A stretch of 62,165 nucleotides of DNA, the filler included, from Babesia bigemina (lineage: Eukaryota): assembly GCF_000981445.1 (NCBI RefSeq). It is 5 parts of 5 records of this genome, joined end to end, with 100 filler letters (N's around TTAATTAATTAA, not from the genome) between each part and the next. Parts side by side here need not be neighbours in the genome. Positions count along the whole stretch, not along the records: positions 39,845 to 51,958 come from NW_012237244.1; 4 more parts are not named here. One strand, written 5' to 3'. The notes beneath the pieces are model-generated. The model was given only the letters and a program-made list of their open reading frames with translations, had not been told where the DNA came from and did not search any database. The number at the start of each line of letters is the position of its first letter. Positions within the stretch are counted from its first letter, which is position 1. Positions 1-62,165 of the stretch are shown here, in pieces. Made by a program: the position numbers and the translations under genes.

Positions 1-840
1 TAGAGTGATTAAGGGGGGGATGTAGAGTGGTTAAAGGGGCGATGTGAGTTGGTAAAGGGGCGATGTAGAGTGGGTTAGGGAGCGATGTAGAGTGGGTTAG
101 GGAGCGATGTAGAGTGGGTAAAGGGGCGATGTAGAGTGGGTAACGGGGCGATGTGGAGTGGATAAAGGGGCGATGTAGAGTGGATAAAGGGGCGATGTAG
201 AGTGGGTAAAGGGGCGATGAAGAGTGGGTTAAGGGGCGATGTAGAGTGGGTTAGGGAGCGATGTAGAGTGGGTTAAGGGGCGATGTAGAGTGGGTTAGGG
301 AGCGATGTAGAGTGGGTTAAGGGGCGATGTAGAGTGGGTTAGGGAGCGATGTAGAGTGGATAAAGGGGCGATGTAGAGTGGATAAAGGAGCGATGTAGAG
401 TGGAGTAAGGGGCGATGTAGAGTGGAGTAAGGGGCGATGTAGAGTGGATAAAGGGGCGATGTAGAGTGGGTTAAGGGGCGATGTAGAGTGGGTTAGGGAG
501 CGATGTGGAGTGGGTTAGGGAGCGATGTAGAGTGGATAAAGGGGCGATGTAGAGTGGGTTAGGGAGCGATGTAGAGTGGTTAAGGAGCGATGTGGAGTGG
601 GTTAAGGGGCGATGTAGAGTGGATTAAGGAGCGATGTAGAGTGGGTAAAGGGGCGATGTAGAGTGGATAAGGGGCGATGTAGAGTGGATAGAGGGGCGAT
701 GTAGAGTGGATAAAGGGGCGACGTAGAGTGGATAAAGGGGCGATGTATAGTGGATAAGGGGCGATGTAGAGTGGGTTAGGGAGCGATGTGGAGTGGATAA
801 GGAGCGATGAAGAGTGGATAAGGGGCGATGTAGAGTGGAT
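1..840. repeat. Repeat A array: 21-22-bp unit GGGGCGATGTAGAGTGG(A/G)T(A/T)AA with telomere-like GGGTTAGGG variants
   Basis: Tandem units read directly; G-rich on +. Same position and orientation as the arrays upstream of the other minus-strand ves genes, so a gene probably lies left of the window. Confidence 0.95.
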
Positions 841-864
841 GACAAATACCACTTAGGTCACCAC

Positions 865-902
865 TGTCATCGCTGCCGTGACCATGTCATCGCTGCCGTA
901 AC
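865..902. repeat. Repeat B (20-bp, GTCATCGCTGCCGTGACCAT), 2 copies
   Basis: Same unit as the large array at 40595-41460, reverse orientation. Confidence 0.9.
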
Positions 903-908
903 ATTAAC

Positions 909-1580
909 TTGGTCAGCACTTTGGTCAGCACATTGGTCAGCACATTGGTCAGCACATTGGTCAGCACATTGGTCAGCACATTGGTCAGCACGTTGGTCAA
1001 CACATTGGTCAACACATTGGTCATCACTTTGGTCAGCACGTTGGTCAACACATTGGTCAACACATTGGTCATCACTTTGGTCAGCACGTTGGTCAGCACC
1101 TTGGTCAACACGTTGGTCACCACTTTGCTCATGGCATTGGTCACCACTTGGTCACCACGTTGGTCACCACTCTGGTCAACACGTTGGTCAGCACATTGGT
1201 CAGCACTTTGGTCAGGTGGTAGGTCACCACTTTGGTCAGCACTTTGGTCATGGCATTGGTCAGCACATTGGTCATTACGTTGGTCATTACGTTGGTCAGC
1301 ACTTTGGTCAGCACTCTGGTCATGGCATTGGTCAGCACGTTGGTCATGGCATTGGTCACCACGTTGGTCACCACGTTGGTCACCACTTTGTTTATGACAT
1401 TGGTCAGCACATTGGTCACCACTTTGTTTATGACATTGGTCAGCACATTGGTCACCACTTTGTTTATGACATTGGTCAACACATTGGTCAACACTTTGGG
1501 CAGCACATAGGTCAGCACTTTGGTCATGGCATTGGTCATCACCTTGGTCACCACGTTGGTCATCACCTTGGTCAGCACTT
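909..1580. repeat. Repeat C array (12-bp, TTGGTCAGCACA variants)
   Basis: 12-nt periodicity; produces the LVST/HWSA/GQH pseudo-ORFs. Confidence 0.95.
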
Positions 1581-1703
1581 TAGTTAACTACTACACAATC
1601 ACATACAACGAATAATGAGTGATTTAAAACATTAGATTAAAATCCGTTAGATAGGTGAGTAGGTGATGCTAGGTGAGTGTAGGTAGTGAACACGTGAGTA
1701 CCA
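1581..1703 (-). promoter_or_regulatory. Conserved ves 3' flank (C-type): GTACTCACGTG...CTCACCTAGCATCACCTACTCACCTA...GTTGTATGTGATTGTGTAGTAGTTAACT
   Basis: Similar copies follow the stops at 8387, 39070, 55194 and 61387; function inferred. Confidence 0.7.
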
Positions 1704-4700
1704 TTATGGTTGCAGATAAAACACTCTGTTAAGCTTGTCAACACGTGCAGCAGCAAGTAGTGACTGAGCGGCAATGCGATGTGATGAGGGACTATGTAGA
1801 TGCGATTTGATGTGGAGCAGGTCGAGGCGGATGACCATGATGTGGAGGAGGTACAACAAAGAGAGGAGCCAGAGGGCGACGTTGAGCCAGATGAAGGGGG
1901 CGCGGATGGTGAACAAATAGTTTGGAATTGTATCGTTAACAAGTATATACAGTACGTTGCCTTGCTTTAGCACTCTTTTCAACGCATTACATAAGTTACT
2001 ACATGTCCTTTTATTAGACAGGTCATACGCACCGCTTAGGTTTGATGAGCTGCCATATACGAAACCGTATGTATACAGTGTAGGCAAGTTGAGTGGGCAT
2101 TGTACAATCGATTTGCATGATTTATCGTGAGTTGAGGATTGACGTTTCGGCAATCGATCTGCGTTGCAACTTCTATTACATTGGTTTTTGCGACATTTCG
2201 CTCGTTCAGTGCCGCATTTACTATAGCATTCTTCATACAACTTCCTGAGTAAATCATAGAATGTCTCACTAAGGTAGACAATCCACGATAGATATTTGTC
2301 GGCGTATGCTTCGGTGAAAGTGTTGCAAACATTAAGGCATAATGGTCTCATATATGAACCACACGGATAAGCCGACAGTGATTTTGAAGCTTCCCTGCAT
2401 TTCATAAGCGAGTAGAGATCGCCTTTAATGTGTGTACTATGGTCACTGTTTTCGAAGATTTGAGTGATGTCTAGATTGCTGTCAACCCTCTCGAAATTTG
2501 CACTTCGCACGGCGTTGTCGAATATCGTTCGTACGCCGTGATTCCACCCACTGAGGAAGTTGTAGTAAAACGAGAACATGTCTCCAAGTGTTTTGGGAGC
2601 ACTGGGAAGCAAACAGTTGAGTTTGCTGCACAGCTTGGTGACTGGCGAATTTGCACCTCCACAGAAACCTTCAAGCACAACTCTAATACGTTCACCTATC
2701 ATTGTATGCGATGCCATGACACTTATATCACCAAAGCCCATAGGTGTCCTACATGGCATTCCAGGCGTCTTAGGGCAACTGGAACATGACATCTTCGTAC
2801 CCTTACATGATACACTATGCGGCAAATAACCTTGTAATCCGTCCTCCAAGAATGATTGAAGTGGCGATTTTACTCCGCACTTTGGGTGTTGGTCACCCTT
2901 TTGGTTGTGTATTTGGTTGCACGTTTGCTTACACTTTTGGTTGCACAGTTGATCAGGGCATTGCAGCTCATTGCACTGCCAACCTGAGCCACCTACTTGC
3001 CGACCGTAGTAGCACTCACGCCATCCACTGAGTTCGGTTTCATATGAACATTGCTGGTAGAGGAACTGAAGCTGATATTGTAAGCGTTGGAGGTAGTCCA
3101 ACATCATACAGATTAAGATGTCCATATTAGTGGGATAGTGCAACTTCCATGAGTTATTTGAATAGTCGCAAGCGTAAATTCCTCCTGCGTGGCCGTGCCC
3201 TAGGACTGTGACGAGGACTTCATATGATTGAGAGCAGACGTCGTTTAGTGTAGCCAGAATATCGTTGTGTCTGATTACGTGTGGATAGGCGTTGACAGAT
3301 AGGCTGTTGAGGTCAATCGTCGGTATCTCCGCGTCCTCCACATCCGTCTTATTTATATCGGTAAACAGCGGTGAGAATGCGCCATGTAGCGATGATGGAT
3401 ATACAGGGCTATGTGGCAGACCAGTGAACCAGATCAGCATTTCGTACACATTGCACGGCGACTTAGTTGAGGCATTGTGCTGAAGGTGAGAGGCTTCATT
3501 ATATTCATTCAGATGCCTGACGAGCGTCAGAAGCACGCTGCTTCCATCGTCTCCATCTATGACTGACTTTAGATATATATTAAAATCAATATCAGGTCGT
3601 GGGAAAGTCTGGAATTCATATTTGTCATTGAACGCTTCTCGCAGCGCTAAAGCGATATCCATGCCGCTGTTCTGCCTATTGAAAAGATTGGTAACATTGA
3701 AGCCCTGACTCTCAAGATGGCTTTTTAAGAGGCCTGTGTTATCCTCGACATCTTCACTACCGTCAACCTTGAGCTGACTCCAAGAAGTAGATGAATGATA
3801 ATATAAATAATGAAGCTCATAGAAAAGAGTGGACAGTGCAGTTAGAAACACTTTACAACATCGTTCTCCTTCACCGGATAACTTGTCACCCTTGATCCAA
3901 TGAGTGTCATGTGGGATAGCGCCTGAATAGGAATTCACGTAACCGAGGCGGAGGTGAGCGGATAATTTCAAAAGACCTCCAATGACTGGCCGCAATACTT
4001 TCTTGGCTGCGTCATCCGCCTTGTCGGGAAAAATGTTTCTCAGCGCCTCGCCGAAATCATTGAGGCAAGGTGTGACGAGGTAGTCGAAATGCTGAGAATC
4101 GCAAATCTGCTGTAGCAACAAGTTCAACGTTTTATATACTGCTGTAAAGGTAGAGGAAAACGGCATTACTTTGGGCTGTTCCATTATCTCTTGGAACAAT
4201 AAGTTGAAGCATGGGTTAAGTTTCTTCGCCAAATCTTGTAATGTATTCTGCACGGTTTTAGGTGGAGCTGCAATTGATTTTGTAATCATAAAGTCTTGTA
4301 ACTCAGTGACTAAATATTTTTGCAACCGTTGTAATAAGCCTTTTACCCCCGATACCGTATCATTATTGATCATAATTTTCATATTCTTGCGTGTTTCTTC
4401 AATGACTTCGCTCAACGTTCTCATATCCTCAGTCGTCGCCCTTACATACCTAGTCAACGTATCCTTCTTAATGTTCTTAATTCTGGCTTGGTACTGTTGG
4501 CTTACTTTTTGATTAATGTTGTTGATACATTCATTAATTTTGGCTGGAATGGTTTTGTCGTGAAATTCTTTAGCTTGTGTGACGAGTGAAGCCAGTGTGT
4601 TAAAGTTATCCGGCTGACCTGAAGTTTCAATTATAGCAGCAATCTCATTTTGGATTTTTTTCAAATCTTGAGGGATGTTATAAATGCTTCCTGCGCCGCT

Positions 4701-7172
4701 ACCATCGAGCATCTTCCTTAAATCAGACAGCAATTTCCGCACGCCTCTGTTCTTATTTGGTGATTCAGCAATTGGCGTGCCCTGAAGCGTAAGAGAATCA
4801 TTGATGGCTTTGGCGAAAGTATCAATAGCGGATGTGATAACAGTGAGCGCCGATTTAAGTTTGTTGGTGTTTATAGTTTCGAGACCTTTAGAATCGGTTA
4901 TGTTTCCAAGTTTATCTTGCAGATCGGTTCTAATATCTTTGATTATATCCGGAAGTGAACCTGTGGGTTGCGTGATTGGATCGACAGGTTGAGAAATGTA
5001 TTTTTTATAAGCATTAAGATTTTTGAGATCAATCTGATGCTTGAAGCCGTCTGGCAACTGCGTTTCGAGCGCTTGTGCCACTCCGCTAATTGCTTTGTCA
5101 AGTAGCTCCGCATGATTGGGCTTGCGGTTTTTAGTGGGTTGTCCAGTAGCCGTGTTGAGTTGACTGTGAAGTAGCGTAACCTTTCTATGAGCATCCGTAA
5201 TCTTCGCTGCTATACTGCCTGGGTCTGCGGTGATTGGCCTCTTATTTAGGCTTAGCGAGTGTAGTTCGGCAGTCGCCCCTCGTGCTGCACCAACTAGCTG
5301 TTGGAGGACGTGGTCAACGGCCCATGTGAGATGTCCCTTGGGATCAGGGACAATGCCTACGCTAGTATATGTTCCAAACTTGGAGTCGATAGATCGCGCA
5401 ATATCTTCTACGAACGCTCCATTTTTGCCTAGATCTTCCTTCAATTTCGCATCCAGCTTATCAGCAAATATATCGCATACTCGCTTGACAGCGTCGACAT
5501 ATGCCTCGATTTCGTCATCTGCGCGGCTGCTTAGATCCCTTATCTCGGCTTGCACCGCGCCAATTGTGCCATCTTCAATTTGTTGCATAATACGTTGCGC
5601 AACATTCTTGATAAACCCCTTATTGGTTAGTTCATCATCATCATATGGCGACGTGAATCTACCACCCTTACTATTAACTTCTTGCGCATAACTTTTAATC
5701 CACCCCTTGACTAGAATATTATTGTCCAAAATGACTTCCAACCACTTACTCAACACTTTGCTTTCAAACTTCCCTTTGTCAAACTCATTGGCATAATCCT
5801 TAAAAGCTTCTCGTATACCCTCCAAACCCATAGAAAATGATGTTCTCTCCCCTCGGATTTGTGCAACTTTAGTTCGGATATGTTCAAAAATGTCATACAT
5901 GGTCGTGCTCTGCTCTCCAGTTGGTCGGCCGTTAAGCTCCTTTGGAAATTCTTTGGCAAGATCCTTCACCTTCTCCTTTATCTGGTTGACAGCCACCTTA
6001 ATTGCTTCCTTCACCTGATTTAAATCCGTTCTAATCGCTTCGTCCATATCTTTAATCGTGTTCAACGCCGCGGCGATATGCGTGTATGTTGCCGTCTGAA
6101 CAGCGTCTATGGCATCTCGAAGCTTAAATGCTTTCTCATACAATGCTTGGGATGCTTTCTGAATATCAATCTTCTTACTTCCTGACAATTCTCGACAAAT
6201 TTCATCTACTTTCTTCATCGCGGTATCGACAACTTTAACCGCCATAGTGCTCCACCTTTCCAAATTATTCTGCACCTCCTCCAGCTTGGCTTTCACGGTC
6301 TTGATGGGTTGTTGGATATTAGTATCAAGCGCAATTCTCAAATCTTCAATACATATGGTTTTCCGTATATTCGCGTAATTAGTCACTTCATCTCTTAATT
6401 TTCCAAATTCGGTCTCTACAGTAATCTTCATTTCGCCCAACTCCACCTGATCCGAACTTGCAGTCTTTTTCACATTGTCAATCTGTAATTTAATTCTGTC
6501 AAAATAGCAACACAACTGTGTCTTGAGATCCGCATCTAGTTTGTCAATCGCCGTTTCAGTTGCACTTAATCTATTTGACAAATCCTTGGTAGCCGTCTTA
6601 TACCAGACCTTGACGGCATCATCAAATCCATTGCGAGATAAACTTTCAACCTGCGAAATAATACTCTGAATTGTATCTTCAAGTTGTTTTAACGTTCCCC
6701 TATTGCTAATAACATTCCCAGTCATCTCCCTTACTTCACCTTCATACCCCTCCAACCACCCCCTCACCGCGTCGACAGACGCCGCAAGCCCAGTACGCCC
6801 GGAGCCAATATTATCTTCTAATTTCTTAATAACTGTATTAATGTCTTTACTCTTATCTGTATCATAAGTTGTCACTTCATTTTCGTTTTTCACCGCACTG
6901 AGAACACCACTCAAAAATCCCATCACCCCGTCACACAGCCTATCCAAGTCGGAGTACACAATCCCCTGGCCAGTGTAGCCTTTGGAGTCAGAGTCGAAGC
7001 CGAGGAAGGTTTCGAGGCCGGAACAAAGGTTATTAAGGATGTTAGTAGAGTTGTTATTTAAGGTATTTTCAAGGTTCAAAATTTTACCAAATTTCTTGCC
7101 AAGCTCCCTAGGCGGCACATGGTCAAGGCAGTGGCAAGAGGTGGAAAAGGGAAGAGAAGAGTGACAAGGCAC
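1704..7172 (-). CDS. ves1: VESA1-like variant erythrocyte surface antigen (gene 1; GHGHAGG subtype); first in-frame ATG at 6923
   Basis: 1822-aa ORF; GYTGQGIVYSDLDRLCDGVMGFL motif, helical variable region, Cys-rich domain, C-terminal TM plus ...HIKSHLHSPSSHRIAAQSLLAAARV...YLQP tail, recalled as typical of B. bigemina/ovata ves1-like proteins. Confidence 0.85.
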   Translation of the reverse strand: MPCHSSLPFSTSCHCLDHVPPRELGKKFGKILNLENTLNNNSTNILNNLCSGLETFLGFDSDSKGYTGQGIVYSDLDRLCDGVMGFLSGVLSAVKNENEVTTYDTDKSKDINTVIKKLEDNIGSGRTGLAASVDAVRGWLEGYEGEVREMTGNVISNRGTLKQLEDTIQSIISQVESLSRNGFDDAVKVWYKTATKDLSNRLSATETAIDKLDADLKTQLCCYFDRIKLQIDNVKKTASSDQVELGEMKITVETEFGKLRDEVTNYANIRKTICIEDLRIALDTNIQQPIKTVKAKLEEVQNNLERWSTMAVKVVDTAMKKVDEICRELSGSKKIDIQKASQALYEKAFKLRDAIDAVQTATYTHIAAALNTIKDMDEAIRTDLNQVKEAIKVAVNQIKEKVKDLAKEFPKELNGRPTGEQSTTMYDIFEHIRTKVAQIRGERTSFSMGLEGIREAFKDYANEFDKGKFESKVLSKWLEVILDNNILVKGWIKSYAQEVNSKGGRFTSPYDDDELTNKGFIKNVAQRIMQQIEDGTIGAVQAEIRDLSSRADDEIEAYVDAVKRVCDIFADKLDAKLKEDLGKNGAFVEDIARSIDSKFGTYTSVGIVPDPKGHLTWAVDHVLQQLVGAARGATAELHSLSLNKRPITADPGSIAAKITDAHRKVTLLHSQLNTATGQPTKNRKPNHAELLDKAISGVAQALETQLPDGFKHQIDLKNLNAYKKYISQPVDPITQPTGSLPDIIKDIRTDLQDKLGNITDSKGLETINTNKLKSALTVITSAIDTFAKAINDSLTLQGTPIAESPNKNRGVRKLLSDLRKMLDGSGAGSIYNIPQDLKKIQNEIAAIIETSGQPDNFNTLASLVTQAKEFHDKTIPAKINECINNINQKVSQQYQARIKNIKKDTLTRYVRATTEDMRTLSEVIEETRKNMKIMINNDTVSGVKGLLQRLQKYLVTELQDFMITKSIAAPPKTVQNTLQDLAKKLNPCFNLLFQEIMEQPKVMPFSSTFTAVYKTLNLLLQQICDSQHFDYLVTPCLNDFGEALRNIFPDKADDAAKKVLRPVIGGLLKLSAHLRLGYVNSYSGAIPHDTHWIKGDKLSGEGERCCKVFLTALSTLFYELHYLYYHSSTSWSQLKVDGSEDVEDNTGLLKSHLESQGFNVTNLFNRQNSGMDIALALREAFNDKYEFQTFPRPDIDFNIYLKSVIDGDDGSSVLLTLVRHLNEYNEASHLQHNASTKSPCNVYEMLIWFTGLPHSPVYPSSLHGAFSPLFTDINKTDVEDAEIPTIDLNSLSVNAYPHVIRHNDILATLNDVCSQSYEVLVTVLGHGHAGGIYACDYSNNSWKLHYPTNMDILICMMLDYLQRLQYQLQFLYQQCSYETELSGWRECYYGRQVGGSGWQCNELQCPDQLCNQKCKQTCNQIHNQKGDQHPKCGVKSPLQSFLEDGLQGYLPHSVSCKGTKMSCSSCPKTPGMPCRTPMGFGDISVMASHTMIGERIRVVLEGFCGGANSPVTKLCSKLNCLLPSAPKTLGDMFSFYYNFLSGWNHGVRTIFDNAVRSANFERVDSNLDITQIFENSDHSTHIKGDLYSLMKCREASKSLSAYPCGSYMRPLCLNVCNTFTEAYADKYLSWIVYLSETFYDLLRKLYEECYSKCGTERAKCRKNQCNRSCNADRLPKRQSSTHDKSCKSIVQCPLNLPTLYTYGFVYGSSSNLSGAYDLSNKRTCSNLCNALKRVLKQGNVLYILVNDTIPNYLFTIRAPFIWLNVALWLLSLLYLLHIMVIRLDLLHIKSHLHSPSSHRIAAQSLLAAARVDKLNRVFYLQP

Positions 7173-7225
7173 AAGTTATTGCTATGGTTTATAGAGGTCA
7201 TAGCGATATTATGGCGAGGTGATTA

Positions 7226-8036
7226 GAGCGATGTAGAGTGGATAAAAAGACGATGTAGAGTGGGTTAGGGTGCGATGTAGGGTGGATAAAGGGGCGATGT
7301 AGAGTGGATAAAGGAGCGATGTAGAGTGCGTTAGGGAGCGATGTGGAGTGGGTTAGGGAGCGATGTAGAGTGGGTTAAGGGGCGATGTAGAGTGGATAAA
7401 GGAGCGATGAAGAGTGGGTTAAGGGGTGATGTGGAGTGGGTAAAGGGGCGATGTGGAGTGGGTAAAGGGGCGATGTAGAGTGGGTTAAGGGGCGATGTAG
7501 AGTGGGTTAGGGAGCGATGTAGAGTGGGTAAAGGGGCGATGTAAGGTGGGTAAAGGGGCGATGTAGAGTGGGTTAGGGAGCGATGTGGAGTGGGTTAAGG
7601 GGCGATGTAGAGTGGGTTAAGGGGCGATGTGGAGTGGGTTAAGGGGCGATGTAGAGTGGGTTAATAGGCGGTGTAGAGTGGGTTAAGGGGCGATGTAGAG
7701 TAGATTAGGGAGCGATGTAGAGTGGGTTAGGGAGCGATGTAGAGTGGATTAAGGGAGCGATGTGGAGTGGATAAGGGAGCGATGTAGAGTGGATTAAGGG
7801 GCGATGCAGAGTGGATAAAGGAGCGATGAGGGGTGGATAAAGGGGCGATGTGGAGTGGATTAGGGAGCGATGTAGAGTGGTTAAAGGGGCGATGTAGAGT
7901 GGTTAAAGGGGCGATGTAGAGTGGATAACGGGGCGATGTAGAGTGGGTAAAGGGGCGATGTGGAGTGGGTAAAGGGGCGATGTAGAGTGGACTAAGGAGC
8001 GATGTAGAGTGGGTAAAGGAGCGATGTAGAGTGGAT
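7226..8036. repeat. Repeat A array upstream of gene 1
   Basis: Tandem 21-22-bp units. Confidence 0.95.
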
Positions 8037-8059
8037 GATAATCACCATTTAGGTCACCA

Positions 8060-8260
8060 TGTCATCGTTGCCGTGACCATGTCATCGCTGCCGTGACCAG
8101 CACCTTGGTCAGCACTTTGGTCAGCACCTTGGTCAGCACTTTGGTCAGCACCTTGGTCAGCACGTTGGTCAGCACCTTGGTCAGCACGTTGGTCAACACG
8201 TTGGTCACCACGTTGGCCAACACATTGGTCAACACTTTGGTCAGCACTTTGGTCACCACT
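8060..8260. repeat. Repeat B (2 copies) followed by repeat C array
   Basis: Units read directly. Confidence 0.9.
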
Positions 8261-8386
8261 TTAGTTAACTACTACACAATCACATACAACGATTAATGAA
8301 TGATACAACAGATTAAAGCACAATTCATAAGTTAGGTGAGTAGGTGATGTGCTAGGTGAGTGTAGGATGTAACAACGTGAGTACGA

Positions 8387-11300
8387 TTATGGTTGCAGAT
8401 AAAACACCCTGTTAAGCTTGTTAACACGTCCAGCAGCGAGCAGTGATTGGGCAGCTATGCGATGTGATGAGGGACTATGTAAATGCGATTTGATGTGGAG
8501 GATGTCTAGGCGGATGACCATGATGTGGAGGAGGTACAAAAAGGAGAGGAGCCAGAGCGCTACATTGAGCCAGATGAAGGGAGCGCGGATGGCAAAAATG
8601 TATTCCGGAATAAGCTTATTCACGAGTTTGAAGAGTAAATTATCTTCCTTCACAACTGTTTTCAATGCCTCACAGAAATCGTGACATGTACGCTGCTTGC
8701 CAACACCGCTCACGCCGCTTAGGTCATTCGGACTCCCGAATGTGAAACCATATCTGTATAGTGCCGGATGAGTATCGGGACACTTTACAATGGATTTGCA
8801 CTCGCTATCATGATTGACTCCGTGGGCGCCTGGATTTCTCTTAGTTCCGCAAGCATCGCCGCACTTACTGATACGGCATTTAGGTTTCTCACCGCCGCAT
8901 CTAGCGTCACATTCGTCATATAATTTCTTTAGTAAATCATAGAATGTCTCAGTGATGTAGACGACCCAGGACAGATAAGTGTCAGCGTGCTTATCGACAA
9001 ATATGTTGCGCATATTGAGATACAGAGGTTGTAGGTATCGACCGCACGGCAAGCAAGGAGCGTCTTTAGGATTGCAGGATGAAAGTGCAAATAGGTCACC
9101 TTTGAGATGGGTACTCACCGGTCTACTTGATGCTATTACGTCGGCATTTTCATGATTACTGCTCTTTTGAATCGATGTAACGTCCAGCTCCGTAGTGGGA
9201 ATTCCAAAGTTAGCTTTCTGGACAGCCACTTTGAAGGCAACGCCTTTGTGCTTGTTATCAAAATTGGAAAGGAATTGGTGGTAGAAGGCAAACATGTCTC
9301 CAAGCGTCTGAGGTGGCCGGCGGAGTAGGCATGTTAAGAGACTGCATAATTTGCTTAGAGGCTTATCTGAATCACCGCAGAGATCGTGAAACGCCCGTTT
9401 GATGTACGCACCTGTTTGAGTGTGCGATGCCAGTATACCGATGTCTGTAAAACCCATGGGAGTGAGACACGGTTTGCCAAAGTGGTTACCTACTGAGCAC
9501 TTGACTCCGCATCCCACCTTGGTAAGGTGATGAGGGAGGAATTTTTGTAAACCGTCTTCAAGGTAGGACTGAAGCGGGGACTTGACACCGCACACAGGGT
9601 GCTGGTTGCACTTTTGGCTACCAGTTTGGTTGGCATTTTGGTTAGTCTTTTGGTCAGCTATTTGCTTACGTGTTTGGTCACAGTTTTGGTTCGCACATTG
9701 ATCTTCATTACAGATCCATGACGATCCACCGACGTGCCGACCATAGTGGCAGTCCTCCCAACCACCGCTCTTAGTGCCGTTGTAGCACTGTTTTTGGAGG
9801 AAATGACTTTGTTGGTATACTCGAAACGATACATCAGCAAGCATATCGAAGCACGCGTTAGGACTGCTACCATAGTCTAGATTATCTTCATTAGTGTTGA
9901 AGTCAACGGCGTACCGGCCGCCTGCGTGGCCATTGCCTAGGATAGCAACCAACGTGTTCTTGGCCTGGAAGCAAACTTGATAAAGTATGGATGCTGAGTC
10001 TGTGTATTTGACAGTGCTAGGGTAGGCCTCAAGTTTTAGTCGATCGCGATCAATTTCAGAATAATCTTTCCCTTCGTCTTCCTTGAGCTTGGGGAACAAC
10101 TCCTTGAAGCACTTGAATAGTGGATATAGCACTGGGTTGTACCACAGCCCTGCTAGCCATTGAAGCATCTGGTACACGTTCAGCGGCGCCTTCGGCTTCT
10201 CGATGTGTTTGTAGTTACATACCTTGTAGTATGTGCCAAGGTGGCTGACAAGCTGCCAAAGTGGACCGTCCGGCTTGTCGGCTTCATCGTAAATTCCCTT
10301 GCTATTCGGCGGTTGCGTACTCTTCTTTGTCATGTATTCGATGATTTTTGCGCCCGTTACGTTCCTGTTCAACTCCCCGTTTTGGGTGTCCTTGTCAGCG
10401 GGAATGCTGAAGCCACGTGACTGCAACCATGAGCCAAGTTGGTTTTTTGTTTTTTGCCCATTTTTATGATCCATCTCTAAACAAATATTACTTTTACTGT
10501 AGCCACCTGTAGTACTACAATATTTCCTTAATCTTCCAAATCCATCGTTAAGTATCTCCACTATCGTCAGGCAGACCTTGGCGCAGTTGCGGCCCTCAGG
10601 GGTTAAAACAGTTTTGGGAGTTTCTGGTTTTTCGGCAGCATCTTTAGGTTTAGAATCATCTGGAACAACCCAGTCATCAGAACGTTTCACCCCCGAGTAC
10701 CTACTCACGTACGCGAGGCCGAGTTGCTGGGCGAAGTTGGAGAGGCCGGACTTGAGGGGGGCGAGGAGGGGGGAGGGGGAGGTGAAGGTGGGAGAGAGGG
10801 AGGTGACAAGAGAGTTGAGGGAGGCGAGTAAATCATCAAAATGATGGTCAAAAAGGTACTGCCGAGTTGAATCGCCATTTTGTTTAAGGTAGTGAAGAAG
10901 GGCATCAAATGCGTCCTTGAGATGTCTCACCTTCTCGGACTGGTCGGTGGGCAGGCGTTTATGAGGATCGCCAGACGAAGTGGACACTTGATATTCGGTG
11001 TATTCGAGAACCGAGTCGACAATTTTCCTGAAGTGTGAAGACATGCCAGTGAAATCCTCTTTAGTTGGTACGGCCTTCAATTTCACGGGAGTCACAAATT
11101 CGCTAATTTGTTCAAAGTCGCTTTTATTAGTATGCATTTTCCTTATCAATCCCATCACACCTGTAATTTTTGCAGATCTGATGATCTTCTCAATCTCCTC
11201 TTTCTGCCCCTCGACGAGCGTCTTGAGCGCAGCCAGGTCGGCTTTGTGGGCGTCTGAAAATAGAGTGCGGACTTGGTTGGTGATCATGGTGAAGGTAGAT

Positions 11301-13969
11301 TGGACTTTATGATGGAGAGTTTTTTTCATCTGAGATACACCGCCACGAGCATTTTCATGGACCTCATGTAACAATGTTTGAAAAGTTTCAATGGTTTTGT
11401 CTAACTCTAATGATGCGGTGGTCACGCTCGGCTCTACATACTTAGCCATTATGGTTCTTATGGCACTTACTTCATTGTTCAACGCATCGATGTTTTTCAT
11501 CGCGGCTTGCCTAGCAATGGCAACTTTTTGGGGGAGAGTTTCTAGATGCTCGACAGTATGTTCGAGAGCGCTAACACCTGAGGCATACTTTCTGTGTTCT
11601 TCGTCATAACTATTAAGTTGATGAGTATTAATTTCATCTTTGTCCTGTTGCATGGCGCGCTTAACAGTTGTTTCAATGGCTGTTATTGAAGTCTGAAGGT
11701 TACTCTTTTCCGTAGTGTTGGCATTGTAATTCGTCATGATATCATCGAACATGATCTTAGAATCCGGGCCAATCTTGCCATTCAGTATATTTTCAATGGT
11801 ACTTTTAACACCGTCACCAACATTAACCGTGTTTGATCCGGCGACGTAGGTGGAGGAGGTTGTGTCTTGACGGGATTTATGAAAATCATTCTGAAGCTGG
11901 TCAATACTTGTTTTTACCGTGTCCAAAGCCTTTTGCATCTGCTTGCCATGTTTTTGCTCTGATCCATCGAGGTCTAATTGTTCTTTTATTGAATTGATCT
12001 TTTTTATTGCCTCATCCACGCTTTCCTGTATATTAGAATCCTGTAAAACGGCCTTAATTTCCTCGCCGATTTGTTTGGCTATAAGAGACACCTGTAGCAA
12101 AGTGGTTCGTATTGCCCATGTGAGATAGCCTTTATACGTTTGGTAATCACTATTACTAGTGAACGAAGAAACACCCAGGTCCCCCTCAATCTTCGTAATT
12201 ATTAATTCGGCTTTATTAGACTCAGTAGTGTCAATTTGCTTAGCAACGTTCTGAAACATTTCACTAATTTCCTGTAAAATATCTTCCATTTTACTGCCAT
12301 CGCCTGATGGCCCAGCAACCGATATGTTTTTCAACTCGTACATAAGCTTAGTTCTGATGGCTTCTTTCACACTTTCTGCACCGCTCTGGCGGCCGTTATA
12401 CTGAGGATTGAAACTTCTACCATGAGTCGTTTCGTTAAACCGGAGATACGAACTGATATAATTATTCACGGCCGCATTATCTGTCAGAACCCTATTAAGC
12501 CACGTGTCGATTGTCCCTTTATCTTGCTTCAACTTTAATCCCAAGCCTTTAGCATACTCCCTGACTTTGTCGAGAAGTCCGCCAAGGTGGCCGCTGTTTT
12601 TGCCTGCTTTTTTTTCATACATTTCCGACAGGCGCCGATTCGTCTGAGCTCTGAGTATATTCCAATTAAAATCTATACTTTTCCTGGCTTCATCGTTGAA
12701 TGGCTTGCCAATATCCCCGACATGTCCCTTTATTTCCTTAACTTTTTCGCTTACCGCATTGATATATCCCTTCACATACTCCTTCATCGCACCATCGATT
12801 TTATTTTTCAACGATTTCAAATCGTCTTCTATGTTTTTCTTCAACCCAATCACTGCGCTCTTAATTCGTTGAATTAGTCCATCGCTTCCACTTCCATTCA
12901 CAGCGCCTGCCACTGTTTTTTTTACGTTTATCAACTCCATTTCCAATTCTTTCCTCATCCCCTGGGCAGCCTTTTTTATATCATCTATCTCCTTATGGAG
13001 CCGGGATCTTTCTGCTGCCGTTTGAATACCAGGCGCCGCTTTTATCTTTGCCATTTCGAGATCTAAAATCTCAAACTTGCGCTCAAGCTCAGCTTTATAA
13101 TGCTCATTGATGCGATTCTCGAGTGTCTGTATTTCCTGCTGGGCTCCTGAAATGAGATTTTGTATATGTTCGATGTGGCCGTCTTTGGTCTTCTTTAGAG
13201 CTGTAACACGTTGATCAATGTTGTAAAACTCCGAGTGTAGTCTATCTTTCACGCACTCACATTGTGTATCAATTTTCTTTACAATCTCTTTTTCCTCAGC
13301 CTCCAAACTCTCATCAACTCTACGAGCGTAATCCATTACATCGCCACTTTTTGCCGACTCCTTCAACATTTTTACAGACCTTTTAACGGTATCCACTTTA
13401 TGCATAACTTTTTCTTTTAACGCTTTATCAAGCTTACTTATTTTTTCTTCTTCAATTTTAGTGACGTCGAAGTCAATGTTACCGATTACCTCCGACCAAG
13501 CAGACAACTGATCAGTGAGGGAAGAGTTTTCGTTAATTTTATTTTTGTAATTACCGTTTAGATTGTTAATTAACCAGGTTAATTCATCTGTTACTTTTTT
13601 GGTTTTATCATTTATCTCCCTCTCATACCCCTCCAACCATTCCCTCACCGCGCCGACAGACACCGCAAGCCCAGTACGCCCGGAGCCAATTTTACTATCT
13701 ACAAGTTTTAGTACACTTTCAAGTCTATTATTGTTATCACTGATGTAACTATCATAAGTTGTCACTTCATTTTCGTTTTTCACCGCATCAAGAACACCAT
13801 ACAAGAACGCCATCACTGCATCACACAGCCTGTCAAGGTCGGAGTACACAATCCCCTGGCCAGTGTAGCCTTTGGAAGCAGAGTTGAAGCCGAGGAAAGT
13901 TTCGAGGCCGGTGCACAGGTTATTAAGGATGTTAGTAGGGTTGTTATTTAAGGTAATTTTAAGGTTCAA
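8387..13969 (-). CDS. ves1: VESA1-like protein (gene 2; GNGHAGG subtype); first in-frame ATG at 13813; in-frame TAA in leader at 13973-13975
   Basis: 1860-aa ORF with the same N-terminal motif, Cys-rich domain, TM and YLQP tail. Confidence 0.85.
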   Translation of the reverse strand: MNLKITLNNNPTNILNNLCTGLETFLGFNSASKGYTGQGIVYSDLDRLCDAVMAFLYGVLDAVKNENEVTTYDSYISDNNNRLESVLKLVDSKIGSGRTGLAVSVGAVREWLEGYEREINDKTKKVTDELTWLINNLNGNYKNKINENSSLTDQLSAWSEVIGNIDFDVTKIEEEKISKLDKALKEKVMHKVDTVKRSVKMLKESAKSGDVMDYARRVDESLEAEEKEIVKKIDTQCECVKDRLHSEFYNIDQRVTALKKTKDGHIEHIQNLISGAQQEIQTLENRINEHYKAELERKFEILDLEMAKIKAAPGIQTAAERSRLHKEIDDIKKAAQGMRKELEMELINVKKTVAGAVNGSGSDGLIQRIKSAVIGLKKNIEDDLKSLKNKIDGAMKEYVKGYINAVSEKVKEIKGHVGDIGKPFNDEARKSIDFNWNILRAQTNRRLSEMYEKKAGKNSGHLGGLLDKVREYAKGLGLKLKQDKGTIDTWLNRVLTDNAAVNNYISSYLRFNETTHGRSFNPQYNGRQSGAESVKEAIRTKLMYELKNISVAGPSGDGSKMEDILQEISEMFQNVAKQIDTTESNKAELIITKIEGDLGVSSFTSNSDYQTYKGYLTWAIRTTLLQVSLIAKQIGEEIKAVLQDSNIQESVDEAIKKINSIKEQLDLDGSEQKHGKQMQKALDTVKTSIDQLQNDFHKSRQDTTSSTYVAGSNTVNVGDGVKSTIENILNGKIGPDSKIMFDDIMTNYNANTTEKSNLQTSITAIETTVKRAMQQDKDEINTHQLNSYDEEHRKYASGVSALEHTVEHLETLPQKVAIARQAAMKNIDALNNEVSAIRTIMAKYVEPSVTTASLELDKTIETFQTLLHEVHENARGGVSQMKKTLHHKVQSTFTMITNQVRTLFSDAHKADLAALKTLVEGQKEEIEKIIRSAKITGVMGLIRKMHTNKSDFEQISEFVTPVKLKAVPTKEDFTGMSSHFRKIVDSVLEYTEYQVSTSSGDPHKRLPTDQSEKVRHLKDAFDALLHYLKQNGDSTRQYLFDHHFDDLLASLNSLVTSLSPTFTSPSPLLAPLKSGLSNFAQQLGLAYVSRYSGVKRSDDWVVPDDSKPKDAAEKPETPKTVLTPEGRNCAKVCLTIVEILNDGFGRLRKYCSTTGGYSKSNICLEMDHKNGQKTKNQLGSWLQSRGFSIPADKDTQNGELNRNVTGAKIIEYMTKKSTQPPNSKGIYDEADKPDGPLWQLVSHLGTYYKVCNYKHIEKPKAPLNVYQMLQWLAGLWYNPVLYPLFKCFKELFPKLKEDEGKDYSEIDRDRLKLEAYPSTVKYTDSASILYQVCFQAKNTLVAILGNGHAGGRYAVDFNTNEDNLDYGSSPNACFDMLADVSFRVYQQSHFLQKQCYNGTKSGGWEDCHYGRHVGGSSWICNEDQCANQNCDQTRKQIADQKTNQNANQTGSQKCNQHPVCGVKSPLQSYLEDGLQKFLPHHLTKVGCGVKCSVGNHFGKPCLTPMGFTDIGILASHTQTGAYIKRAFHDLCGDSDKPLSKLCSLLTCLLRRPPQTLGDMFAFYHQFLSNFDNKHKGVAFKVAVQKANFGIPTTELDVTSIQKSSNHENADVIASSRPVSTHLKGDLFALSSCNPKDAPCLPCGRYLQPLYLNMRNIFVDKHADTYLSWVVYITETFYDLLKKLYDECDARCGGEKPKCRISKCGDACGTKRNPGAHGVNHDSECKSIVKCPDTHPALYRYGFTFGSPNDLSGVSGVGKQRTCHDFCEALKTVVKEDNLLFKLVNKLIPEYIFAIRAPFIWLNVALWLLSFLYLLHIMVIRLDILHIKSHLHSPSSHRIAAQSLLAAGRVNKLNRVFYLQP

Positions 13970-14118
13970 AATTTAGTCAAATTTCTTGTGAAGCTCCCTA
14001 GGAGGCACATGGTCAGGGCAGTGGCAAGAGGTGGAAGAGGGGGAGTGAAGGGTGACAAGGCACAAGTTATTAGGATGGTTTATAGAGGTCATAGCGTTAA
14101 TATGGCGAAGTAATTCAA

Positions 14119-14674
14119 GGGATGTGGAGTGGATAAAGGGGCGATGTAGGGTGGATAAGGGGCGATGTAGAGTGGGTTAGGGAGCGATGTAGAGTGGATA
14201 AAGGGGCGATGTAGAGTGGGTTAAGGGGCGGTGTAGAGTGGGTTAAGGAGCGATGTAGAGTGGGTTAGGGAGCGATGTAGAGTGGGTTAGGGAGCGATGT
14301 AAGGCAGGTTAGGGAGCGATGTGGAGTGGGTTAAGGGGCGATGAAGAGTGGGTAAAGGGGCGATGTAGAGTGGGTAAAGGGGCGATGTGGAGTGGATAAA
14401 GCGGCGATGTAGAGTGGATAAAGGGGCGATGCAGAGTGGATAAAGCGGCGATGTAGAGTGGATAAAGGGGCGATGTAGAGTGGGTAAAGGGGCGATGTAG
14501 AGTGGGTTAGGGAGCGATGTAGAGTGGGTAAGGAGCGATGTAGAGTGGATAAAGGGGCGATGTAGAGTGGATAAAGGGGCGATGTAGAGTGGGTTAAGGG
14601 GCGATGCAGAGTGGATAAAGCGGCGATGTAGAGTGGATAAAGGGGCGATGTAGAGTGGATAAGGGGCGATGTAG
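14119..14674. repeat. Repeat A array upstream of gene 2, running into a gap
   Basis: Tandem units. Confidence 0.95.
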
Positions 14675-14774
14675 NNNNNNNNNNNNNNNNNNNNNNNNNN
14701 NNNNNNNNNNNNNNNNNNTTAATTAATTAANNNNNNNNNNNNNNNNNNNNNNNNNNNNNNNNNNNNNNNNNNNN
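14675..14774. other. Artificial assembly gap with six-frame-stop linker TTAATTAATTAA
   Basis: N44 + TTAATTAATTAA + N44. Confidence 0.98.
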
Positions 14775-17569
14775 GAGGTTAACAGGATCCTTGCCAAGCA
14801 TCTTCCCATATCGTCCAGGTAATTGGTAATACCGGTCTTCGAGTCACTTGATTTCGGCGTAGGTTTGTCACTGTCAACCAGCCCGGCGATTTCTTTGAGT
14901 TTGGTGGTGATTGATTCGAAGGGGGATTTGAAAGTTTCGTCGCTATCAATTTCTGTTCCGAGGGTCCCATTGTTAAGCTTGGTCGTCACATTTGTCTTAA
15001 TCTCACCGATCGCCGCGGGGAGGGAGCCTTCCTCGGTGGTGCCGGTTAGTTGTTCAGATTTCATCGGTTGAGAGACGTGACGTTTGTAACCTTCGAACTT
15101 TTTTGACTCCTCCGTGAGTGTGACAGTACTTTTACTTCTGTCACTACTCCCGATCTCCGTGTCGAGCGTCTCCGTAACCTTGTTGATCGCAGCGTCTACG
15201 GCGGCGGCGTAGTTGGTGCCGGCGGCATGGGTACCTAGTTTAAGCACTTTTTCGAGTTTTTCGTAAAAGTCATTGGCCGTATTCAATGACCCCTGCACCA
15301 TTGAGGCAATGTTAGGACTGGGATTGCTAAGCAGCAATGTTTTAAGTTCGTTCGCAACTTGCTTGGCCATGCCGACAAGCTGATGAAGGATGCCGTCAAC
15401 AGCATTGTAGAGGTCGGTTTTGTAATGATACGTTTGTTTGTCCTCATATACCAACTCCGTATCGTGTTCAATCTTCCGAATTATTTCATCTCCCTTGATA
15501 TCGCCGATTTTTATTTTGTTCTCAAGTTTCTTAGCCAACTCATCAAGACAAGAGGCCACATTTGTGAGATTTTCTTTTAAATCGGTAACATTTTTCTTCA
15601 CATGTGAGGCGCATTGCTTAATATCCTGCGTAAGCTTCGGCTTGATGTGATCGAAAATTATTTTCTTGACTTTATCCTGCGCCTCCTTTTGCTGTTTAAT
15701 TTTATAGTAACCGTACGTTTGGTTATATGTAACGTATTTTGTGAGAGACCCATCGACAGCTCCTAATACATTCAACACACTGCTCTCCATCCACCCATGT
15801 ACTGTATTTTCAATATTGGAATCGGTAAATTTATTAACATAGTCGCTTACTTTTTTTGTAACTCCTTGGAGTCCGGATAATCTTCCTGTTTCTCCAGTAT
15901 TTCCCCTGATGCTGCCAACTTGACCTTTTACATGCTTTAATACATTCTCGATGCCTTGATTATTTTTTCCTGCGCCTGTTCTCCCGAAGACAGTCTCGTA
16001 CAGCTCCCCTATCTTATTTTTAATCCCCGTCACCTGCCTACTAACAGCATCCTTCACCTTGTACAAATCCCCTTTAAGCGCAGCGTCCATAGATTTCACC
16101 TGCGCAAGCGCTCTTTGCACCCATGTACCTATCTGATTTTTAAGTTGTTTCGCCGCCTCACGAAGTTTATCAGCCTTATCTTTCATATCGCTTGCTAACC
16201 CATAAATTTTAGTTTTATCGACATTATTTGTAGTCTCAACCATCCCACCAATCTGCGTACACTTCTCCTTCGCCAGTTTCACAGCCTCCGTGCCCGCAGC
16301 ATTCCACTTAGTCAACTCTACAATTCTAGTATCAAGACCGTCGCTAATTGTTTGCACTTTTTCCTCAATTTTTTTCTTATCATTAGTCTCCCCCACTGCT
16401 GGTTCATTAACCTGTTTCAAAATTATGTCAACCTCTTTATCTGCCTCGTTAATTAACTTTCTAGCATCTTCGAGCCACGTATACAACTCTTTAACATAAC
16501 CCAGCAGTTTTTTCTCGATACCCTTTAACTTATCCAAAATCTTCTGCACCCTCTCACTCAACTTTTTAATCAACTCCTTCATTTGCGCATCAATTCTACA
16601 GTCCACGTTCACTTTCAAACTGCTCAACGTCTTCTTAATTTTATCTTCCGTTGCCTCTAAATCCTTACTCTCTTTACTAGACAACTCTTTAAGACGCTTA
16701 CTCTCATGCTGCATATTCTTACGCACGTTCTCAATTGTATCACGCAATTTGGGATTTAAGTCTTTTATTGCATTTTTTGTTGCATCTGTTTTTGTTTTAA
16801 TGTCAACAGCTCTAATAAATTCTTTTGCAAATTTTTGACACTGCTCCACCAAGGACATTGCCTTCTCGACACTCTCTTGGGTGGATGCCGTAGGCCTTTT
16901 TGGATCTATGTTATTTGGCAAGTTAGTTTGTAACTCTTCTTTTTTATAGTTTTTCATGTCCCTCTGAAGTTTTTTAATTGCCGTTTTAACAAGGTCATTG
17001 GATGTTTTTACATTACCATTATACCTCCCCACCCCTGCGACCACACTTCCAATCGCTTCATTAAAACCTTTTTTACCGGCGTGTTTATTTTTGTTAAGAG
17101 TGTCAATTGCAACATCTAAAGTATCTTTATGTTGCCCTAAATGGTCTTTGATGTTGCTGAGAACACCACTCAAAAATCCCATCACCGCATCACACAGCCT
17201 GTCAAGGTCAGAGTACACAATCCCCTGGCCATCGTAGCCTTTGGAAGTAGAGTTGAAGCCGAGGAAAGTTTCGAGGCCGTCACACAGATTATTAAGCAAT
17301 TCATTTGGATTATTTTTGTTGCTTTCACTTGCATTTTTAAGGCTCTCAAGTTTCTCTATCTGCTGAGTGATGTCATGACAATTCGAAGGATCTTGACAAT
17401 CAAGATTATGCGAAACATTTTTTGAGTTTTTACACTTATTTTGCCGTTCAGTAAGGATGTCTATAGCCTTCACAACGGCTTGCTTAACACTCTCACTTTG
17501 ACCAACAAATCCGCCAAGTTGACCAGCAAGGTGGCCAAGGCTAACAAGCTTGGACTCAATGTCCTGCAA
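14775..17569 (-). CDS. ves1: VESA1-like protein (gene 3), 3' part lost in the gap; first in-frame ATG at 17182
   Basis: LCDGLETFLGF...YSDLDRLCDAVMGFL motif; shares blocks with genes 6 and 7. Confidence 0.8.
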
Positions 17570-17805
17570 AGCTTTTTTAGTAGCATCGCCAGTAGGAGAA
17601 TGGTCGGCATCAGCAAATTCTTATAGTGGTTTACAGAGGTCATAGCGGTATTATGGCGAGGTAATTCGAGGGATTTGGAGTTTAGGTGAACATGATGGGA
17701 CATGGCAGTGGCAAGAGGTGGAAGAGGGGAAGTGAAGGGTGACAAGGCACAAGTTATTATTGTGGTTTAAAGAGGTCATAGCGGTATTATGGCGAGGTAA
17801 TTCAA
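17570..17805 (-). other. Duplicated ves leader (type II) with two copies of GAATTACCTCGCCATAATACCGCTATGACCTC
   Basis: Motif at about 17635-17668 and 17772-17803; same duplicated structure at 56058-56296. Confidence 0.75.
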
Positions 17806-17996
17806 AAGATGTGGAGTGGATAAAGGGACGATGTAGAGTGGGTAGAGGAGCGATGTAGAGTGGGTAAAGGGGCGATGTAGAGTGGGTAAAGGGGCGATGT
17901 AGAGTGGGTAAGGGGCGATGTAGAGTGGATAAAGGGGCGATGTAGAGTGGGATAGGGAGCGATGTAGAGTGGATAAAGGGGCGATGTAGAGTGGAT
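17806..17996. repeat. Repeat A array upstream of gene 3
   Basis: Tandem units. Confidence 0.95.
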
Positions 17997-18012
17997 TATA
18001 ATCACTACTCTG

Positions 18013-18120
18013 GTAACCATGTCATCGCTGCCGAGACCATGTCATCGCTGCCGTAACCATGTCATCGCTGCCGTGACCTTGTCATCGCTGCCGTGACCAT
18101 GTCATCGCTGCCGTGACCAT
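18013..18120. repeat. Repeat B array (about 5 copies)
   Basis: 20-bp units. Confidence 0.92.
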
Positions 18121-18712
18121 CAACTTGGTCAGGTGCTTGGTCATGGCATTGGTTAGCACTTTGGTCAGCACATTGGTCACCACATTGGTCAGCACATTGG
18201 TCAACACTTTGGTCAACACGTTGGTCAACACTTTGGGCAGCACTTTGGTCGACAATTTGGGCAGCACATTGGTCACCACGTTGGTCACCACGTTAGTCGT
18301 GGCATTGGTCAGGTGCTTGGTCACCACTCTGGTCATGGCATTGGTCAGCACATTGGTCACCACGTTGGTCACCACGTTAGTCGTGGCATTGGTCAGCAGC
18401 TTGGTCACCACTTTGGTCATGGCATTGGTCACCACCTTGGTCACCACGTTGGTCAGCACCTTGGTCACCACGTTGGTCGTGGCATTGGTCAGCACGTTGG
18501 TCAGCACGTTGGTCATGGCATTGGTTAGGTGCTAGGTCACCACTTTGGTCATGGCATTGGGCAGCATCTTGGTCATGGCCTTGGTCAGCACGTTGGTCGT
18601 GCCATTGGTCAACACTTTGGTCATGGCATTGGTCAGCACTTTGGTCAGCACATTGGTCAAAACGTTGGTCACCACGTTGGTTATGGCATTGGTCAGTTGC
18701 TAGGTCACCACT
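18121..18712. repeat. Repeat C array
   Basis: 12-bp units. Confidence 0.92.
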
Positions 18713-18875
18713 GTTATCGCTGCTGTGTCACTGTCATCTCTGCTGTAACCATTAACTTGGTCAGGTGCTTGGTCATCAACGCGGTCATTACGTTGTCTAG
18801 ACATTAGATGTCAGTTGGCAGTTAGGTGATCAGTGGGATTTGGATTACGATGTTTGCGCTTACAAATTGCTGAGA

Positions 18876-19076
18876 TCAGCTGTAGAACGCGATGCAGAGG
18901 GGTATCTTGCGTACGAGGAACTCGCGGATGTTGCGGCCTACCGGGAAGCGGAAGATGCACAGGTCGAGCAGGATGATGGCGACGATGATGGCAACGATGA
19001 CGGCGGCGATGGCTTGGGGGTCAGGGGGGGAAGTAGCCATCTCACTGCTCATGTCATTGATCATCAACGCAATCAT
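18876..19076 (-). CDS. 66-aa TM/tail micro-ORF (...AIAAVIVAIIVAIILLDLCIFRFPVGRNIREFLVRKIPLCIAFYS); may be a gene relic
   Basis: ATG-started ORF with a hydrophobic helix; nearly the same peptide is encoded at 19165-19320 and 50968-51111. Confidence 0.5.
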   Translation of the reverse strand: MIALMINDMSSEMATSPPDPQAIAAVIVAIIVAIILLDLCIFRFPVGRNIREFLVRKIPLCIAFYS

Positions 19077-19164
19077 TACTCTGTCTATAACATTAGATGT
19101 CAGTTGGCAGTCAGGTGATCAGTGGGATTTGGATTACGATGTTAGCGCCAACAAATTGCTGATC

Positions 19165-19320
19165 TCAGCTGTAAAACGCGATGCAGAAGGGTATCTTGCG
19201 GACGAGGAAATCGCGGATGTTGCGGCCCACCGGGAAGCGGAAGATGCACAGGTCGAGCAGGATGATGGCGACGATGATGGCAACGATGACGGCGGCGATG
19301 GCGGAGTAGGGAGAAAGTGG
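19165..19320 (-). pseudogene. Headless TM/tail cassette (PYSAIAAVIV...RNIRDFLVRKIPFCIAFYS*), no in-frame start
   Basis: Translated by hand; in-frame TGA immediately upstream; stop at 19165-19167. Confidence 0.65.
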
Positions 19321-19406
19321 TCACCTCACTGCTCATCTGATTTGTCATCAACGCAATCATTACTGTCTACAACATTAGATGTCAGTTGGCATTTAGGTTA
19401 TTGTGA

Positions 19407-19814
19407 TCAGCTGCGCAGCAGATACCGCATCCTGTGGAAGGGCCGGATGCGGAAGTATATCATGACGCTGATGACGACGATGATGAGGGCGACGGCGGCG
19501 ATGATGATGGGAAGGACGGGGGAGGAGGAAGTGGAGGAATCGGCAAGCTGTGCACTGTACTGCGTGGCGGCAGGGCGTGAACGTTTCCTGTCACAACATG
19601 TACATTGACATCTATCGGTGTTACACGTGGTATCTCGAGTGCCGCAGTCCGAAGGATGGCATTTCTTCTGCTGTCTGAGTTGCCTGTTAGACTGCATACA
19701 TGATATGCACTTTCTAGAACTACCACATCTTGTACAACACCATGGACAGCAATAACACACGTCGAACTGTTTACATCTCCTACCTGGACAATCACAGTCC
19801 CATTCTCCAGACAT
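19407..19814 (-). CDS. Small cysteine-rich single-pass membrane protein (135 aa, 18 Cys, CCPWCC motif, C-terminal TM plus YFRIRPFHRMRYLLRS), copy 1
   Basis: Paralog at 50455-50862 keeps length, all 18 Cys and the tail despite divergent DNA, which indicates coding constraint. Confidence 0.85.
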   Translation of the reverse strand: MSGEWDCDCPGRRCKQFDVCYCCPWCCTRCGSSRKCISCMQSNRQLRQQKKCHPSDCGTRDTTCNTDRCQCTCCDRKRSRPAATQYSAQLADSSTSSSPVLPIIIAAVALIIVVISVMIYFRIRPFHRMRYLLRS

Positions 19815-20290
19815 CTTCCCCTCCCGCTCCCAGTCCCCTCAACCTGCAGACATGTCAATCACCTGAGCAACGCACTCACCAACTGCAACACTACCACTGC
19901 CGCTCCCACTCCCCTCAACCTGCTGACATATCAATCACCCAGCAACGCACTCACCAACTGCAACACGTACCACTGCCGCTCCCAGTCCCCTCACCCTGCG
20001 AACATGTCAATCACCTAGCAACGCACTCACCAACTGCAACACGTGCCACTGCCGCTCCCAGTACCCTCAACCTGCGAACATATCAATCACCTATGCAAGC
20101 ACTCACCAACTGCAACACGTACCACTGCCGCTCCCAGTCCCCTCACCCTGCGAACATGTCAATCACCTAGCAACGCACTCACCAACTGCAACACGTGCCA
20201 CTGCCGCTCCCAGTACCCTCAACCTGCAAACTTATCAATCACTCGAGCAGCACTCACCAACTGCAACACGTACCACTGCCGCTCACCAAC
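19815..20290. repeat. Repeat E array (about 76-bp unit) directly upstream of the Cys-rich gene
   Basis: Reverse complement of the array at 49600-50454. Confidence 0.9.
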
Positions 20291-20299
20291 TACAACATG

Positions 20300-20810
20300 A
20301 CTTACTTAACCCTCACCCCTGTATCCCCCAGCCCGGGCCACCGACACCCACGCTGCCCGGGATACCACAGATGCCCTGACGCGACGCATGTGATCGGCAA
20401 CAACTGTCACTTCAAATTATTCACTATTCGCAACGCCATGAAAATTGCAGCGAACCCCGTGCGCTCAACTCCCACAGTGCAGCAGCACCGTGCTACGAGC
20501 CGCGGTATCGGCGCCATGCTGGCGGAGCGTGTCGGCTACGTGCCTAAATGTGATATTAACAATCGCTACATCGCCGCCAATATATGCTACCTAACCAGGC
20601 CAACGCCGATTACGCCACCCCGCCAGTGACTCGCAACACACGACTTAGTTCACCCGCCGCGGCCCTCACGGCCGCCTACGTTAGCGACCAATCACCCAGC
20701 CTCACGTGACACCGACTCAATAGGCAACGCGGACGCCTCTCACAGTCATCGCACAACTCAACGCAACAACACACCGACGTGCTACAACACCCACCAAATT
20801 ACGGTTCATC
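20300..20810. other. Conserved unique non-coding block (candidate promoter or ncRNA), copy 1
   Basis: Colinear with the reverse complement of 49100-49600; no conserved ORF seen. Confidence 0.6.
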
Positions 20811-20811
20811 C

Positions 20812-21022
20812 GCCAGCTTAGCACTTTGCCTGGTTGCTAGCTCAGCACTTTGCCTGTGTGTTTGCTGAGCACTTTGCCTAGTTGCTATCTTAGCACTTTG
20901 CCTGGGTGCTAGGTCAACACTTTGCATGGGTGCTTGCTTAGCACTTAGCCTGGGTGCTAGCTTACCACATTGCCTGGGTGTTTGCTGAGCACATTGCCTG
21001 GGTGCTAGGTCAACACGTTGCA
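20812..21022. repeat. Repeat D array (24-bp, AGGCAAAGTGCTAAGCTAGCA(A/C)CC on -)
   Basis: 24-nt periodicity (RQSAKLAP pseudo-peptide). Confidence 0.9.
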
Positions 21023-21163
21023 TTGTCGTTCACTCATCACATAATCTAAACGCTATCCAGTTCACAAGTTACCCCTTTAGTAATTCGAGACATTAGACTA
21101 CGTTTGTCGGTTAGGTGAGTAGGTGATGCTAGGTGAGTGTAGATAGTAAACACGTGAGTACGA

Positions 21164-24100
21164 TTACGGTTGCAGGTAAAACACCCTGTTAAGCTTGTTA
21201 ACACGTCCAGCAGCAAGGAGTGATTGAGCAGCGATGCGATGTGATGAGGGAGAGTGCAAATGCGATTTGATGTGGAGGAGGTCTAGGCGGATGACCATGA
21301 TGTGGAGCAGGTACAGGACAGAGAGGAGCCAGAGGGCTAGGACAAGGTAGGAGAATGGTTCACGGATTCTCCACAAGAACATGTCGCACTCTCGGAACAA
21401 CGTTTTGAAATACGTTGACCGCAGTACGTTGTACAACTGCTCCATGAAATTGGTACACGTCTTCTTGCCATCCTTCGCGTTCAAAGCTGCTGGAGCACCA
21501 AACGTAAAACCGTACTTATACAACGTAGGCATAGCACCCTTGCACTCTACGATACTGTAGCAGTGGCAATTCGGCGCTTTTGTTTTGTCGTTAACGAGAC
21601 CATGTTGACCACGCCTACAAGTGTCCGCACGCAGACAGGTACGACATCCCCAATCTTGGCAGTAGATGTCCCTGAACGAGTTGTACAGGGAATTGAGATA
21701 ATTCCAGAACGTCCATGGCAAATACACTGCCCATGACAAGTACGTCTTACATTGCGTCTTGGCAAGGTAAGTGTATTGATCGGCGCATAAGGCATACAGG
21801 TACGGGGCGCAGTAGACATTTTGGCCAGAACATGCGGTGGACATTGCGAGACTACAGAGGTCACCTTTTTTGACTTCATTTTCACTGCCGTCAGCAAGTT
21901 TAGTAGTATGTTTTGTTGCGTGGTTACCACTCTGGCTGCTACCATAAGCATCACTCAGCGCGTTGGTCAGCTGGCTGGCATCATCGTAGAGGGCAATAGA
22001 ACGGTCGGTGATAGCGTTATCAATACCTGTTCTTATTAGATGTTTGCCATGGTCATCCCACTTCTTAACAAGCGATAAAGCGAAGCCGAAGTGCTCTGGC
22101 AGCGTTGATGGAGGCTTTGAAACGAGGCTGAAGAGGCATGATGCGACATGTCTGCCGAAGAATTTACTTACAACTTCACACAGATCGCTGCCTGTCTTTG
22201 TAGAACCAGAGAAACTACGGAAGCCTAGAGGTGTCAAACAGGGCATTCCTGGTTTACCACTAGGACACGTAGCACATTTATAGCCACAACCAATGGAACC
22301 AACTTGGTGTGGCAGGCAACCAAGCAAGCTGTCACCAAGGTAGCACATTAATGGCGACGTAGGTTGGCAATTTGGTTGGTAGTTTGGTTGGCACTCTGCC
22401 TGGCACTTTGCTTTGTTCTTTGATTCTTTGCTACAATGCGATTTGGTCGTGGGTATATCTTTGCCGTAGCGACAGTCTGCCCAGCCCATGTCAGATGCGC
22501 CGAAGCTACACTGGCTGTGCAGGAATGACAAAACAGGGAACAAACGGCGAAGGATGTCTAGGATGGTATGCAAGCAGTCATCGCCTTTCTGAGGGTAGTA
22601 GAGGCCAAGTGAATTGTTGGAGTAGTCACAGGTATACGTCGTCTGTTCGTCACCTGTGCCGAGGATGGTGGTCAGCAGCTCATGGGAGTTGGTGCACAGG
22701 TCATTCATCGACTTCATCATTTCTCCGTACGTGATTTTCTGTGGGTACGCTTCTATGTAGTAGGATGACTTGTCGACGTATTCGACTTCAAAGTCGTCCT
22801 GCCCGTCTAGCACCTGTTTTTTGGGCTTAACAAGTAGGTCTGTGAAACCGTCATCTTTCAACGCTTGATAGGCTCTGTTGTACGAAAGACCTGTAAACCA
22901 TACCAACATTTCGTATATACTGCAAGGCGTTTTAGGTTTAGCGTGAATTACGAAGTGACCGACCTCATTATATTGTTGGATGTGTTTGAAGAAGCACGCG
23001 AGTACTGCGATGACATTAACGTCTTTCTTTACTGCAATTGCTTTTTCTTCTTCTGATTTCTTTTTATCATCGTCCTTACACTTTTGAAGATGCTCGTTAT
23101 CTTGGCTGCCTGTGATTGCGCCAATGAGATTTTTGATAATATGCTGACCCATCATCTCACCCGTATTACGCAACTCCCCGTCCTGCTTGGAGTGATCAGT
23201 GGCAACAATATAGCCGTTCCGCTTAAGATAACCGCCTAAACTACTAATGGCATTAATTTGTTTGCCGTACCAGGCGTTACTGCATTTGTCTTTCAATTCG
23301 TCGAAAGCATCATGGACCATCTCCAGTACGGTTATACCTACTTTCGCGCAATTTCTGCCATCTACTGTTAATTTCGCTCCAACGCCTGGGCCGCGACTTA
23401 CCTCCCAAGTAATGTCGTCAGCTCCCGAGTATTTATTAAAATAGGTTTTGTCTAACTCATTTGCCAGCTCTGTCAAACCGCTTTTAAGAGCGTCTAGGAT
23501 GGGACAGGAAGTAGTGCCAAAGTATCGAGGATTGACTTCTGCAAGCGATGTTCTGCATTTATGGAGAAGATTGACAAAATTGTGATCGAAGGTGTAACCT
23601 CCGTTGATGTTATCTTTGATGTGGGTAAATAGCTTGTAGAGCGCATTTCTAATTTCATCAATACCATTTTGATGCGCGATTTTGGCTCCACTCTGTGATT
23701 GTAATGTACGTCCAATATCGGTCCACACGTATGTGACAATTGAATCGAAGTATGTTCTTGCGACGGGTGCTAGAACTATAATCCCATTCTTATCTTTCAA
23801 TGCATTGAGGGTATTAGTATTCGAATTTTTTGAAGTGGCCCGAACACCGCTAAACGTCTTTAGGAAGCCTTTGATTCCTGTCGTCGAATCCGTGTCAATG
23901 ATTTTTGACACTCTTTCAATTTTTTTAGACACTTTAGTTTTCATTTCGTTATACATTCCATAGATTTTGTTGTAATATTGAGCTTTAGCTTCTCTTTGAA
24001 TTGCTTCTGTTTTCACTTTGACCTGATCCCCAACGTATTTATGTATGTCGGAAATGCATTCCATAGCCTCCTTTTTGATAATGGTATCATTAAAGTTTCT

Positions 24101-26515
24101 GGCCGCAACAAGAATGCTTTTGAAGTCGCCCTGTCGATTGTTTTCTAGTATATTTACAATGTCGTTTCTAATCTTCGTTAGACCATGGATCTTAACGTCT
24201 TTGGTCCTAATGGAGAGGGTAATGATATCGCTTTTTTCGATCATATTGCTGAGCGCATTCAAAATCTGCTTCATGCCATCCTTTCCGTGAACTGGCGTAA
24301 CTGACGTTTTGTCTGTTAACTTCTTAACTTCATTGATGAATACAGTGAAACTGCTATTGATTTTGGAAAACGCGTCGTCCAGCCTTTCGACGCTACTATA
24401 TTTAAGACTGACATCCACAGCATCCATTACCTCCCTTTCGATTTCCCCAATCGCATTTGGCAAAATTCCCTCGTCAGTAACGCCTTTGAACTTGCCGGCT
24501 GTAGCGGCAGTCATATTTACGCAGCCAAGGTAACGGTTGAATTTATCCTTGTCAAGCTGGACTTTGGCTTCTACGCCCACACCAAGGTGAAGATTTTGCG
24601 GATCATTTATGCCAATCTCTGCGTCAAGTATTCTATCCACGACGTTTTCGAATGTACTTTTTTCTAAGACAGAGTCTAGCGTTGTGATTTGTCTATTAAC
24701 AGCCTGCAATGCTGTATGGATTTTCTGGCCGTATTTATTTCCGGCGATATCGATGTCATTCCTGAGGTTTTCCACTTGTCTAATAGCGCCGTCCACATTG
24801 GCTTCTATCTGAGAATCACGGATGAGTGACTGGACTTCGTCAGCCGTTTGCTTCAGTACAAGGGAAAGTTGCAGGAGGAGCAGTTTTATAGATTCGGTGA
24901 GATGCGTTTTATACCGCTCGTAGGTCGCATTCTTCGTTACAATTTTTTCAACATTCAATGCAGTCTCCGCCTTGTTAAGTATCTCATCAGCTCGCTGCTC
25001 TAACTCGTCAAACGCCGTCGCAATGCTTGAGAAAGCACTATTAATTTCGCTCAATACTTGTTGTACTGTTGTTCCCTTGCCACTCGGTATTTTCAGCGCC
25101 CGAAGTTTAATCTCTTTCATAATCTCATCTTTGATGGCTTCTTGCACAGCCTCATCGCCCTGCTTTCCATTATGATTCAGGTTACCAGTGAGCTTGTTAT
25201 CCCTAACATACCCACCTATATACATATTTAGCCTAGTGTCATGTTTCAGGATTTTATTAATCCACTCATGAATGGCTCCGTCTTTCTGCGTCAACTTCTT
25301 CCCGACATCTTCAGCATATTTAGCTACGTCTTCAAGCAGCTTGGCAAGATGACCTTCGATTTTTCCACTCCCACTTTTTTTATAAATCCGGCCTACATGG
25401 AAGTCAACGCAGCTTTTTACCCAATCCCAATTATACTCAATACTTTCATCTGGCAAGCCGGTTTTTCGCTGCTTTATATTGCCTCTCAAATTTTCATACG
25501 GCCTTTGAACCTCAGTCTCTACATGACGCCAAATCTTAGATTTGATTTCATCCTTGACCTTCTTCAAATCCTCCTTAAGTGCCGTGTCCATTTGCATCAC
25601 AGCCGAAAGTGCTCGAGAAACAAACGTCTGAACTTGTTCCTTAGCATCCGTTGCAGCGTATAAAAGTGACTCGGCATGCTGTTTCAAGGCATTTGCTGCC
25701 GAGTCCACGGCAGATTTCTCCGTGTTTCCCGGAACCTTTCCGTTTAACTTGTTCAGAATCTTGTCAACCATATTGACGGCATCACTTACTTGCTTTTCCG
25801 ACTCATGTATCCATATATCCAGCGCCATCTTCACATTCTCTAAATCCTGTTGAACGATAGCAATGGGCTTGTTTATTTCACTCTCAAATGCTCTATTAAT
25901 CTTATGTCCCATCTGATCAAGACGCTCTTTAACACGCCGATCCACATTGGTTTTTAACTCCTTTAACCGCTCTTGCCCCTTATCTAGCAAAGCCTTTAAT
26001 TCGTTGTTCGTCGCCGCACCAACGAACCTTTCTATTTCAATTTCCACGATGCTGACGGGCGTTTTCAACTTATTTTCAAGTCCATGGTCGAGGTAAGCAA
26101 GCTGAGTACAACAATAAGTTAGTGACTTTTGAAGACTTTCGGCTGACGCAATGCATTCACGTAGTTTATCGCTAACTTCACCGAGCTGACCAGGTTCACT
26201 AAGTGCTTTAAGTGCAGCAAGTGATGTATCCATGCTTGTAATATTACTATTTTGTAGTGTATTAAACGCCCTTTTAACTGTCTCAGTTCTAAATTCCACC
26301 TCCCTATCCCACTCCCCCAGCGCCGTGCTCACAGCCTCAACGGCCGCAGACAATCCACCAGGTTTGTACATATTGTCTTTAATTTTTTTGAGTGTTTCAG
26401 TCATTTTATCTACAGGATAATACGTTTTAACCGCTTCATCATCTTTCACCGCACCAAGCACACCACTCAAAAATCCCATCACCCCGTCACACAGCCTATC
26501 CAAGTCGGAGTACAC
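21164..26515 (-). CDS. ves1: VESA1-like protein (gene 4; GTGD subtype); first ATG at 26479; homology extends to an in-frame TAA at 26633-26635
   Basis: 1783-aa ORF with conserved motifs, TM and YLQP tail. Confidence 0.85.
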   Translation of the reverse strand: MYSDLDRLCDGVMGFLSGVLGAVKDDEAVKTYYPVDKMTETLKKIKDNMYKPGGLSAAVEAVSTALGEWDREVEFRTETVKRAFNTLQNSNITSMDTSLAALKALSEPGQLGEVSDKLRECIASAESLQKSLTYCCTQLAYLDHGLENKLKTPVSIVEIEIERFVGAATNNELKALLDKGQERLKELKTNVDRRVKERLDQMGHKINRAFESEINKPIAIVQQDLENVKMALDIWIHESEKQVSDAVNMVDKILNKLNGKVPGNTEKSAVDSAANALKQHAESLLYAATDAKEQVQTFVSRALSAVMQMDTALKEDLKKVKDEIKSKIWRHVETEVQRPYENLRGNIKQRKTGLPDESIEYNWDWVKSCVDFHVGRIYKKSGSGKIEGHLAKLLEDVAKYAEDVGKKLTQKDGAIHEWINKILKHDTRLNMYIGGYVRDNKLTGNLNHNGKQGDEAVQEAIKDEIMKEIKLRALKIPSGKGTTVQQVLSEINSAFSSIATAFDELEQRADEILNKAETALNVEKIVTKNATYERYKTHLTESIKLLLLQLSLVLKQTADEVQSLIRDSQIEANVDGAIRQVENLRNDIDIAGNKYGQKIHTALQAVNRQITTLDSVLEKSTFENVVDRILDAEIGINDPQNLHLGVGVEAKVQLDKDKFNRYLGCVNMTAATAGKFKGVTDEGILPNAIGEIEREVMDAVDVSLKYSSVERLDDAFSKINSSFTVFINEVKKLTDKTSVTPVHGKDGMKQILNALSNMIEKSDIITLSIRTKDVKIHGLTKIRNDIVNILENNRQGDFKSILVAARNFNDTIIKKEAMECISDIHKYVGDQVKVKTEAIQREAKAQYYNKIYGMYNEMKTKVSKKIERVSKIIDTDSTTGIKGFLKTFSGVRATSKNSNTNTLNALKDKNGIIVLAPVARTYFDSIVTYVWTDIGRTLQSQSGAKIAHQNGIDEIRNALYKLFTHIKDNINGGYTFDHNFVNLLHKCRTSLAEVNPRYFGTTSCPILDALKSGLTELANELDKTYFNKYSGADDITWEVSRGPGVGAKLTVDGRNCAKVGITVLEMVHDAFDELKDKCSNAWYGKQINAISSLGGYLKRNGYIVATDHSKQDGELRNTGEMMGQHIIKNLIGAITGSQDNEHLQKCKDDDKKKSEEEKAIAVKKDVNVIAVLACFFKHIQQYNEVGHFVIHAKPKTPCSIYEMLVWFTGLSYNRAYQALKDDGFTDLLVKPKKQVLDGQDDFEVEYVDKSSYYIEAYPQKITYGEMMKSMNDLCTNSHELLTTILGTGDEQTTYTCDYSNNSLGLYYPQKGDDCLHTILDILRRLFPVLSFLHSQCSFGASDMGWADCRYGKDIPTTKSHCSKESKNKAKCQAECQPNYQPNCQPTSPLMCYLGDSLLGCLPHQVGSIGCGYKCATCPSGKPGMPCLTPLGFRSFSGSTKTGSDLCEVVSKFFGRHVASCLFSLVSKPPSTLPEHFGFALSLVKKWDDHGKHLIRTGIDNAITDRSIALYDDASQLTNALSDAYGSSQSGNHATKHTTKLADGSENEVKKGDLCSLAMSTACSGQNVYCAPYLYALCADQYTYLAKTQCKTYLSWAVYLPWTFWNYLNSLYNSFRDIYCQDWGCRTCLRADTCRRGQHGLVNDKTKAPNCHCYSIVECKGAMPTLYKYGFTFGAPAALNAKDGKKTCTNFMEQLYNVLRSTYFKTLFRECDMFLWRIREPFSYLVLALWLLSVLYLLHIMVIRLDLLHIKSHLHSPSSHRIAAQSLLAAGRVNKLNRVFYLQP

Positions 26516-26782
26516 AATTCCCTGGCCGTCGTAGCCTTTGGAGTCAGAGTTGAAGCCGAGGAAAGTTTCGAGGCCAGTACAGAGGTTAGTAAGGATGTTA
26601 GTAGGGTTGTTATTTAAGGTATTTTTAAGGTTTTAAATTTCATCAAATTTCTTGTCAAGCTCCCTAAGCGGCACATGGTCAGGGCAGTGGCAAGGGGTGG
26701 AAGAGGGAAGTGAAGGGTGACAAGGCACAAGTTATTGTAATGGTTTAGAAAGGTCATAGCGGTATTATGGCGGGGTAATTCA

Positions 26783-27251
26783 AGCGATGTAGAGTGGATA
26801 AAGGGGCGATGTAGAGTGGATAAAGGGGCGATGTAGAGTGGGTTAAGGGGCGATGTAGAGTGGGTAAAGGGGCGATGTAGAGTGGGTTAGGGAGCGATGT
26901 GGAGTGGATTAAGGGGCGATGTAGAGTGGATAAAGGAGCGATGTAGAGTGGGTAAAGGGGCGATGTAGAGTGGTTAAAGGGGCGATGTGGAGTGGATAAA
27001 GGGGCGATGTAGAGTGGGTTAGGGAGCGATGTAGAGTGGGTTAGGGAGCGATGTAGAGTGGTTAAGGGGCGATGAAGAGTGGGTTAAGGGGCGATGTGGA
27101 GTGGATAAAGCGGGCGATGTGGAGTGGATAAGGGGCGATGTAGAGTGGATAAGGGGCGATGTAGAGTGGGTTAAGGGGCGATGTAGAGTGGGTTAGGGAG
27201 CGATGTAGAGTGGGTTAAGGGGCGATGAAGAGTGGGTTAAGGGGCGATGTA
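26783..27251. repeat. Repeat A array upstream of gene 4, running into a gap
   Basis: Tandem units. Confidence 0.95.
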
Positions 27252-27351
27252 NNNNNNNNNNNNNNNNNNNNNNNNNNNNNNNNNNNNNNNNNNNNTTAAT
27301 TAATTAANNNNNNNNNNNNNNNNNNNNNNNNNNNNNNNNNNNNNNNNNNNN
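27252..27351. other. Artificial assembly gap; the strand switch of the array occurs here
   Basis: N44-TTAATTAATTAA-N44. Confidence 0.98.
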
Positions 27352-27352
27352 A

Positions 27353-30300
27353 ATGAAGGATATGAAAGGAATTATTGATGGTGGTGTCGGCTTCATGTAT
27401 AATGATGCCTTAAAGGATAAAACGAAAGCGCTGAAAGAAAAGGCTGAACACGTTTATTGGAGTTTCAGCAGTACAAAAGATCAAGTGGCGGATATGGTTG
27501 ATAAGGCAAAAACGGACAAAGTTAACGAGTTGACTACCTGGAAGAATGCGGGCACGGATGCTGTTAACAAGGCGAAGGAGAAGTGTAATGTGGTTGTTGA
27601 GAAGTTGACGGCAGATGGAGACAGCAGTCAACAGGGTACTAAAGGATCAGTAAAAAAAGTGGCGGGAGAATTGCAAGCAAAGGCCGATGATCTCAGGGAT
27701 AAGGCGTTCAAGGCAAAGCAGAAAGTTACTGAGTTGGTCGCGCAGGCATTGACGGCAGTGAAAACAATGGACGATGCGCTCAAACAGGATTTGTTTGCCG
27801 TGAAAGGTAAGATAAAGGATGCGGTTATGGCATTGGGGAAGAAGTTGGATGTGGATGTCAAAAGTGATTTGACGGTGTTGAAGGGGAAAATTACCGGACA
27901 GCTCAATAGTATAGTAAGTAGTGCGTCGGGCTTTAAAGAGAGATTTGACGCCACTAAAAAAGCGATTTATACTGCGATCAGTAAAGTTTACTCAGATATA
28001 ACTGTGTTTGCCCAATTAACTAAGCTAGAAAGCATTGACAGCAGTCTTGCAGGCACGTTGAATTTACTTAATGAGATTAGCAACGGTGAGAAAAATTTTT
28101 TGCAGCCGCTAACGAATTATATTAACGCGTTGAACAGCAACGTTATGAGCCCTTTGACTAAGGCTATGGCAAAAATAGGTGAACAGCTAAATAATAATAT
28201 TGGAAAATGGAATCTACAAGATACCGTCACGATATCAGATAAAGAGATACTGACACTTCAACTCTTCGTGGACGATAATGTTCCGTCCAGTGACTTAAGT
28301 GATCTCACCCGTCTTCTTGGAATCTCACCAGCTATCACAAAACTTGAGATGACAGCTCAAATCAGACCTATTAGAAGATTGATCGAGAAACTTATACAAC
28401 ATCCCGCCAAATTGACAAAAGAAGAACTCATACACTTGCTGAGAGACCTCAGCAAAATACCAGCAGCCGTCTCCGACCACGCCGAGCAGGTTGTGGCAGA
28501 GGTTATGACTAAGATTAAAGAAAACGTCCGATCAGAGATCGGAAAAGTAGCGCAGGCTGTGACGGCTAAGGTCAAGAGGATTGCTGACGGTGTAGAAAAT
28601 GCCAATAAGGATGATGAAAGAATTGACTACTATGATAGAAGCACGGAAAACGCGAGAGGCCTTCTCAAACTGGTGCAAACGTTTAATACAGATATCGACA
28701 CGGCACTTCAAAACTTTAAAAATAAATTCGAAAGCGACTTCTTTAAGAAAACTAACGCGGATCGCACAAGCGGCGATAACTATAAACTGGATGAAATCAT
28801 GCAGAAATTTAACACAACCAACGCTGATCTGATGAATGGTGACCTTAAGCAAAACGGAAAAAATGTGCTTGACGAAAACATCGGTCGAGATATTTTGGCA
28901 GGTTCAGGCGACCAAAATAAAATTGCCGAAATTGCTGATACTTTCACAAAATACAGGCAGCAAATCGTGAGAGATAGCTTGACCAATCCTGACCCAAACC
29001 AGCTACAAGGCTCACTCCCCGCGGCGATCAAAAAGATTGAAAACGATCTGAACAAAAATGCAGATTATTTGAAAAATGTTGACAACGATGGAAATGGCGA
29101 TCAAAACTTCCACAACACAACCTTCTCCACCCTGCGCTCCACCGTCGACACCAGCCTCACCGCCTTCACCGACAATGTCAGGAACCTCGTTAAAAAAGAA
29201 ACCGCCGGCGATGACACTGACAGTGTCCACGCCTACCTGTTGGATTTGGAACGGATGCTTAATCAGAATCCCGTTGACCTTAAGACCGACATAAAATCTG
29301 CCCACAAATCCGTCCAAGGCCTCGTGACGATCAAGCAGGAAATCGACGCCGCGCTCGACGGCATCGACAGCAAAGTTAAAGCGGAGTTTGGTGCTGCAAA
29401 TACAGCCACGGAAAGTGCAACTATTTTCAAGAAATTGTCCGAAGAAGTAACAAATAATCTTAAGGGCTTATTAAAAGCGTTTGCTGATAGAGGCCAAGCC
29501 GTAGAAAAGGCTCTGCAAAAAATAAAGGATGAGAAAATCGGCCGTAAAGAACACGGTGACAAATCTGCGGCTACTAGGGGCACACTCCAAAAAATCCACG
29601 ACGACATCGTCAACGTGCTTCGCGATCAACTGGAACCTGTCATCAAATCGGTCACTGAACTACAAAAATTCACCAAAAACGAAAAATATCGATCCATAAC
29701 CTCCATGTGTGATTTCGTCGACAAGGAAGTCCAAGATGCCACCAACAAACTCATCACCCAGGCCAACAAAAACTACGTGACATCAGTCAAAGACATGCTG
29801 CAGGCCTTTGCCGACAAGGTGCAGAAGGAACTAAAGCCCCTCCCCGGCGAGATTGACACCGACAGGAAGCACGGCTTTAAGGGGTTCATGAGGACGTTGC
29901 AGGGGAAAATCGGAGAGAATGGTGAGACTTCGACTGACAATGTTGACAAACTCAAGGGTCTCATAGGTGAACTGTCAGCAAATGTGAATCACAAGGAGGC
30001 GTGCGCAAAATTGTCGCAAAAATTCAAACAGTTCTGGTCACCACTCCACGTCTACCTCAAAGAAGAGATCAAACGCGTTCACGCAGCTAATAACGAGAAA
30101 ACCAATCCCAAGCCGTCCGGAGAGGAACAGCTCTACACCTCCAAACTCGACGCTGCGAAAACCGCACTAAACACTCTTCTCGATCACATTAGTAATCACC
30201 GCTATAACCACGAAGTGCCCGCCATGCTTGGCATCCTCTCCACTAAAGCCGATGGTCTCCACCCCAAGACATTCAATGAACCGAGCACTCCCCTGCTTGA

Positions 30301-32512
30301 CGGCGTTGGGGAGGGGCTGCGTGAGTTTGCGGCTGTACTGAGGAAGGCGTACATGAGTAGGTATGACGGAGGTGATACAATTAAAAGATGGACACATAAA
30401 GAAACTGGAGAAATTGAGTTGACGCCCAATGGCCGAAATGGTGCTAAGGTCTGCCTGAACGTGTTGTCCATCTTGCATACGGAATTAAACAGATTGGTGA
30501 AGTATTGTCAGTCATCTACCAGAAGTGAACAAATAAATAAATCGACAATTGTTGGCATGTTCTTCCTTGACCAAGGCTACGATGTTTCCGACGATGGCGA
30601 GCAGAATGGTGAATTGCAAGACCACAAGAGGATGACAGTGTTCTTCATCTACAAACGTCTTTTCCGAGATGATGACAGACATATTTTTAAAGACATTAAG
30701 AGAAATGGCTCTCTTCAAAAACTTCACGACTGCCTTCAAACGTACTACCAGGTGGGCCACGTCGCCACTTTTGCCGCCAAGAAACGCCCGTGTAGCATCT
30801 TCGAAATGCTGTGCTGCCTGTCTGGTCTGCAGTGCACCGCTGGTTACGAAGCGATGCTAAATGACGCTCTCAGTGACTTGTTCATAGATCCAAAGCAGGT
30901 CACCGACGGCGAATTGTCGGCAGTGATCGGCGTTGAACCCGTGAAGGCATATCCACAGGCGATGGAGTATGACGGCACACGCGCGGCAATAGAACATCTT
31001 TGCTCCACGGCATATGACCTTTTAGTTTACATCCTCGGCACCGGAAACGCGCATACCATGTACGCTTCTGACTTCTCTAACAACTCACTGGGCTTTCATT
31101 ATCCGACTTCCGGTGAGGATTGCTTAGGCATGCTCATGGACGTCCTCAGTAGGCTATTGCCACCGCTGCAATTCATGTACAGCCGATGTAAGCTCAGCGT
31201 GCAGCACGGTGGCTGGCAAGAATGCGAGTACGGCAAAAACATAAGGACAACCAAATGGCCATGCAAAGAGCATATTACCGACGAAGTAGCGTGCCGACCA
31301 AATAACCAACCAAAGTGCCAACCAACGTCCCCCTTAATGTCGTACCTTAACGATTGCTTACCTGGTCACCTTCCTCACCAATTGAGTTCCATCGGCTGTA
31401 AATACGATTGCGCCAGCTGCCCGTCTACTTCGAGAAAAGGCCAGCCCTGCATAACGCCACTTGGTTTCCGAGGCTTTTCAGGAAGCACGAAGACAGGCAA
31501 AGACCTGTGTGCTATCCTGAGCAAAATCATCGAGAATAAACATCTCGCATCGCTATTCTGCCTTGTTACCAAACCGCCAAAAACGTTGCCAGAACACTTC
31601 GGTTTTGCGTTATCATTGGTTAAGGGATGGTCGAATATTTCAAAGTTACAGAACCAAAACGTACCTAATGTCAGTTTCCAATCAGCGTTTGAAACATCCG
31701 TTCGCGGCTTATCTATTGATCTATATTCAGAACCCTATGAACTAACCAAAACATTGATGAAAGCGTACGGTTCACAGGCTGTTTTGCATGAAGATTGCAA
31801 GCATCCGCACCTTGTCAATTTCACTACCTCGGAAATATGTCGTTACGATGTTGCAGATGTGACCTGCGCTCCCTATCTACAATCGCTATGCGCAGATTCA
31901 TATGAATACATGTCCATCAACAACTGCAGCCTGTACCTATCGTGGGCCATATACCTCTCATGGGATTTCTGGCGATTGCTGAACGATTTGTACAATGACT
32001 TCTGCAACATATTCTGTGCCGATTGGGGTTGCCGCGGCTGCTTGAGAGGCGATACGTGCAAGAAAGGATCGCATGGTCGTACTGACGAAAAAAGTGGGAA
32101 CCCACGTTGCCAGTGTCCATCAATAGTGGATTGTAATGGCGTGTCACCGACGCTGTATCGATATGGATTCAGTTTCTGTGACGCTGTCAAATTGAATGAT
32201 AGTAAATATAAGAAGAAATGCTCCGATTTCTGTACGCAATTGGAGAAACTGCTTAAATCAGAATACTTCAAAGACCTCTTCGATAAATGTGACAACTTCA
32301 TCTGGACCATCAGAGAACCTTTCACCTATCTAGTGCTCGCACTCTGGTCACTCTCCCTCTTCTACCTCATCTGCGTGATGGTTGGCAGGCTGGATGTGCT
32401 CCACATTCGTTCGCACCTGAGGACACCGTCGTCGCACAGGATAACGGCGCAATCATTGTTGGCGGCGGCGCAAGTCGGAAGGCTTGCCAAGATATCGTAT
32501 CTACAACCGTAA
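27353..32512 (+). CDS. ves1: VESA1-like protein (gene 5; GTGN subtype), 5' end lost in the gap; alternative tail ...HIRSHLRTPSSHRITAQSLLAAAQVGRLAKISYLQP
   Basis: 1719-aa ORF starting at the contig edge; Cys-rich domain and TM. Confidence 0.85.
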   Translation: MKDMKGIIDGGVGFMYNDALKDKTKALKEKAEHVYWSFSSTKDQVADMVDKAKTDKVNELTTWKNAGTDAVNKAKEKCNVVVEKLTADGDSSQQGTKGSVKKVAGELQAKADDLRDKAFKAKQKVTELVAQALTAVKTMDDALKQDLFAVKGKIKDAVMALGKKLDVDVKSDLTVLKGKITGQLNSIVSSASGFKERFDATKKAIYTAISKVYSDITVFAQLTKLESIDSSLAGTLNLLNEISNGEKNFLQPLTNYINALNSNVMSPLTKAMAKIGEQLNNNIGKWNLQDTVTISDKEILTLQLFVDDNVPSSDLSDLTRLLGISPAITKLEMTAQIRPIRRLIEKLIQHPAKLTKEELIHLLRDLSKIPAAVSDHAEQVVAEVMTKIKENVRSEIGKVAQAVTAKVKRIADGVENANKDDERIDYYDRSTENARGLLKLVQTFNTDIDTALQNFKNKFESDFFKKTNADRTSGDNYKLDEIMQKFNTTNADLMNGDLKQNGKNVLDENIGRDILAGSGDQNKIAEIADTFTKYRQQIVRDSLTNPDPNQLQGSLPAAIKKIENDLNKNADYLKNVDNDGNGDQNFHNTTFSTLRSTVDTSLTAFTDNVRNLVKKETAGDDTDSVHAYLLDLERMLNQNPVDLKTDIKSAHKSVQGLVTIKQEIDAALDGIDSKVKAEFGAANTATESATIFKKLSEEVTNNLKGLLKAFADRGQAVEKALQKIKDEKIGRKEHGDKSAATRGTLQKIHDDIVNVLRDQLEPVIKSVTELQKFTKNEKYRSITSMCDFVDKEVQDATNKLITQANKNYVTSVKDMLQAFADKVQKELKPLPGEIDTDRKHGFKGFMRTLQGKIGENGETSTDNVDKLKGLIGELSANVNHKEACAKLSQKFKQFWSPLHVYLKEEIKRVHAANNEKTNPKPSGEEQLYTSKLDAAKTALNTLLDHISNHRYNHEVPAMLGILSTKADGLHPKTFNEPSTPLLDGVGEGLREFAAVLRKAYMSRYDGGDTIKRWTHKETGEIELTPNGRNGAKVCLNVLSILHTELNRLVKYCQSSTRSEQINKSTIVGMFFLDQGYDVSDDGEQNGELQDHKRMTVFFIYKRLFRDDDRHIFKDIKRNGSLQKLHDCLQTYYQVGHVATFAAKKRPCSIFEMLCCLSGLQCTAGYEAMLNDALSDLFIDPKQVTDGELSAVIGVEPVKAYPQAMEYDGTRAAIEHLCSTAYDLLVYILGTGNAHTMYASDFSNNSLGFHYPTSGEDCLGMLMDVLSRLLPPLQFMYSRCKLSVQHGGWQECEYGKNIRTTKWPCKEHITDEVACRPNNQPKCQPTSPLMSYLNDCLPGHLPHQLSSIGCKYDCASCPSTSRKGQPCITPLGFRGFSGSTKTGKDLCAILSKIIENKHLASLFCLVTKPPKTLPEHFGFALSLVKGWSNISKLQNQNVPNVSFQSAFETSVRGLSIDLYSEPYELTKTLMKAYGSQAVLHEDCKHPHLVNFTTSEICRYDVADVTCAPYLQSLCADSYEYMSINNCSLYLSWAIYLSWDFWRLLNDLYNDFCNIFCADWGCRGCLRGDTCKKGSHGRTDEKSGNPRCQCPSIVDCNGVSPTLYRYGFSFCDAVKLNDSKYKKKCSDFCTQLEKLLKSEYFKDLFDKCDNFIWTIREPFTYLVLALWSLSLFYLICVMVGRLDVLHIRSHLRTPSSHRITAQSLLAAAQVGRLAKISYLQP

Positions 32513-32654
32513 TTGTACTCACGTTTGTAATTCACAGCAACTCACCTAGCATATCACCTACTCACCTAACCGACAAACGTAGTCTAATGTCTCGAAATAC
32601 TCTAGCGGCAACCTGTGAACTGAATAGCGTTGAGATTAAGTGATGAGTCAACAA

Positions 32655-33365
32655 TAGAGCTAAGTGCTAACCTAGCACCCAGGCAACGCGTTGACCTAGC
32701 ACCCAGGCAAAGTGCTAACCTAGCACCCAGGCAAAGTGCTAAGCTAGCAACCAGGCAAAGTGCTAAGCAAGCACCTAGGCAAAGTGGTAACCTAGCACCC
32801 AGGCAAAGTGCTAAGCTAGCACCCAGGCAAAGTGCTAAGCTAGCACTCAGGCAAAGTGCTCACCTAGCACCCAGGCAAAGTGCTAAGCTGGCAACCAGGC
32901 AAAGTGGTGACCTAGCACCCAGGCAAAGTGTTAAGCTAGCACCCAGGCAAAGTGTTAAGCAAGCATCCAGGCAAAGTGCTAAGCTAGCACCCAGGCAACG
33001 TGGTAAGCTAGCACCCAGGCAAAGTGCTAAGGTATCAACCAGGCAAAGTGCTAAGCTAGCAACCAGGCAAAGTGCTAAGCAAGCACGCAAGCAACGTGCT
33101 AAGCAAGCACACAGGCTAAGTGCTAAGCAAGCACGCAAGCAACGTGGTAAGCTGGCACCCAGGCTAAGTGGTAAGCAAGCATCCAGGCAAAGTGCTAAGC
33201 TAGCACCCAGGCAACGTGGTAAGCTAGCACTCAGGCAAAGTGGTAACCTAGCAACTAGGCAACGTGTTAACCTAGCAACTAGGCAACGTGTTAACCTAGC
33301 AACTAGGCAAAGTGGTAACCTAGCGACTAGGCAAAGTGGTAAGCTAGCACACAAGCAAAGTGCTG
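32655..33365. repeat. Repeat D array (24-bp)
   Basis: Tandem 24-nt units. Confidence 0.93.
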
Positions 33366-33388
33366 ACCATCCACCTGACCAAGTTAAT

Positions 33389-33490
33389 GTCACGGCAGCG
33401 ATGACATGGTCACGGCAGCGACGACATGGTTACGGCAGCGATGACATGGTCACGGCAGCGATGACATGGTCACGGCAGCGATGACATGGT
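33389..33490. repeat. Repeat B array (5 copies)
   Basis: 20-bp units. Confidence 0.92.
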
Positions 33491-33509
33491 GATCTAAGTG
33501 GTGATTATT

Positions 33510-33808
33510 ATCCACTCTACATCGCCCCTTTATCCACTCCACATCGCCCCTTTACCTCCTCTAATCGCTCCCTAACCCACCCTACATCGCCCCTTTATCC
33601 ACTCTACATCGCCCCTTAACCCACCCTACATCGCCCCTTTATCCACTCTACATCGCTCCCTAACCCACTCTACATCGCTCCCTAATCCACCCTTCATCGC
33701 CCCTTATCCACTCTACATCGCCCCTTTACCCACTCTACATCGCCCCTTAACCCACTCTACATCGCTCCCTAACCCACTCTACATCGCTTTTTTACCCACT
33801 CCACATCC
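33510..33808. repeat. Repeat A array upstream of gene 6 (C-rich on +)
   Basis: Tandem units. Confidence 0.95.
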
Positions 33809-33835
33809 CTTGAATTACCTCGCCATAATACCTCT

Positions 33836-36800
33836 ATGACCTCTTTAAACCATAACAATAACTTGTGCCTTGTCACCCTTCCCTTCCCTTCTTCCACCTC
33901 CTGCCACTGCCCTGACCATGTGCCGCCTAGGGAGCTTGACAAGAAATTTGGTAAAATTTTGAAACTTAAAAATACCCTAAATAACAACCCTACTAATATC
34001 CTTAACAACCTCTGCTCTGGCCTCGAGAAATTCTTAGGCTTCAACTCTGAGTCCAAAGGCTACGACGGCACTGGAATTGTCTACTCTGACTTGGACTGGC
34101 TGTGTGACGGGGTGATGGGATTTTTGAGTGGCGTTCTCAGTAACATCAGAGAGCATTTAGGGCAGCATAAAGATACTTTAGACATTGCAATTAACACTCT
34201 TAACAAAAATAAACACGCCGGTAAAAACGGTTTTAATGAAGCGATTGAAAAGGTGGTCGAGGGGGTGCGGGGGTATAATGATAAGGTGAGGGAGAGTAAT
34301 GAGAAAATTAATGGCGTGATAATTAATTTTACAAAACAGATAAAAAACATTCCGGAGGCTGTACGAAACTTTAATGATCATAATAGTGTTAACCAAATTA
34401 ATGATTCAGTCGATGAGTGCATCAAGGCATCGTCGAAGTATGTAGTAGGCATGTTAACAGTACACAAAGAGATCAAAGACCTTGAGGATAATTTAGAAAA
34501 TAAGGTTAACAATACTACTAATATTATTGAATACCAATATGGGAGGTTGAGTTTAATTTATGAAAAACAAAAAGAGGATCTCCAGCAGCTGACTGAGTTG
34601 CTTGGTGAACAGCATAGAAGTGTTCAAAAACAGATAAATAAGACTACCGAAGAGAAAGTAGGTGAATATGCTGGTGAAATATATGCTAGAGTTGATAAGC
34701 TTAAATCGAATATAGTCACTGTAAATGGTACTTTGAAAACGTATGTCAGTGAATTAGAAAACTGGATCGAAATAGTGCAAAAATCTGTAGAAATGGCTTT
34801 GAAAAAAGTTGAGACAATCTTGAATCTAGCTAGTGGAAATTCGTCACCGAACTATAGAGAAGATCTTGAGAACGCCGTTAAAGCGCTACAGCAGAAATGC
34901 TTGGCTTTGTTCAAAGCATATGACACGGCAAACAAGGCTTTGCCAGGATGGATGAAAAAACTCCAAGATACAGTGGGTGTGTTAGATGATAGGATTCAGA
35001 AGGATCTGGAAACATTGCTGAGTGGGATTAAAAAAAACCTCACCGATTACCTTCGGAAAATTAATGAAGATTTCGAAGCTTTGAGAGGTAACATTGTTCG
35101 AAAAGCTCAGTCCAGTTCACTGGATAAAAGCATAGCTTTCAATTGGGAAGTCATTAAGAGAACGATTTCGGGATACGCGGCAAATATTTATAAGGAAGAA
35201 AAAAAAATAGAAAATACTGATAAATCTGGAATGTTGCATGACATTCTTACAGCTGTATTAAACTATGGTAAAAAATTCACTACTATGAGTTTCGGAAAAG
35301 AGATCTTAGATGCATGGATGAAGGAGATATTGGTGAAGAATGATAGGTGGATAACCGGCAGATTAGATACATACGTCAGAGATAATGGAATTGGTACTTT
35401 TGAGACGACCCTAAATATTACAAGTGGCAGCGCTTCCACACTCCATGAGACAATTAAGAAGAAGATTACAGCGAAACTTCAAAGCGAAATAATTCAGAAG
35501 GCTACACAAAATTACAGTGAGGTACTCGACAGTGTTGCGGGCAATTTGGGCGCTATTCACAGAGTGTGCGAGCGATTTGCCAAAGATCTTAACGAAAAGA
35601 TTGCATCGAACGGTGTTAGTGATATTGCCGAGGAAATAGCCCGGGAGATTGAGAGGGGAAACGATGGCATTTTAAAGCAAAAAGATAAAGACAGCAACCA
35701 TCGACTCGATCTCACAACTGCTATCGAACGCATTCTTCACAGACTCACTGATAGAGCCAAAGAATTCGTATCTGATGTCGAGAAGCTGGTTAAGGAATGC
35801 AAATTGGAAAATGTAGATGCTTCTATGAAACTAGCGCGAAATATCAGAGATCAACTTGATCACAAATATAGCGCCGGGAAAGCAATTGATGTAGCATTGG
35901 AGGAAGTTACGTCAATAATTGAGTTGCTAGACACCAGCCTGTCCAAGGAGGAATTTGAGGGTGAGGTTGACAAAGCGATGTTATCCTACGTGAAAGGCAA
36001 ATTGAGAAGCAAAATGGAAGCCTACAATAAACACGTAACAAACAGCAGCGATGAGAATACGTTGGCAAAGGCCATCAAAGACGTTGAAGAGAAAGCCTTG
36101 GAACCGTTCTACCAACCTGTCAACACTGACAAAATAAACGACGCAACAATACATAAGACAGCCAAAGATATTGGTGCAAACTTCGCTCAGCTGTGCGACT
36201 CAATACTAAAGGCCGCATCTACAGAGGGCCCAGACAGCGCTAAAAGAAAATTAGAGGACATGAAAAATTATTGGATCGGAAAAGATACTAACGGTAAATT
36301 AAAAACTCTTAAAGAAAACTTAAACACCCTTCAAAAGAGCACGTTGTTCCCACTGATATCCAAGACGCAGGAGATCGCTCAGCGTGTCTCCACTGAGAGC
36401 TCTCGACTAATTCGGGAACTCTCTGAGCACGTAAACCAATTGATTGATAATGCTACAAATACTGTAACTCACGACATGCAACGGAGATATGTGATTTTCA
36501 TGAGATATCAACTTGAAGAGTTTTCCAATAATGTAACTAAGGTACTTACCGATTTCCCTGAGGCCATTAACAAGGACGCTGATAAGAACCACAAAGGATT
36601 TATGAAGGTTATCCAAACGAAATTAGCAACCAGTACGATTAACAGCACTCTAAATTTGGCCGACAAACCAGTCACTTTAACGACCAAAGTTACAATTTTT
36701 TTTTCAACTCTGCTTGATACCTTGAAACCCAACCGTGAGATCATGCCTAGCGACAAGCTTTCTGATATCAGAGAAAAACTTAACACTCTCCTCTCTGATC

Positions 36801-39070
36801 TCTCCCGTTTCAACCGCCCCTTCGTCCGCAACCTCACCGCACTTTCGTCCCTCCTCGATTCCATCCGCCCCGCATCCTACGCCGACGACAGCAACCCCCT
36901 GCTCGACTGTCTTAAAAAGGGCGTGCAGATGATGTGCGAGGAGCTCAAAAAGGCGTACGTGAGCGTGTATGATGGTGAGACGTTTGGTGCCAACCTTGTC
37001 GAAAAAGAGAAATTAACGCCGTATGGCACCCAGTTGTCCAAGGTGTTAATGTCCATCTTGGAGATATACAACGAAGATTTGAGGTACTTGAAAAATCGTA
37101 CCATCCACAAATGGTCAACAAGTAGAATATATGCTGGTAGCAGTTTAGGCACATTTTTGCAAAATAGCGGCTACAGCGTGTCCAACAATGAGACCGAGCA
37201 GAATGGTCACTTGGACAAGAATGTCGACGGCACAAAGATCATGAGTCTGCTTGTAGGCGAAAATTACGGTCACGTTTACCACAAGAATAAGAATTACAAA
37301 TTCCAGCTTGAGAACCTATACGACTGCCTTACGACTTATTACCGCATTCGTCACATCTCCACTGCAGGGTCGAAGAAGTCGCCGTGTAATATCTACGAGA
37401 TGCTCTGCTGGCTTACGAGTTTGCGATACAGTTCAGTGTACTCCGATTTTATTTCCGACGATTTCAGTGATTTGTTCGATAAGCGTGAGATGAAGAACGC
37501 AGAATCAAATGACCCCGATTTCATTCCAGTTGACGACCTCGGCGAACTCTCTTTGAAAGCCTGCCCTCAACGGATCACGTACGGTGAAATACACGATGCA
37601 ATTGTACACGTTACCGCCGTTTCATCTACAGTCTTAACTACCATCGTCGGCTATGGAGACGCCCACGCAACGTACGCTGTCGATTTTTATAGTAACGCCC
37701 TGAGACTGAGTTACCCATCGTCAAGCGTGGATTGCCTCAACATGTTGATCGAGGTCCTCGGTCGGCTGTTGCCTGTCTTCACGTTCCTACATGGCCAGTG
37801 CAGCATTACCGCTAAACACTACGGATGGTCCAACTGCTTGTACGGAAAAGGCGTCAAATGGTCAACGTGGCCGTGTGATGAGCACTCGAAGACAGAAGTT
37901 GAGTGCCATGCGAAATCACCTCTGCAATCCTTCCTCCGCGATTGCCTACCTGGTTACCTTCCTCATCAAGTAGAATCGGTCGGATGCAAATCTGACTGTA
38001 AAACGTGTCCCAAAAGCCTACCCGGTGCGCCATGTATAACACCACTTGGGTTCAGAAGCTTCACCGGTAGCAAGAAGACAGGCAAAGACCTATGTAACGT
38101 GCTAACCAAATTCATGGGTAACGGGGTTGCTTCACCCTTGTTCAGCCTCACTCCCAAACCGCCGAAAACGTTGGCAGAGCACTTCGGCTTCGCCCTGTCC
38201 TTAGTTAGGAACTGGCAGAGAGAGCGCAGTTATAGCCTTAAAACTAAGATGGTTTCCACAATAGAGGTTGTGTCAATTGGCCTCTGCAAAAACGCCAACA
38301 ATTTCACCAACGCTCTCAGCAATGCGTATGGAGACAACAAGGTAGGACATGAAAGCAACGGACATCGCAGCGGTACAGAGGCCGATCTGGCCAGCTTGTC
38401 GACAACAGAATCATGCGTCTATCCGAACAAAAATGTTCATTGTGCTCCCTACCTCCAATCGCTGTACAGCAATTCCTATATGTATGTGGCAGAGAAGCAC
38501 GCCAGCGCCTACTTGTCTTGGGCACTATACCTACCATGGAACCTACATTCCTTCCTCAAAAGTTTACTTGATGCGTTCAGTAATATTGTCTGCCAAGACT
38601 GGGGATGCAGCAGATGCGCCCACGGTAGTGCTTGTAGACGTGGTAATCACGGCGTAGATTACAATTGTCAGTGCAGAGGTATAATTGAGTGCCGTGGCGT
38701 ACAAAGCACATTATACAGCTTCGGATTCATGTTCGGCAATTCTGAAAAATTAGCAGTTAATGAAAGCAAGAGATATTGCCACAATTTCTACAAGCAGTTG
38801 CGCAACGTTCTCAATTCACAATATTTCACCAAATTATTTGAAGAATGTGACAACTTCATTTGGACAATCAGAGAACCGTTCACCTATCTAGTGCTCGCAT
38901 TCTGGTCACTATCCCTCTTCTACCTCATCTGCGTAATGGTTGGCAGACTGGATGTGCTCCACATCAAATCGCATTTACACTCTCCCTCATCACATCGCAT
39001 CGCCGCGCAGTCACTACTTGCTGCTGGACGTGTTAACAAGCTTAACAGGGTGTTTTATCTGCAACCGTAA
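33836..39070 (+). CDS. ves1: VESA1-like protein (gene 6; GYGD subtype); the only copy whose leader ATG is open into the body; chimeric tail
   Basis: 1744-aa ORF from MTSLNH...; internal MGFL ATG at 34115. Confidence 0.87.
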   Translation: MTSLNHNNNLCLVTLPFPSSTSCHCPDHVPPRELDKKFGKILKLKNTLNNNPTNILNNLCSGLEKFLGFNSESKGYDGTGIVYSDLDWLCDGVMGFLSGVLSNIREHLGQHKDTLDIAINTLNKNKHAGKNGFNEAIEKVVEGVRGYNDKVRESNEKINGVIINFTKQIKNIPEAVRNFNDHNSVNQINDSVDECIKASSKYVVGMLTVHKEIKDLEDNLENKVNNTTNIIEYQYGRLSLIYEKQKEDLQQLTELLGEQHRSVQKQINKTTEEKVGEYAGEIYARVDKLKSNIVTVNGTLKTYVSELENWIEIVQKSVEMALKKVETILNLASGNSSPNYREDLENAVKALQQKCLALFKAYDTANKALPGWMKKLQDTVGVLDDRIQKDLETLLSGIKKNLTDYLRKINEDFEALRGNIVRKAQSSSLDKSIAFNWEVIKRTISGYAANIYKEEKKIENTDKSGMLHDILTAVLNYGKKFTTMSFGKEILDAWMKEILVKNDRWITGRLDTYVRDNGIGTFETTLNITSGSASTLHETIKKKITAKLQSEIIQKATQNYSEVLDSVAGNLGAIHRVCERFAKDLNEKIASNGVSDIAEEIAREIERGNDGILKQKDKDSNHRLDLTTAIERILHRLTDRAKEFVSDVEKLVKECKLENVDASMKLARNIRDQLDHKYSAGKAIDVALEEVTSIIELLDTSLSKEEFEGEVDKAMLSYVKGKLRSKMEAYNKHVTNSSDENTLAKAIKDVEEKALEPFYQPVNTDKINDATIHKTAKDIGANFAQLCDSILKAASTEGPDSAKRKLEDMKNYWIGKDTNGKLKTLKENLNTLQKSTLFPLISKTQEIAQRVSTESSRLIRELSEHVNQLIDNATNTVTHDMQRRYVIFMRYQLEEFSNNVTKVLTDFPEAINKDADKNHKGFMKVIQTKLATSTINSTLNLADKPVTLTTKVTIFFSTLLDTLKPNREIMPSDKLSDIREKLNTLLSDLSRFNRPFVRNLTALSSLLDSIRPASYADDSNPLLDCLKKGVQMMCEELKKAYVSVYDGETFGANLVEKEKLTPYGTQLSKVLMSILEIYNEDLRYLKNRTIHKWSTSRIYAGSSLGTFLQNSGYSVSNNETEQNGHLDKNVDGTKIMSLLVGENYGHVYHKNKNYKFQLENLYDCLTTYYRIRHISTAGSKKSPCNIYEMLCWLTSLRYSSVYSDFISDDFSDLFDKREMKNAESNDPDFIPVDDLGELSLKACPQRITYGEIHDAIVHVTAVSSTVLTTIVGYGDAHATYAVDFYSNALRLSYPSSSVDCLNMLIEVLGRLLPVFTFLHGQCSITAKHYGWSNCLYGKGVKWSTWPCDEHSKTEVECHAKSPLQSFLRDCLPGYLPHQVESVGCKSDCKTCPKSLPGAPCITPLGFRSFTGSKKTGKDLCNVLTKFMGNGVASPLFSLTPKPPKTLAEHFGFALSLVRNWQRERSYSLKTKMVSTIEVVSIGLCKNANNFTNALSNAYGDNKVGHESNGHRSGTEADLASLSTTESCVYPNKNVHCAPYLQSLYSNSYMYVAEKHASAYLSWALYLPWNLHSFLKSLLDAFSNIVCQDWGCSRCAHGSACRRGNHGVDYNCQCRGIIECRGVQSTLYSFGFMFGNSEKLAVNESKRYCHNFYKQLRNVLNSQYFTKLFEECDNFIWTIREPFTYLVLAFWSLSLFYLICVMVGRLDVLHIKSHLHSPSSHRIAAQSLLAAGRVNKLNRVFYLQP

Positions 39071-39192
39071 TCGTACTCACGTGTTTACTATCTACACTCA
39101 CCTAGCATCACCTACTCACCTATACAACTAATTGTTGTCTAATGTTTTTAATTACTCATTGATCGTTGTATGTGATTGTGTAGTAGTTAACT

Positions 39193-39473
39193 AAAGTGGT
39201 GACCAAAGTGTTGACCAAGTTGCTGACCAACGTGTTGACCAATGCCACGACCAAAGTGCTGACCAAAGTGCTGACCAATGTGCTGACCAAGGTGCTGACC
39301 AAGGTGCTGACCAAGGTGCTGACCAAAGTGGTGACCAAGGTGCTGACCAAGGTGCTGACCAATGCCATGACCAAGGTGGTGACCTATGTGCTGACCAATG
39401 CCATGACCAACGTATTGACCAATGCCACGACCAAGGTGTTGACCAAGGTGCTGACCAACCACCTGACCAAAGT
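39193..39473. repeat. Repeat C array
   Basis: 12-bp units. Confidence 0.92.
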
Positions 39474-39477
39474 GATG

Positions 39478-39597
39478 GTTACGGCAGCGGTGACATGGTC
39501 ACGGCAGCGATGACATGGTCACGGCAGCGATGACTGTGTTACGGCAGCGATGACATAGACACGGCAGCGATGACATGGTCACGGCAGCGATGACAGT
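39478..39597. repeat. Repeat B array
   Basis: 20-bp units. Confidence 0.92.
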
Positions 39598-39619
39598 GGT
39601 GACTTAAGTGGTATTTATC

Positions 39620-39744
39620 ATCCACTCCACATCGCTCCCTAACCCACTCTACATCGCCCCTTAACCCACTCTACATCGCCCCTTTATCCACTCTACATCG
39701 CCCCTTTACCCACTCTACATCGCCCCTTAACCCGCTCTACATCG
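39620..39744. repeat. Repeat A array running into a gap
   Basis: Tandem units. Confidence 0.92.
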
Positions 39745-39844
39745 NNNNNNNNNNNNNNNNNNNNNNNNNNNNNNNNNNNNNNNNNNNNTTAATTAATTAA
39801 NNNNNNNNNNNNNNNNNNNNNNNNNNNNNNNNNNNNNNNNNNNN
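39745..39844. other. Artificial assembly gap
   Basis: N44-TTAATTAATTAA-N44. Confidence 0.98.
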
Positions 39845-40586
39845 GTGGTGACCAAAGCGGTGACCAGAGTGTTGACCAATGCCATGACCAAGGTGCTGAC
39901 CAAAGTGGTGACCAATGTGCAGACCAAGGTGCTGACCAAGATGCTGCCCAATGTGTTGCCCAAGGTGGTGACCAATGTGCAGACCAAGGTGCTGACCAAT
40001 GCCACAACCAACGTGCTGACCAACGTGCTGACCAATGTGCTGACCAATGTGCTGAACAAAGTAGTGACCAATGTGCTGACCAATGCCATGACCAATGTGC
40101 TGACCAAAGTGTTGACCAAGCACCTGACCAACGTGCTGACCAACGTGCTGACCAATGCCATGACCAAGGTGCTGACCAAAGTGGTGACCAATGTGCAGAC
40201 CAAGATGCTGCCCAAAGTGTTAACCAATGTGCTGACCAAAGTGCTGACCTATGTGCTGACCTATGTGCTGACCAGAGTAATGACCAACGTGTTGACCAAT
40301 GCCATGACCAAAGTGGTGACCAATGTGCTGACCAAAGTGCTGACCAAGGTGCTGACCAAAGTGGTGACCAATGTGCTGACCAACGTGGTGACCAATGTGG
40401 TGACCAAGATGCTGACCAATGCCATGACCAAAGTGCTGACCAAAGGGGTGACCAATGCCATGACCAACGTGGTGACCAACGTGCTGACCAAGGTGCTGAC
40501 CAATGTGCTGACCAATGCCATGACCAACGTGGTGACCATTGTGCTGATCAAAGTGCTGATCAAAGTGCTGACCAACGTGTTGACCA
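39845..40586. repeat. Repeat C array (long)
   Basis: 12-bp units. Confidence 0.95.
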
Positions 40587-40594
40587 TGTTAGTT

Positions 40595-41460
40595 GTCACG
40601 GCAGCGATGATATGGTTACGGCAGCGATGAGATGGACACGGCAGCGATGACATGGCGACGGCAGCGATGACATGGTTACGGCAGCGATGACATGGTCACG
40701 GCAGCGATGAGATGGACACGGCAGCGATGACATGGCGACGGCAGCGATGACATGGTTACGGCAGCGATGACATGGACACAGCAGCGATGACATGGTCACG
40801 GCAGCGATGACATGGTCACGGCAGCGATGACATGGTTACGGCAGCGATGATATGGACACAGCAGCGATGACATGGTCACGGCAGCGATGACATGGTCACG
40901 GCAGCGATGACATGGTCACGGCAGCGATGACATGGTAACGGCAGCGATGGCATGGTCACGGCAGCGATGACAGTTGATGGTTACAGCAGCGATCACTGGT
41001 CACGGCAGCGATGACATGGACACAGCAGCGATGACATGGTCACGGCAGCGATGACATGGTCAAGGCAGCGATGACATGGTCACGGCAGCGATGATATGGT
41101 CACGGCAGCGATGACATGGTCACGGCAGCGATGATATGGTCACGGCAGCGATGACATGGTTACGGCAGCGGTGACATGGTTACGGCAGCGGTCACATGGT
41201 CACGGCAGCGGTGACATGGTCACGGCAGCGATGACATGGTCACAGTAGCGATGACATGGTCACAGTAGCGATGACATGGTCACGGCAGCGATGACATGGT
41301 CACGGCAGCGATGACACGGTTACGGCAGCGATGACATGGACACGGCAGCGATGACATGGACACGGCAGCGATGACATGGACACGGCAGCGATGACATGGT
41401 CTCGGCAGCGATGACATGTTTACGGCAGCGATGACATGGTTACAGCAGCGATGAAATGGT
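40595..41460. repeat. Repeat B array, largest in the window (about 40 copies of GTCACGGCAGCGATGACATG)
   Basis: Near-strict 20-nt periodicity. Confidence 0.97.
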
Positions 41461-41479
41461 GACTTAAGTGGTGATTATC

Positions 41480-42218
41480 ATCCACTCTACATCGCCCCTT
41501 AACCACTCCACATCGCCCCTTTACCCACTCTACATCGCTCCCTAACCCACTCTACATCGCTCCCTAACCCACTCTACATCGCTCCTTTACCCACTCTACA
41601 TCGCCCCTTTACCCACTCTACATCGCCCCTTAACCCACTCTACATCGCCCCTTAATCCACTCTACGTCGCCCTTTAACCCACTCTACATCGCCCCTTTAA
41701 CCACTCTACATCGCCCCTTTACCCACTCTACATCGCTCCTTTACCCACTCTACATCGCCCCTTACCCACTCTACATCGCCCCTTACCCACTCTACATCGC
41801 CCCTTTACCCACTCTACATCGCCCCTTTACCCACTCTACATCGCTCCCTAACCCACTCTACATCGCTCCTTTATCCACTCTACATCGCTCCCTAACCCAA
41901 TCTACATCGCTCCCTAACCCACTCTACATCGCTCCTTTAACCACTCTACATCGCCCCTTTACCCACTCCACATCGCCCCTTAATCCACTCTTCATCGCTC
42001 CCTAACCCACTCCACATCGCCCCTTTAACCACTCTACATCGCCCCTTAACCCACTCTACATCGCTTCCTAACCCACTCTACATCGCCCCTTAACCACTCC
42101 ACATCGCCCCTTTACCCACTCTACATCGCTCCCTAACCCACTCTACATCGCTCCTTAACCCACTCTACATCGCTCCCTAATCCACTCTACATCGCTCCCT
42201 AACCCACTCTACATCGCT
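41480..42218. repeat. Repeat A array upstream of gene 7
   Basis: Tandem units. Confidence 0.95.
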
Positions 42219-42486
42219 CGAATTACCTCGCCTTAATACCGCTATGACCTCTATAAACCACAATAATAACTTGTGCCTTGTCATCCTTCACATCCCCTCT
42301 TCCACCTCTTGCCACTGCCCTGACCATGTGCCGCCTAGGGAGCTTGACAAGAAATTTGACAAAATTTAAAACCTTAAAAATACCTCAAATAATAACCCTA
42401 CTAACATCCTTAATAACCTTTGTACTGGCCTCGAAACTTTCCTCGGCTTCAACTCCACTTCCAAAGGCTACACTGGCGAGGGGATT

Positions 42487-45400
42487 GTGTACTCTGACCT
42501 GGATAGGCTGTGTGACGGGGTGATGGGATTTTTGTATGGTGTGCTTATGGATGTCAGCGAGAAACAGCCTTACAGTGTGGGTAAAAGAGAGATAAATGAA
42601 GCTGTTGAAATGCTTAAAAAGAATTTATCCACCGGGCGTGAGGGTTTTAGTGTCATTGCGCAGGTGGCGGGGAAGGTGCGGGAGTATAATGAGAGAGTTA
42701 AGCAAAGTAACGATGATATGAAAACCATAATAAACAATATGGACAGAGACATGAAAACGCTTCAAAATGAGGTAGGTAACATTCTACGAAATAATCCTGA
42801 TTCAGAAAATTTTGATGAAGTCAAGCAGGCTGAAACCTTGGTCACTAAGCTGGCCGACGAGTATGCAAAAAAAGGTATGAATTTCGATAGTAATTTTGTC
42901 ATAAGAGAGATAAACGCATGGAGGACAGGTGCTAATGTTGAGCCAATACAGCAATTCAAAGACATAAATTCTGACCTGAGATTAAAAATCACCCATGCAA
43001 GAAACAATATCACGCATGAGGCTGAGAGGCTTACGACACTGTCAAAGAAGCAGAAAGAGAACTTGGCTGCGATGACTAGTATGATTAGTAATAAGCTCAA
43101 AACGCTTAAAAGCTGTGTCAATGAGCGAATTTTGCAAGATGTCAATGAGCTTGTTAGCAAGGTGAATGAGAAAGTTGCGGCAATTTTGCAATTGCTACAG
43201 AGGATCAGCGCGACGCTTTGGAATTATGTTAATGAATTGGGGAGGTGGATTAAGGATGCGGAAGGAATTGTGACTCAAGCAATTAAGGACACGAAAGAAA
43301 TCGAGCAAAAAGGACCGGGTTGGCAAAACCAGGATAAGATCAATGAGAAAGCAAAGGAGTTCAAGGACAAGGCTACGGATCTCTACTGGAAATTTGAGGG
43401 TGCGAAGCGGTCAGTTGAGGAGGGCGTAAAAAGCGCGAAAATTGAGAATGTTGAGCAGTTGACTACGTGGAAGAAGGCAGGCGACGCGGCCGTTACGAAG
43501 GCGAAGAGACAAGGTGCGGCAATTGGTGAGATGGTTCAGACTAAAGGTGCAGGTAAGGAGGATATTTATAAGTTAGCTAACGATATGAAAACAAAGGCTG
43601 AGAATCTCAGAGCGGCGGCGAAGCATATTAAGAAAGAGATTGGAGGATGGGTTAAAACAGCGCTTACGCAGGTGAAGGATATGGATGAGGCGCTGAAGAA
43701 GGATTTGTATAAGGTGAAGGAGGCTGTTAGTAGGCAGGTAGAAGGGATTAAGACGGCGATTGGGAAGTTGTATAAAGTGGTTGAGACTGGAGACACGGAA
43801 GGGGCAACGCACAACTCAATGGTCGAGATGGTCGACCTTATAAAAAATAAGATAAAGACCATTGAAGGGGTAGGCGGAAGGTTCGTAACTAAACCAACCG
43901 GGCTGTGGGCAATCAGTCAGCAGGTTCCGACCTACGTTAAGACGTTTGAGAACTTTGATGCGACGGTCGCTGATTGGGTGAGGGAGATTGTGAGAAGGAT
44001 GGTAGCAAATAATGGTCCCCTGCATGAGCATATTGACATGTATGCTTCCGAAATAGAAACTCTGCAAAATAACCGTGAACAACTGCTTCCTAAGGTGAAG
44101 GAACAAATCATTACCAAGGTCATAGCCAAGGTAAAAGAAATTGCGTTAGCTCACAAAGCGGATCTTGCCACCAATGGAAATGTGGAAACCGATTTAAAAT
44201 TGATTAAAAGATTCCTTGATCACTTTAATGGGCAAAGTCTACAGAATGGTGTTGACCATATAGTCAGTGCTATAGAGAAGGCAGGTGAATTACAAGTGGA
44301 TCCCTCCAAACAAAATGTTATACACAACTCAGATCTGAAGAATGCCGTAAATATAGTTTTGCATGTTTTTTCAATGGCTGCTGAAAAAATGGGTGAGCAA
44401 ATTCAGAAGCTTGCTACTGACTGCCATCTCGGCAAAATCAACGAGGCATTGACCACGGCTAGCGATTTTGAAGAGAAATTGAAACAAGCTACAGGAAACC
44501 AATCCGTTGGAACATCCAGCAGTAGGATTAACTTTGCCCTCGCCGTCGACAACGCGATCAGGGAGGTGACGGAAGAGCTTGGGAGAAAATTGATTACCGC
44601 CGCTGGTGATACAGTCACGCTGGAAACAACGACTGCCTTCTCCAAATACGATGGCTTTGTCGACCAAGACAAAGTGTCCTCCCTTTCCAACTCTGACTTC
44701 GAAGCCATCAAAAGCGCAGGCTCCCTCCCCGCGGCGATCGGTGCGATAAAGACGCAGGTGACGAGTAAGCTTAACGAAGGTAAACTAGCATCAGAAATAG
44801 ATGCCTCTGACACTTTCACCGATCCCTTCGGTAAAATCACCGAAAAACTCAAAACCATCGCCGGGCTGGTTGACAGCGACAAAAGTAATCTGCGTCCAGC
44901 ACCGGGAGATGGCCAGAAGAACGGCGTGAACAACTACCTGAATGATATTACAAGTATGCTTGGCAAAACTCCCGTCGACCTCAAGTCAGATATAAAAGGG
45001 AGCCACCCAAATGTCAAAGGCCTCGAGACGATAAAGAGTGAAATCGACTCCGCGCTCGACGGGATTAAAAATAAAGCTGACGCAGAATTTGATGCCGCAA
45101 AAGCAACTACAGACAGCGGAAACATATTCACAACTTTGTCCACCGCGATCACTACGAATCTCAAAGACCTTTTGGCAGCTTTCGAGGAGGCAGGCAAACA
45201 AGTGAACAAACATTTGCAAAAATTAAAAACCAACATCGGCAAGAAGGAACATGGCGCTGATGCTGCAGTTGGTACGCTGCAGAAAATCCACGACAATCTT
45301 GTTACCTTGTTGAACGGTGACATTAGCCAAGTCATCAATGACGCCACTGCCTTCAAAAAACAAGCCAATCAATTGCGTGATAAAACAATCGGAGCACTCA

Positions 45401-48222
45401 ACGGACACGTCGAAGATGAAGTTAAAAAAGCCGAAACCGCCCTCATCACCCAGGCCAACAAAAACTACGTCACGTCCGTCAAAGAGATGCTGACTGCCTT
45501 CGCCGACAAGGTGCAGAAGGAACTGAAGCCCCTCCCCGGCGAGATCGACACCGACAGGCAGCACGGCTTTAAGGGTTTCATGCGGACGTTGCAGGGGACG
45601 TTCAACGGTGATGAGACTTTGACTGACAATATTGACAAACTCAAGGGTCTCGTAAGTGAACTGTCAGGGACTGTGAATCACAAGGAGGCGTTCGCAAAAT
45701 TGTCGCAAAAATTAAAGGAGTTCTGCTCACCACTTCACGACTACCTCAAAGAAGAGATCAGAAGGGTTCACGCAGCGAATCAAGAGAAAACAAATCCCAA
45801 GCCATCTGGCGACGAACAGCTCTACACCTCCAAACTCGAAGCTGCACATATCGCGCTCAACAATCTACTCGATCACATTAGTAATCACCGCTACAACCAC
45901 GAAGTGCCCGCCTTGCTTGACATCCTCTCCACTAAAGTCGATGGTCTGCACCCCAAGACATTCAATGAACCGAGCACTCCGCTGCTTGACGGCGTTGGCA
46001 AGGGTGTTCACGGGTTCGTTAGTGAACTGGACAAGGCGTACATCTCGACCTACGACAGTGAGACCTTTGGCGGTGAGATGTTCGAGAAAGATAAATTAAC
46101 AGCCTATGGCACAAAATTCGCCAAAATATGCTTCACCGTGGTATGCACCCTCAACTCCACGTTGACCGACTTGACGCACAATTGCAAGAGTCTACGTGGA
46201 CAGCAAATTAATAAGTCCACCGACGTGGGAAGATCATTCGTCGGCCACGGCTACGCGGTCTCCGATGCGGCGCTGCAGAACGGCGAGTTGCAAAACAAAC
46301 CGACAGTGGCGGGAGAGAACGTTGCTAAGCGGTTGCTGCTACCAATTCGCGGCGCCGACGAGAACCAACACCTTAAATGGTGTGAATCGAACGAGCAGAG
46401 AAAAGCCGACCACTTCCACGTCTTCGACGCCATTGACTGCATATTCAGCCACTTCGAGCAGTACAACGAACTCTGCCACCTGCTCACGGCCTCAGCGAAG
46501 CAGCACCCCTGCTCCGTGTACGACATATTGATCTGGCTCAGCGGTTTCCCGTACACTGCAGTATATGCTACGATGAGTGATATAACCATCAGTGATCTAT
46601 TTGACAACCCGCATAAGAAGGCGGCCGGCGACGACGAACTTGAGCTCACATCGACTGACATGGCAGCCCAATCCATAACGGCGCACCCCCGAAACATATC
46701 GTATACTTACGTACGTAAAGCCGTGGACCATATCTGTGCGACGTCCTATGACGTATTGACTGCCGTTGTCGGCACTGGCGACTCCAGGACCGTTTACGCC
46801 TCCGACTTCTGCAACAACTCATTCAACTTCCATTACCCATCGGATCCGTCGGACTGCCTGGACATGCTGCTGGACCTACTGCGCCGATTGTTGCCCGTGT
46901 TCCGGTTCTTGGAACTGCAGTGTAACATCAAGCCTGAACACCACGGTTGGTCACAGTGCCGCTACGGGAGGGACATCCCTACAACCAAATCGCAGTGTAA
47001 CGAGCACTCAAGCGAAGAAGCAAGCGGACAAGCAAAGTGCCAAGTAAACTGCCAGCCAACGTCCCCCCTTATGTTATACCTCAGTGACAGCCTCCCTGGC
47101 CATCTGCCGCACCAACTGCAGTCAGTGGGATGCAGAGCGAAATGCAGCACCTGCCCTAAGAACCAACCAGGGCAACTGTGCTTGATTCCTCTCGGATTCA
47201 AGGGCTTCTCGGGAAGCTCCAAAACGGGCAGACAGTTGTGCGAAGCAATCAAGATCTTCATCGGTACAGGCTTAATATCCTCACTGATGTGCCTCCTGCC
47301 GAAGCCACCATCCACGCTGCCCGAGCACTTCCAGTTTGTATTCACGTTGGTTGGTGCGTTTAATGCTAACAGAGATGTCAACTCAAATGCCGTCAATGCT
47401 GCGTTTGTGAAGGCAATAAGGAAGCAGTCCATCGACTTGTATGCGGAGCCATCAGAACTCACAGGCGCGCTTCAGAAGGCTTATAACAGCAACGAGCAGC
47501 ACGACGGTACGGAGCATCCCAAAGCTTCAGATGCCGATTTGTCAACATTGTCTAAAGCAAAGACATGTAATTATCCGAACAAGGATGTTCACTGCGCTCC
47601 GTACCTGTCCACGTTGTACAGTGATGCATACCACTACGCTGCCGAGAAGCACGCCGGTCTCTACCTGTCATGGGCAGTGTACTTACCGTGGTCGTTTTGG
47701 CAGTGTCTTGAATCTTTGTTCAAAGCGTTTACCAACATATCCTGTCAGGATTGGGGATGTAGTCGCTGCACGCACGGCACGGCTTGTAAACGGGGTAAGC
47801 ATGGCGCTGCCTATAATTGCCAGTGCAAAGGCCTCGTTGAATGCCGCGGTGTCATAAGCACGTTATATAGTTTCGGATTCACGTTTGGCAATCCAGCGAC
47901 GCTTTCAGCTGCAGAGGGAAAAAGGTATTGCCACAATTTCTACAGACAACTCCACAATGTATTAAATTCCAACTACTTCAGAACGCTGTTCGAAAAATGC
48001 GACGAATTCATTTTCACCATCAGACAGCCGTTCATATGGATGACCGTGGCGCTCTGGTCACTATCTCTCTTCTACCTCCTTTGCGTAATGGTTGGCAGAC
48101 TGGATGTGCTCCACATACGCTCACACCTGAGGATACCGTCATCACACAAGATAACGGCGCAATCATTGTTGGCTGCAGCGCAAGTCGGAAGGCTTGCCAA
48201 GATATCGTATCTACAACCGTAA
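42487..48222 (+). CDS. ves1: VESA1-like protein (gene 7; GTGD subtype); first ATG at 42523; in-frame TAA in leader at 42367-42369
   Basis: 1911-aa ORF with conserved motifs, TM and ...AKISYLQP tail. Confidence 0.85.
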   Translation: MYSDLDRLCDGVMGFLYGVLMDVSEKQPYSVGKREINEAVEMLKKNLSTGREGFSVIAQVAGKVREYNERVKQSNDDMKTIINNMDRDMKTLQNEVGNILRNNPDSENFDEVKQAETLVTKLADEYAKKGMNFDSNFVIREINAWRTGANVEPIQQFKDINSDLRLKITHARNNITHEAERLTTLSKKQKENLAAMTSMISNKLKTLKSCVNERILQDVNELVSKVNEKVAAILQLLQRISATLWNYVNELGRWIKDAEGIVTQAIKDTKEIEQKGPGWQNQDKINEKAKEFKDKATDLYWKFEGAKRSVEEGVKSAKIENVEQLTTWKKAGDAAVTKAKRQGAAIGEMVQTKGAGKEDIYKLANDMKTKAENLRAAAKHIKKEIGGWVKTALTQVKDMDEALKKDLYKVKEAVSRQVEGIKTAIGKLYKVVETGDTEGATHNSMVEMVDLIKNKIKTIEGVGGRFVTKPTGLWAISQQVPTYVKTFENFDATVADWVREIVRRMVANNGPLHEHIDMYASEIETLQNNREQLLPKVKEQIITKVIAKVKEIALAHKADLATNGNVETDLKLIKRFLDHFNGQSLQNGVDHIVSAIEKAGELQVDPSKQNVIHNSDLKNAVNIVLHVFSMAAEKMGEQIQKLATDCHLGKINEALTTASDFEEKLKQATGNQSVGTSSSRINFALAVDNAIREVTEELGRKLITAAGDTVTLETTTAFSKYDGFVDQDKVSSLSNSDFEAIKSAGSLPAAIGAIKTQVTSKLNEGKLASEIDASDTFTDPFGKITEKLKTIAGLVDSDKSNLRPAPGDGQKNGVNNYLNDITSMLGKTPVDLKSDIKGSHPNVKGLETIKSEIDSALDGIKNKADAEFDAAKATTDSGNIFTTLSTAITTNLKDLLAAFEEAGKQVNKHLQKLKTNIGKKEHGADAAVGTLQKIHDNLVTLLNGDISQVINDATAFKKQANQLRDKTIGALNGHVEDEVKKAETALITQANKNYVTSVKEMLTAFADKVQKELKPLPGEIDTDRQHGFKGFMRTLQGTFNGDETLTDNIDKLKGLVSELSGTVNHKEAFAKLSQKLKEFCSPLHDYLKEEIRRVHAANQEKTNPKPSGDEQLYTSKLEAAHIALNNLLDHISNHRYNHEVPALLDILSTKVDGLHPKTFNEPSTPLLDGVGKGVHGFVSELDKAYISTYDSETFGGEMFEKDKLTAYGTKFAKICFTVVCTLNSTLTDLTHNCKSLRGQQINKSTDVGRSFVGHGYAVSDAALQNGELQNKPTVAGENVAKRLLLPIRGADENQHLKWCESNEQRKADHFHVFDAIDCIFSHFEQYNELCHLLTASAKQHPCSVYDILIWLSGFPYTAVYATMSDITISDLFDNPHKKAAGDDELELTSTDMAAQSITAHPRNISYTYVRKAVDHICATSYDVLTAVVGTGDSRTVYASDFCNNSFNFHYPSDPSDCLDMLLDLLRRLLPVFRFLELQCNIKPEHHGWSQCRYGRDIPTTKSQCNEHSSEEASGQAKCQVNCQPTSPLMLYLSDSLPGHLPHQLQSVGCRAKCSTCPKNQPGQLCLIPLGFKGFSGSSKTGRQLCEAIKIFIGTGLISSLMCLLPKPPSTLPEHFQFVFTLVGAFNANRDVNSNAVNAAFVKAIRKQSIDLYAEPSELTGALQKAYNSNEQHDGTEHPKASDADLSTLSKAKTCNYPNKDVHCAPYLSTLYSDAYHYAAEKHAGLYLSWAVYLPWSFWQCLESLFKAFTNISCQDWGCSRCTHGTACKRGKHGAAYNCQCKGLVECRGVISTLYSFGFTFGNPATLSAAEGKRYCHNFYRQLHNVLNSNYFRTLFEKCDEFIFTIRQPFIWMTVALWSLSLFYLLCVMVGRLDVLHIRSHLRIPSSHKITAQSLLAAAQVGRLAKISYLQP

Positions 48223-48369
48223 TCATCGTCACATTTGTAACTCACGTAAACTCACCTAACATCACCTACTCACCTAACAAACAAACGTAGTCTAATGTCT
48301 CGAATTACTCTAGCGGCGACCTGTGAACTAGATAGCGTTGAGATTAAGTGATGACTGAACGACAAAGCT

Positions 48370-49100
48370 GAGTGCTAAGCAAGCAACCAGGCAAAGTGCT
48401 AAGCTGGCACACAGGCAAAGCGCTAAGCTGGCAACCAGGCAAAGTGCTAAGCAAGCAACCAGGCAAAGTGCTAAGCAAGCAACCAGGCAAAGTGCTAAGC
48501 TGGCAACCAGGCAAAGTGCTGAGCTAGCACCCAGGCAAAGTGTTAACCTAGCACCCAGGCAAAGTGCTAAGCTAGCACACAGGCTAAGTGCTAACCTAGC
48601 ACACAGGCAAAGTGCTAAGCTAGCAACCAGGCGAAGCGCTAAGGTGGCACCCAGGCAATGTTCTAAGCTAGCAACCAGGCAAAGTGCTAAGCTAGCAACC
48701 AGGCAAAGTGCTAAGCAAGCACGCAGGCAAAGTGCTAGGCTGGCAACCAGGCAAAGTGGTAACCTAGCAACCAGGCAAAGTGGTAAGCTAGCAACCAGGC
48801 AAAGTGGTAACATAGCAACCAGGCTAAGTGCTAACCTAGCAACCAGGCAAAGTGGTAAGCTGGCAACCAGGCAAAGTGTGAACCTAGCAACCAGGCAAAG
48901 TGCTAAGCTAGCAACCAGGCAAAGTGCTAAGCTGGCAACCAGGCAAAGTGCTAAGCTAACACGCAGGCAAGGTGTTGACCTAGCAACCAGGCTAAGTGTT
49001 AACCTAGCACCCAGGCTAAGTGATAAGCTGGCAGTCAGGCAAAGTAATAAGCAAGCACTCAGGCAAAGTGCTAACCTAGCAACCAGGCAACGTGGTGAGC
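48370..49100. repeat. Repeat D array (24-bp)
   Basis: Tandem units. Confidence 0.93.
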
Positions 49101-49600
49101 TGGCGGATGAACCGTAATTTGGTGGGTTGGTTGTTGCGTTGAGTTAAGCGTTGACTGTGAGAGGTGTTTGCGTTGCGCATTGAGTCAGTGTAACGTGAGG
49201 CTGGGTGATTGGTCGCTAACGTAGGCGGTCGTGAAGGCCGCGGCGAGTGACCTAAGTCGTGTGTTGCGAGTCACTGGCAGCGTGGCGTAATCCGCGTTGG
49301 GCTGGTTAAGTAGCTTTATAGGCAGCGATCTAGCGATTGTCAATATCACATTTAGGCGCGTAGCCGACACGCTCCGCCAGCATGGCGCCGATACCGCGGC
49401 TCGTAGCACGGTGCTGCTGCACTGTGGGAGTTGAGCTCACGGGGTTCGCTGCAATTTCAATGACGTTGCGAATAGTGAATAATTTAGAGTGACGGTTGAT
49501 GCTGATGACATGCGTCGCGTCAGGTGTGGCCGTGGTATCCTGGGCAGCGTGGGTGTCAGTGGCCTGGGCTGGGGGGATACAGCGGTGAGGGTAGGTGTTG
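49100..49600. other. Conserved unique non-coding block, copy 2
   Basis: Homologous to 20300-20810 in reverse orientation. Confidence 0.6.
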
Positions 49601-50454
49601 ATGAGGGGAGTGGGAGCGGCAGTGGTAGTGTTGTGTTGGTGAGTGCGTTGCTAGGTGATTGATGTTAGCAGGTTGAGGGGAGTGGTAGCGGCAGTGGTAC
49701 GCGTTGCAGTTGGTGAGTGCGTTGCTTAGGTGATTGATATGTTCGCAGGTTGAGGGGACTGGGAGTGGCAGTGGTACGTGTTGCAGTTGGTGAGTGCTGC
49801 TTGAGTGATTGATATGTCTGCAGGCTGAGGGGACTGGGAGCGGCAGTGGTACGTGTCGTAGTTGGTGAGTGCGTTGCTTAGTGATTGATATGTTCGCAGG
49901 TTGAGGGGACTGGGAGTGGCAGTGGTACGTGTTGCAGTTGGTGAGTGCTGCTTGAGTGATTGATATGTTCGCAGGTTGAGGGGAGTGGAAGGGGCAGTGG
50001 TACGTGTTAGTTGGTGAGTGCGTTGCTAGGTGATTGATACGTTTGCAGGTTGATGCGACTGGGCGCGGCAGTGTACGTGTTGCAGTTGGTGAGTGCTTTG
50101 CTAGGTGATTGATATGTTTGCAGGTTGAGGGGACTGGGAGCGGCAGTGGTACGTGTTGCAGTTGGTGAGTGTTTGCTTAGGTAATTGATATGTTTGCAGG
50201 CTGAGGGGACTGGGAGCGGCAGTGGTAGTGTTGCAGTTGGTGAGTGCGTTGCTTAAGTGATTGATATGTTTGCAGGTTGAGGGGAGTGGGAGCGGCAGTG
50301 GTACGTGTCGTAGTTGGTGAGTGCTGCTTAGGTGATTGACATGTTCGCAGGTTGAGGGGACTGGGAGGGGCAGTGGTACGTGTTGCAGTCGGTGAGTGCG
50401 TTGCTTAGGTGATTGATGTCTGCAGGTTGAGGGGACTGGGAGGGGAAGGGGAAG
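49600..50454. repeat. Repeat E array (about 76-bp unit, about 11 copies)
   Basis: Unit GTGAGTGCGTTGCTTAGGTGATTGATATGTTCGCAG-GTTGAGGGGACTGGGAGCGGCAGTGGTACGTGTTGCAGTTG. Confidence 0.92.
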
Positions 50455-50862
50455 ATGGGTAGAGGACGATGCTTGAATTGCAATAATAATTGTAATCCGC
50501 CAGCTGTATGTATTTGCTGCCCATGGTGTTGTGACAAATGTAATGGTATCAGCTGTGATCAATGTTCGGAGGCAAACAGACCCCTCAGACTACGGAAAGT
50601 ATGCAACGCTTCTCAATGTGAACTTAATAAGGGCACGTGTACAAAAATTGGCAGTTGTCAATGTAAGTGTTGTGAGCAGAAACGCTCTACTTCCGGTCAC
50701 TCCTCTACATTCAGCGCTCATTCTAAGACCGACACTCAACCGCATACATCACCCGCCCCTTACATCATCGTCCCCGTTGCCATCATCATCCTCGTCGTCT
50801 GCGTCATGGTCTACTTCCGCATCCGGCCGTTCCACAGGGTGCGGTATCTACTGCGCAGCTGA
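50455..50862 (+). CDS. Small cysteine-rich single-pass membrane protein (135 aa), copy 2
   Basis: 18 Cys align with 19407-19814; TM plus YFRIRPFHRVRYLLRS; same context ...GAGGGGAAG/AAGGGGAAG-ATG. Confidence 0.85.
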   Translation: MGRGRCLNCNNNCNPPAVCICCPWCCDKCNGISCDQCSEANRPLRLRKVCNASQCELNKGTCTKIGSCQCKCCEQKRSTSGHSSTFSAHSKTDTQPHTSPAPYIIVPVAIIILVVCVMVYFRIRPFHRVRYLLRS

Positions 50863-50967
50863 TCGCAATCACCTAACTGGCAACTGACATCTAATGTTCT
50901 AGGCAGTAATGGTTGCGTTGATAATCAATCACATGAGCAGGGAGGTGACTACTTCACTACCCCTCCC

Positions 50968-51111
50968 TACTCCGCCATCGCCGCCGTCATCGTTGCCATC
51001 ATCGTCGCCATCATCCTGCTCGACCTGTGCATCTTCCGCTTCCCGGTGGGCCGCAACATCCGCGATTTCCTCGTCCGCAAGATACCCTTCTGCATCGCGT
51101 TTTACAGCTAA
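50968..51111 (+). pseudogene. Headless TM/tail cassette (YSAIAAVIV...IPFCIAFYS*)
   Basis: Translated by hand; no in-frame ATG; frame open back to the TGA at 50860-50862. Confidence 0.65.
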
Positions 51112-51244
51112 TCTCAGCAATTTGTCAGCGCAAACATCGTCATCCATATTCCACTGATCACCTAACTGGCAACTGACATCTAATGTTCTAAACAGTAATG
51201 GTTGCGTTGATGACCAATCACATGAGCAGCGAGGTGACCTAGTA

Positions 51245-51555
51245 GCTGACCAATGTGCTGACCAATGCCACGACCAACGTGTTGACCAATGCCATGACCA
51301 GAGTGCTGACCTAGAACCTTACCAAAGTGCTGACCAAAGTGCTGACCAATGCCATGACATAAGTGGTGACCTACCACCTGACCAAAGTGCTGACCAAGAT
51401 GCTGCCCAAAGTGCTGACCAACGTGGTGACCAATGCCATGACCAACGTGGTGACCAAAGTGGTGACCGATGTGTTGACCAACGTGTTGACCAAGGTGCTG
51501 ACCTATGTGCTGACCAATGCCATGACCAACGTGGTGACCAAGCACCTGACCAAGT
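51245..51555. repeat. Repeat C array
   Basis: 12-bp units. Confidence 0.92.
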
Positions 51556-51559
51556 TGAT

Positions 51560-51705
51560 GGTCACAGCAGCGATGACATGGTCACGGCAGCGATGACATG
51601 GACACGGCAGCGATGACATGGACACGGCAGCGATGACATGGTTACGGCAGCGATGACATGGTTACGGCAGCGATGTCTTGGTCACGGCAGCGATGACATG
51701 GTCAC
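51560..51705. repeat. Repeat B array
   Basis: 20-bp units. Confidence 0.92.
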
Positions 51706-51721
51706 CAGAGTAGTGATTATA

Positions 51722-51958
51722 ATCCACTCTACATCGCTCCTTTACCCACTCTACATCGCCCCTTAACCCACTCCACATCGCCCCTTTATCCACTCCACAT
51801 CGCCCCTTAACCCACTCTACATCGCCCCTTAATCCACTCTACATCGCCCCTTTGTCCACTCTACATAGCCCCTTTATCCACTCTACATCGCCCCTTAACC
51901 CACTCTACATCGCTCCCTTATCCACTCCACATCGCTCCCTAACCCACTCTACATCGCC
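51722..51958. repeat. Repeat A array running into a gap
   Basis: Tandem units. Confidence 0.93.
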
Positions 51959-52058
51959 NNNNNNNNNNNNNNNNNNNNNNNNNNNNNNNNNNNNNNNNNN
52001 NNTTAATTAATTAANNNNNNNNNNNNNNNNNNNNNNNNNNNNNNNNNNNNNNNNNNNN
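51959..52058. other. Artificial assembly gap
   Basis: N44-TTAATTAATTAA-N44. Confidence 0.98.
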
Positions 52059-52248
52059 TGACTTGATTCGCCTGGCCGTTTAGACTGCGGATTGCACAGA
52101 TTGGAACGAATCAAATGTAAATCCCGTTCAGAGTCTACCATTATTAGAGAGAGCGTCATGCAGATACTACGTTACTTGAGAGGCGTTCGCACGCTCGGAA
52201 TCTACATTCGCTTGACACTACTAAAAGGGGATTTGAGGAGAAATTACT

Positions 52249-55194
52249 TTGCAGGTTCAATCGTTCTTCGCTGAGCAGAAAATGGCAGACTTAGCAGGTC
52301 TACAAAAATTAATTGACAGGCAAATGAAAAACATCAAACGCATCATCGGAAAACACCTGTCCACCGACCTAAAAGGCTTCCTGAAAACACTTCAATGCGG
52401 ATCCATTAAAGTTACTACAAATAAAAATATCAAGCTACTCACTGACCTCGCATCTGCAATCTCTCGGTCACCCGCCCACAATCCCTCCCATCTCAAACAT
52501 CTCGCCGAGGCCTTCCACGACTTCTGCCAGCCCCTCCACACTTACCTCCTCGGAGAGATCACACGAGCCAACCTAAACAATTCCGGCACCACCCCCAATT
52601 ACTCCGCCCGTCTAAAAAGTATTTTCACCGCCTTTTCCACCCTCCTCCCCCATCTCAGAGAGGCAAACAAGTACGACCACCGGGTCCCCTCCATGCTGTC
52701 CAACCTCCGCGACGCTCTCACAGTCCTCAAGCCTGACGGCTTTTCCACGCCGAACAGTTCCACACTGGACTGCATCACGAGCGGGCTCACGAAATTCGCG
52801 GATGAGCTGGACAAGGCGTACATATCGGTGTATGATGGGCAGGGGTTTGAGGGTAAGGTTGTAGAGGAGACGGGTACCGTAGAGGTTTACACCACCGGAG
52901 TGTATCCGGTATATCTATCGACCGAGTACGGAAAGAAGTGCGCCAAGGTGTTTTGCACGGCGCTCGAAATACTGTTCCACGATCTATCTGAGTTGAGGGA
53001 GGAATGCAAACGCGATTGGAAGGATCTGAACATTTGTATGCACCCCGGTGAGGACATTGAAAATGGCCTAGCCTCATACCTGAAAAACTGTGGTTACGGA
53101 GTGCCAAGCAAGCAAGGCGTGCAGGACGGGGAGTTGAGGTACGGAGAAAGTTGGACTGGTGAGAGTATACGTGCAACTCTGCTCATCAAGCAACATGACG
53201 CTACTCTAACGCGTACAGCATTTAGACTTGTCTACGACACTGACGACAAGGATGACGAGCAAAGCGCACCAACGCATAGTGTCCTTAAGCAGCTCATCGA
53301 CTATCTTATACGCTTCTACCAAGTTTGTCACCACGACACCGCTACTTCAACCAAATATCCTTCCAATGTCTACCAAATGTTAACGTGGCTTAGTGGCCTA
53401 CCTCACAGTACCGTATATGACAAATTGTACCTTAATGGATTCGCTGAACTGTTCGAGAAAAAGGATAACCAAGGGGAGAACAGTGACGGAGGCATCACGT
53501 TCGAAATCGGAGGTGACGGAAGCGACGGATCTTCTATCGCTGTTAGCACCAAAGAGGACAATAAGTTGGAAGCATATCCTGTATCCATTACACCCGCAGG
53601 TCTTTCAGACATCCTCACAGCAGTATGCTCCGGCGCCCACGACGTACTTACCAGCGTACTTGGACACGGTCACGCGGGTGGTCGTTATGCCTGTGACTTT
53701 AACACTAACCCCGATAAATTCTCGTACCCCGCCGACATGGTAACGTTAGCATGTTGGCTGTATGATATCCTCAGACGCGTACACCATCAGCTCTATTTCT
53801 TGTACCAGCAGTGTTATCACAACACTGAACGCAACGGGTGGGCTGAGTGCTATTATGGCCGGTACGTCGCTGGATCATCGTGGCAGTGCAACAGGATGCA
53901 GTGCCCTGACCAAACATGTGAGCAAAAGTGTAAGCAAACATGTAACCAAATACACAACCAAAAGGGTGACCAACACCCTAACTGCGGACTAAAGTCGCCG
54001 CTTCAATCTTTCTTAGAAGATGGTTTACAAGGGTTCTTACCGCATAACGTCAAGTTTGAAAGGGGGAAAATGGAATGTTCAGTTAAAGGTCATTTCAATT
54101 TGCCGTGTAAAACGCCCATGGGTTTCGGAAATATAAGCGACCTGGCGTCACATACGCAGCGAGGCAGGCATATCTACGAAGCGCTTAAGAGACTCTGCGG
54201 AGATGAAAGGTCTCCTCTCCCCAAGCTCTGCGGCCAACTGAGCTGTCTTTTGCCAAGCGCTCCCAAGACGCTTGACGACATGTTCGGTTTCTATTACCGA
54301 TTGCTCAGAGGGTGGAATAGTAATTACCCTAGGCGCCAGGAGCACAGAGAGACAGCTTTAGAAGGTGCTGTCAAAGATGCCAATTTCGGGAATGAAGAAA
54401 CCAAGCTGGACGTCACTACAATATTTAAAAAGAACGATCATGGCTCGAAGGAAAATATGACGCATCTCACCGGAGATCTCTATGCTCTTGTCGACTGTAA
54501 CGGCATGACATCATCTGCTCCATCCCATCCATGTGGCCGCTATATGCGACCGATTTGTCATGACATGTGCGGTACCTTTACAAAAGAGAACGCCGACAAA
54601 TATTTGTCGTGGATTGTTTACTGCACCGAGACGTTCCTTCAGTTGTTGAAACAGCTGTACGAAGAATGTGCCAAAAATTGTGACGGGGAGAGACCTAAGT
54701 GCCGTGTCAGTAAATGTAGGAATGGGTGCAAAGCCTACAACCTCCCCGCAGCTGACGGCTCCACTCACATAGAATCCTGCAATTCAATTGTAAATTGCAA
54801 GTTCATGCGTCCCACATTCTACAAATATGGCTTGGTACTTGGAGATTGCAGAAGTCTATCTGCCAAGACGACAAAGCGCACGTGCAAAGATTTGTGTATT
54901 GTATTGAAGAGCGTGACTAACGAAATAGAAGTGGATGGACATCCGCTTGCCAAATTGGTCCATGTTACTATTCCCCAATTCATCTTCACCATACGCGCCC
55001 CCTTCATCTGGCTCAACGTCGCGCTCTGGCTCCTCTCTCTCCTCTACCTCACCCACATCATGGTCATCCGCCTCGACCTCCTCCACATCAAGTCACACTT
55101 ACACTCACCCTCATCACATCGCATAGCTGCTCAATCACTACTCGCCGCTGCACGTGTTAACAAGCTTAACAGAGTGTTTTACCTGCAACCATAA
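52249..55194 (+). CDS. ves1: VESA1-like protein (gene 8; GHGHAGG subtype), 5' part lost in the gap
   Basis: 981-aa C-terminal part with Cys-rich domain, TM and YLQP; shares a block with gene 1. Confidence 0.8.
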   Translation: MQVQSFFAEQKMADLAGLQKLIDRQMKNIKRIIGKHLSTDLKGFLKTLQCGSIKVTTNKNIKLLTDLASAISRSPAHNPSHLKHLAEAFHDFCQPLHTYLLGEITRANLNNSGTTPNYSARLKSIFTAFSTLLPHLREANKYDHRVPSMLSNLRDALTVLKPDGFSTPNSSTLDCITSGLTKFADELDKAYISVYDGQGFEGKVVEETGTVEVYTTGVYPVYLSTEYGKKCAKVFCTALEILFHDLSELREECKRDWKDLNICMHPGEDIENGLASYLKNCGYGVPSKQGVQDGELRYGESWTGESIRATLLIKQHDATLTRTAFRLVYDTDDKDDEQSAPTHSVLKQLIDYLIRFYQVCHHDTATSTKYPSNVYQMLTWLSGLPHSTVYDKLYLNGFAELFEKKDNQGENSDGGITFEIGGDGSDGSSIAVSTKEDNKLEAYPVSITPAGLSDILTAVCSGAHDVLTSVLGHGHAGGRYACDFNTNPDKFSYPADMVTLACWLYDILRRVHHQLYFLYQQCYHNTERNGWAECYYGRYVAGSSWQCNRMQCPDQTCEQKCKQTCNQIHNQKGDQHPNCGLKSPLQSFLEDGLQGFLPHNVKFERGKMECSVKGHFNLPCKTPMGFGNISDLASHTQRGRHIYEALKRLCGDERSPLPKLCGQLSCLLPSAPKTLDDMFGFYYRLLRGWNSNYPRRQEHRETALEGAVKDANFGNEETKLDVTTIFKKNDHGSKENMTHLTGDLYALVDCNGMTSSAPSHPCGRYMRPICHDMCGTFTKENADKYLSWIVYCTETFLQLLKQLYEECAKNCDGERPKCRVSKCRNGCKAYNLPAADGSTHIESCNSIVNCKFMRPTFYKYGLVLGDCRSLSAKTTKRTCKDLCIVLKSVTNEIEVDGHPLAKLVHVTIPQFIFTIRAPFIWLNVALWLLSLLYLTHIMVIRLDLLHIKSHLHSPSSHRIAAQSLLAAARVNKLNRVFYLQP

Positions 55195-55316
55195 TCGTAC
55201 TCACGTGTTCAATATCTACACTCACCTAGCATCACCTACTCACCTAACTTATGAATTGTGCTTTAATCTGTTGCATCACTCATTAATCGTTGTATGTGGT
55301 TGTGTAATAGTTAACT

Positions 55317-55510
55317 AAAGTGTTGACCAATGTGCTGCCCAATGCTGTAACTAAGGTGCTGACCAATGCCATGACCAACGTGCTGACCAAAGTGCTGACC
55401 AAGGTGCTGACCAAGGTGCTGACCAACGTGTTGACCAAAGTGGTGACCAACGTGCTGACCAAGGTGCTGACCAAAGTGGTGACCAAAGTGGTGACCAACG
55501 TGTTGACCAA
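55317..55510. repeat. Repeat C array
   Basis: 12-bp units. Confidence 0.92.
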
Positions 55511-55516
55511 GTTGAT

Positions 55517-55676
55517 GGTCACGGCAGCGATGACATGGTCACGGCAGCGATGACATGGTCACGGCAGCGATGACATGGTCACGGCAGCGATGACATGGTC
55601 ACGGCAGCGATGACAGTTGATGGTTACGGCAGCGATGACAGTTGATGGTCACGGCAGCGATGACAGCGATGACAGT
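55517..55676. repeat. Repeat B array
   Basis: 20-bp units. Confidence 0.92.
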
Positions 55677-55709
55677 GGTGACCAAGCACCTGACCTAAGC
55701 GGTGATTAT

Positions 55710-56057
55710 TACCCACCCTACATCGCCCCTTTACCCACTCTAAATCGCTCCCTAATCCACTCTACATCGCCCCTTAACCAACTCTACATCGCTCCCTTAT
55801 CCACTCCACATCGCTCCTTTACCCACTCCACATCGCCCCTTTACCCACTCTACATCGCTCCCTTACCCACTCTACATCGCTCCCTAACCCACTCTACATC
55901 GCCCCTTTATCCACTCTACATCGCTCTTTTATCCACTCTACATCGCTCCCTAACCCACTCCACATCGCCCCTTAATCCACTCCACATCGCTCCTTTATCC
56001 ACTCTACATCGCCCCTTTGTCCACTCTACATCGCTCCTCTACCCACTCTACATCGCT
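55710..56057. repeat. Repeat A array upstream of gene 9
   Basis: Tandem units. Confidence 0.93.
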
Positions 56058-56296
56058 CGAATTACCTCGCCATAATACCGCTATGACCTCTCTAAACCAT
56101 CCTAATAACTTGTGCCTTGTCACCCTTCCCTTCCCCCTCTACCACCTGTTGCCACTGCCATGTCCTGTCATGTTCACCTTAACTCCAAATCTCTCGAATT
56201 ATATCGCCATATCAACGCTATGACCTCCATTAATTATGACCATAACTTGTTGTTACTTCCCACTCCCGTCGTTATGACGATGCTACTAAGAAAGCC

Positions 56297-59200
56297 TTGC
56301 AGGACATTGAGTCCAAGTTGAAGCAGGTTAAAAATCTCCAAAAAAATCTTGAAGGATTGACTGACCAAAACAGTTGTCAAAAGCTGTTAGAGAATCTTTG
56401 TGACGGTCTTCAGACTTTCCTCGGCTTCAACTCTGAGACCAAAGGCTACGATGGCAGTGGGATTGTCTACTCTGACCTTGACAGGCTGTGTGACGGGGTG
56501 ATGGGATTTTTGAGTGGTGTGCTTGGTGCGGTGAAAAAAGATCCAAGCGTTTCAACGTATTATAAGAACATGGATAAGACACTCCAAAAAATTAAAGACA
56601 GTATGCACAATCCTGGCGGATTGTCTGCGGCCGTTGACGCTGTGAGCACGGCGCTGGGGGAGTGGGATGGAGAGCTCACTAGTAGAACAAAGTACACTAT
56701 AGATAAATTCAAAACTCTAACAACTGTTAATATTAGTAATATGCATGATGCACTTAATGATTTAAATAGACTTAGTGATGATGCTGACTTGCAGTATGTC
56801 GCCGCCCATCTGGGCAACTGTATCTCCAAGGCCCAGGAACTGTCCACGGCATTTGACCATGCAGAGGGCGGTTATAAAACGCTCGACAAAAACCTGAAAG
56901 ATAAGTTGAAAAATGCTGTATTTGAAATTAAGTTGCAGGTTAAATCGTTCGTGGAGGCGGCGAAGAATGAGGAGTTGAAGGAACTATTAAGAGAGACGGA
57001 AATACAGCTTAATGTTCTAAAACGGCAAGTGAGAGATAGAGTGGAAAAACGTATTGGACAATTGACGGATACATTGCAAAGAACTTTTGAAACGCGTATT
57101 AAAACGCCTATTGAAAACCTAAATGAGAAATTGGGAGCCATCCATAATAATTTGGATGCATGGCTTCGAAAGACGAGTGCTGTAATTGACAGTGCAATTA
57201 AAAAGGCAACACAAATTCATGAGCGGTTAGTGAAACAGACGCGAATAATAAAAGAAGGAGCGGACGGCTTTGAAAGGGATGCTGAAAAAAGAGTATCGGG
57301 TATGATAGATTCCGTAAGGAGCCTTCTGGGAGATGCTCGGAAAAGTGGGCATAACCTTGAAAAGGCGTCGCAAAATGCTAGTGAGCAGATGTTACATTTG
57401 AAGGACATGGCAACAGACGTATTTGCGAGAGCAAAGTGCATCGCAGAAAATATAAAACTTCTCGATAATAAAATTAAAAATAAAGCCGACGACGAAATGA
57501 ACAAAGTGTTTTTTCATTCCATGGCCATTGATGTTAACGATATACAAGGCGAAATTGAGGCGTTAGTAAACGGAATTAATGAAGCGATTGGGAACCTGGC
57601 TGAAACTATTGTTAGCGATAATATTAAGTCTATCAAAGATATGCTAACAAAACTTAATAGAGAAGACATTACTGGTCTAAAAACAACCATTGAGAAAGTT
57701 AATGAGGAATCCAGTGCATTGGATAAGATGCAATATCCCACGTTGAATTACTTAAAATATATAGTAGGCCCAAGCACCAATGGTACAACCATATTTGATA
57801 AGTTGAAGAATGCTCTCACAATACCGGCATCATCAGCCAAACGGATGGCTGTTAGAACCACAGTTGCTGCGCAATCCCCTGATCAAGAGAAAAGTCCTGC
57901 CGAGAATGTGGACGCCGCGATCGAGAAAGTGAGGACGAAAGTTAAGCAGCTGCAGACTGAGTTCGAAAAAAAGTATAGCACTCCTAAATCACATATTCAA
58001 TCACTTCGAAAGACTTTGGCAGACATTAAACAATTTTCTGGTTATCTTGTTGCGAAAGAAACGGGCATCCCAAACGATGTTAGCCTAGTTGAACGAAACA
58101 TAAGAAATTTCGAAAATCAATTTAAGAAGCTGATTGATGCCGTCGAGACAAGCAAGGTAACCCGCCATATCAATGAATTAGGTAATGCTCTTGGTAGCTC
58201 CATGAATCAGATTGTCAAATACATTAGCGACACTGGGAAGCATTTCAGCGCACTTACGGAGGAACTGAGTAAGCTACAAAACGAGTTGTATGATGAAAAA
58301 GACAAAGATGTTATTGAGAGGTTAAGTGATGTCTTGAGTAAAGGATTTTTTGGTTTTAAGGAATGGAATGGTATCGTGAGTTTCACGACATTGCTAGCAG
58401 AAATTAAAAGTATAATCGATGGGCCAAATACAGCAAATACACTAGCCAGAATCATTGAAGACGCCAATACATTTTACAGTTCCGTCATCCACTACGAAGC
58501 AGAGACAGTTATCGCCCATCTTCAAGCTTTCGTAGCTGGACGTTCCGCTGCCGCTCTTACTGCCATTCAGTCTAGAGCCAAAGAAGATTATTATGAAGCA
58601 ACCCGCAAAATGTTTACAGCCATGCAACGAGATGTTCATATGCAAATTGATGAAATTAATAACCTAATTGCGCTTGACTACAATAACGGAGTTAAAGGCC
58701 TATTGAAGAGAGTAATGGATAAGGATAATGCGTTTTCCGGTTCGAATAATAAGCTGAAGAAACTGGATGTAAAGAAGACTGATTCCATTCAAGCAAACGA
58801 ACGGCTCAGAAGTCTATCAGCTAACCTGAAAGCATATCTCGTTAATATTTTAAGTTACGTCTTTTACCCGGTAGGCACTGGACTGACCGATGACCCAGCT
58901 AAAAAAGTGAAAAATATTCAGACCGATGTAGATGAATTACTTGAACATTTAAGTGTCTCAAATGACTCTAAAAAGTATAATTATGATAACAAATTCGTCA
59001 CTTTTCTCACCTCCCTCTCCTCCTCCCTCACCGCTCTCCACCCCTCCGCCTTCGCGAACCCCCGGCACCCGGAGCTGCTCGATGCGGTCAGAGCGGGGCT
59101 GCAGGGGTTTGTCAAGGAGATGGAGCGGGTGTATGTGAACGGGTATGATGGAGGGGAGGGGATTAAAATGTGGTACAAAAATGACAAGGAAAGTGGTTAT

Positions 59201-61387
59201 TTGACCACTAAAGGAAGAAACGGCGCTAAGGTATTTTTGAGTTTCCTACCAATGTTGTTGGAGGACCTTACTAAGTTAAATGATAAGTGTCGCGGTAATT
59301 GGAAAAATCAATTTATATGTGAAACGAACGGTGAAAACGAGAATCTTCTCGGTAAATTTCTCAAGCGCTGTGGCTACAAGGTCGCCAAATCGGACACCTC
59401 CAAGGACGGCGAGTCGGAATGTAAGAAAAGTAGAATTGGTATCAATATTTATGATAGACTTGCAACGCGCATATTTGACGCCTCAATTGTGAATCATCTC
59501 AAAGCATGTGACTACAATAAGGATAACAAGAAGGAAGGGCCGGAGAAAGTGAATTTCGACTACTTCGATTTACTTAAATGCCTTTACCATCACTTGGACC
59601 AATTCAATGAAGTAGGTCACCTATCAACTCTGGGGTCGAGGAGACAACCATGCTCCGTCTACGAGATGCTCTTATGGCTGTCTGGTCTCCCGCATCATCC
59701 GGTGCATACAGCTATGCGTGATGAAACTATCCTTGAAATAATCGAAAACATAAATAAAGATGAGAAGAAGACAGACATAGAGGCAGACGGCTTTACGTTC
59801 TCCATGGGTGAGACCATAAGCATATGCCTAGAAGCTTACCCAAGAAAGGTACCGTATGATTCCTTACAAAAAGCGGTGACACACATCTGCTCCCAAGCGT
59901 ATGACGTACTGTGCGCCATTGCTGGAACTGGTGACGCCGACACATTCTACGCAAGTGACTACTGCAACAACTCAATGAAATTCAACTACCCGGCTTCAGG
60001 GGAAGACTGCCTCGACATGTTCCTCGATATTCTTCGCCGAATGTTACCGACGTTGCAATTCTTGAAACAACAGTGTGAGCTAAGCACCAATATGAACGGC
60101 TGGCAACAATGCAAGTACGGTAAAGATATAAAGACAGGCAAATGGCCATGTAACGAACACTCAAGTGATGAATCAAACGATGAAACAAATTGCCAACCAA
60201 ACTCACCACTAATGGGCTACCTTAACGATTGTTTACCCGGTCACCTGCCGCATCAACTCAGCAAAATTGGCTGTAAATACGAATGTAATACCTGCCCCTC
60301 TACCTTAAAGAAGGGTATGCCCTGCTTGACTCCATTGGGTTTCAGAGGTTTCTCTGGAAACACCAAAAGAGGCAAAGAGCTGGGTGAAGTGCTCACTAAA
60401 TTCTTAGGTAACGAGTATATTCAAGGCCTATTCTGCCTACAGCCTCAGCCACCCAAAACGTTGCCCGAACATTTCGGATTTGCATTAACGCTGGTGAAGG
60501 GATGGATTAATATTACTAATTTCCGGAACAAAGGCTTACCTAATATCAGTTTTCAATCAGCGTTTGAAGCATCCGTTCGCGACTTGTCTATTGATCTATA
60601 TTCAGATCCCTATGAGTTAACAAAATCGTTAACCAAATCATATGGTTCGCAGTCCGTTGTTCATGATTCGTGTGAGCATCCGCACCTCGTGAATTTCACA
60701 AGCTCAGATATATGCACTAACAGGCGTTCGGATGTAAGTTGCGCATCCTACCTTAATATCGCATCGAACGAAACCTACAGTTACCTAGTAAACAAACACG
60801 CCGGACTCTACGTATCATGGGCTGTTTACTTGCCATGGTCGTTTTGGGAGTTACTCAACAATTTGTATAAAGATTTTTGTAACATATTCTGTGCCGATTG
60901 GGGCTGCCGTGGATGCCTCCGCGGCGACAAATGCAAACGTGGAGAGCATGGTACTGTTGATGACAAAACTGGTGATGCAAAATGTAAATGCAGTTCCATA
61001 GTTCGATGTAAAGGCGTACCACCTCTACTATATAGATATGGATTTGCCTTCGGAAATGTGTCAGAATTGGACGAAACGAAATTCGAAAAAACATGCTCCA
61101 ATTTCTGCCACCAATTGAAGAAACTTCTCGACTCGAAATACTTCATTGACCTCTTCGAAAACTGCGACAAATTCATTTTTACAATCCGCGCCCCCTTCAT
61201 CTGGCTCAACGTCGCCCTCTGGCTCCTCTCCTTGCTGTACCTCCTCCACATCATGGTCATCCGCCTAGACCTGCTCCACATCAAATCGCATCTACATAGT
61301 CCCTCGAGTCATCGCATCGCTGCTCAATCACTGCTCGCCGCTGCACGCGTTGGCAAGCTCAGCAAAGTGTTTTATCTGCAACCATAA
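56297..61387 (+). CDS. ves1: VESA1-like protein (gene 9; GTGD subtype, type II leader); first ATG at 56501
   Basis: 1696-aa ORF with conserved motifs, TM and YLQP. Confidence 0.85.
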   Translation: MQDIESKLKQVKNLQKNLEGLTDQNSCQKLLENLCDGLQTFLGFNSETKGYDGSGIVYSDLDRLCDGVMGFLSGVLGAVKKDPSVSTYYKNMDKTLQKIKDSMHNPGGLSAAVDAVSTALGEWDGELTSRTKYTIDKFKTLTTVNISNMHDALNDLNRLSDDADLQYVAAHLGNCISKAQELSTAFDHAEGGYKTLDKNLKDKLKNAVFEIKLQVKSFVEAAKNEELKELLRETEIQLNVLKRQVRDRVEKRIGQLTDTLQRTFETRIKTPIENLNEKLGAIHNNLDAWLRKTSAVIDSAIKKATQIHERLVKQTRIIKEGADGFERDAEKRVSGMIDSVRSLLGDARKSGHNLEKASQNASEQMLHLKDMATDVFARAKCIAENIKLLDNKIKNKADDEMNKVFFHSMAIDVNDIQGEIEALVNGINEAIGNLAETIVSDNIKSIKDMLTKLNREDITGLKTTIEKVNEESSALDKMQYPTLNYLKYIVGPSTNGTTIFDKLKNALTIPASSAKRMAVRTTVAAQSPDQEKSPAENVDAAIEKVRTKVKQLQTEFEKKYSTPKSHIQSLRKTLADIKQFSGYLVAKETGIPNDVSLVERNIRNFENQFKKLIDAVETSKVTRHINELGNALGSSMNQIVKYISDTGKHFSALTEELSKLQNELYDEKDKDVIERLSDVLSKGFFGFKEWNGIVSFTTLLAEIKSIIDGPNTANTLARIIEDANTFYSSVIHYEAETVIAHLQAFVAGRSAAALTAIQSRAKEDYYEATRKMFTAMQRDVHMQIDEINNLIALDYNNGVKGLLKRVMDKDNAFSGSNNKLKKLDVKKTDSIQANERLRSLSANLKAYLVNILSYVFYPVGTGLTDDPAKKVKNIQTDVDELLEHLSVSNDSKKYNYDNKFVTFLTSLSSSLTALHPSAFANPRHPELLDAVRAGLQGFVKEMERVYVNGYDGGEGIKMWYKNDKESGYLTTKGRNGAKVFLSFLPMLLEDLTKLNDKCRGNWKNQFICETNGENENLLGKFLKRCGYKVAKSDTSKDGESECKKSRIGINIYDRLATRIFDASIVNHLKACDYNKDNKKEGPEKVNFDYFDLLKCLYHHLDQFNEVGHLSTLGSRRQPCSVYEMLLWLSGLPHHPVHTAMRDETILEIIENINKDEKKTDIEADGFTFSMGETISICLEAYPRKVPYDSLQKAVTHICSQAYDVLCAIAGTGDADTFYASDYCNNSMKFNYPASGEDCLDMFLDILRRMLPTLQFLKQQCELSTNMNGWQQCKYGKDIKTGKWPCNEHSSDESNDETNCQPNSPLMGYLNDCLPGHLPHQLSKIGCKYECNTCPSTLKKGMPCLTPLGFRGFSGNTKRGKELGEVLTKFLGNEYIQGLFCLQPQPPKTLPEHFGFALTLVKGWINITNFRNKGLPNISFQSAFEASVRDLSIDLYSDPYELTKSLTKSYGSQSVVHDSCEHPHLVNFTSSDICTNRRSDVSCASYLNIASNETYSYLVNKHAGLYVSWAVYLPWSFWELLNNLYKDFCNIFCADWGCRGCLRGDKCKRGEHGTVDDKTGDAKCKCSSIVRCKGVPPLLYRYGFAFGNVSELDETKFEKTCSNFCHQLKKLLDSKYFIDLFENCDKFIFTIRAPFIWLNVALWLLSLLYLLHIMVIRLDLLHIKSHLHSPSSHRIAAQSLLAAARVGKLSKVFYLQP

Positions 61388-61511
61388 TCGTACTCACGTG
61401 TTTACTGTCTACACTCACCTAGCATCACCTACTCACCTATACAACTAATTGTTTTCTAATGTTTTGAATCACTCATTAATCGTTGTATGTGATGGTGTAG
61501 TAGTTAACTGA

Positions 61512-61691
61512 TGTGGTGACCAAGATGCTGACCAAAGTGCTGACCAACGTGTTGACCAATGTGCTGACCAAAGTGCTGACCAACGTGTTGACCAATGCCA
61601 TGACCAATGTGCTGACCAAAGTGTTGACCAACGTGTTGACCAACGTGCTGACCAAAGTGTTGACCAACGTGTTGACCAACGTGCTGACCAA
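61512..61691. repeat. Repeat C array
   Basis: 12-bp units. Confidence 0.92.
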
Positions 61692-61696
61692 GTTGA

Positions 61697-61820
61697 TGGT
61701 CACGGCAGCGAGGACATGGACACGGCAGCGATGAGATGGACACGGCAGCGATGACATCAACACGGCAGCGATGACATCAACACGGCAGCGATGACATCAA
61801 CACGGCAGCGATGACATGGT
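61697..61820. repeat. Repeat B array
   Basis: 20-bp units. Confidence 0.9.
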
Positions 61821-61839
61821 GACCAAAGTGGTGATTATT

Positions 61840-62165
61840 ACCCACTCCACATCGCCCCCTTATCCACTCTACATCGCTCCTTAACCCACTCCACATCGCT
61901 CCTAACCCACTCTACATCGCCCCTCTATCCACCCTACATCGCTCCTTTACCCCACTCCAATCGCTCCTTTATCCACTCCACATCGCTCCTTTATCCACTC
62001 CACATCGCTCGTTAACCCACTCTACAATCCCCCCCTAAACCACTTCTACATCGCCCCTTAACCCACTCTACATCGTTCCCTTATCCACTCTACATAGTTC
62101 TCTTATCCACTCTACATCGCCCCTTTACCCCACTCTACATCGCACCCTTTACCCACTCAAAATCG
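61840..62165. repeat. Repeat A array, degenerate at the window end
   Basis: Tandem units; implies another cassette to the right. Confidence 0.9.

What the first reader, a model, noticed from the sequence alone, without database searches (positions are those of the whole stretch)
39071..42486. Stereotyped repeat grammar (C or D, B, junction, A, leader) in front of ves genes: a VSG-70-bp-like cassette archive
Seen: every intergenic region that can be read has the same polarised order. A 12-bp (or 24-bp) array is followed by a 20-bp array, a junction like GGTGAC(T/C)TAAGTGGTGATTAT, a 21-22-bp array and the leader. Copy numbers vary widely (B from 2 to about 40) while order and orientation never change. 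Established: B. bovis ves1 switches by segmental gene conversion, and trypanosome VSG cassettes are bounded by 5' 70-bp repeats and a conserved 3' end. Inference: the arrays and 3' box are homology boundaries or silencing elements of interchangeable cassettes. I do not know of this grammar being described for Babesia.
Basis: partly seen in the sequence, partly recalled or inferred. Interest (0 to 1): 0.82.

Follow-up and report, generated by a model that had tools for sequence, protein, structure and literature searches.

The report
Headless antigen-gene archive with repeat spacers
In the cattle parasite Babesia bigemina, copies of the ves1b surface-antigen gene that lack their normal front end lie head-to-tail behind a fixed series of short DNA repeats and share near-identical patches, and they likely form a silent reserve for antigenic variation.

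Summary
The repeat order is real: 9 of 9 readable junctions read C-type units, B, junction, A, on the strand of the ves genes, and 7 of 7 uncut A arrays abut the leader. Corrections: the finding spans an artificial join between two contigs (39745-39844); only 1 of 3 D arrays leads into B; the junction looks like decayed C units. The genes are B. bigemina ves1b. The stronger result is in the genes: none in the window has the family's N-terminal 100-150 codons, the leader frame is broken in 6 of 7 copies, yet 6 of 6 complete bodies are open (10,696 codons) and carry near-identical patches shared with other copies. Conserved 5' and 3' blocks bracket a variable 5-kb body, as in Anaplasma msp2 functional pseudogenes. 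So 'cassette archive' is likely right, but the arrays are unlikely to be VSG-type 5' conversion boundaries: conversion from there would import a broken leader, and visible patch edges lie inside the coding sequence. A is an inverted relative of B and G-rich on the template strand; the function of the arrays is untested.

The parts
33836..39070 (+). ves1b copy g6; the only one of 7 whose leader frame is open into the body; lacks the family N-terminal domain
39071..39195 (+). 3' box (three ACTCAC(C/G)T motifs, 54 bp) plus the 70-bp tail type that leads into C
   Evidence: triple motif at 8 of 8 ves stops
39196..39458 (+). C array, 12-bp unit, 21.9 copies
39475..39600 (+). B array, 20-bp unit, 6.2 copies
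39601..39621 (+). junction J (decayed C-type units)
39622..39744 (+). A array, 22-bp unit, cut by the contig end
39745..39844 (.). artificial 100-base pad joining two separate contigs; not biology
39845..40586 (+). C array, 61.8 copies, starts at the contig edge
40595..41460 (+). B array, 43.1 copies
41461..41481 (+). junction J; centre of the predicted B/A fold-back
41482..42217 (+). A array, 33.6 copies; inverted relative of B; G-rich on the template strand (G4Hunter -1.05); telomere-like CCCT(A/T)(A/T) words
42218..42417 (+). leader: conserved as DNA, second half resembles eroded N-domain coding sequence, in-frame stop in this copy
42418..42534 (+). conserved 5' block shared with N-complete ves1b genes; likely 5' exchange anchor
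42418..48222 (+). ves1b copy g7, open body of about 1930 codons, patchwork of tracts near-identical to other truncated-start copies
48223..48370 (+). 3' box plus the second tail type, which leads into D
48371..49101 (+). D array, 24-bp unit, 30.5 copies; not followed by B
49102..50862 (+). optional module: 500-bp block, 75/76-bp repeat with splice-like signals, small Cys-rich membrane-protein gene (50455-50862)
51245..51958 (+). C-B-J-A, cut by the contig end
32513..33835 (+). 3' box, D (29.3 copies), C-type units, B (5.1), J, A (13.7), leader start: the only D-to-B spacer
55195..56245 (+). 3' box, C, B, J, A and doubled leader in front of copy g9 (body to 61387)
61388..62165 (+). 3' box, C, B, J, A, cut by the window end
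1..1703 (-). 3' box, C (55.9), B (2.0), J, A (38.4, cut) behind copy g1 (1704-7227)
7228..8386 (-). 3' box, C, B (2.2), J, A between copies g2 (8387-14118) and g1
14121..14674 (-). A array in front of the leader of g2, cut by the contig end
17637..21163 (-). long spacer between g4 and g3: 3' box, D, block, 76-bp repeat, small gene, decayed B, C, B, J, A, doubled leader
21164..27251 (-). copy g4 with leader and A array (26784-27251, cut); recombinant at the end of its 3' box

Best explanation
These are head-to-tail B. bigemina ves1b copies that lack the family's N-terminal domain, keep an open variable body between conserved 5' and 3' blocks, and likely serve as a silent, subtelomeric donor archive for segmental gene conversion. 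Shown: truncation, broken leader frame in most copies, open bodies, shared near-identical patches, one exchange point at the 3' box, and the fixed C-B-J-A order. Inferred: productive conversion into a complete gene would start at or behind the conserved 5' coding block, not in the arrays. The order is fixed because one spacer was duplicated along with the gene, and its minisatellites grew and shrank. The arrays most likely act on the archive itself, giving long shared homology for unequal exchange among array copies and, through the G-rich A strand and the B/A inverted arrangement, a break-prone or protein-bound site; that last step is untested.
For: Family: 333 hits, the best 120 all B. bigemina or B. 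ovata where named; two truncated-start relatives are labelled ves1b in the supplement of PMC5660447. Truncation: the first 70 aa of 4 complete proteins had no hit better than E 0.14 in the part of the output shown; homology starts at residue about 100-150. Leader frame broken in 6 of 7, while 6 of 6 complete bodies have no stop in 10,696 codons and align to each other by blastn mainly over about 330 bp at the 5' end (82-91%) and 170-290 bp at the 3' end. Variants by codon position in 5 leaders: 7/11/7 in the first 35 leader codons against 9/5/18 in the 34-codon block (Fisher p 0.059). Patches: g7 has 60-aa tiles 87-100% identical to five other truncated-start proteins; 39 of 55 truncated-start proteins share such a tile with another one, 20 with two or more partners; 4 of 30 N-complete proteins share tiles of 85% or more with truncated-start ones, including about 420 aa in P0080. 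Two C-termini make up 42 of 55 truncated-start proteins, against 24 different ones among 30 complete. g4 switches from one 3' type to the other at the end of the 3' box (box 100% to g6, tail 86-89% to g5/g7). Position: 16 genes I picked by tag from the proteome table of PMC4066756 lie within 150 kb of chromosome ends and point inwards, if its coordinates are concatenated (with contig lengths); none of the 8 whose sequence I hold has the N-terminal motif.
Against: Peptides from another, non-clonal strain map to truncated-start genes too (16 rows), so silence is not shown. Exchange with complete genes is rare in this sample (13 of 727 tiles, against 79 of 727 among complete genes) and its direction is unknown. 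g6 and 5 database proteins have an open leader frame. 'Starts at the block Met' (48 of 90) is only an annotation proxy for truncation: g6 is annotated so although its leader is open. The truncated set was collected with g7's C-terminus and is biased to its kin. At least 30 complete copies exist, so no single expression site is required. Nothing here tests the function of the arrays.
Confidence: 0.55

Rival explanations
1. One reading: the arrays are VSG-70-bp-like 5' homology boundaries; an expression site carries the same arrays and whole cassettes, leader included, are converted into it.
For: Arrays stand before 7 of 7 readable leaders, vary in copy number and keep orientation, as 70-bp repeats do (PMC4858185, passages). 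The 3' box is an exchange point in g4. Six copies have an open leader that could be an alternative N-terminus.
Against: 6 of 7 leaders are broken, so most whole-cassette conversions would be unproductive. 14 of the 18 proteome rows labelled BbigVes1b map to proteins with the canonical N-terminus, the other 4 are not in my set. Visible patch edges are inside the coding sequence. In B. bovis conversion tracts average about 109 bp and need only microhomology (PMC7485966, passages).
Confidence: 0.13
2. The arrays are cis-regulatory: B and A carry one core motif (GCGATG) in opposite orientations around J and form a promoter or silencer for in situ expression of short ves1b forms, with the leader as 5' UTR.
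For: A resembles the reverse complement of B (p 0.008 in one of 12 unit comparisons); fold-back gain beats composition-matched controls at 9 of 9 junctions (0/30 or 1/30; not independent). The leader is conserved as DNA without codon bias. Peptides map to truncated-start genes. B. bovis switches in situ as well.
Against: Copy number varies 20-fold. The genes are head-to-tail, unlike the divergent LAT with a spacer under 500 bp. The untranslatable 5' block keeps a coding signature, which fits exchange with translated genes better than a UTR (p 0.059).
Confidence: 0.15
3. The spacer is neutral: minisatellites arose in a duplicated subtelomeric unit and do nothing; the copies are by-products that stay open only because they are young or receive sequence from expressed genes.
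For: Common descent alone explains order and polarity; C, B, A and the leader share short words, as expected from local slippage and inversion. No array function was shown.
Against: Bodies are too divergent to be young yet have no lesion in 32 kb, while 5 leaders of one type hold 3 distinct lesions in under 1 kb. Unit lengths are tightly kept (A 22 bp in 169 of 202 intervals, C 12 bp in 190 of 216). 16 of 30 B. ovata hits also start at the block Met.
Confidence: 0.17

Closest known systems
Anaplasma msp2/p44 functional pseudogenes (PMC11946796, passages)
   Same: Variable region between conserved 5' and 3' blocks, recombination within the repertoire, copies that cannot give the full protein alone.
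   Different: Bodies are about 5 kb, in tandem, with minisatellite spacers; at least 30 complete genes exist rather than one expression site; silence not shown.
Trypanosoma brucei VSG archive with 70-bp repeats (PMC4858185, passages)
   Same: Oriented repeats of variable number before archive genes near chromosome ends; conserved 3' end.
   Different: Three or four different short GC-balanced arrays in fixed order, not one AT-rich unit; the downstream gene is headless, so the repeat cannot be the productive 5' boundary for most copies; presence at an expression site unknown.
Babesia bovis ves1 LAT and unpaired truncated ves1 (PMC2034396; PMC7485966; PMC9047050; passages)
   Same: Same gene superfamily; truncated copies were proposed as functional pseudogenes; mosaic exchange; G4 motifs enriched near ves loci.
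   Different: Head-to-tail rather than head-to-head; truncation at a stereotyped point with a shared leader; no such repeat grammar in the passages seen.
BbigVes1b as described in PMC4066756 (sections 22 part 1 and 24, passages, supplements)
   Same: Same family; poorly assembled loci (37-44% 'no assembly') and almost no positional orthology fit arrays that break assemblies.
   Different: The text I saw does not separate complete from headless copies and does not mention the arrays; its figures could not be viewed.

Membership tests
BbigVes1b | Homology to named ves1b proteins, conserved C-terminal domain | tested here: met
BbigVes1b | Canonical N-terminal domain (KKLTDCPENL start, as) | tested here: not met
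   absent from the window; these are truncated members
VSG 70-bp-repeat cassette system | Oriented repeats upstream of archive genes | tested here: met
   7 of 7 readable leaders
VSG 70-bp-repeat cassette system | Same repeats in long tracts at the expression site | not testable with these tools
   no genome, no DNA for complete genes
VSG 70-bp-repeat cassette system | Repeats are the 5' limit of conversion | tested here: inconclusive
   visible patch edges are intragenic; leaders mostly broken; no switched clones
VSG 70-bp-repeat cassette system | AT-rich unit of about 70 bp | tested here: not met
   units of 12, 20, 22 and 24 bp in windows of 46-55% GC
VSG 70-bp-repeat cassette system | Conserved 3' end used as exchange boundary | tested here: met
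   3' box at 8 of 8 stops; switch of type at its end in g4; one case
msp2/p44-type functional pseudogene archive | Truncated copies with conserved 5' and 3' blocks around an open variable region | tested here: met
msp2/p44-type functional pseudogene archive | Recombination within the repertoire | tested here: met
   39 of 55 share near-identical tiles
msp2/p44-type functional pseudogene archive | Transcriptionally silent | tested here: inconclusive
   peptides of another strain map to both classes
msp2/p44-type functional pseudogene archive | Conversion into a single expression site | not testable with these tools
   30 complete copies seen; direction of exchange unknown
B. bovis LAT | Divergent gene pair with an intergenic region under 500 bp | tested here: not met
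   all neighbours head-to-tail; 4 complete spacers of 863-3359 bp

The most novel reading that the evidence does not exclude
B. bigemina runs a two-tier antigenic-variation system not described for an apicomplexan: subtelomeric tandem arrays of headless ves1b donors feed complete genes through a conserved coding anchor, and the C-B-J-A spacer is a dedicated element, a quasi-palindrome with a G-quadruplex-prone arm, that starts recombination or seeds silencing at every cassette.
Probability: 0.25. Interest if true: 0.85.

Novelty: new variant of a known kind. Interest (0 to 1): 0.62.

Why it matters
Only 35% of B. bigemina ves1 genes are paired like the B. bovis LAT (PMC4066756), so how this parasite varies its surface is open. 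Splitting ves1b into complete and headless copies names candidate donors, recipients and anchors, and turns the question into a direct long-read test. It also explains why these loci fail to assemble, and warns that gene counts mix complete genes with copies that cannot make the full protein.

Tried and rejected
No genome held, so no genome-wide test of arrays away from ves. Sequencing runs: one DNA run with a share of 0.06, no RNA holder listed; laid on leader and 5' block it gave 345 short contig records, with many variants over the leader start and the block and no cover at 42338-42367; presence of the B-J-A junction in that run remains untested. The B pattern had 0 matches in metagenome contigs. 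No Rfam match at gathering score. Pfam gave only sub-threshold helical families for 7 of 11 proteins and nothing for 4. Idea that B plus J is amplified N-terminal coding sequence (reads like HGxGSD against HG(N/G)G): junction scores p 0.07-0.55 at 9 of 9 junctions, commonest unit p 0.037, a hand-picked rare unit p 0.007, C, A and D not significant: kept as a weak lead only. C and D look alike by eye but top units scored no better than shuffles (p 0.86 same strand); one C variant matched reverse B (p 0.002). Rescue of the broken leaders by splicing: no acceptor behind the stop seen by eye in g7; not tested further. A is telomere-like only loosely: CCCTAA 45 times but CCCTAAA once in 4.9 kb (B. 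bovis repeat CCCTA3-4). Canonical G4 motifs with loops of 1-7 occur in 2 of 11 A arrays, with loops of 1-12 in 10 of 11. Earlier scan notes: nothing. Literature searches without a description of the arrays; subscription journals are not searched, and PMC3294438 is not held.

Full report
What the window is. Four identical 100-base pads cut the window into five pieces of 14674, 12477, 12393, 12114 and 10107 bases. Two window-encoded proteins are listed on contigs of 12393 and 10107 bases, so the pieces are separate contigs. The finding's span crosses the pad at 39745-39844. Nine long ORFs are ves1-like; the C-terminal part of the gene behind the finding's arrays (g7) gave 333 hits, and of the best 120 all named ones are B. 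bigemina or B. ovata. Two relatives without the canonical start are labelled ves1b in a supplement of PMC5660447 (2 of 3 accessions found carry the label), and complete relatives are labelled BbigVes1b in a supplement of PMC4066756.

The grammar. Tandem Repeats Finder gives 11 A, 9 B, 8 C and 3 D arrays. At 9 of 9 junctions the order is C-type units, B, J, A on the strand of the genes; 7 A arrays run into the leader and 4 are cut by contig ends. Of 8 ves stops, all carry a 54-58 bp box with three ACTCAC(C/G)T motifs (24 of 25 hits outside arrays); 5 then lead into C and 3 into D through two different 70-bp tails. Only 1 of 3 D arrays continues to B; two lead into a module with a small gene. 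J looks like decayed C units. Since the spacers are homologous, the fixed order needs no explanation beyond common descent (inference).

The genes are headless. Complete ves1b proteins begin with a conserved motif and reach the GLExFLG block after 130-300 residues. The window holds no match to the first 70 residues in the output shown (cut); similarity begins at residue about 100-150. The leader's second half aligns weakly with that region of complete proteins (best E 4e-4), so it is likely eroded coding sequence. Its frame is broken by a stop or a frameshift in 6 of 7 copies. Against this, g6 and 5 database proteins are open. Among 90 B. bigemina-type proteins, 5 have the canonical start, 7 the leader start, 48 start at the block Met, 15 start elsewhere before the block and 15 lack it; annotation starts are only a proxy.

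The bodies are kept open and exchanged. Six of 6 complete copies have no stop over 10,696 codons, though blastn aligns them mainly over about 330 bp at the 5' end and 170-290 bp at the 3' end, with a few 65-75% stretches in the last 1.5 kb. In 5 aligned leaders, variants fall 7/11/7 on codon positions in the first 35 codons and 9/5/18 in the block (p 0.059): the block keeps a coding signature even where it cannot be translated from the leader. g7 shares tiles of 87-100% identity with five truncated-start proteins, in two separate stretches with P0014; g2 and g6 each share an internal patch with one; g1 has none, and g4 and g9 only single tiles. 39 of 55 truncated-start proteins share a tile with another (263 of 1322 tiles). 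Only 4 of 30 complete proteins share tiles with truncated ones (13 of 727 tiles; 79 of 727 with other complete ones). So the array copies form a pool that exchanges mostly within itself and sometimes with complete genes; direction is unknown. g4 changes 3' type exactly behind the 3' box.

Where such copies lie. The proteome table of PMC4066756 gives coordinates. Sixteen genes that I picked by locus-tag prefix lie in the last 150 kb or first 16 kb of chromosomes, all pointing inwards, if the coordinates are concatenated (with contig lengths). None of the 8 whose sequence I hold has the canonical start. The same table shows peptides for them in another, non-clonal strain, so they are either expressed, or donors of expressed patches, or share peptides with that strain's genes. 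14 of 18 rows labelled BbigVes1b map to N-complete proteins.

What the arrays look like. A resembles the reverse complement of B around the core GCGATG (p 0.008, one of 12 comparisons). A single strand across B-J-A is predicted to fold back on J (z -3.3 on 20 shuffles, of which the tool lists 1 as folding as well); the gain exceeds shuffled-A controls at 9 of 9 junctions, which are not independent. All 11 A arrays have mean G4Hunter scores near -1.0, with the G-rich strand as template; B, C, D and the coding regions do not. G4 motifs are reported as enriched near B. bovis ves loci (PMC9047050, passages). None of this shows function.

Verdict. Works like an msp2-type donor archive laid out like a subtelomeric VSG array; it is a member of neither system. 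The archive reading has about 0.55; the arrays' own role is open. I found no description in searches.

What I saw of papers: PMC4066756 passages, section 22 part 1 of 2 and section 24, supplement legends and table rows, no figures; its Fig. 3 gene models and Figs S3 and S6 may bear on truncation, transcription and breakpoints. Passages only: PMC10463595, PMC2034396, PMC6630957, PMC5660447 (supplement searches; its GFF file unreadable), PMC12064010, PMC9047050, PMC4858185, PMC7485966, PMC11946796.

Noticed in passing
window 50455-50862 (+) and 19407-19814 (-): Small Cys-rich protein with a C-terminal membrane segment; 12 homologs, all B. bigemina hypothetical proteins; three carry locus tags next to ves1b genes (0305030, 0309680, 0111400). 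Possibly an unnamed ves1b companion family.
   Followed up: partly
window 49602-50442 (+) and 19824-20284 (-): 75/76-bp tandem repeat whose unit reads as a short GTGAGT...CAG intron plus a piece of about 40 nt, in front of the small gene; looks like repeated mini-exons that do not keep frame.
   Followed up: no
window 39071-39124 and the 7 other 3' boxes: The triple ACTCAC(C/G)T motif is a splice-donor consensus on the opposite strand; an antisense spliced RNA or a 3' UTR motif are both possible.
   Followed up: no
window 49321 (+) and 20578 (-): A single copy of the B/A core motif sits at the same place in the 500-bp block behind D.
   Followed up: no
window 50932-51110 (+), 18886-19300 (-): One or two short copies of another membrane-segment ORF lie between the small gene and the C array.
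   Followed up: no
window 17637-17805 (-) and 56057-56226 (+): Two copies (g3, g9) have a doubled leader start and keep 30-90 more codons of the N-domain than the other five.
   Followed up: partly
B. ovata hits: 16 of 30 start at the equivalent block Met and none has the canonical start, hinting at the same headless class in B. ovata.
   Followed up: no
window 52059-52236: The first 180 bases of the fifth contig have stops in the frame of g8 and may be poor sequence or a real lesion; g8 was left out of the intact-body count.
   Followed up: no

What the first reader, a model, noticed from the sequence alone, without database searches (positions are those of the whole stretch)
42219..42525. 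Six of seven ves 5' ends carry in-frame stops while the 5-kb bodies stay intact
Seen: the leader encodes ves-like sequence (SCHCPDHVPPRELDKKF..., or DATKKALQDIESKL) but has an in-frame TAA. Positions are 42367 (gene 7), 26633 (gene 4), 13973 (gene 2), and shortly upstream of the ORFs of genes 1, 3 and 9. In these six the first in-frame ATG is that of 'M(G/A)FL', downstream of the conserved GIVYSDLDRLCD motif. Only gene 6 has the leader ATG (33836) open into the body, through an indel in the pyrimidine tract. Inference: either 5'-incomplete silent donors that are completed only on recombination into an expression site, or genes translated from MGFL, or an unseen spliced upstream exon.
Basis: partly seen in the sequence, partly recalled or inferred. 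Interest (0 to 1): 0.72.

Follow-up and report, generated by a model that had tools for sequence, protein, structure and literature searches.

The report
Headless surface-antigen gene archive in Babesia
These genes of a cattle blood parasite have lost the start of their surface-antigen coding sequence but keep a long open body, so they likely serve as silent spare copies that swap pieces with complete copies to vary the antigen.

Summary
The stops are real: TAA at 42367, 26633 and 13973, and the gene-7 TAA also stands in contigs of an unrelated run. One detail is wrong: gene 6 has the standard spacing (279 nt, as genes 2 and 7); genes 1 and 4 are the ones one base short. The window is a Babesia bigemina-type ves1b array. 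All seven copies with a sequenced 5' end, gene 6 included, lack the family's N-terminal head (DCPENL...DWLIQV), which all 12 checkable proteomically detected VESA1b carry. Each begins after stacked 12/24-, 20- and 22-bp repeats with a leader that drifts like non-coding DNA, followed by a 38-codon block with a protein-level constraint signature upstream of MGFL and a body with no stop where about 12 would be expected. Best reading (0.5): headless silent copies kept open by recombination with headed copies of the same small-contig pool. Long shared tracts link them to that pool, not to the expressed chromosomal genes, so donation to an active site is not shown. A weak splice pair that would skip all lesions, in-situ expression of a shortened protein, and passive pseudogenes remain open. 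No RNA was available. New variant of a known kind.

The parts
39845..40586 (+). 12-bp tandem array upstream of gene 7
   Evidence: TRF
40595..41460 (+). 20-bp tandem array upstream of gene 7
   Evidence: TRF
41482..42217 (+). 22-bp C-rich tandem array ending 27 nt before the leader ATG; same array 25-29 nt before all seven leaders
42218..42257 (+). conserved 40-nt leader element with the leader ATG (42244); 9 copies in the window, doubled in genes 3 and 9
42244..42408 (+). gene 7 leader codons 1-55, drifting without protein-level constraint
42367..42369 (+). in-frame TAA, gene 7 (leader codon 42)
   Evidence: also in contigs of run X2
42409..42522 (+). conserved block, codons 56-93 (NLC..FLGF..GIVYSDLDRLCDGV), upstream of the first in-frame ATG after the stop
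   Evidence: pN/pS 0.19-0.32; 17 of 19 invariant family positions
42523..48222 (+). gene 7 open ves1b body from MGFL to the membrane-anchor C-terminus (1900 codons)
33836..39070 (+). gene 6: leader open into the body, but also headless; W in place of the otherwise invariant R of the DRL motif
21164..26757 (-). gene 4: leader ATG 26757, pyrimidine tract one base short (near 26709), TAA 26633-26635, MGFL 26479
8387..14092 (-). gene 2: leader ATG 14092, TAA 13973-13975 (codon 40), MAFL 13813
1704..7201 (-). gene 1: leader ATG 7201, pyrimidine tract one base short (near 7153), MGFL 6923
14775..17779 (-). gene 3 (type B): doubled leader element, ATGs 17779 (in frame, stopped) and 17643 (out of frame), 146 open codons before MGFL 17182; 3' end lost in a gap
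56083..61387 (+). gene 9 (type B): doubled leader element, ATGs 56083 and 56220 both out of frame, 85 open codons before MGFL 56501

Best explanation
These are ves1b surface-antigen genes that lack the family's N-terminal head and carry stops or one-base shifts in their leader, and they likely act as silent copies whose open bodies are exchanged by recombination with complete (headed) copies. Shown: missing head, lesions confined to the leader, no protein-level constraint on leader codons 1-55, constraint signature from codon 56 on, open bodies, patchwork sharing of long exact tracts with other array genes. Inferred: that they are not translated in place; that the repeats and the conserved FLGF/GIVYSDL block give the upstream homology and the conserved 3' end the downstream homology; that the recipients are the few headed copies on small contigs (MRHVPKKLTDCPENL type); that selection on the recipients is what keeps the bodies open.
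For: Head absent: strong tblastn hits of 12 headed proteins to window genes start at residue 66 or later; a head profile finds 24 of 118 homologs and nothing in the window below E=0.01. 12 of 18 VESA1b rows in the proteomics table of PMC4066756 could be matched to fetched proteins and all 12 have the head. Leader codons 1-42 pN/pS 0.56-0.68, 43-55 0.46-1.0, variable columns 9/13/11 by codon position; codons 56-93 pN/pS 0.21-0.25, equal to the C-terminus (0.28); synonymous-only codons 5 of 24 against 11 of 20, p=0.03. In 20 annotated open leaders 14 of 54 positions are invariant against 27 of 38 in the block, p=2e-5, with radical changes in the leader (mean BLOSUM -1.0). Neutral drift at the leader's rate predicts 11-12 stops per body, 70 in six; none seen. 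Headed and headless copies are mixed in a C-terminal tree: 8 changes, shuffled mean 9.2, 134 of 500 as low. Exact tracts of 40 residues or more: 5 of 9 window genes with annotated array genes (up to 314), 5 of 8 small-contig headed or part-headed genes with headless ones. Segmental gene conversion from silent donors is established in B. bovis (PMC6630957), where truncated copies were proposed as functional pseudogenes (PMC2034396).
Against: No RNA or protein data for these loci. Chromosomal headed genes, the only ones shown expressed, share a tract of 40 or more residues with headless genes in 1 of 28 cases, against 11 of 28 among themselves; window genes 0 of 9. Direction of transfer is not shown, and tracts shared across strains can be common descent. 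8 of the 12 matched expressed proteins were found with the head as query, and no small-contig locus tag occurs in the proteomics file, so those genes were probably not searched. 15 of 86 annotated B. bigemina homologs have the leader open, so many copies could be translated. A splice pair that skips all lesions exists. DNA-level tests rest on five to six copies that are not independent; the codon-position contrast alone is p=0.08.
Confidence: 0.5

Rival explanations
1. The leader's first 12 codons are a small first exon, and an intron of about 180-200 nt removes the stops and shifts, giving shortened VESA1b proteins expressed in place.
For: One GT inside the leader's invariant 19-nt stretch has a frame-keeping, stop-free AG partner in all six broken copies. 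In type A the only such AG lies just before GIVYSDL and is present in 4 of 4 broken copies, absent in open gene 6; an AG-capable residue (Q/E/K) stands there in 25 of 89 annotated homologs and 4 of 20 open ones (nominal p about 0.006). The neutral drift of the middle of the leader fits an intron.
Against: Found after trying all GT-AG pairs; the four copies share linked alleles and differ in strain from the background set. The donor matches the usual 5' splice consensus (recalled) at little more than GT; the type-A acceptor has 13-15 pyrimidines in 27 nt, another AG 14 nt upstream, and is GAG in gene 7. It would cut out codons 56-74, which keep pN/pS 0.23-0.32 in the broken copies. In type B any Q/E/K codon offers an acceptor, so rescue there is uninformative. 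The same residue occurs in 9 of 22 headed genes as plain coding sequence.
Confidence: 0.15
2. The copies are expressed in place as an N-terminally shortened VESA1b class: from the leader ATG where it is open, from MGFL where it is not.
For: Bodies are strictly open with an intact membrane anchor; 20 annotated homologs and gene 6 have an open leader, and 12 of 86 are annotated from MGFL; the leader ATG is kept in all 9 element copies.
Against: 17 of the family's 19 invariant positions lie before that Met (57 hand-picked motif-bearing proteins); in a model of a headed B. ovata homolog it sits inside helix 243-263 (pLDDT 88-96); the block before it is constrained and, in genes 3 and 9, 146 and 85 codons before it are open without ATG. 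The leader peptide is unconstrained, and even gene 6 was annotated from MGFL (P0005), so such annotation says nothing. Gene 6 has W at an invariant R.
Confidence: 0.15
3. They are functionless by-products: pseudogenes that receive sequence from working genes by duplication and conversion, so bodies look fresh and only the 5' end outside the conversion tracts decays.
For: Needs no expression and explains the same constraint signature as inherited; mixed tree; little tract sharing with expressed chromosomal genes; 10 of 86 annotated N-termini contain off-frame words, so 5' decay is widespread.
Against: None of nine sequenced bodies has a lesion although headless-type copies outnumber headed ones among small-contig homologs (2 of 68 with the full DCPENL head); passive refreshing from so few sources would be expected to leave some broken bodies (inference).
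Confidence: 0.17
4. The lesions are sequencing or assembly errors in a repetitive multigene array.
For: Draft assembly with gaps; the one-base differences lie in pyrimidine runs and were not checked in reads.
Against: The gene-7 TAA is matched in run X2; genes 4 and 7 share it; lesions sit only in leaders; off-frame N-termini occur in another annotated assembly; errors would not remove the head.
Confidence: 0.03

Closest known systems
BbigVes1b of Babesia bigemina (PMC4066756)
   Same: Homologous N-terminal block and C-terminal membrane anchor; mixed with headed copies in the tree; mosaic bodies.
   Different: Lacks the DCPENL/DWLIQV head; broken, unconstrained leader after repeat stacks; relatives lie mostly on small contigs (7 of 73 on contigs over 0.5 Mb against 11 of 13 headed). 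The sections read do not describe such copies.
Babesia bovis ves1 silent donors and segmental gene conversion into the LAT (PMC6630957, PMC2034396)
   Same: Non-expressed, often truncated copies proposed as sequence donors.
   Different: Here truncation is uniform at the 5' end with shared upstream repeats, tandem rather than shown head-to-head; donation itself is not shown.
Pneumocystis msg-I genes with UCS and CRJE (PMC10622565)
   Same: Archive copies lack the 5' part held by the expressed locus and begin with a conserved element.
   Different: The UCS is single-copy; B. bigemina has at least 28 chromosomal headed copies; no fixed junction shown here, and types A and B join the body at different points.
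Trypanosoma brucei archival VSGs with 70-bp repeats (PMC4858185)
   Same: Tandem repeats directly upstream of each antigen gene, a candidate upstream homology for conversion.
   Different: Unrelated repeat sequence and protein; a role of the Babesia repeats is untested; whether headed copies carry the repeats could not be seen.
BbigVes2 (PMC4066756)
   Same: Shortened derivatives of ves1b.
   Different: ves2 keeps the 5' end, lacks the anchor and is monophyletic; these keep the 3' end, lack the head and are not a clade.

Membership tests
BbigVes1b | Homology to genes labelled BbigVes1b | tested here: met
   P0069 (BBBOND_0303890, labelled BbigVes1b) hits all seven 5' regions at E 2e-22 to 6e-34
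BbigVes1b | Conserved C-terminal membrane anchor and tail | tested here: met
   8 of 9 window genes; gene 3 is cut by a gap
BbigVes1b (full-length, expressed form) | N-terminal DCPENL...DWLIQV head | tested here: not met
   no hit in six frames of the window below E=0.01; 24 of 118 homologs hit
Pfam VESA1_N (PF12785) | Profile match | tested here: inconclusive
   0 of 9 window frames, but the known VESA1b P0069 also fails; 1 of 11 queries hit
Silent donors for segmental gene conversion | Not transcribed or translated in place | not testable with these tools
   no RNA run could be laid
Silent donors for segmental gene conversion | Tracts found in expressed or expressible genes | tested here: inconclusive
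   5 of 8 small-contig headed or part-headed genes, 1 of 28 chromosomal headed genes share 40 or more exact residues; direction unknown
Silent donors for segmental gene conversion | Mosaic exchange among copies | tested here: met
   patchwork tracts with different partners; 36 of 74 annotated array genes share 40 or more residues with another
Pneumocystis-type UCS/CRJE system | Single-copy 5' part | tested here: not met
   28 chromosomal headed copies
Pneumocystis-type UCS/CRJE system | Conserved element at the start of every archive copy | tested here: met
   40-nt element before all seven genes; its use as a junction is untested
VSG 70-bp-repeat archive | Upstream repeats promote conversion | not testable with these tools
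   repeats are present before all seven; function unknown
BbigVes2 | 5'-derived, no membrane anchor, monophyletic | tested here: not met
   anchor present, head absent, not a clade

The most novel reading that the evidence does not exclude
B. bigemina has a second, overlooked tier of antigenic variation: a large archive of headless ves1b cassettes, each flagged by ordered repeat arrays, that is expressed only by recombination into a few headed sites of the same pool, separate from the chromosome-internal ves1b genes studied so far.
Probability: 0.3. Interest if true: 0.75.

Novelty: new variant of a known kind. Interest (0 to 1): 0.5.

Why it matters
If right, a large share of this cattle parasite's ves1b genes, annotated as ordinary hypothetical proteins, are not expressible as they stand. 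That changes the count of functional antigen genes, names candidate expression sites and junction sequences, and makes the switching mechanism of B. bigemina testable with long-read cDNA. It would also be a structural parallel in an apicomplexan to the trypanosome and Pneumocystis archives.

Tried and rejected
No whole genome is held for this window. No RNA holder listed; this is no evidence on expression. Run X1 left the middle of the gene-7 leader without cover; a part without cover proves nothing. The motif scan of metagenome contigs found 0 loci. TAA reassignment rejected: 8 of 8 complete 3' ends stop at TAA. A stop-restart coupling through an upstream +1 frame that ends on the MGFL ATG rejected: that frame is open from the HVP-region ATG only in gene 7, of five type-A copies. 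A separate upstream exon rejected for genes 1, 6, 9: the 868-1300 nt upstream spans hold no gap and are 3' flank plus repeats. Headless copies as their own subfamily rejected by the tree. Short tracts (20-33 residues) shared with headed genes were not counted as evidence: 8 of 13, but the B. ovata control gave 3 of 13. Fold search of the model gave no match at E<=0.001. The bacterial promoter scan does not apply to a eukaryote. The representative-protein search met a full queue twice and was not run; the atlas gave only scores under 0.9 for the 50431 frame. Three look-ups of earlier findings returned nothing. The search for Babesia splice-site data gave nothing usable, so the splice consensus is from memory.

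Full report
What the window is. It holds nine long open frames. The first 220 residues of gene 6 find 111 homologs among 743 candidates: 86 named Babesia bigemina, 24 B. ovata, and the window's own protein. P0069, labelled BbigVes1b in a published proteomics table, matches all seven 5' regions, and 8 of 9 frames end in the conserved membrane-anchor tail. So this is a ves1b array of B. bigemina or a very close form. It is a draft scaffold with gaps; genes 5 and 8 lack their 5' ends and gene 3 its 3' end.

The observation. The account of gene 6 is wrong: leader ATG to MGFL is 279 nt in genes 2, 6 and 7 and 278 nt in genes 1 and 4, and 20 annotated proteins have the same open 93-residue leader (15 of the 86, 5 of the 7 new ones). 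Genes 3 and 9 form a second type with a doubled leader element and ATGs that are out of frame or stopped. Lesions are confined to leaders: 5 in 275 codons against 0 in 8,873 body codons (p=2e-8; 3e-5 as three events), and drift at the leader's rate would put 11-12 stops in each body. The gene-7 TAA is matched in contigs of run X2, which holds only 0.05 of the gene's words: depth 50.5 at the site, one contig of depth 3.8 differing. These are short contigs, none bridging the site by 31 letters on both sides except the differing one, so this shows presence, not frequency. The other lesions were not checked in reads.

The larger fact: the head is missing. Full-length homologs begin with a DCPENL...DWLIQV head and reach GIVYSDL at residue 138-301. 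Their strong matches to window genes start at residue 66 or later, and a profile of the head finds 24 of 118 homologs but nothing in the window below E=0.01. Gene 6 is headless too. For genes 1, 6 and 9 the upstream DNA is gap-free and consists of the neighbour's 3' flank and repeats, leaving no place for a head exon. Of 18 VESA1b rows in the proteomics table, 12 could be matched and all 12 have the head; 8 of them were found with the head as query, and no small-contig locus tag occurs in that file, so the headless class was probably not searched. Among the 86 homologs, 11 of 13 headed ones lie on contigs over 0.5 Mb against 7 of 73 others (p=8e-8), 12 are annotated from MGFL, and 10 have off-frame words at the annotated start, so 5' decay is family-wide.

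Where constraint begins. Leader codons 1-55 show pN/pS 0.46-1.0 and no third-position bias; codons 56-93 show 0.21-0.25, like the C-terminus at 0.28. The DNA contrast is modest on five related copies (p=0.03 and 0.08) and strong on 20 annotated leaders (14 of 54 against 27 of 38 invariant, p=2e-5). The constrained block lies before MGFL, holds 17 of 19 invariant positions in 57 hand-picked motif-bearing homologs, and in a model of a headed B. ovata protein that Met sits inside a confidently predicted helix (the head itself is low-confidence). MGFL is therefore an unlikely natural start. The signature may be inherited rather than current.

Exchange. In a tree of the last 330 residues (47 rows: 11 headed, 13 open type A, 8 window, 15 B. 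ovata; proteins without the conserved end, the unclassified class and gene 3 left out; genes 5 and 8 unlabelled) headed and headless copies are mixed (8 changes, shuffled mean 9.2). Exact tracts of 40 or more residues join 5 of 9 window genes to annotated array genes, in patchwork, and 5 of 8 small-contig headed or part-headed genes to headless ones, but only 1 of 28 chromosomal headed genes and 0 of 9 window genes to chromosomal headed ones. This supports recombination inside the array pool and tells against simple donation to the chromosomal genes known to be expressed. Only two small-contig genes, P0034 and P0103, have an intact annotated head; they are candidate recipients (inference).

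The splice rival. A test of all GT-AG pairs found one GT in the leader's invariant stretch with a frame-keeping partner in all six broken copies. In type A the partner AG is present in 4 of 4 broken copies, absent in gene 6, and possible in 25 of 89 homologs. This was found after the fact on linked alleles, the sites are weak by the recalled consensus, and it would remove constrained codons 56-74. It stays open at 0.15.

Mechanism. Most likely (0.5) these are headless silent copies. Shown: missing head, drifting broken leader, constrained block, open mosaic bodies, upstream repeats. Inferred: silence, use of the repeats and conserved blocks as recombination anchors, headed copies of the same pool as recipients. 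Rivals: passive pseudogenes 0.17, splicing 0.15, in-place shortened protein 0.15, error 0.03.

Comparison and literature seen. PMC4066756: abstract, sections 8, 13, 22 (first of two parts), 23, 25, 26, passages, supplementary legends and searched rows of the proteomics file. Passages only: PMC10463595, PMC5660447, PMC6630957, PMC2034396, PMC10622565. Abstract and outline only: PMC4858185. Truncated donors and segmental conversion are known in B. bovis; 5'-incomplete archives and upstream repeats are known in Pneumocystis and trypanosomes. Five searches and the parts read showed no description of headless ves1b copies in B. bigemina; figures, unread sections and subscription papers were not seen. 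It works like those archives by anatomy; membership as a donor system is not shown. Verdict: real feature, new variant of a known kind, interest 0.5.

Noticed in passing
window 41482-42217 and the six other 22-bp arrays: The 22-bp repeat is G-rich on the template strand (mean G4Hunter-type score about 1.0-1.1; many four-G-run matches), a possible G-quadruplex or R-loop site upstream of every copy. A partial annotated B. bigemina protein (P0117) reads through the same repeat into the leader, so the layout is not peculiar to this window.
   Followed up: partly
window 18700-20800 and 49100-51240: By eye, two opposed copies of a roughly 2-kb module with 75/76-bp repeats and short hydrophobic frames, including a cysteine-rich frame with a membrane-like end at 50431-50862 that has no confident atlas hit.
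   Followed up: partly
window 14675-14774, 27252-27351, 39745-39844, 51959-52058: Assembly gaps with a six-frame-stop spacer; gene order across them, including the head-to-head look of genes 4 and 5, is not reliable.
   Followed up: no
window about 34097-34099 (gene 6): The only open copy has W where 57 homologs have an invariant R in the DRL motif.
   Followed up: partly
window 42325-42345 and the type-B leaders: The leader reads HVP, as does the start of small-contig headed genes (MRHVPKK), and two annotated genes (P0095, P0026) place the leader peptide before head sequence. The leader may be the old 5' flank and decayed start of headed genes; tblastn of those starts gave no hit at HVP, and P0032 aligns the same stretch to internal coding sequence.
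   Followed up: partly
window 40595-41460: Translations of the 20-bp repeat weakly resemble the VRHG part of the head (best E about 0.06 by tblastn, 0.01 by profile); not significant.
   Followed up: partly

What the first reader, a model, noticed from the sequence alone, without database searches (positions are those of the whole stretch)
48223..51958. Repeated accessory module with fixed order: D array, conserved block, E array, Cys-rich gene, headless TM tail(s), C/B/A arrays
Seen: the same ordered module follows gene 7 (+) and gene 4 (-, about 17806-21160), each time behind a D-type 3' flank. After gene 5 the D array runs straight into the B and A arrays (33355-33390) with the module absent. 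Inference: the module is a unit gained or lost by recombination between the related D and C repeats, making it a second cassette type within the ves locus.
Basis: partly seen in the sequence, partly recalled or inferred. Interest (0 to 1): 0.75.

Follow-up and report, generated by a model that had tools for sequence, protein, structure and literature searches.

The report
Unnamed cysteine-rich variant membrane gene family
The repeated block in this surface-antigen locus of the cattle parasite Babesia bigemina is one gene of an unnamed family of about 50 small cysteine-rich, predicted membrane proteins with variable heads and near-constant tails, which often sit next to ves1a antigen genes and likely form a further set of variant surface proteins.

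Summary
The module is real: D array, 500-bp block, E array, Cys-rich ORF, spacer and headless TM tail follow ves genes 7 and 4. Gene 5 lacks it. The C/B/A arrays are ordinary ves spacer, not part of it. The window is a Babesia bigemina ves1 tandem locus. The Cys-rich ORF and the headless tail belong to one unnamed family: 48 B. bigemina 'hypothetical' proteins plus 8 unnamed hits. They have an 18-cysteine variable head (25% identity outside cysteines), a Ser/Pro stalk, one predicted TM helix and a basic tail of type F (95% identical) or R. E-array peptides precede the head in 27 of 48 models. 18 of 36 chromosomal members are the next accession to a ves1a-cluster gene (background 3%), over 30 clusters. 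So the module is a gene unit, not a duplication. The gene-5 junction fits a D-by-C deletion; gene 4 instead switched inside the shared ves 3' flank. Heads and tails reassort. No Pfam, PDB, VESA1 or literature match was found. Expression is unshown: published tables lack these genes, but also their ves1a neighbours. Likely a new ves-linked variant membrane-protein family.

The parts
42370..48222 (+). ves1-type gene 7 (open frame 1950 aa; C-terminus ...GRLAKISYLQP); likely ves1a class; true start unresolved
   Evidence: no VESA1_N Pfam hit; class is inference
48223..48370 (+). D-type ves 3' flank carrying the shared element ACCTA-N13-17-TCTAATG
48371..49101 (+). D array, 24-bp unit x 30, a dimer of C-like 12-mers
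49102..49601 (+). Conserved GC/CpG-rich block, likely promoter and 5' leader of the Cys gene; reading frame not conserved between copies
   Evidence: 91% to gene-4 copy; CpG o/e 1.2-1.3; no Rfam hit at gathering score; role inferred
49602..50442 (+). E array, 75-76-bp unit x 11; each full unit is a 39-41-nt part plus a 34-36-nt GTGAGTG...CAG intron-like part
   Evidence: 15 of 15 full units in both copies; splicing untested
50455..50862 (+). Cys-rich gene, 135 aa: 18-Cys head, Ser/Thr stalk, predicted TM helix, R-type tail FRIRPFHRVRYLLRS
50863..50973 (+). 3' spacer, copy 1, sharing the ves 3' element
50974..51111 (+). Headless F-type TM and tail (45 codons, open), the C-terminus of the family's commonest form
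51112..51244 (+). Tail 3' region and spacer copy 2
51245..51958 (+). C (12 bp), B (20 bp), A (22 bp) arrays: the general ves intergenic spacer, ending at a scaffold gap
21009..21163 (-). Gene-4 3' flank: first 55 bases identical to gene 6's C-type flank, then D-type (inferred crossover site)
20815..21008 (-). D array x 8
20285..20814 (-). Conserved block, second copy
19824..20284 (-). E array x 6
19407..19814 (-). Second Cys-rich gene, 135 aa, 18 Cys, R-type tail
19165..19302 (-). Headless F tail a (identical to the gene-7 tail over 45 codons)
18876..19013 (-). Headless F tail b (3 synonymous and 2 non-synonymous differences); tandem copy bounded by spacers
17808..18770 (-). Short C-end/B piece, then C, B, A arrays leading to the 5' end of ves gene 3
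32513..33807 (+). Gene-5 spacer: D-type flank, D array x 29, D-to-C junction at about 33355-33389, B, A; module absent

Best explanation
The module is one gene unit of an unnamed Babesia bigemina multigene family that encodes small predicted single-pass membrane proteins with a variable 18-cysteine head and a near-constant basic tail, and these likely act as variant surface proteins beside VESA1. Shown: the family, its size, its head/tail contrast, its link to ves1a-cluster genes, and the E array upstream of many members. Inferred: the block and E array are the promoter and a spliced 5' leader; the head faces outward and is disulfide-bonded, with no signal peptide, as in VESA1; most copies are a silent archive; shared repeats (ves 3' element, spacer, D/C units, TM codons) let units be deleted, moved behind other ves genes, or swap tails, and the headless F tails are products of and donors for that exchange.
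For: 48 relatives, all labelled B. bigemina hypothetical proteins; an exhaustive HMM search of 1.84 billion representatives gave 39 hits: 30 of those, 8 more unnamed members and 1 unrelated-looking hit. 18 Cys columns are kept in at least 12 of 13 full heads, and head Cys counts are 18 or 20 in 13 of 13. Among 45 F-type pairs, identity is 43% in the head (25% without Cys) against 95% in TM and tail. The two window heads keep all 18 Cys while the other sites have pN 0.52 and pS 0.54, uncorrected. E-array peptides occur in 27 of 48 models (shuffles: mean 0.9, max 4). 18 of 36 chromosomal members are the next accession to a ves1a-cluster gene (background 3.3%, 11% within ves-rich stretches), 26 of 36 within 3, in 30 clusters. 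The shared 3' element occurs at 11 sites, 6 ves flanks and all 5 spacers, against 0.1 in shuffles. On a tree of 17 heads the R label needs 3 changes, at least 2 forced by a well-supported branch. The TM helix is the best-modelled part (pLDDT 86-91). VESA1 has one TM and no signal peptide (PMC9477259 Table 1 passage).
Against: No expression evidence: 18 of 18 members sought are absent from a filtered blood/kinete RNA-seq table, 12 of 12 from a proteomics supplement (identifier format not checked) and 5 of 5 from single-cell supplements. These absences are weak: 6 of 6 neighbouring ves1a genes are missing from the same RNA-seq table, and the control ves1a is missing. Only 15 of 48 models have a complete CCxWCC head; the rest are truncated, frameshifted or mis-predicted. 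Topology rests on tail charge and inspection; no TM or signal-peptide predictor was run. The head's fold is unresolved (mean pLDDT 54 and 63). All named relatives appear to come from one reference assembly (contig lengths and BBBOND tags). R/F labels are not significantly clustered or unclustered on the tree (32-40 of 500 shuffles as low), and several branches are long.
Confidence: 0.6

Rival explanations
1. The family is real and coding, but the head is a cytosol-facing metal-binding or palmitoylated domain (CxC and CC clusters) on an internal membrane, and its variability reflects relaxed constraint rather than immune exposure.
For: No signal peptide by inspection; very high Cys density; non-Cys pN about equals pS in the one pair tested, which fits neutrality as well as diversifying selection.
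Against: The tail carries 5 K/R directly after the TM in 13 of 13 rows, which by the positive-inside rule (recalled) puts the tail, not the head, in the cytosol; Cys counts change in pairs (18 or 20); linkage to ves1a.
Confidence: 0.17
2. The units are mostly non-functional passengers: a once-functional gene copied along with ves1a loci by transposition and gene conversion, now decaying, with the headless tails as debris.
For: 33 of 48 models lack a complete head motif; tails without heads; no expression record; ves1a loci are known to transpose often (PMC4066756 section 24).
Against: Both window ORFs are intact with all 18 Cys despite about 50% divergence at other head sites; 17 full heads in two lineages; all 3 window tails are open over 45 codons.
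Confidence: 0.13
3. One reading: an accessory DNA cassette that is gained and lost chiefly by recombination between D and C repeats.
For: Gene-5 junction: the last D unit turns into CAAAGTGCTGAC and then the normal C end and C/B junction; TGACCA occurs 0 times in the three D arrays as delimited and 18-49 times in C arrays.
Against: One case only; gene 4 switched in the ves 3' flank; C/B/A follows ves genes without the module; the cargo is a gene of a large family with a different commonest form.
Confidence: 0.07
4. The headless F tail is a working alternative last exon or a 60-65-aa micro-protein started in the spacer.
For: Three reference models splice R into F and one unnamed 65-aa model is spacer plus tail alone; the tails are near-invariant.
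Against: The spacer frame that those models use is in frame with the tail in only 1 of 3 window copies; the frame continuing the gene-7 ORF is stopped in gene 4. The models are ascertained for being in frame.
Confidence: 0.03

Closest known systems
B. bovis smORF (PMC2034396, PMC6630957; passages seen)
   Same: About 44 small variant genes interspersed in ves clusters; species-restricted; unnoticed until genome analysis.
   Different: SmORF has a signal peptide, an RxxL motif and no TM. This family has no evident signal peptide, one predicted TM, a conserved tail and an 18-Cys head. Jackson et al. found no smORF homologues in B. bigemina. No smORF protein appeared among the hits.
B. bigemina ves2 (PMC4066756 sections 20, 22, 24 read)
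   Same: Short genes in ves loci of the same species.
   Different: ves2 derives from the 5' end of ves1b, has a signal peptide and lacks a membrane anchor. This family is anchored and has no signal peptide.
VESA1 / BbigVes1a
   Same: No signal peptide, single C-terminal TM, short tail, variable outer part; shares the 3' flank element and the downstream C/B/A arrays; frequent immediate neighbour.
   Different: 135-200 aa against about 1700-1950 aa; no detectable homology to the conserved VESA C-terminal 300 aa (hhalign probability 0.4%).
Plasmodium PIR/VIR family (features recalled, not read here)
   Same: Works-like analogy only: small variant proteins with a Cys-containing outer domain, no signal peptide, one TM and a short conserved tail.
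   Different: No PIR-family Pfam hit at E <= 0.1 in 15 members; a far denser Cys scaffold; a different genus.

Membership tests
ves1 (VESA1) | Conserved VESA C-terminal domain | tested here: not met
   Profile-profile comparison of 15 members with 8 window ves C-termini: probability 0.4%, 9 columns
ves1 (VESA1) | Single C-terminal TM, short tail, no signal peptide | tested here: met
   Hydrophobic helix modelled at pLDDT 86-91; N-terminus starts in Cys motifs; by inspection, no dedicated predictor
ves1 (VESA1) | Displayed on the infected red-cell surface with clonal switching | not testable with these tools
   Needs antibodies and clonal lines
ves2 | Signal peptide and no membrane anchor | tested here: not met
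   TM present in all 48 models; definition
ves2 | Homology to the 5' 500 bp of ves1b | tested here: inconclusive
   No match to the window's ves 5' ends in masked self-BLAST, but no labelled ves1b was available
smORF | Signal peptide, RxxL motif, no TM | tested here: not met
   TM present, no signal peptide by inspection; definition
smORF | Interspersed in ves clusters | tested here: met
   18 of 36 adjacent to a ves1a-cluster gene by accession order
PIR/VIR | Sequence or fold homology to PIR ectodomain | tested here: inconclusive
   No Pfam hit; fold searches ran on a low-confidence model and tested little beyond the TM helix
Autonomous mobile element | Transposase or integrase ORF | tested here: not met
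   The only conserved ORFs in the module are the Cys gene and the tails
Autonomous mobile element | Terminal inverted repeats or target-site duplications | not tested
   No dedicated search was run

The most novel reading that the evidence does not exclude
B. bigemina has a fourth, overlooked variant-antigen family: about 50 small disulfide-rich surface proteins, co-located and co-regulated with ves1a (possibly the partner of the ves1a genes that lack a ves1b neighbour), controlled through a repeat-built multi-intron 5' leader, and diversified by swapping heads onto stored spare membrane tails.
Probability: 0.25. Interest if true: 0.8.

Novelty: new variant of a known kind. Interest (0 to 1): 0.6.

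Why it matters
The described ves-locus repertoire of B. bigemina is ves1a, ves1b, ves1ba and ves2, with no smORF counterpart, and the role of its VES proteins is stated to be unknown. A roughly 50-member family with variable heads and a nearly invariant tail would add a missing part to antigenic variation in a major cattle parasite. One antibody or one primer pair against the F tail would read out about three quarters of the named members at once, so expression and location are cheap to test. The family escaped a published clustering, likely because of its 60%-over-150-aa threshold (5 of 6 members sought were unclustered, one was in a pair), and many gene models are distorted by the upstream E array. 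The shared 3' element and the arrays also give concrete candidate crossover sites for the ves transposition that is documented between strains.

Tried and rejected
No whole genome is held, so D arrays could not be counted genome-wide; gene order was read from accession order instead (30 exact accessions; 6 inferred from neighbours; 12 members on small contigs left out). No sequencing reads were examined, so splicing and expression are open. Haplotype pair or single duplication: rejected (heads 48% identical, flanking ves C-termini 50% identical; 30 clusters elsewhere). E, D or C arrays as coding repeats: E units are not multiples of three and their frames vary; the block's frame differs between copies. 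Read-through from R into F: in frame only in gene 7. Pfam on 9 window proteins and on 15 members: nothing at curated cut-off. PDB sequences: only TM-level matches at E 0.5 or worse. Two AlphaFold models were low-confidence; Foldseek gave no match and VIA-align best Z 3.1 on the TM helix only, so the head's fold is untested. Protein atlas: no usable hit. Rfam: nothing at gathering score. Block folding z -2.1, not taken as evidence. Phage collection: no match. P0057 (E 7e-4) was dropped as it lacks the Cys pattern and tail. Earlier scan notes: nothing found. Literature: searches (six locus tags, 0 papers) found no description of the family or the arrays; passages or sections of 11 papers were seen; subscription journals, the Sanger ves lists, one unreadable supplement index of PMC4066756 and figures were not seen and could bear on novelty. 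A complex prediction with VESA1 was not run, since adjacency alone does not justify it.
Full report
Setting. The window holds nine ves1-type genes or gene pieces of about 1000-1950 codons, separated by arrays of 22 (A), 20 (B), 12 (C), 24 (D) and 75-76 bp (E), and it is broken by four scaffold gaps at 14675, 27252, 39745 and 51959. Every labelled homologue of the module's proteins is from Babesia bigemina, so I take the window to be a B. bigemina ves1 locus. No genome is held for it. Order and orientation across the gaps are uncertain.

Observation. The module stands as described after gene 7 and, reversed, after gene 4. The blocks are 454 of 498 aligned bases identical, the Cys proteins 48% identical, and the headless tails differ at 0 and 5 bases over 45 codons. 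Array copy numbers differ (D 30 and 8, E 11 and 6, tails 1 and 2). Of 8 ves 3' ends in the window, 5 lead straight to C/B/A, 3 have the D-type flank, and 2 of these carry the module. C/B/A is therefore the general ves spacer; the module proper runs from D to the last spacer, 2.9 and 2.3 kb.

What the cargo is. Both Cys ORFs start with an ATG just after the last E unit and give 135-aa proteins. The gene-7 protein found 8 relatives; the headless tail found 27 longer proteins, most of which carry a head of the same Cys pattern. A profile of 15 members found 48 proteins, all B. bigemina hypothetical proteins. An exhaustive HMM search returned 39 hits: 30 of the 48, 8 further unnamed members and one unrelated-looking protein that I dropped. 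Of the 48, 36 have the F tail (…FRFPVGRNIRDFLVRKIPFCIAFYS), 15 the R tail (…FRIRPFHRVRYLLRS), and 3 have both, R before F. So the headless tail is the C-terminus of the family's commonest form. In 13 full heads, 18 Cys columns are kept in 12 or 13 rows and Cys counts are 18 or 20. Across 45 F-type pairs identity is 43% in the head (25% without Cys), 27% in the stalk and 95% in TM and tail. The two window heads keep all 18 Cys while other sites show pN 0.52 and pS 0.54, uncorrected. That argues for a constrained scaffold with free loops. Only 15 of 48 models have the complete CCxWCC motif.

Is the order kept elsewhere? Gene models that ran into flanking DNA report it. E-array peptides precede the head in 27 of 48 (shuffles mean 0.9, max 4). 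Block peptides start 5 of 48, 4 of them R-type; spacer peptides occur in 4 of 48 and in 3 of the 8 unnamed hits, one of which is a spacer-plus-tail model alone. D arrays cannot be seen this way. Using accession order and the ves1a cluster list in a supplement of PMC5660447 (file 2, part 4), 18 of 36 chromosomal members are the next accession to a cluster gene, against 3.3% of other genes and 11% within ves-rich stretches; 26 of 36 lie within 3; with the 30 exact accessions alone it is 14 of 30; the members fall in 30 clusters. ves1b and ves2 lists were not used, so the link to ves loci may be understated.

How units change. Three routes are visible. First, at gene 5 the D array turns, within the shared CAAAGTGCT, into two C-type units and the normal C/B junction, 6 kb from any gap. 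A D-by-C crossover that deleted the module is the simplest reading; it is one case, and insertion into an ancestral D-C spacer is not excluded. Second, gene 4 has the C-terminus of the C-flanked genes, its first 55 flank bases are identical to gene 6's, and it then switches to the D-type flank. The module was likely placed behind this ves gene by crossover in the shared 3' element. That element (ACCTA, 13-17 bases, TCTAATG) occurs 11 times, in 6 ves flanks and all 5 module spacers, against 0.1 in shuffles. Third, spacers flank each tail as direct repeats, which explains the tandem tail in gene 4. On a tree of 17 heads the R tail needs 3 changes, at least 2 forced by a supported branch, though branches are long; chimeric tails exist (P0047, P0008). 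R and F TM codons are weakly alike (16 of 500 codon shuffles score as high). All three routes are inferred from sequence; none was observed.

The E array. Each of 15 full units is a 39-41-nt part plus a 34-36-nt part that starts GTGAGTG and ends CAG. This motif occurs 17 times in the two E arrays and twice elsewhere in the window; removing these parts removes most upstream ATGs in the array. A multi-intron 5' leader is plausible: Babesia introns are short (B. bovis mean 60 bp, B. microti 20-25 bp; PMC3467087 passages). Recent amplification of one unit would give the same conservation, so this is a lead only.

How the protein likely works. There is no signal peptide by inspection, one hydrophobic helix (the only well-modelled part) and a tail with 5 K/R. 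By the positive-inside rule (recalled) the tail is cytosolic and the head faces out, where paired cysteines would form a compact disulfide scaffold. VESA1 has the same outline of one TM and no signal peptide (PMC9477259 passage). A variable outer head on a constant anchor, in about 50 copies beside ves1a, is what a variant surface protein looks like. I put this at 0.6. Against it, no expression is on record: 18 of 18 members sought are absent from the filtered RNA-seq table of PMC9806345, but so are 6 of 6 neighbouring ves1a genes, and the reads came from a different strain than the reference. Proteomics (12 of 12 absent) and single-cell supplements are likewise uninformative.

Comparison with known families. 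It is not ves1 (no VESA C-terminal homology), not ves2 and not smORF (both secreted and without TM). It occupies the position that smORF holds in B. bovis, in a species reported to lack smORF. Pfam, PDB sequence, fold and atlas searches gave nothing usable; the fold searches hardly tested the head. Nine literature searches, including six locus tags, found no description. What I saw of papers: PMC4066756 abstract, sections 20, 22 (part 1), 24, passages and supplement searches; PMC9806345 passages and rows of supplement 1; PMC5660447 passages and part of supplement 2; PMC10463595, PMC10471129, PMC10975891, PMC6630957, PMC9477259, PMC2034396 and PMC3467087 passages; PMC9531838 listing and supplement search only. 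Subscription papers and the Sanger ves lists were not seen.

Verdict. The real finding is an unnamed, ves1a-linked family of small Cys-rich predicted membrane proteins with interchangeable tails. Family and linkage are well supported; surface display and switching are inferred. Interest 0.6; new variant of a known kind.

Noticed in passing
window 33836-34000, 42244-42400, 26500-26760, 13840-14095, 6950-7205: The 5' 40-50 codons of the long ves genes are near-identical in DNA but open through in gene 6 only; genes 2 and 7 have an in-frame stop and genes 1 and 4 a frame change before the NLK..NNNP motif. This may be an untranslated leader or an intron rather than damage.
   Followed up: partly
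ves 3' flanks, e.g. window 39071-39125 and 48223-48280: Each flank carries two to four GTGAGT or GTGATG splice-donor-like motifs on the antisense strand, next to the arrays; an antisense spliced transcript or a protein-binding site is possible.
   Followed up: no
window 38900-39070 (gene 6) and 21167-21340 (gene 4): ves C-termini are mosaics of two types: gene 6 has the gene-5/7 type TM with the gene-4 type tail.
   Followed up: partly
window 52237-55191 (gene 8): A 985-codon ves-tailed frame with a different N-terminal part, starting just after a scaffold gap; no Pfam hit.
   Followed up: no
window 17549-17803 and 56059-56317: Genes 3 and 9 share a second 5' type in which the ves leader occurs twice or is followed by a different first coding stretch.
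   Followed up: no
reference loci BBBOND_0312490, 0100160, 0313340: Genes adjacent to three family members are strongly raised in tick kinetes (log2 fold change 15.5, 10.1, 5.4). The rows came from prefixes I chose, so this is not a test.
   Followed up: no
window 14675, 27252, 39745, 51959: All four gaps are 44 N, TTAATTAATTAA, 44 N scaffolding marks, and each has an A array on one side, so array lengths there are truncated.
   Followed up: yes
P0050, P0051: Two unnamed full-head members have divergent R-like tails (…RVRDFCARK…, …KVRDCFERR), possibly a third tail class or another species.
   Followed up: no

What the first reader, a model, noticed from the sequence alone, without database searches (positions are those of the whole stretch)
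50455..50862. Unrecognised family of small 18-cysteine membrane proteins embedded in the ves array (paralog at 19407-19814)
Seen: two 135-aa ORFs with 18 positionally matched Cys (C-x1-2-C-x3-4-C-x5-C-x-CCPWCC-x2-C-x4-5-C-x2-C-x3-NRxLRxxKxC-x2-S-x-C-x6-C-x4-5-CQCxCC-x2-KRS). Inter-cysteine residues are highly divergent. They are followed by a Ser/Thr/Pro stalk, one TM helix and a near-invariant basic tail YFRIRPFHRxRYLLRS; there is no signal peptide. Established: VESA1 has the same layout (no signal peptide, variable ectodomain, C-terminal TM, conserved short tail), whereas B. bovis SmORFs carry signal peptides. Inference: a miniature, hypervariable disulfide- or metal-knotted variant surface antigen family co-archived with ves1.
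Basis: partly seen in the sequence, partly recalled or inferred. Interest (0 to 1): 0.88.

Follow-up and report, generated by a model that had tools for sequence, protein, structure and literature searches.

The report
Unnamed 18-cysteine Babesia membrane-protein family
Two unannotated 135-residue genes lying next to ves1-like genes of the cattle parasite Babesia bigemina belong to an unnamed family of about sixty small proteins that keep a fixed frame of 18 cysteines, vary at almost every other position and end in a membrane anchor; they likely sit in a membrane with a disulfide-knotted variable head facing outward and would then be candidate variant antigens, but no expression data could be examined.

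Summary
The ORFs at 50455-50862 (+) and 19407-19814 (-) each encode 135 aa and are 45% identical (E 8e-27). Each has 18 N-terminal Cys, a Ser/Thr/Pro stalk, one C-terminal TM helix, a basic tail and no signal peptide.

The window is five Babesia bigemina BOND contigs joined by N spacers, not B. bovis. Both ORFs lie next to ves1-like genes within their own contigs, and neither is in the protein collection.

I found 59 BOND gene models, and every one that carries a name is called "hypothetical protein". They use two related anchors: FRIRPFHRVRYLLRS, as here, and FRFPVGRNIRDFLVRKIPFCIAFYS. Relics of the second anchor lie just downstream of both window genes.

Across 16 full-length members, Cys columns are 99% identical and the other columns of that domain 20%. 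Pre-TM Cys counts are even in 15 of 16, and an extra Cys pair is gained or lost together. This favours disulfides and an outward-facing head.

The near-invariant tail is no better conserved than the non-coding flanks (83% vs 83-86% DNA identity), so homogenisation explains it equally well.

Pfam, PDB sequence and ves-profile searches found no relative, and AlphaFold2 gave no confident fold. Expression and topology are untested, so the surface-antigen role remains inference.

The parts
50455..50862 (+). Family member A: 135-aa ORF. Cys-rich domain 50455-50688, stalk 50689-50754, TM helix about 50761-50817, basic tail RIRPFHRVRYLLRS and stop to 50862. Anchor type 1.
19407..19814 (-). Family member B: 135-aa ORF, 45% identical to A, with the same 18-Cys scaffold and a type 1 anchor.
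49602..50442 (+). 75-bp tandem repeat (11.2 copies) ending 12 bases before the ATG of A. All 11 units hold a GTGAGT...YAG stretch of 33-36 bases that looks like a mini-intron. Likely a promoter or a multi-intron 5' leader of the gene.
   Evidence: Peptides derived from this repeat form the N-termini of 30 of 59 BOND models.
19824..20284 (-). The same repeat (76-bp unit, 6.1 copies) directly upstream of B.
50907..51111 (+). Type 2 anchor module downstream of A. It is open in the native frame, NGCVDNQSHEQ..PPYSAIAAVIVAIIVAIILLDLCIFRFPVGRNIRDFLVRKIPFCIAFYS*, and is preceded by a branch-point/AG-like spacer (50863-50906). It is either a relic or an alternative 3' exon.
   Evidence: It matches the C-termini of P0044 and P0046.
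19142..19362 (-). Type 2 anchor module downstream of B. Its TM+tail is 98% identical in DNA to the module after A, but the TM frame is closed by stops upstream (broken).
18876..19078 (-). Second type 2 anchor module downstream of B. Here the ATG frame runs into the TM, giving an intact 66-aa ORF (18876..19076).
42523..48222 (+). ves1-like gene (1899 aa) upstream of A on the same contig.
   Evidence: The ves1 likeness of this ORF class rests.
21164..26479 (-). ves1-like gene (1771 aa) upstream of B on the same contig.
14775..17620 (-). N-terminal part of a ves1-like gene downstream of B, cut by the contig end.

Best explanation
The two ORFs are unannotated members of a Babesia bigemina multigene family of small proteins built from an invariant 18-Cys frame, a variable stalk, one C-terminal TM helix and a conserved basic tail. 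These proteins are likely inserted with the tail in the cytosol and a disulfide-bonded, hypervariable head on the far (lumenal or outer) side of the membrane, where they would act as variant membrane antigens alongside ves1.

Shown:
- the family, its scaffold and its variability;
- the two anchor types;
- the position beside ves1-like genes;
- the mosaic of conserved flanks around a diverged core.

Inferred:
- Disulfide bonding, from even Cys counts and paired gain or loss of Cys.
- N-out topology, from those disulfides plus the positive charge after the TM.
- Diversification by recombination between the conserved flanks, as is known for B. bovis ves1.
- Exposure to host immunity.

The type 2 anchor modules downstream of each gene are most likely leftovers of an anchor duplication. 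Their use as alternative 3' exons is possible but untested.
For: The family is real and restricted to B. bigemina among the hits that could be named:
- 12 of 12 hits are B. bigemina hypothetical proteins.
- A profile search of 1.84 billion representatives gave 29 hits at E<=1e-3. I count 28 as family, because P0041 matches only at the TM.
- A profile word search gave 51 of 51 hits named B. bigemina.
- 10 of 10 looked-up hits are BOND.
- The union is 59 models.

Scaffold:
- In 16 full-length members, 16 Cys and W24 are invariant.
- Cys columns are 99.3% pairwise identical, against 20.1% for the other columns of the domain.
- In 13 of the 15 models with the strict N-terminal motif, the motif starts 6-11 residues after the model's Met, as in the window ORFs. 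The other two start at 5 and 68.

Disulfide signature:
- Pre-TM Cys number 18 or 20 in 15 of 16 members.
- After the CxCxCC motif, 22 members have two extra Cys, 18 have none and 2 have one. Those 2 carry a compensating extra Cys inside the motif. This covers 42 members with the motif out of 61 examined.

Topology hints:
- The tail is +5 and the segment before the TM is 0 or -1.
- Weak, sub-threshold Pfam matches of the stalk+TM region are all to type I mucin-like proteins such as Endomucin, Glycophorin A and Syndecan.

Cassette-like mosaic: DNA identity between A and B is 83% in the 5' flank, 58% in the Cys domain, 36% in the stalk, 83% in TM+tail and 86% in the 3' spacer.

Context:
- The Cys unit is present in only 2 of the window's ves-like intergenic regions, always as 75-bp repeat, then ORF, then anchor modules.
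- No protein of 238 aa or more carries the domain.
- PMC4066756 (sections 20-21 read) notes unnamed species-specific genes with a conserved C-terminal end and TM, and other multi-copy genes at ves loci.
Against: - No expression evidence.
- 17 of 17 family ids are absent from a blood/kinete RNA-seq table of 3,721 detected genes (PMC9806345, supplement 1). However, 3 of 3 ves-like accessions are absent too, so this says little.
- The family ids I searched were not found in the 3 searchable supplements of PMC4066756; a fourth file was not searchable.
- A TM ending 14-16 residues before the C-terminus is the geometry of tail-anchored proteins, which normally keep the N-terminus in the cytosol (established cell biology, recalled).
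- A published machine-learning exportome gave 2 of 2 looked-up relatives low export scores of 0.06-0.08.
- Many BOND models are truncated, frameshifted or repeat-derived. Only 15 of 59 carry the strict full N-terminal motif.
- dN/dS at non-Cys sites is about 0.8 with saturated dS, so positive selection is not shown.
- AlphaFold2 gave no confident fold: mean pLDDT 57.6 and 50.2.
- The conserved tail is equally well explained by homogenisation.
Confidence: 0.5

Rival explanations
1. The protein is tail-anchored and its head faces the cytosol. The GET/TRC40-type route inserts it after translation, so the 18-Cys domain stays in the reducing cytosol of the parasite, or of the host cell after export. 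There it would bind zinc or be palmitoylated, acting as an adaptor or membrane-organising factor rather than an antigen.
For: There is no signal peptide, and the TM ends 14-16 residues from the C-terminus. The CC, CxC and CxxC clusters resemble metal- or lipid-modified motifs. OutCyte calls one relative 'Intracellular' with score 0.93.
Against: Cys counts are even in 15 of 16 members, and the extra C-x7-9-C pair is gained or lost together. That fits disulfides better than a metal site, because two Cys alone do not make one. The tail is strongly positive, so the positive-inside rule places it in the cytosol. Hypervariability at all non-Cys positions (20% identity) is unusual for an intracellular adaptor. 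Aromatic residues, including an invariant Trp, are present in every domain, unlike metallothioneins (recalled).
Confidence: 0.2
2. The family is a largely silent, decaying archive. The copies are carried along and shuffled with the ves intergenic repeats, perhaps serving as recombination donors. Few or none make a stable protein, and the window ORFs are open but not expressed.
For: 30 of 59 BOND models start in repeat-derived sequence, and only 15 of 59 keep the strict full N-terminal motif. Some models read the Cys domain out of frame, for example P0002, P0004, P0040, P0072 and P0074. The three type 2 anchor modules in the window sit in three different frames. The two window ORFs were not annotated. 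No expression data were found.
Against: 17 of 17 aligned Cys codons are kept despite saturated divergence, and all gaps in the Cys domain are in-frame. Sixteen full-length members keep 16 invariant Cys and a Trp. This pattern needs purifying selection on a translated product, at least in the recent past.
Confidence: 0.2
3. The ORF is not a gene of its own. It would be an exon, or an upstream ORF, of a larger spliced ves-like transcript that runs on through the downstream anchor modules and repeats.
For: The spacer after the stop looks like a branch point plus AG acceptor. Some BOND models splice from FHR into the next module, for example P0030, P0033 and P0045 (two-TM models) and P0010, P0029 and P0032. 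In copy A, a CG|GTATCT donor spliced to the acceptor at 50908 would be in frame with the type 2 module (my reading).
Against: No protein of 238-2000 aa carries the domain: 30 candidates, none scored. The stop after YLLRS is kept in both window copies and in all 8 BOND sequences of alignment A1, one of which (P0008) has a 3-residue extension. The downstream modules are in three different frames. Profile comparison with the ves C-terminal domain gives probability 0.2%.
Confidence: 0.05

Closest known systems
VESA1 / ves1 of Babesia (B. bovis ves1 alpha/beta; B. bigemina ves1a/ves1b)
   Same: Both lack a signal peptide and have a variable N-terminal part, a single C-terminal TM and a short conserved tail. 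Both are multi-copy and share the same loci (PMC9477259 Table 1 passages; PMC4066756 section 22).
   Different: This protein is about a tenth of the size. Profile-profile comparison with the C-terminal domains of the window's nine ves-like ORFs gives probability 0.2%. The TM and tail sequences are unrelated to the ves tail ...SSHRIAAQSLLAA...YLQP.
B. bovis SmORF and B. bigemina/B. divergens ves2
   Same: All are small multi-copy genes interspersed with ves1 (PMC4066756).
   Different: SmORF and ves2 have a signal peptide and no membrane anchor. This family has no signal peptide and has a C-terminal TM. Jackson et al. found no smORF homologue in B. bigemina, and ves2 is defined by homology to the 5' end of ves1b. 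I did not compare sequences directly, because no named SmORF or ves2 sequence was at hand.
Plasmodium RIFIN/STEVOR-type small variant membrane proteins
   Same: Both are small, hypervariable and multi-copy, lie next to the major variant antigen genes and have a conserved C-terminal TM and basic tail (recalled). A weak Pfam RIFIN match covers the stalk/TM region in 2 of 16 members.
   Different: The RIFIN match is far below threshold (15 bits against 32). RIFINs have a signal peptide or PEXEL motif (recalled), and the 18-Cys domain has no counterpart.
PEXEL-negative exported proteins of Plasmodium with one TM and no signal peptide (REX2, MAHRP1, SBP1), and tail-anchored proteins in general
   Same: The architecture matches: no signal peptide and a single hydrophobic segment that must serve as the only membrane-entry signal (class features recalled).
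   Different: There is no sequence relation. Here the TM lies unusually close to the C-terminus, and export is untested.

Membership tests
Unnamed B. bigemina 18-Cys / C-terminal-anchor family (BOND 'hypothetical proteins' such as BBBOND_0111400, _0403980, _0313350) | Cys scaffold C-x2-C-x3-C-x5-C-x-CC-x-W-CC-x2-C ... C-x-C-x-CC | tested here: met
   Both window ORFs carry all 16 invariant Cys and W24 of the 16-member alignment. The profile E-values of relatives go down to 5e-43.
Unnamed B. bigemina 18-Cys / C-terminal-anchor family | Conserved TM plus tail of type 1 (FRIRPFHRVRYLLRS) or type 2 (FRFPVGRNIRDFLVRKIPFCIAFYS) | tested here: met
   Both ORFs have type 1. Among the BOND models, 22 are type 1 only, 33 type 2 only, 3 both and 1 neither.
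Unnamed B. bigemina 18-Cys / C-terminal-anchor family | 75/76-bp tandem repeat directly upstream | tested here: met
   The repeat lies upstream of both window copies. Peptides derived from it are found in 30 of 59 BOND models.
VESA1 / ves1 | [quoted passage not shown] | tested here: not met
   hhalign of the family alignment A3 against the C-terminal 520 aa of nine ves-like ORFs gives probability 0.2%, E 0.28.
B. bovis SmORF | N-terminal signal peptide and no TM | tested here: not met
   No hydrophobic N-terminal segment and one C-terminal TM. Published values for two relatives are SignalP 0.039 and 0.043 with TMHMM 1.
BbigVes2 | Signal peptide, no TM, and homology to the 5' 500 bp of ves1b | tested here: not met
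   The architecture does not fit. Homology to ves1b 5' ends was not tested, because no named ves1b sequence was available.
RIFIN (PF02009) | Pfam gathering score of 32 bits | tested here: not met
   15 bits, E 0.024, over the stalk/TM region only. 2 of 16 members match at E<=1.
Tail-anchored membrane proteins (class) | No signal peptide and a single TM within about 30 residues of the C-terminus | tested here: met
   The TM spans residues 103-121 or 101-119 of 135, with no N-terminal hydrophobic segment.
Tail-anchored membrane proteins (class) | Post-translational insertion with the N-terminus in the cytosol | not testable with these tools
   This needs topology experiments. The even Cys counts argue against it.
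Metallothionein-like metal-binding domains | Very Cys-rich and essentially free of aromatic residues (recalled definition); Pfam metallothionein models | tested here: not met
   No Pfam hit to any Cys-rich family at E<=10 or E<=1. Each domain has 1-10 aromatic residues, and one Trp is invariant.

The most novel reading that the evidence does not exclude
B. bigemina carries a second, miniature variant-antigen system: about sixty ves-linked genes for signal-peptide-less, C-terminally anchored proteins. Their nine-disulfide knotted heads are displayed on the infected red cell or the merozoite. They are diversified by cassette exchange between conserved flanks. Alternative 3' splicing can switch them between two membrane anchors.
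Probability: 0.2. Interest if true: 0.8.

Novelty: new variant of a known kind. Interest (0 to 1): 0.6.

Why it matters
Bovine babesiosis still lacks a subunit vaccine. In B. bigemina only ves1a, ves1b and ves2 are named as variant families at these loci (PMC4066756; reviews PMC4413850 and PMC9477259). A further ves-linked family of about sixty members has been sitting in the databases as 'hypothetical protein', and some copies are not annotated at all. It has a fixed cysteine frame and otherwise free variation. If expressed, it would be an obvious candidate for immune evasion, for serology or strain typing, and for studying how proteins without signal peptides reach membranes in Babesia. It also points to annotation problems: repeat-derived N-termini appear in half of the models, and small ORFs are missed.

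Tried and rejected
- **Whole genome.** None is held for this window, so copy number rests on annotated proteins only.
- **Published tables.**
  - 17 of 17 family ids are absent from the RNA-seq table of PMC9806345, but 3 of 3 ves-like accessions are absent too, so this is uninformative.
  - The supplements held for PMC4066756 do not contain the ids; 3 files were searched and 1 was not searchable.
  - The supplements of PMC5660447 hold no BBBOND ids at all.
- **Full-text searches.** Nine family ids gave 0 papers. Term searches for a described family found only the ves/smORF/mfs/6-Cys literature.
- **Structure.** Two AlphaFold2 runs gave mean pLDDT 57.6 and 50.2, and only the TM helix was confident. 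I therefore ran no fold search, because such a model gives meaningless matches.
- **Other look-alike searches.** The ESM Atlas look-alike search of the Cys domain gave no usable hit. The PDB sequence profile gave only TM-level noise with E>=0.25. Pfam gave nothing for the Cys domain. Rfam found no family in the window.
- **Derivation from ves1.** Rejected as undetectable.
- **dN/dS as a test of positive selection.** Inconclusive: 0.8 with saturated dS and only two DNA copies.
- **Complex prediction.** Not used, because the report makes no binding claim.

Full report
**Observation**

Each encodes 135 aa from an ATG.
- They are 45% identical (BLASTP E 8e-27).
- Each has 18 Cys in the first 73 residues. 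17 align without a gap, and the 18th differs only in C-x2-C versus C-x-C spacing.
- A Ser/Thr/Pro-rich stretch follows, then a 19-residue hydrophobic segment (Kyte-Doolittle means 2.96 and 3.20) and a tail of net charge +5.
- Nothing hydrophobic lies at the N-terminus.
- tblastn finds only these two copies in the window.

**What the window is**

Pairs of 44-N runs at 14675-14774, 27252-27351, 39745-39844 and 51959-52058 split the window into five pieces.
The cluster mates of those proteins are B. bigemina BOND proteins.
- The window is therefore a chain of unplaced B. bigemina contigs, and its apparent mirror symmetry is an artefact.
- Real linkage exists only within contigs.
  - Copy B lies between a 1771-aa ORF (21164-26479, -) and the N-terminal part of another (up to 17620, -).
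  - Copy A lies 2.2 kb downstream of a 1899-aa ORF (42523-48222, +).
- These large ORFs share a conserved C-terminal TM and tail.
- The C-terminal 520 aa of the 970-aa ORF (53632-55191) has as nearest ESM Atlas look-alikes clusters named 'Variant erythrocyte surface antigen-1 family protein', or clusters carrying VESA1_N in 14-79% of members (score 0.96-0.97).
- Pfam itself does not recognise them. I call them ves1-like on that basis. I had no named ves1 sequence to align.

**The family**

- The first search found 12 relatives, all named B. bigemina hypothetical proteins. None was 238 aa or longer.
- A profile search of 1.84 billion representative proteins gave 29 hits at E<=1e-3, of which 28 are family.
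- A profile word search gave 51 hits, all 51 named B. bigemina. 10 of 10 exact look-ups are BOND proteins.
- The union is 59 gene models.
- The exact window ORFs are not in the collection, and their best relative is only 62% identical. They are therefore unannotated.

- Type 1, ..FRIRPFHRVRYLLRS, occurs alone in 22 models.
- Type 2, ..AIAAVIVAIIVAIILLDLCIFRFPVGRNIRDFLVRKIPFCIAFYS, occurs alone in 33 models.
- Three models carry both and one carries neither.

In an alignment of 16 full-length members, 16 Cys and one Trp are invariant. Pairwise identity is:
- 99.3% in Cys columns;
- 20.1% in the other columns of the domain;
- 25% in the stalk;
- 85% within type 1 and 93% within type 2 for the TM+tail.

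**Locus anatomy**

Each window gene has a 75/76-bp tandem repeat directly upstream (49602-50442, 11.2 copies; 19824-20284, 6.1 copies).
- All 11 units of the first array contain GTGAGT...YAG of 33-36 bases, which looks like an intron.
- Translations of the spliced units, such as VEGTGSGSGTCCSW and LRGLGAAVV, form the N-termini of 30 of 59 BOND models.
- The repeat is therefore a family-wide upstream element that the annotation has probably over-read as coding sequence.

Downstream of each stop lies a spacer with a CTAAC/CTAAT...AG look, followed by one type 2 anchor module (copy A) or two (copy B).
- The module after A is open in the native frame. The first after B is closed by stops. The second after B is an intact 66-aa ORF. 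So three modules sit in three different frames.
- Some BOND models splice from the type 1 tail into such a module (P0030, P0033, P0045; P0010, P0029, P0032).
- I read the modules as leftovers of an anchor duplication. Alternative 3' exon use is possible but untested.
- The 12-, 20-, 22- and 24-bp repeat arrays around the unit occur in all ves-like intergenic regions of the window. The 75-bp repeat, ORF and module unit occurs only at these two places.

**Selection versus homogenisation**

Between A and B, DNA identity runs as follows:

| Segment | DNA identity |
|---|---|
| 5' flank | 83% |
| Cys domain | 58% |
| Stalk | 36% |
| TM+tail | 83% |
| Non-coding 3' spacer | 86% |
| Type 2 TM+tail | 98% |

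- dS is about 1.1 in the Cys domain and 0.26 in the TM+tail.
- The 'near-invariant tail' is thus part of a homogenised flank and does not by itself show protein-level constraint.
- The Cys scaffold does show constraint. 17 of 17 aligned Cys codons survive a background of pN 0.50, and the gaps in the domain are all multiples of three.
- dN/dS at non-Cys sites is about 0.8, but dS is saturated, so positive selection is not shown.
- Conserved flanks around a diverged core are what recombination-driven cassette exchange would produce. B. bovis ves1 diversifies by segmental gene conversion (cited in PMC4066756 and PMC5660447; I saw only the reference lists and passages). For this family that mechanism is inference.

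**Disulfide or metal, outside or inside**

- Pre-TM Cys number 18 or 20 in 15 of 16 full-length members.
- Of 61 sequences examined, 42 have the C-terminal CxCxCC motif. After it, 22 have two further Cys (K-C-x7-9-C), 18 have none and 2 have one. Those two carry one extra Cys inside the motif.
- Cys that come and go in pairs are the mark of disulfide partners, which places the head in an oxidising compartment.
- The strongly positive tail points the same way.
- Against this, a TM so close to the C-terminus is the geometry of tail-anchored proteins, whose heads stay cytosolic. VESA1 shows that Babesia can expose proteins with this layout (PMC9477259 Table 1, passages).
- Structure prediction could not help (pLDDT 57.6 and 50.2).

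**Relation to known families**

- No Pfam family matches the Cys domain. There is no PDB sequence relative, no ESM Atlas look-alike and no profile similarity to the ves C-terminal domain.
- SmORF and ves2 have signal peptides and no anchor, so the layout differs.
- Jackson et al. 2014 (sections 20-22 read) named ves1a, ves1b and ves2. They found no smORF homologue in B. bigemina. [quoted passage not shown]
- Two reviews list no such family (passages).
- Searches for nine family ids in 8.4 million full texts found nothing.
- One machine-learning exportome table lists two members with SignalP 0.04, one TM and low export scores.
- The family is therefore in the databases but, as far as these searches reach, undescribed. 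Supplements I could not search may hold more: one file of PMC4066756 and the cluster tables of PMC5660447, which carry other ids.

**Verdict**

- About 0.85: a real, lineage-restricted, ves-linked family of small Cys-knotted, C-terminally anchored proteins.
- About 0.5: the head is disulfide-bonded and faces outward.
- About 0.2: it is an expressed variant surface antigen.

Expression and topology are the open questions.

Noticed in passing
window 14675-14774, 27252-27351, 39745-39844, 51959-52058: Each junction is two runs of 44 N separated by 12 bases. The window is five separate B. bigemina contigs chained together, so gene order across these points is not genomic. The ORF at 14723-17620 runs into one spacer and translates as X's.
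   Followed up: yes
window 49602-50442 and 19824-20284: A 75/76-bp tandem repeat in which every unit holds a 33-36-base GTGAGT...YAG intron-like stretch and a roughly 41-base 'exon'. BOND gene models translate spliced units into N-terminal peptides such as VEGTGSGSGTCCSW and LRGLGAAVV in 30 of 59 family models. This is probably a repeated 5' leader or promoter that has been mis-read as coding sequence.
   Followed up: partly
window 18876-19076 (-): An intact 66-aa ORF, MIALMINDMSSEMATSPPDPQAIAAV...FRFPVGRNIREFLVRKIPLCIAFYS, consisting of a type 2 anchor alone. The sister modules at 19142-19362 (-) and 50907-51111 (+) carry the same TM in other frames. It is not in the protein collection.
   Followed up: partly
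window 1-1600, 7226-8274, 14118-14674, 17808-18700, 26783-27251, 33356-33807, 39190-42219, 51208-51958, 55318-56058, 61513-62165: Arrays of 12-bp (GCTGACCAATGT), 20-bp and 22-bp (TAACCCACTCTACATCGCCCCT) repeats recur in every region between ves1-like genes. A 24-bp array (48371-49101, 20812-21021, 32659-33368) follows some ves 3' ends. The lead of the type 2 module grades into the 12-bp repeat at 51196-51245.
   Followed up: partly
PMC9806345 supplement 1 (not in the window): BBBOND_0312490 and BBBOND_0312500 are the next gene numbers after family member BBBOND_0312480. They are among the most kinete-upregulated genes (logFC 15.5 and 9.8). This hints that some genes around family loci are tick-stage specific.
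   Followed up: no
window 50543-50887 (+): A 114-aa ORF overlaps copy A in another frame. BOND models P0002, P0004, P0040, P0072 and P0074 read part of the Cys domain in such a shifted frame (V/N-rich peptides), which points to frameshifted copies or forced gene models.
   Followed up: partly
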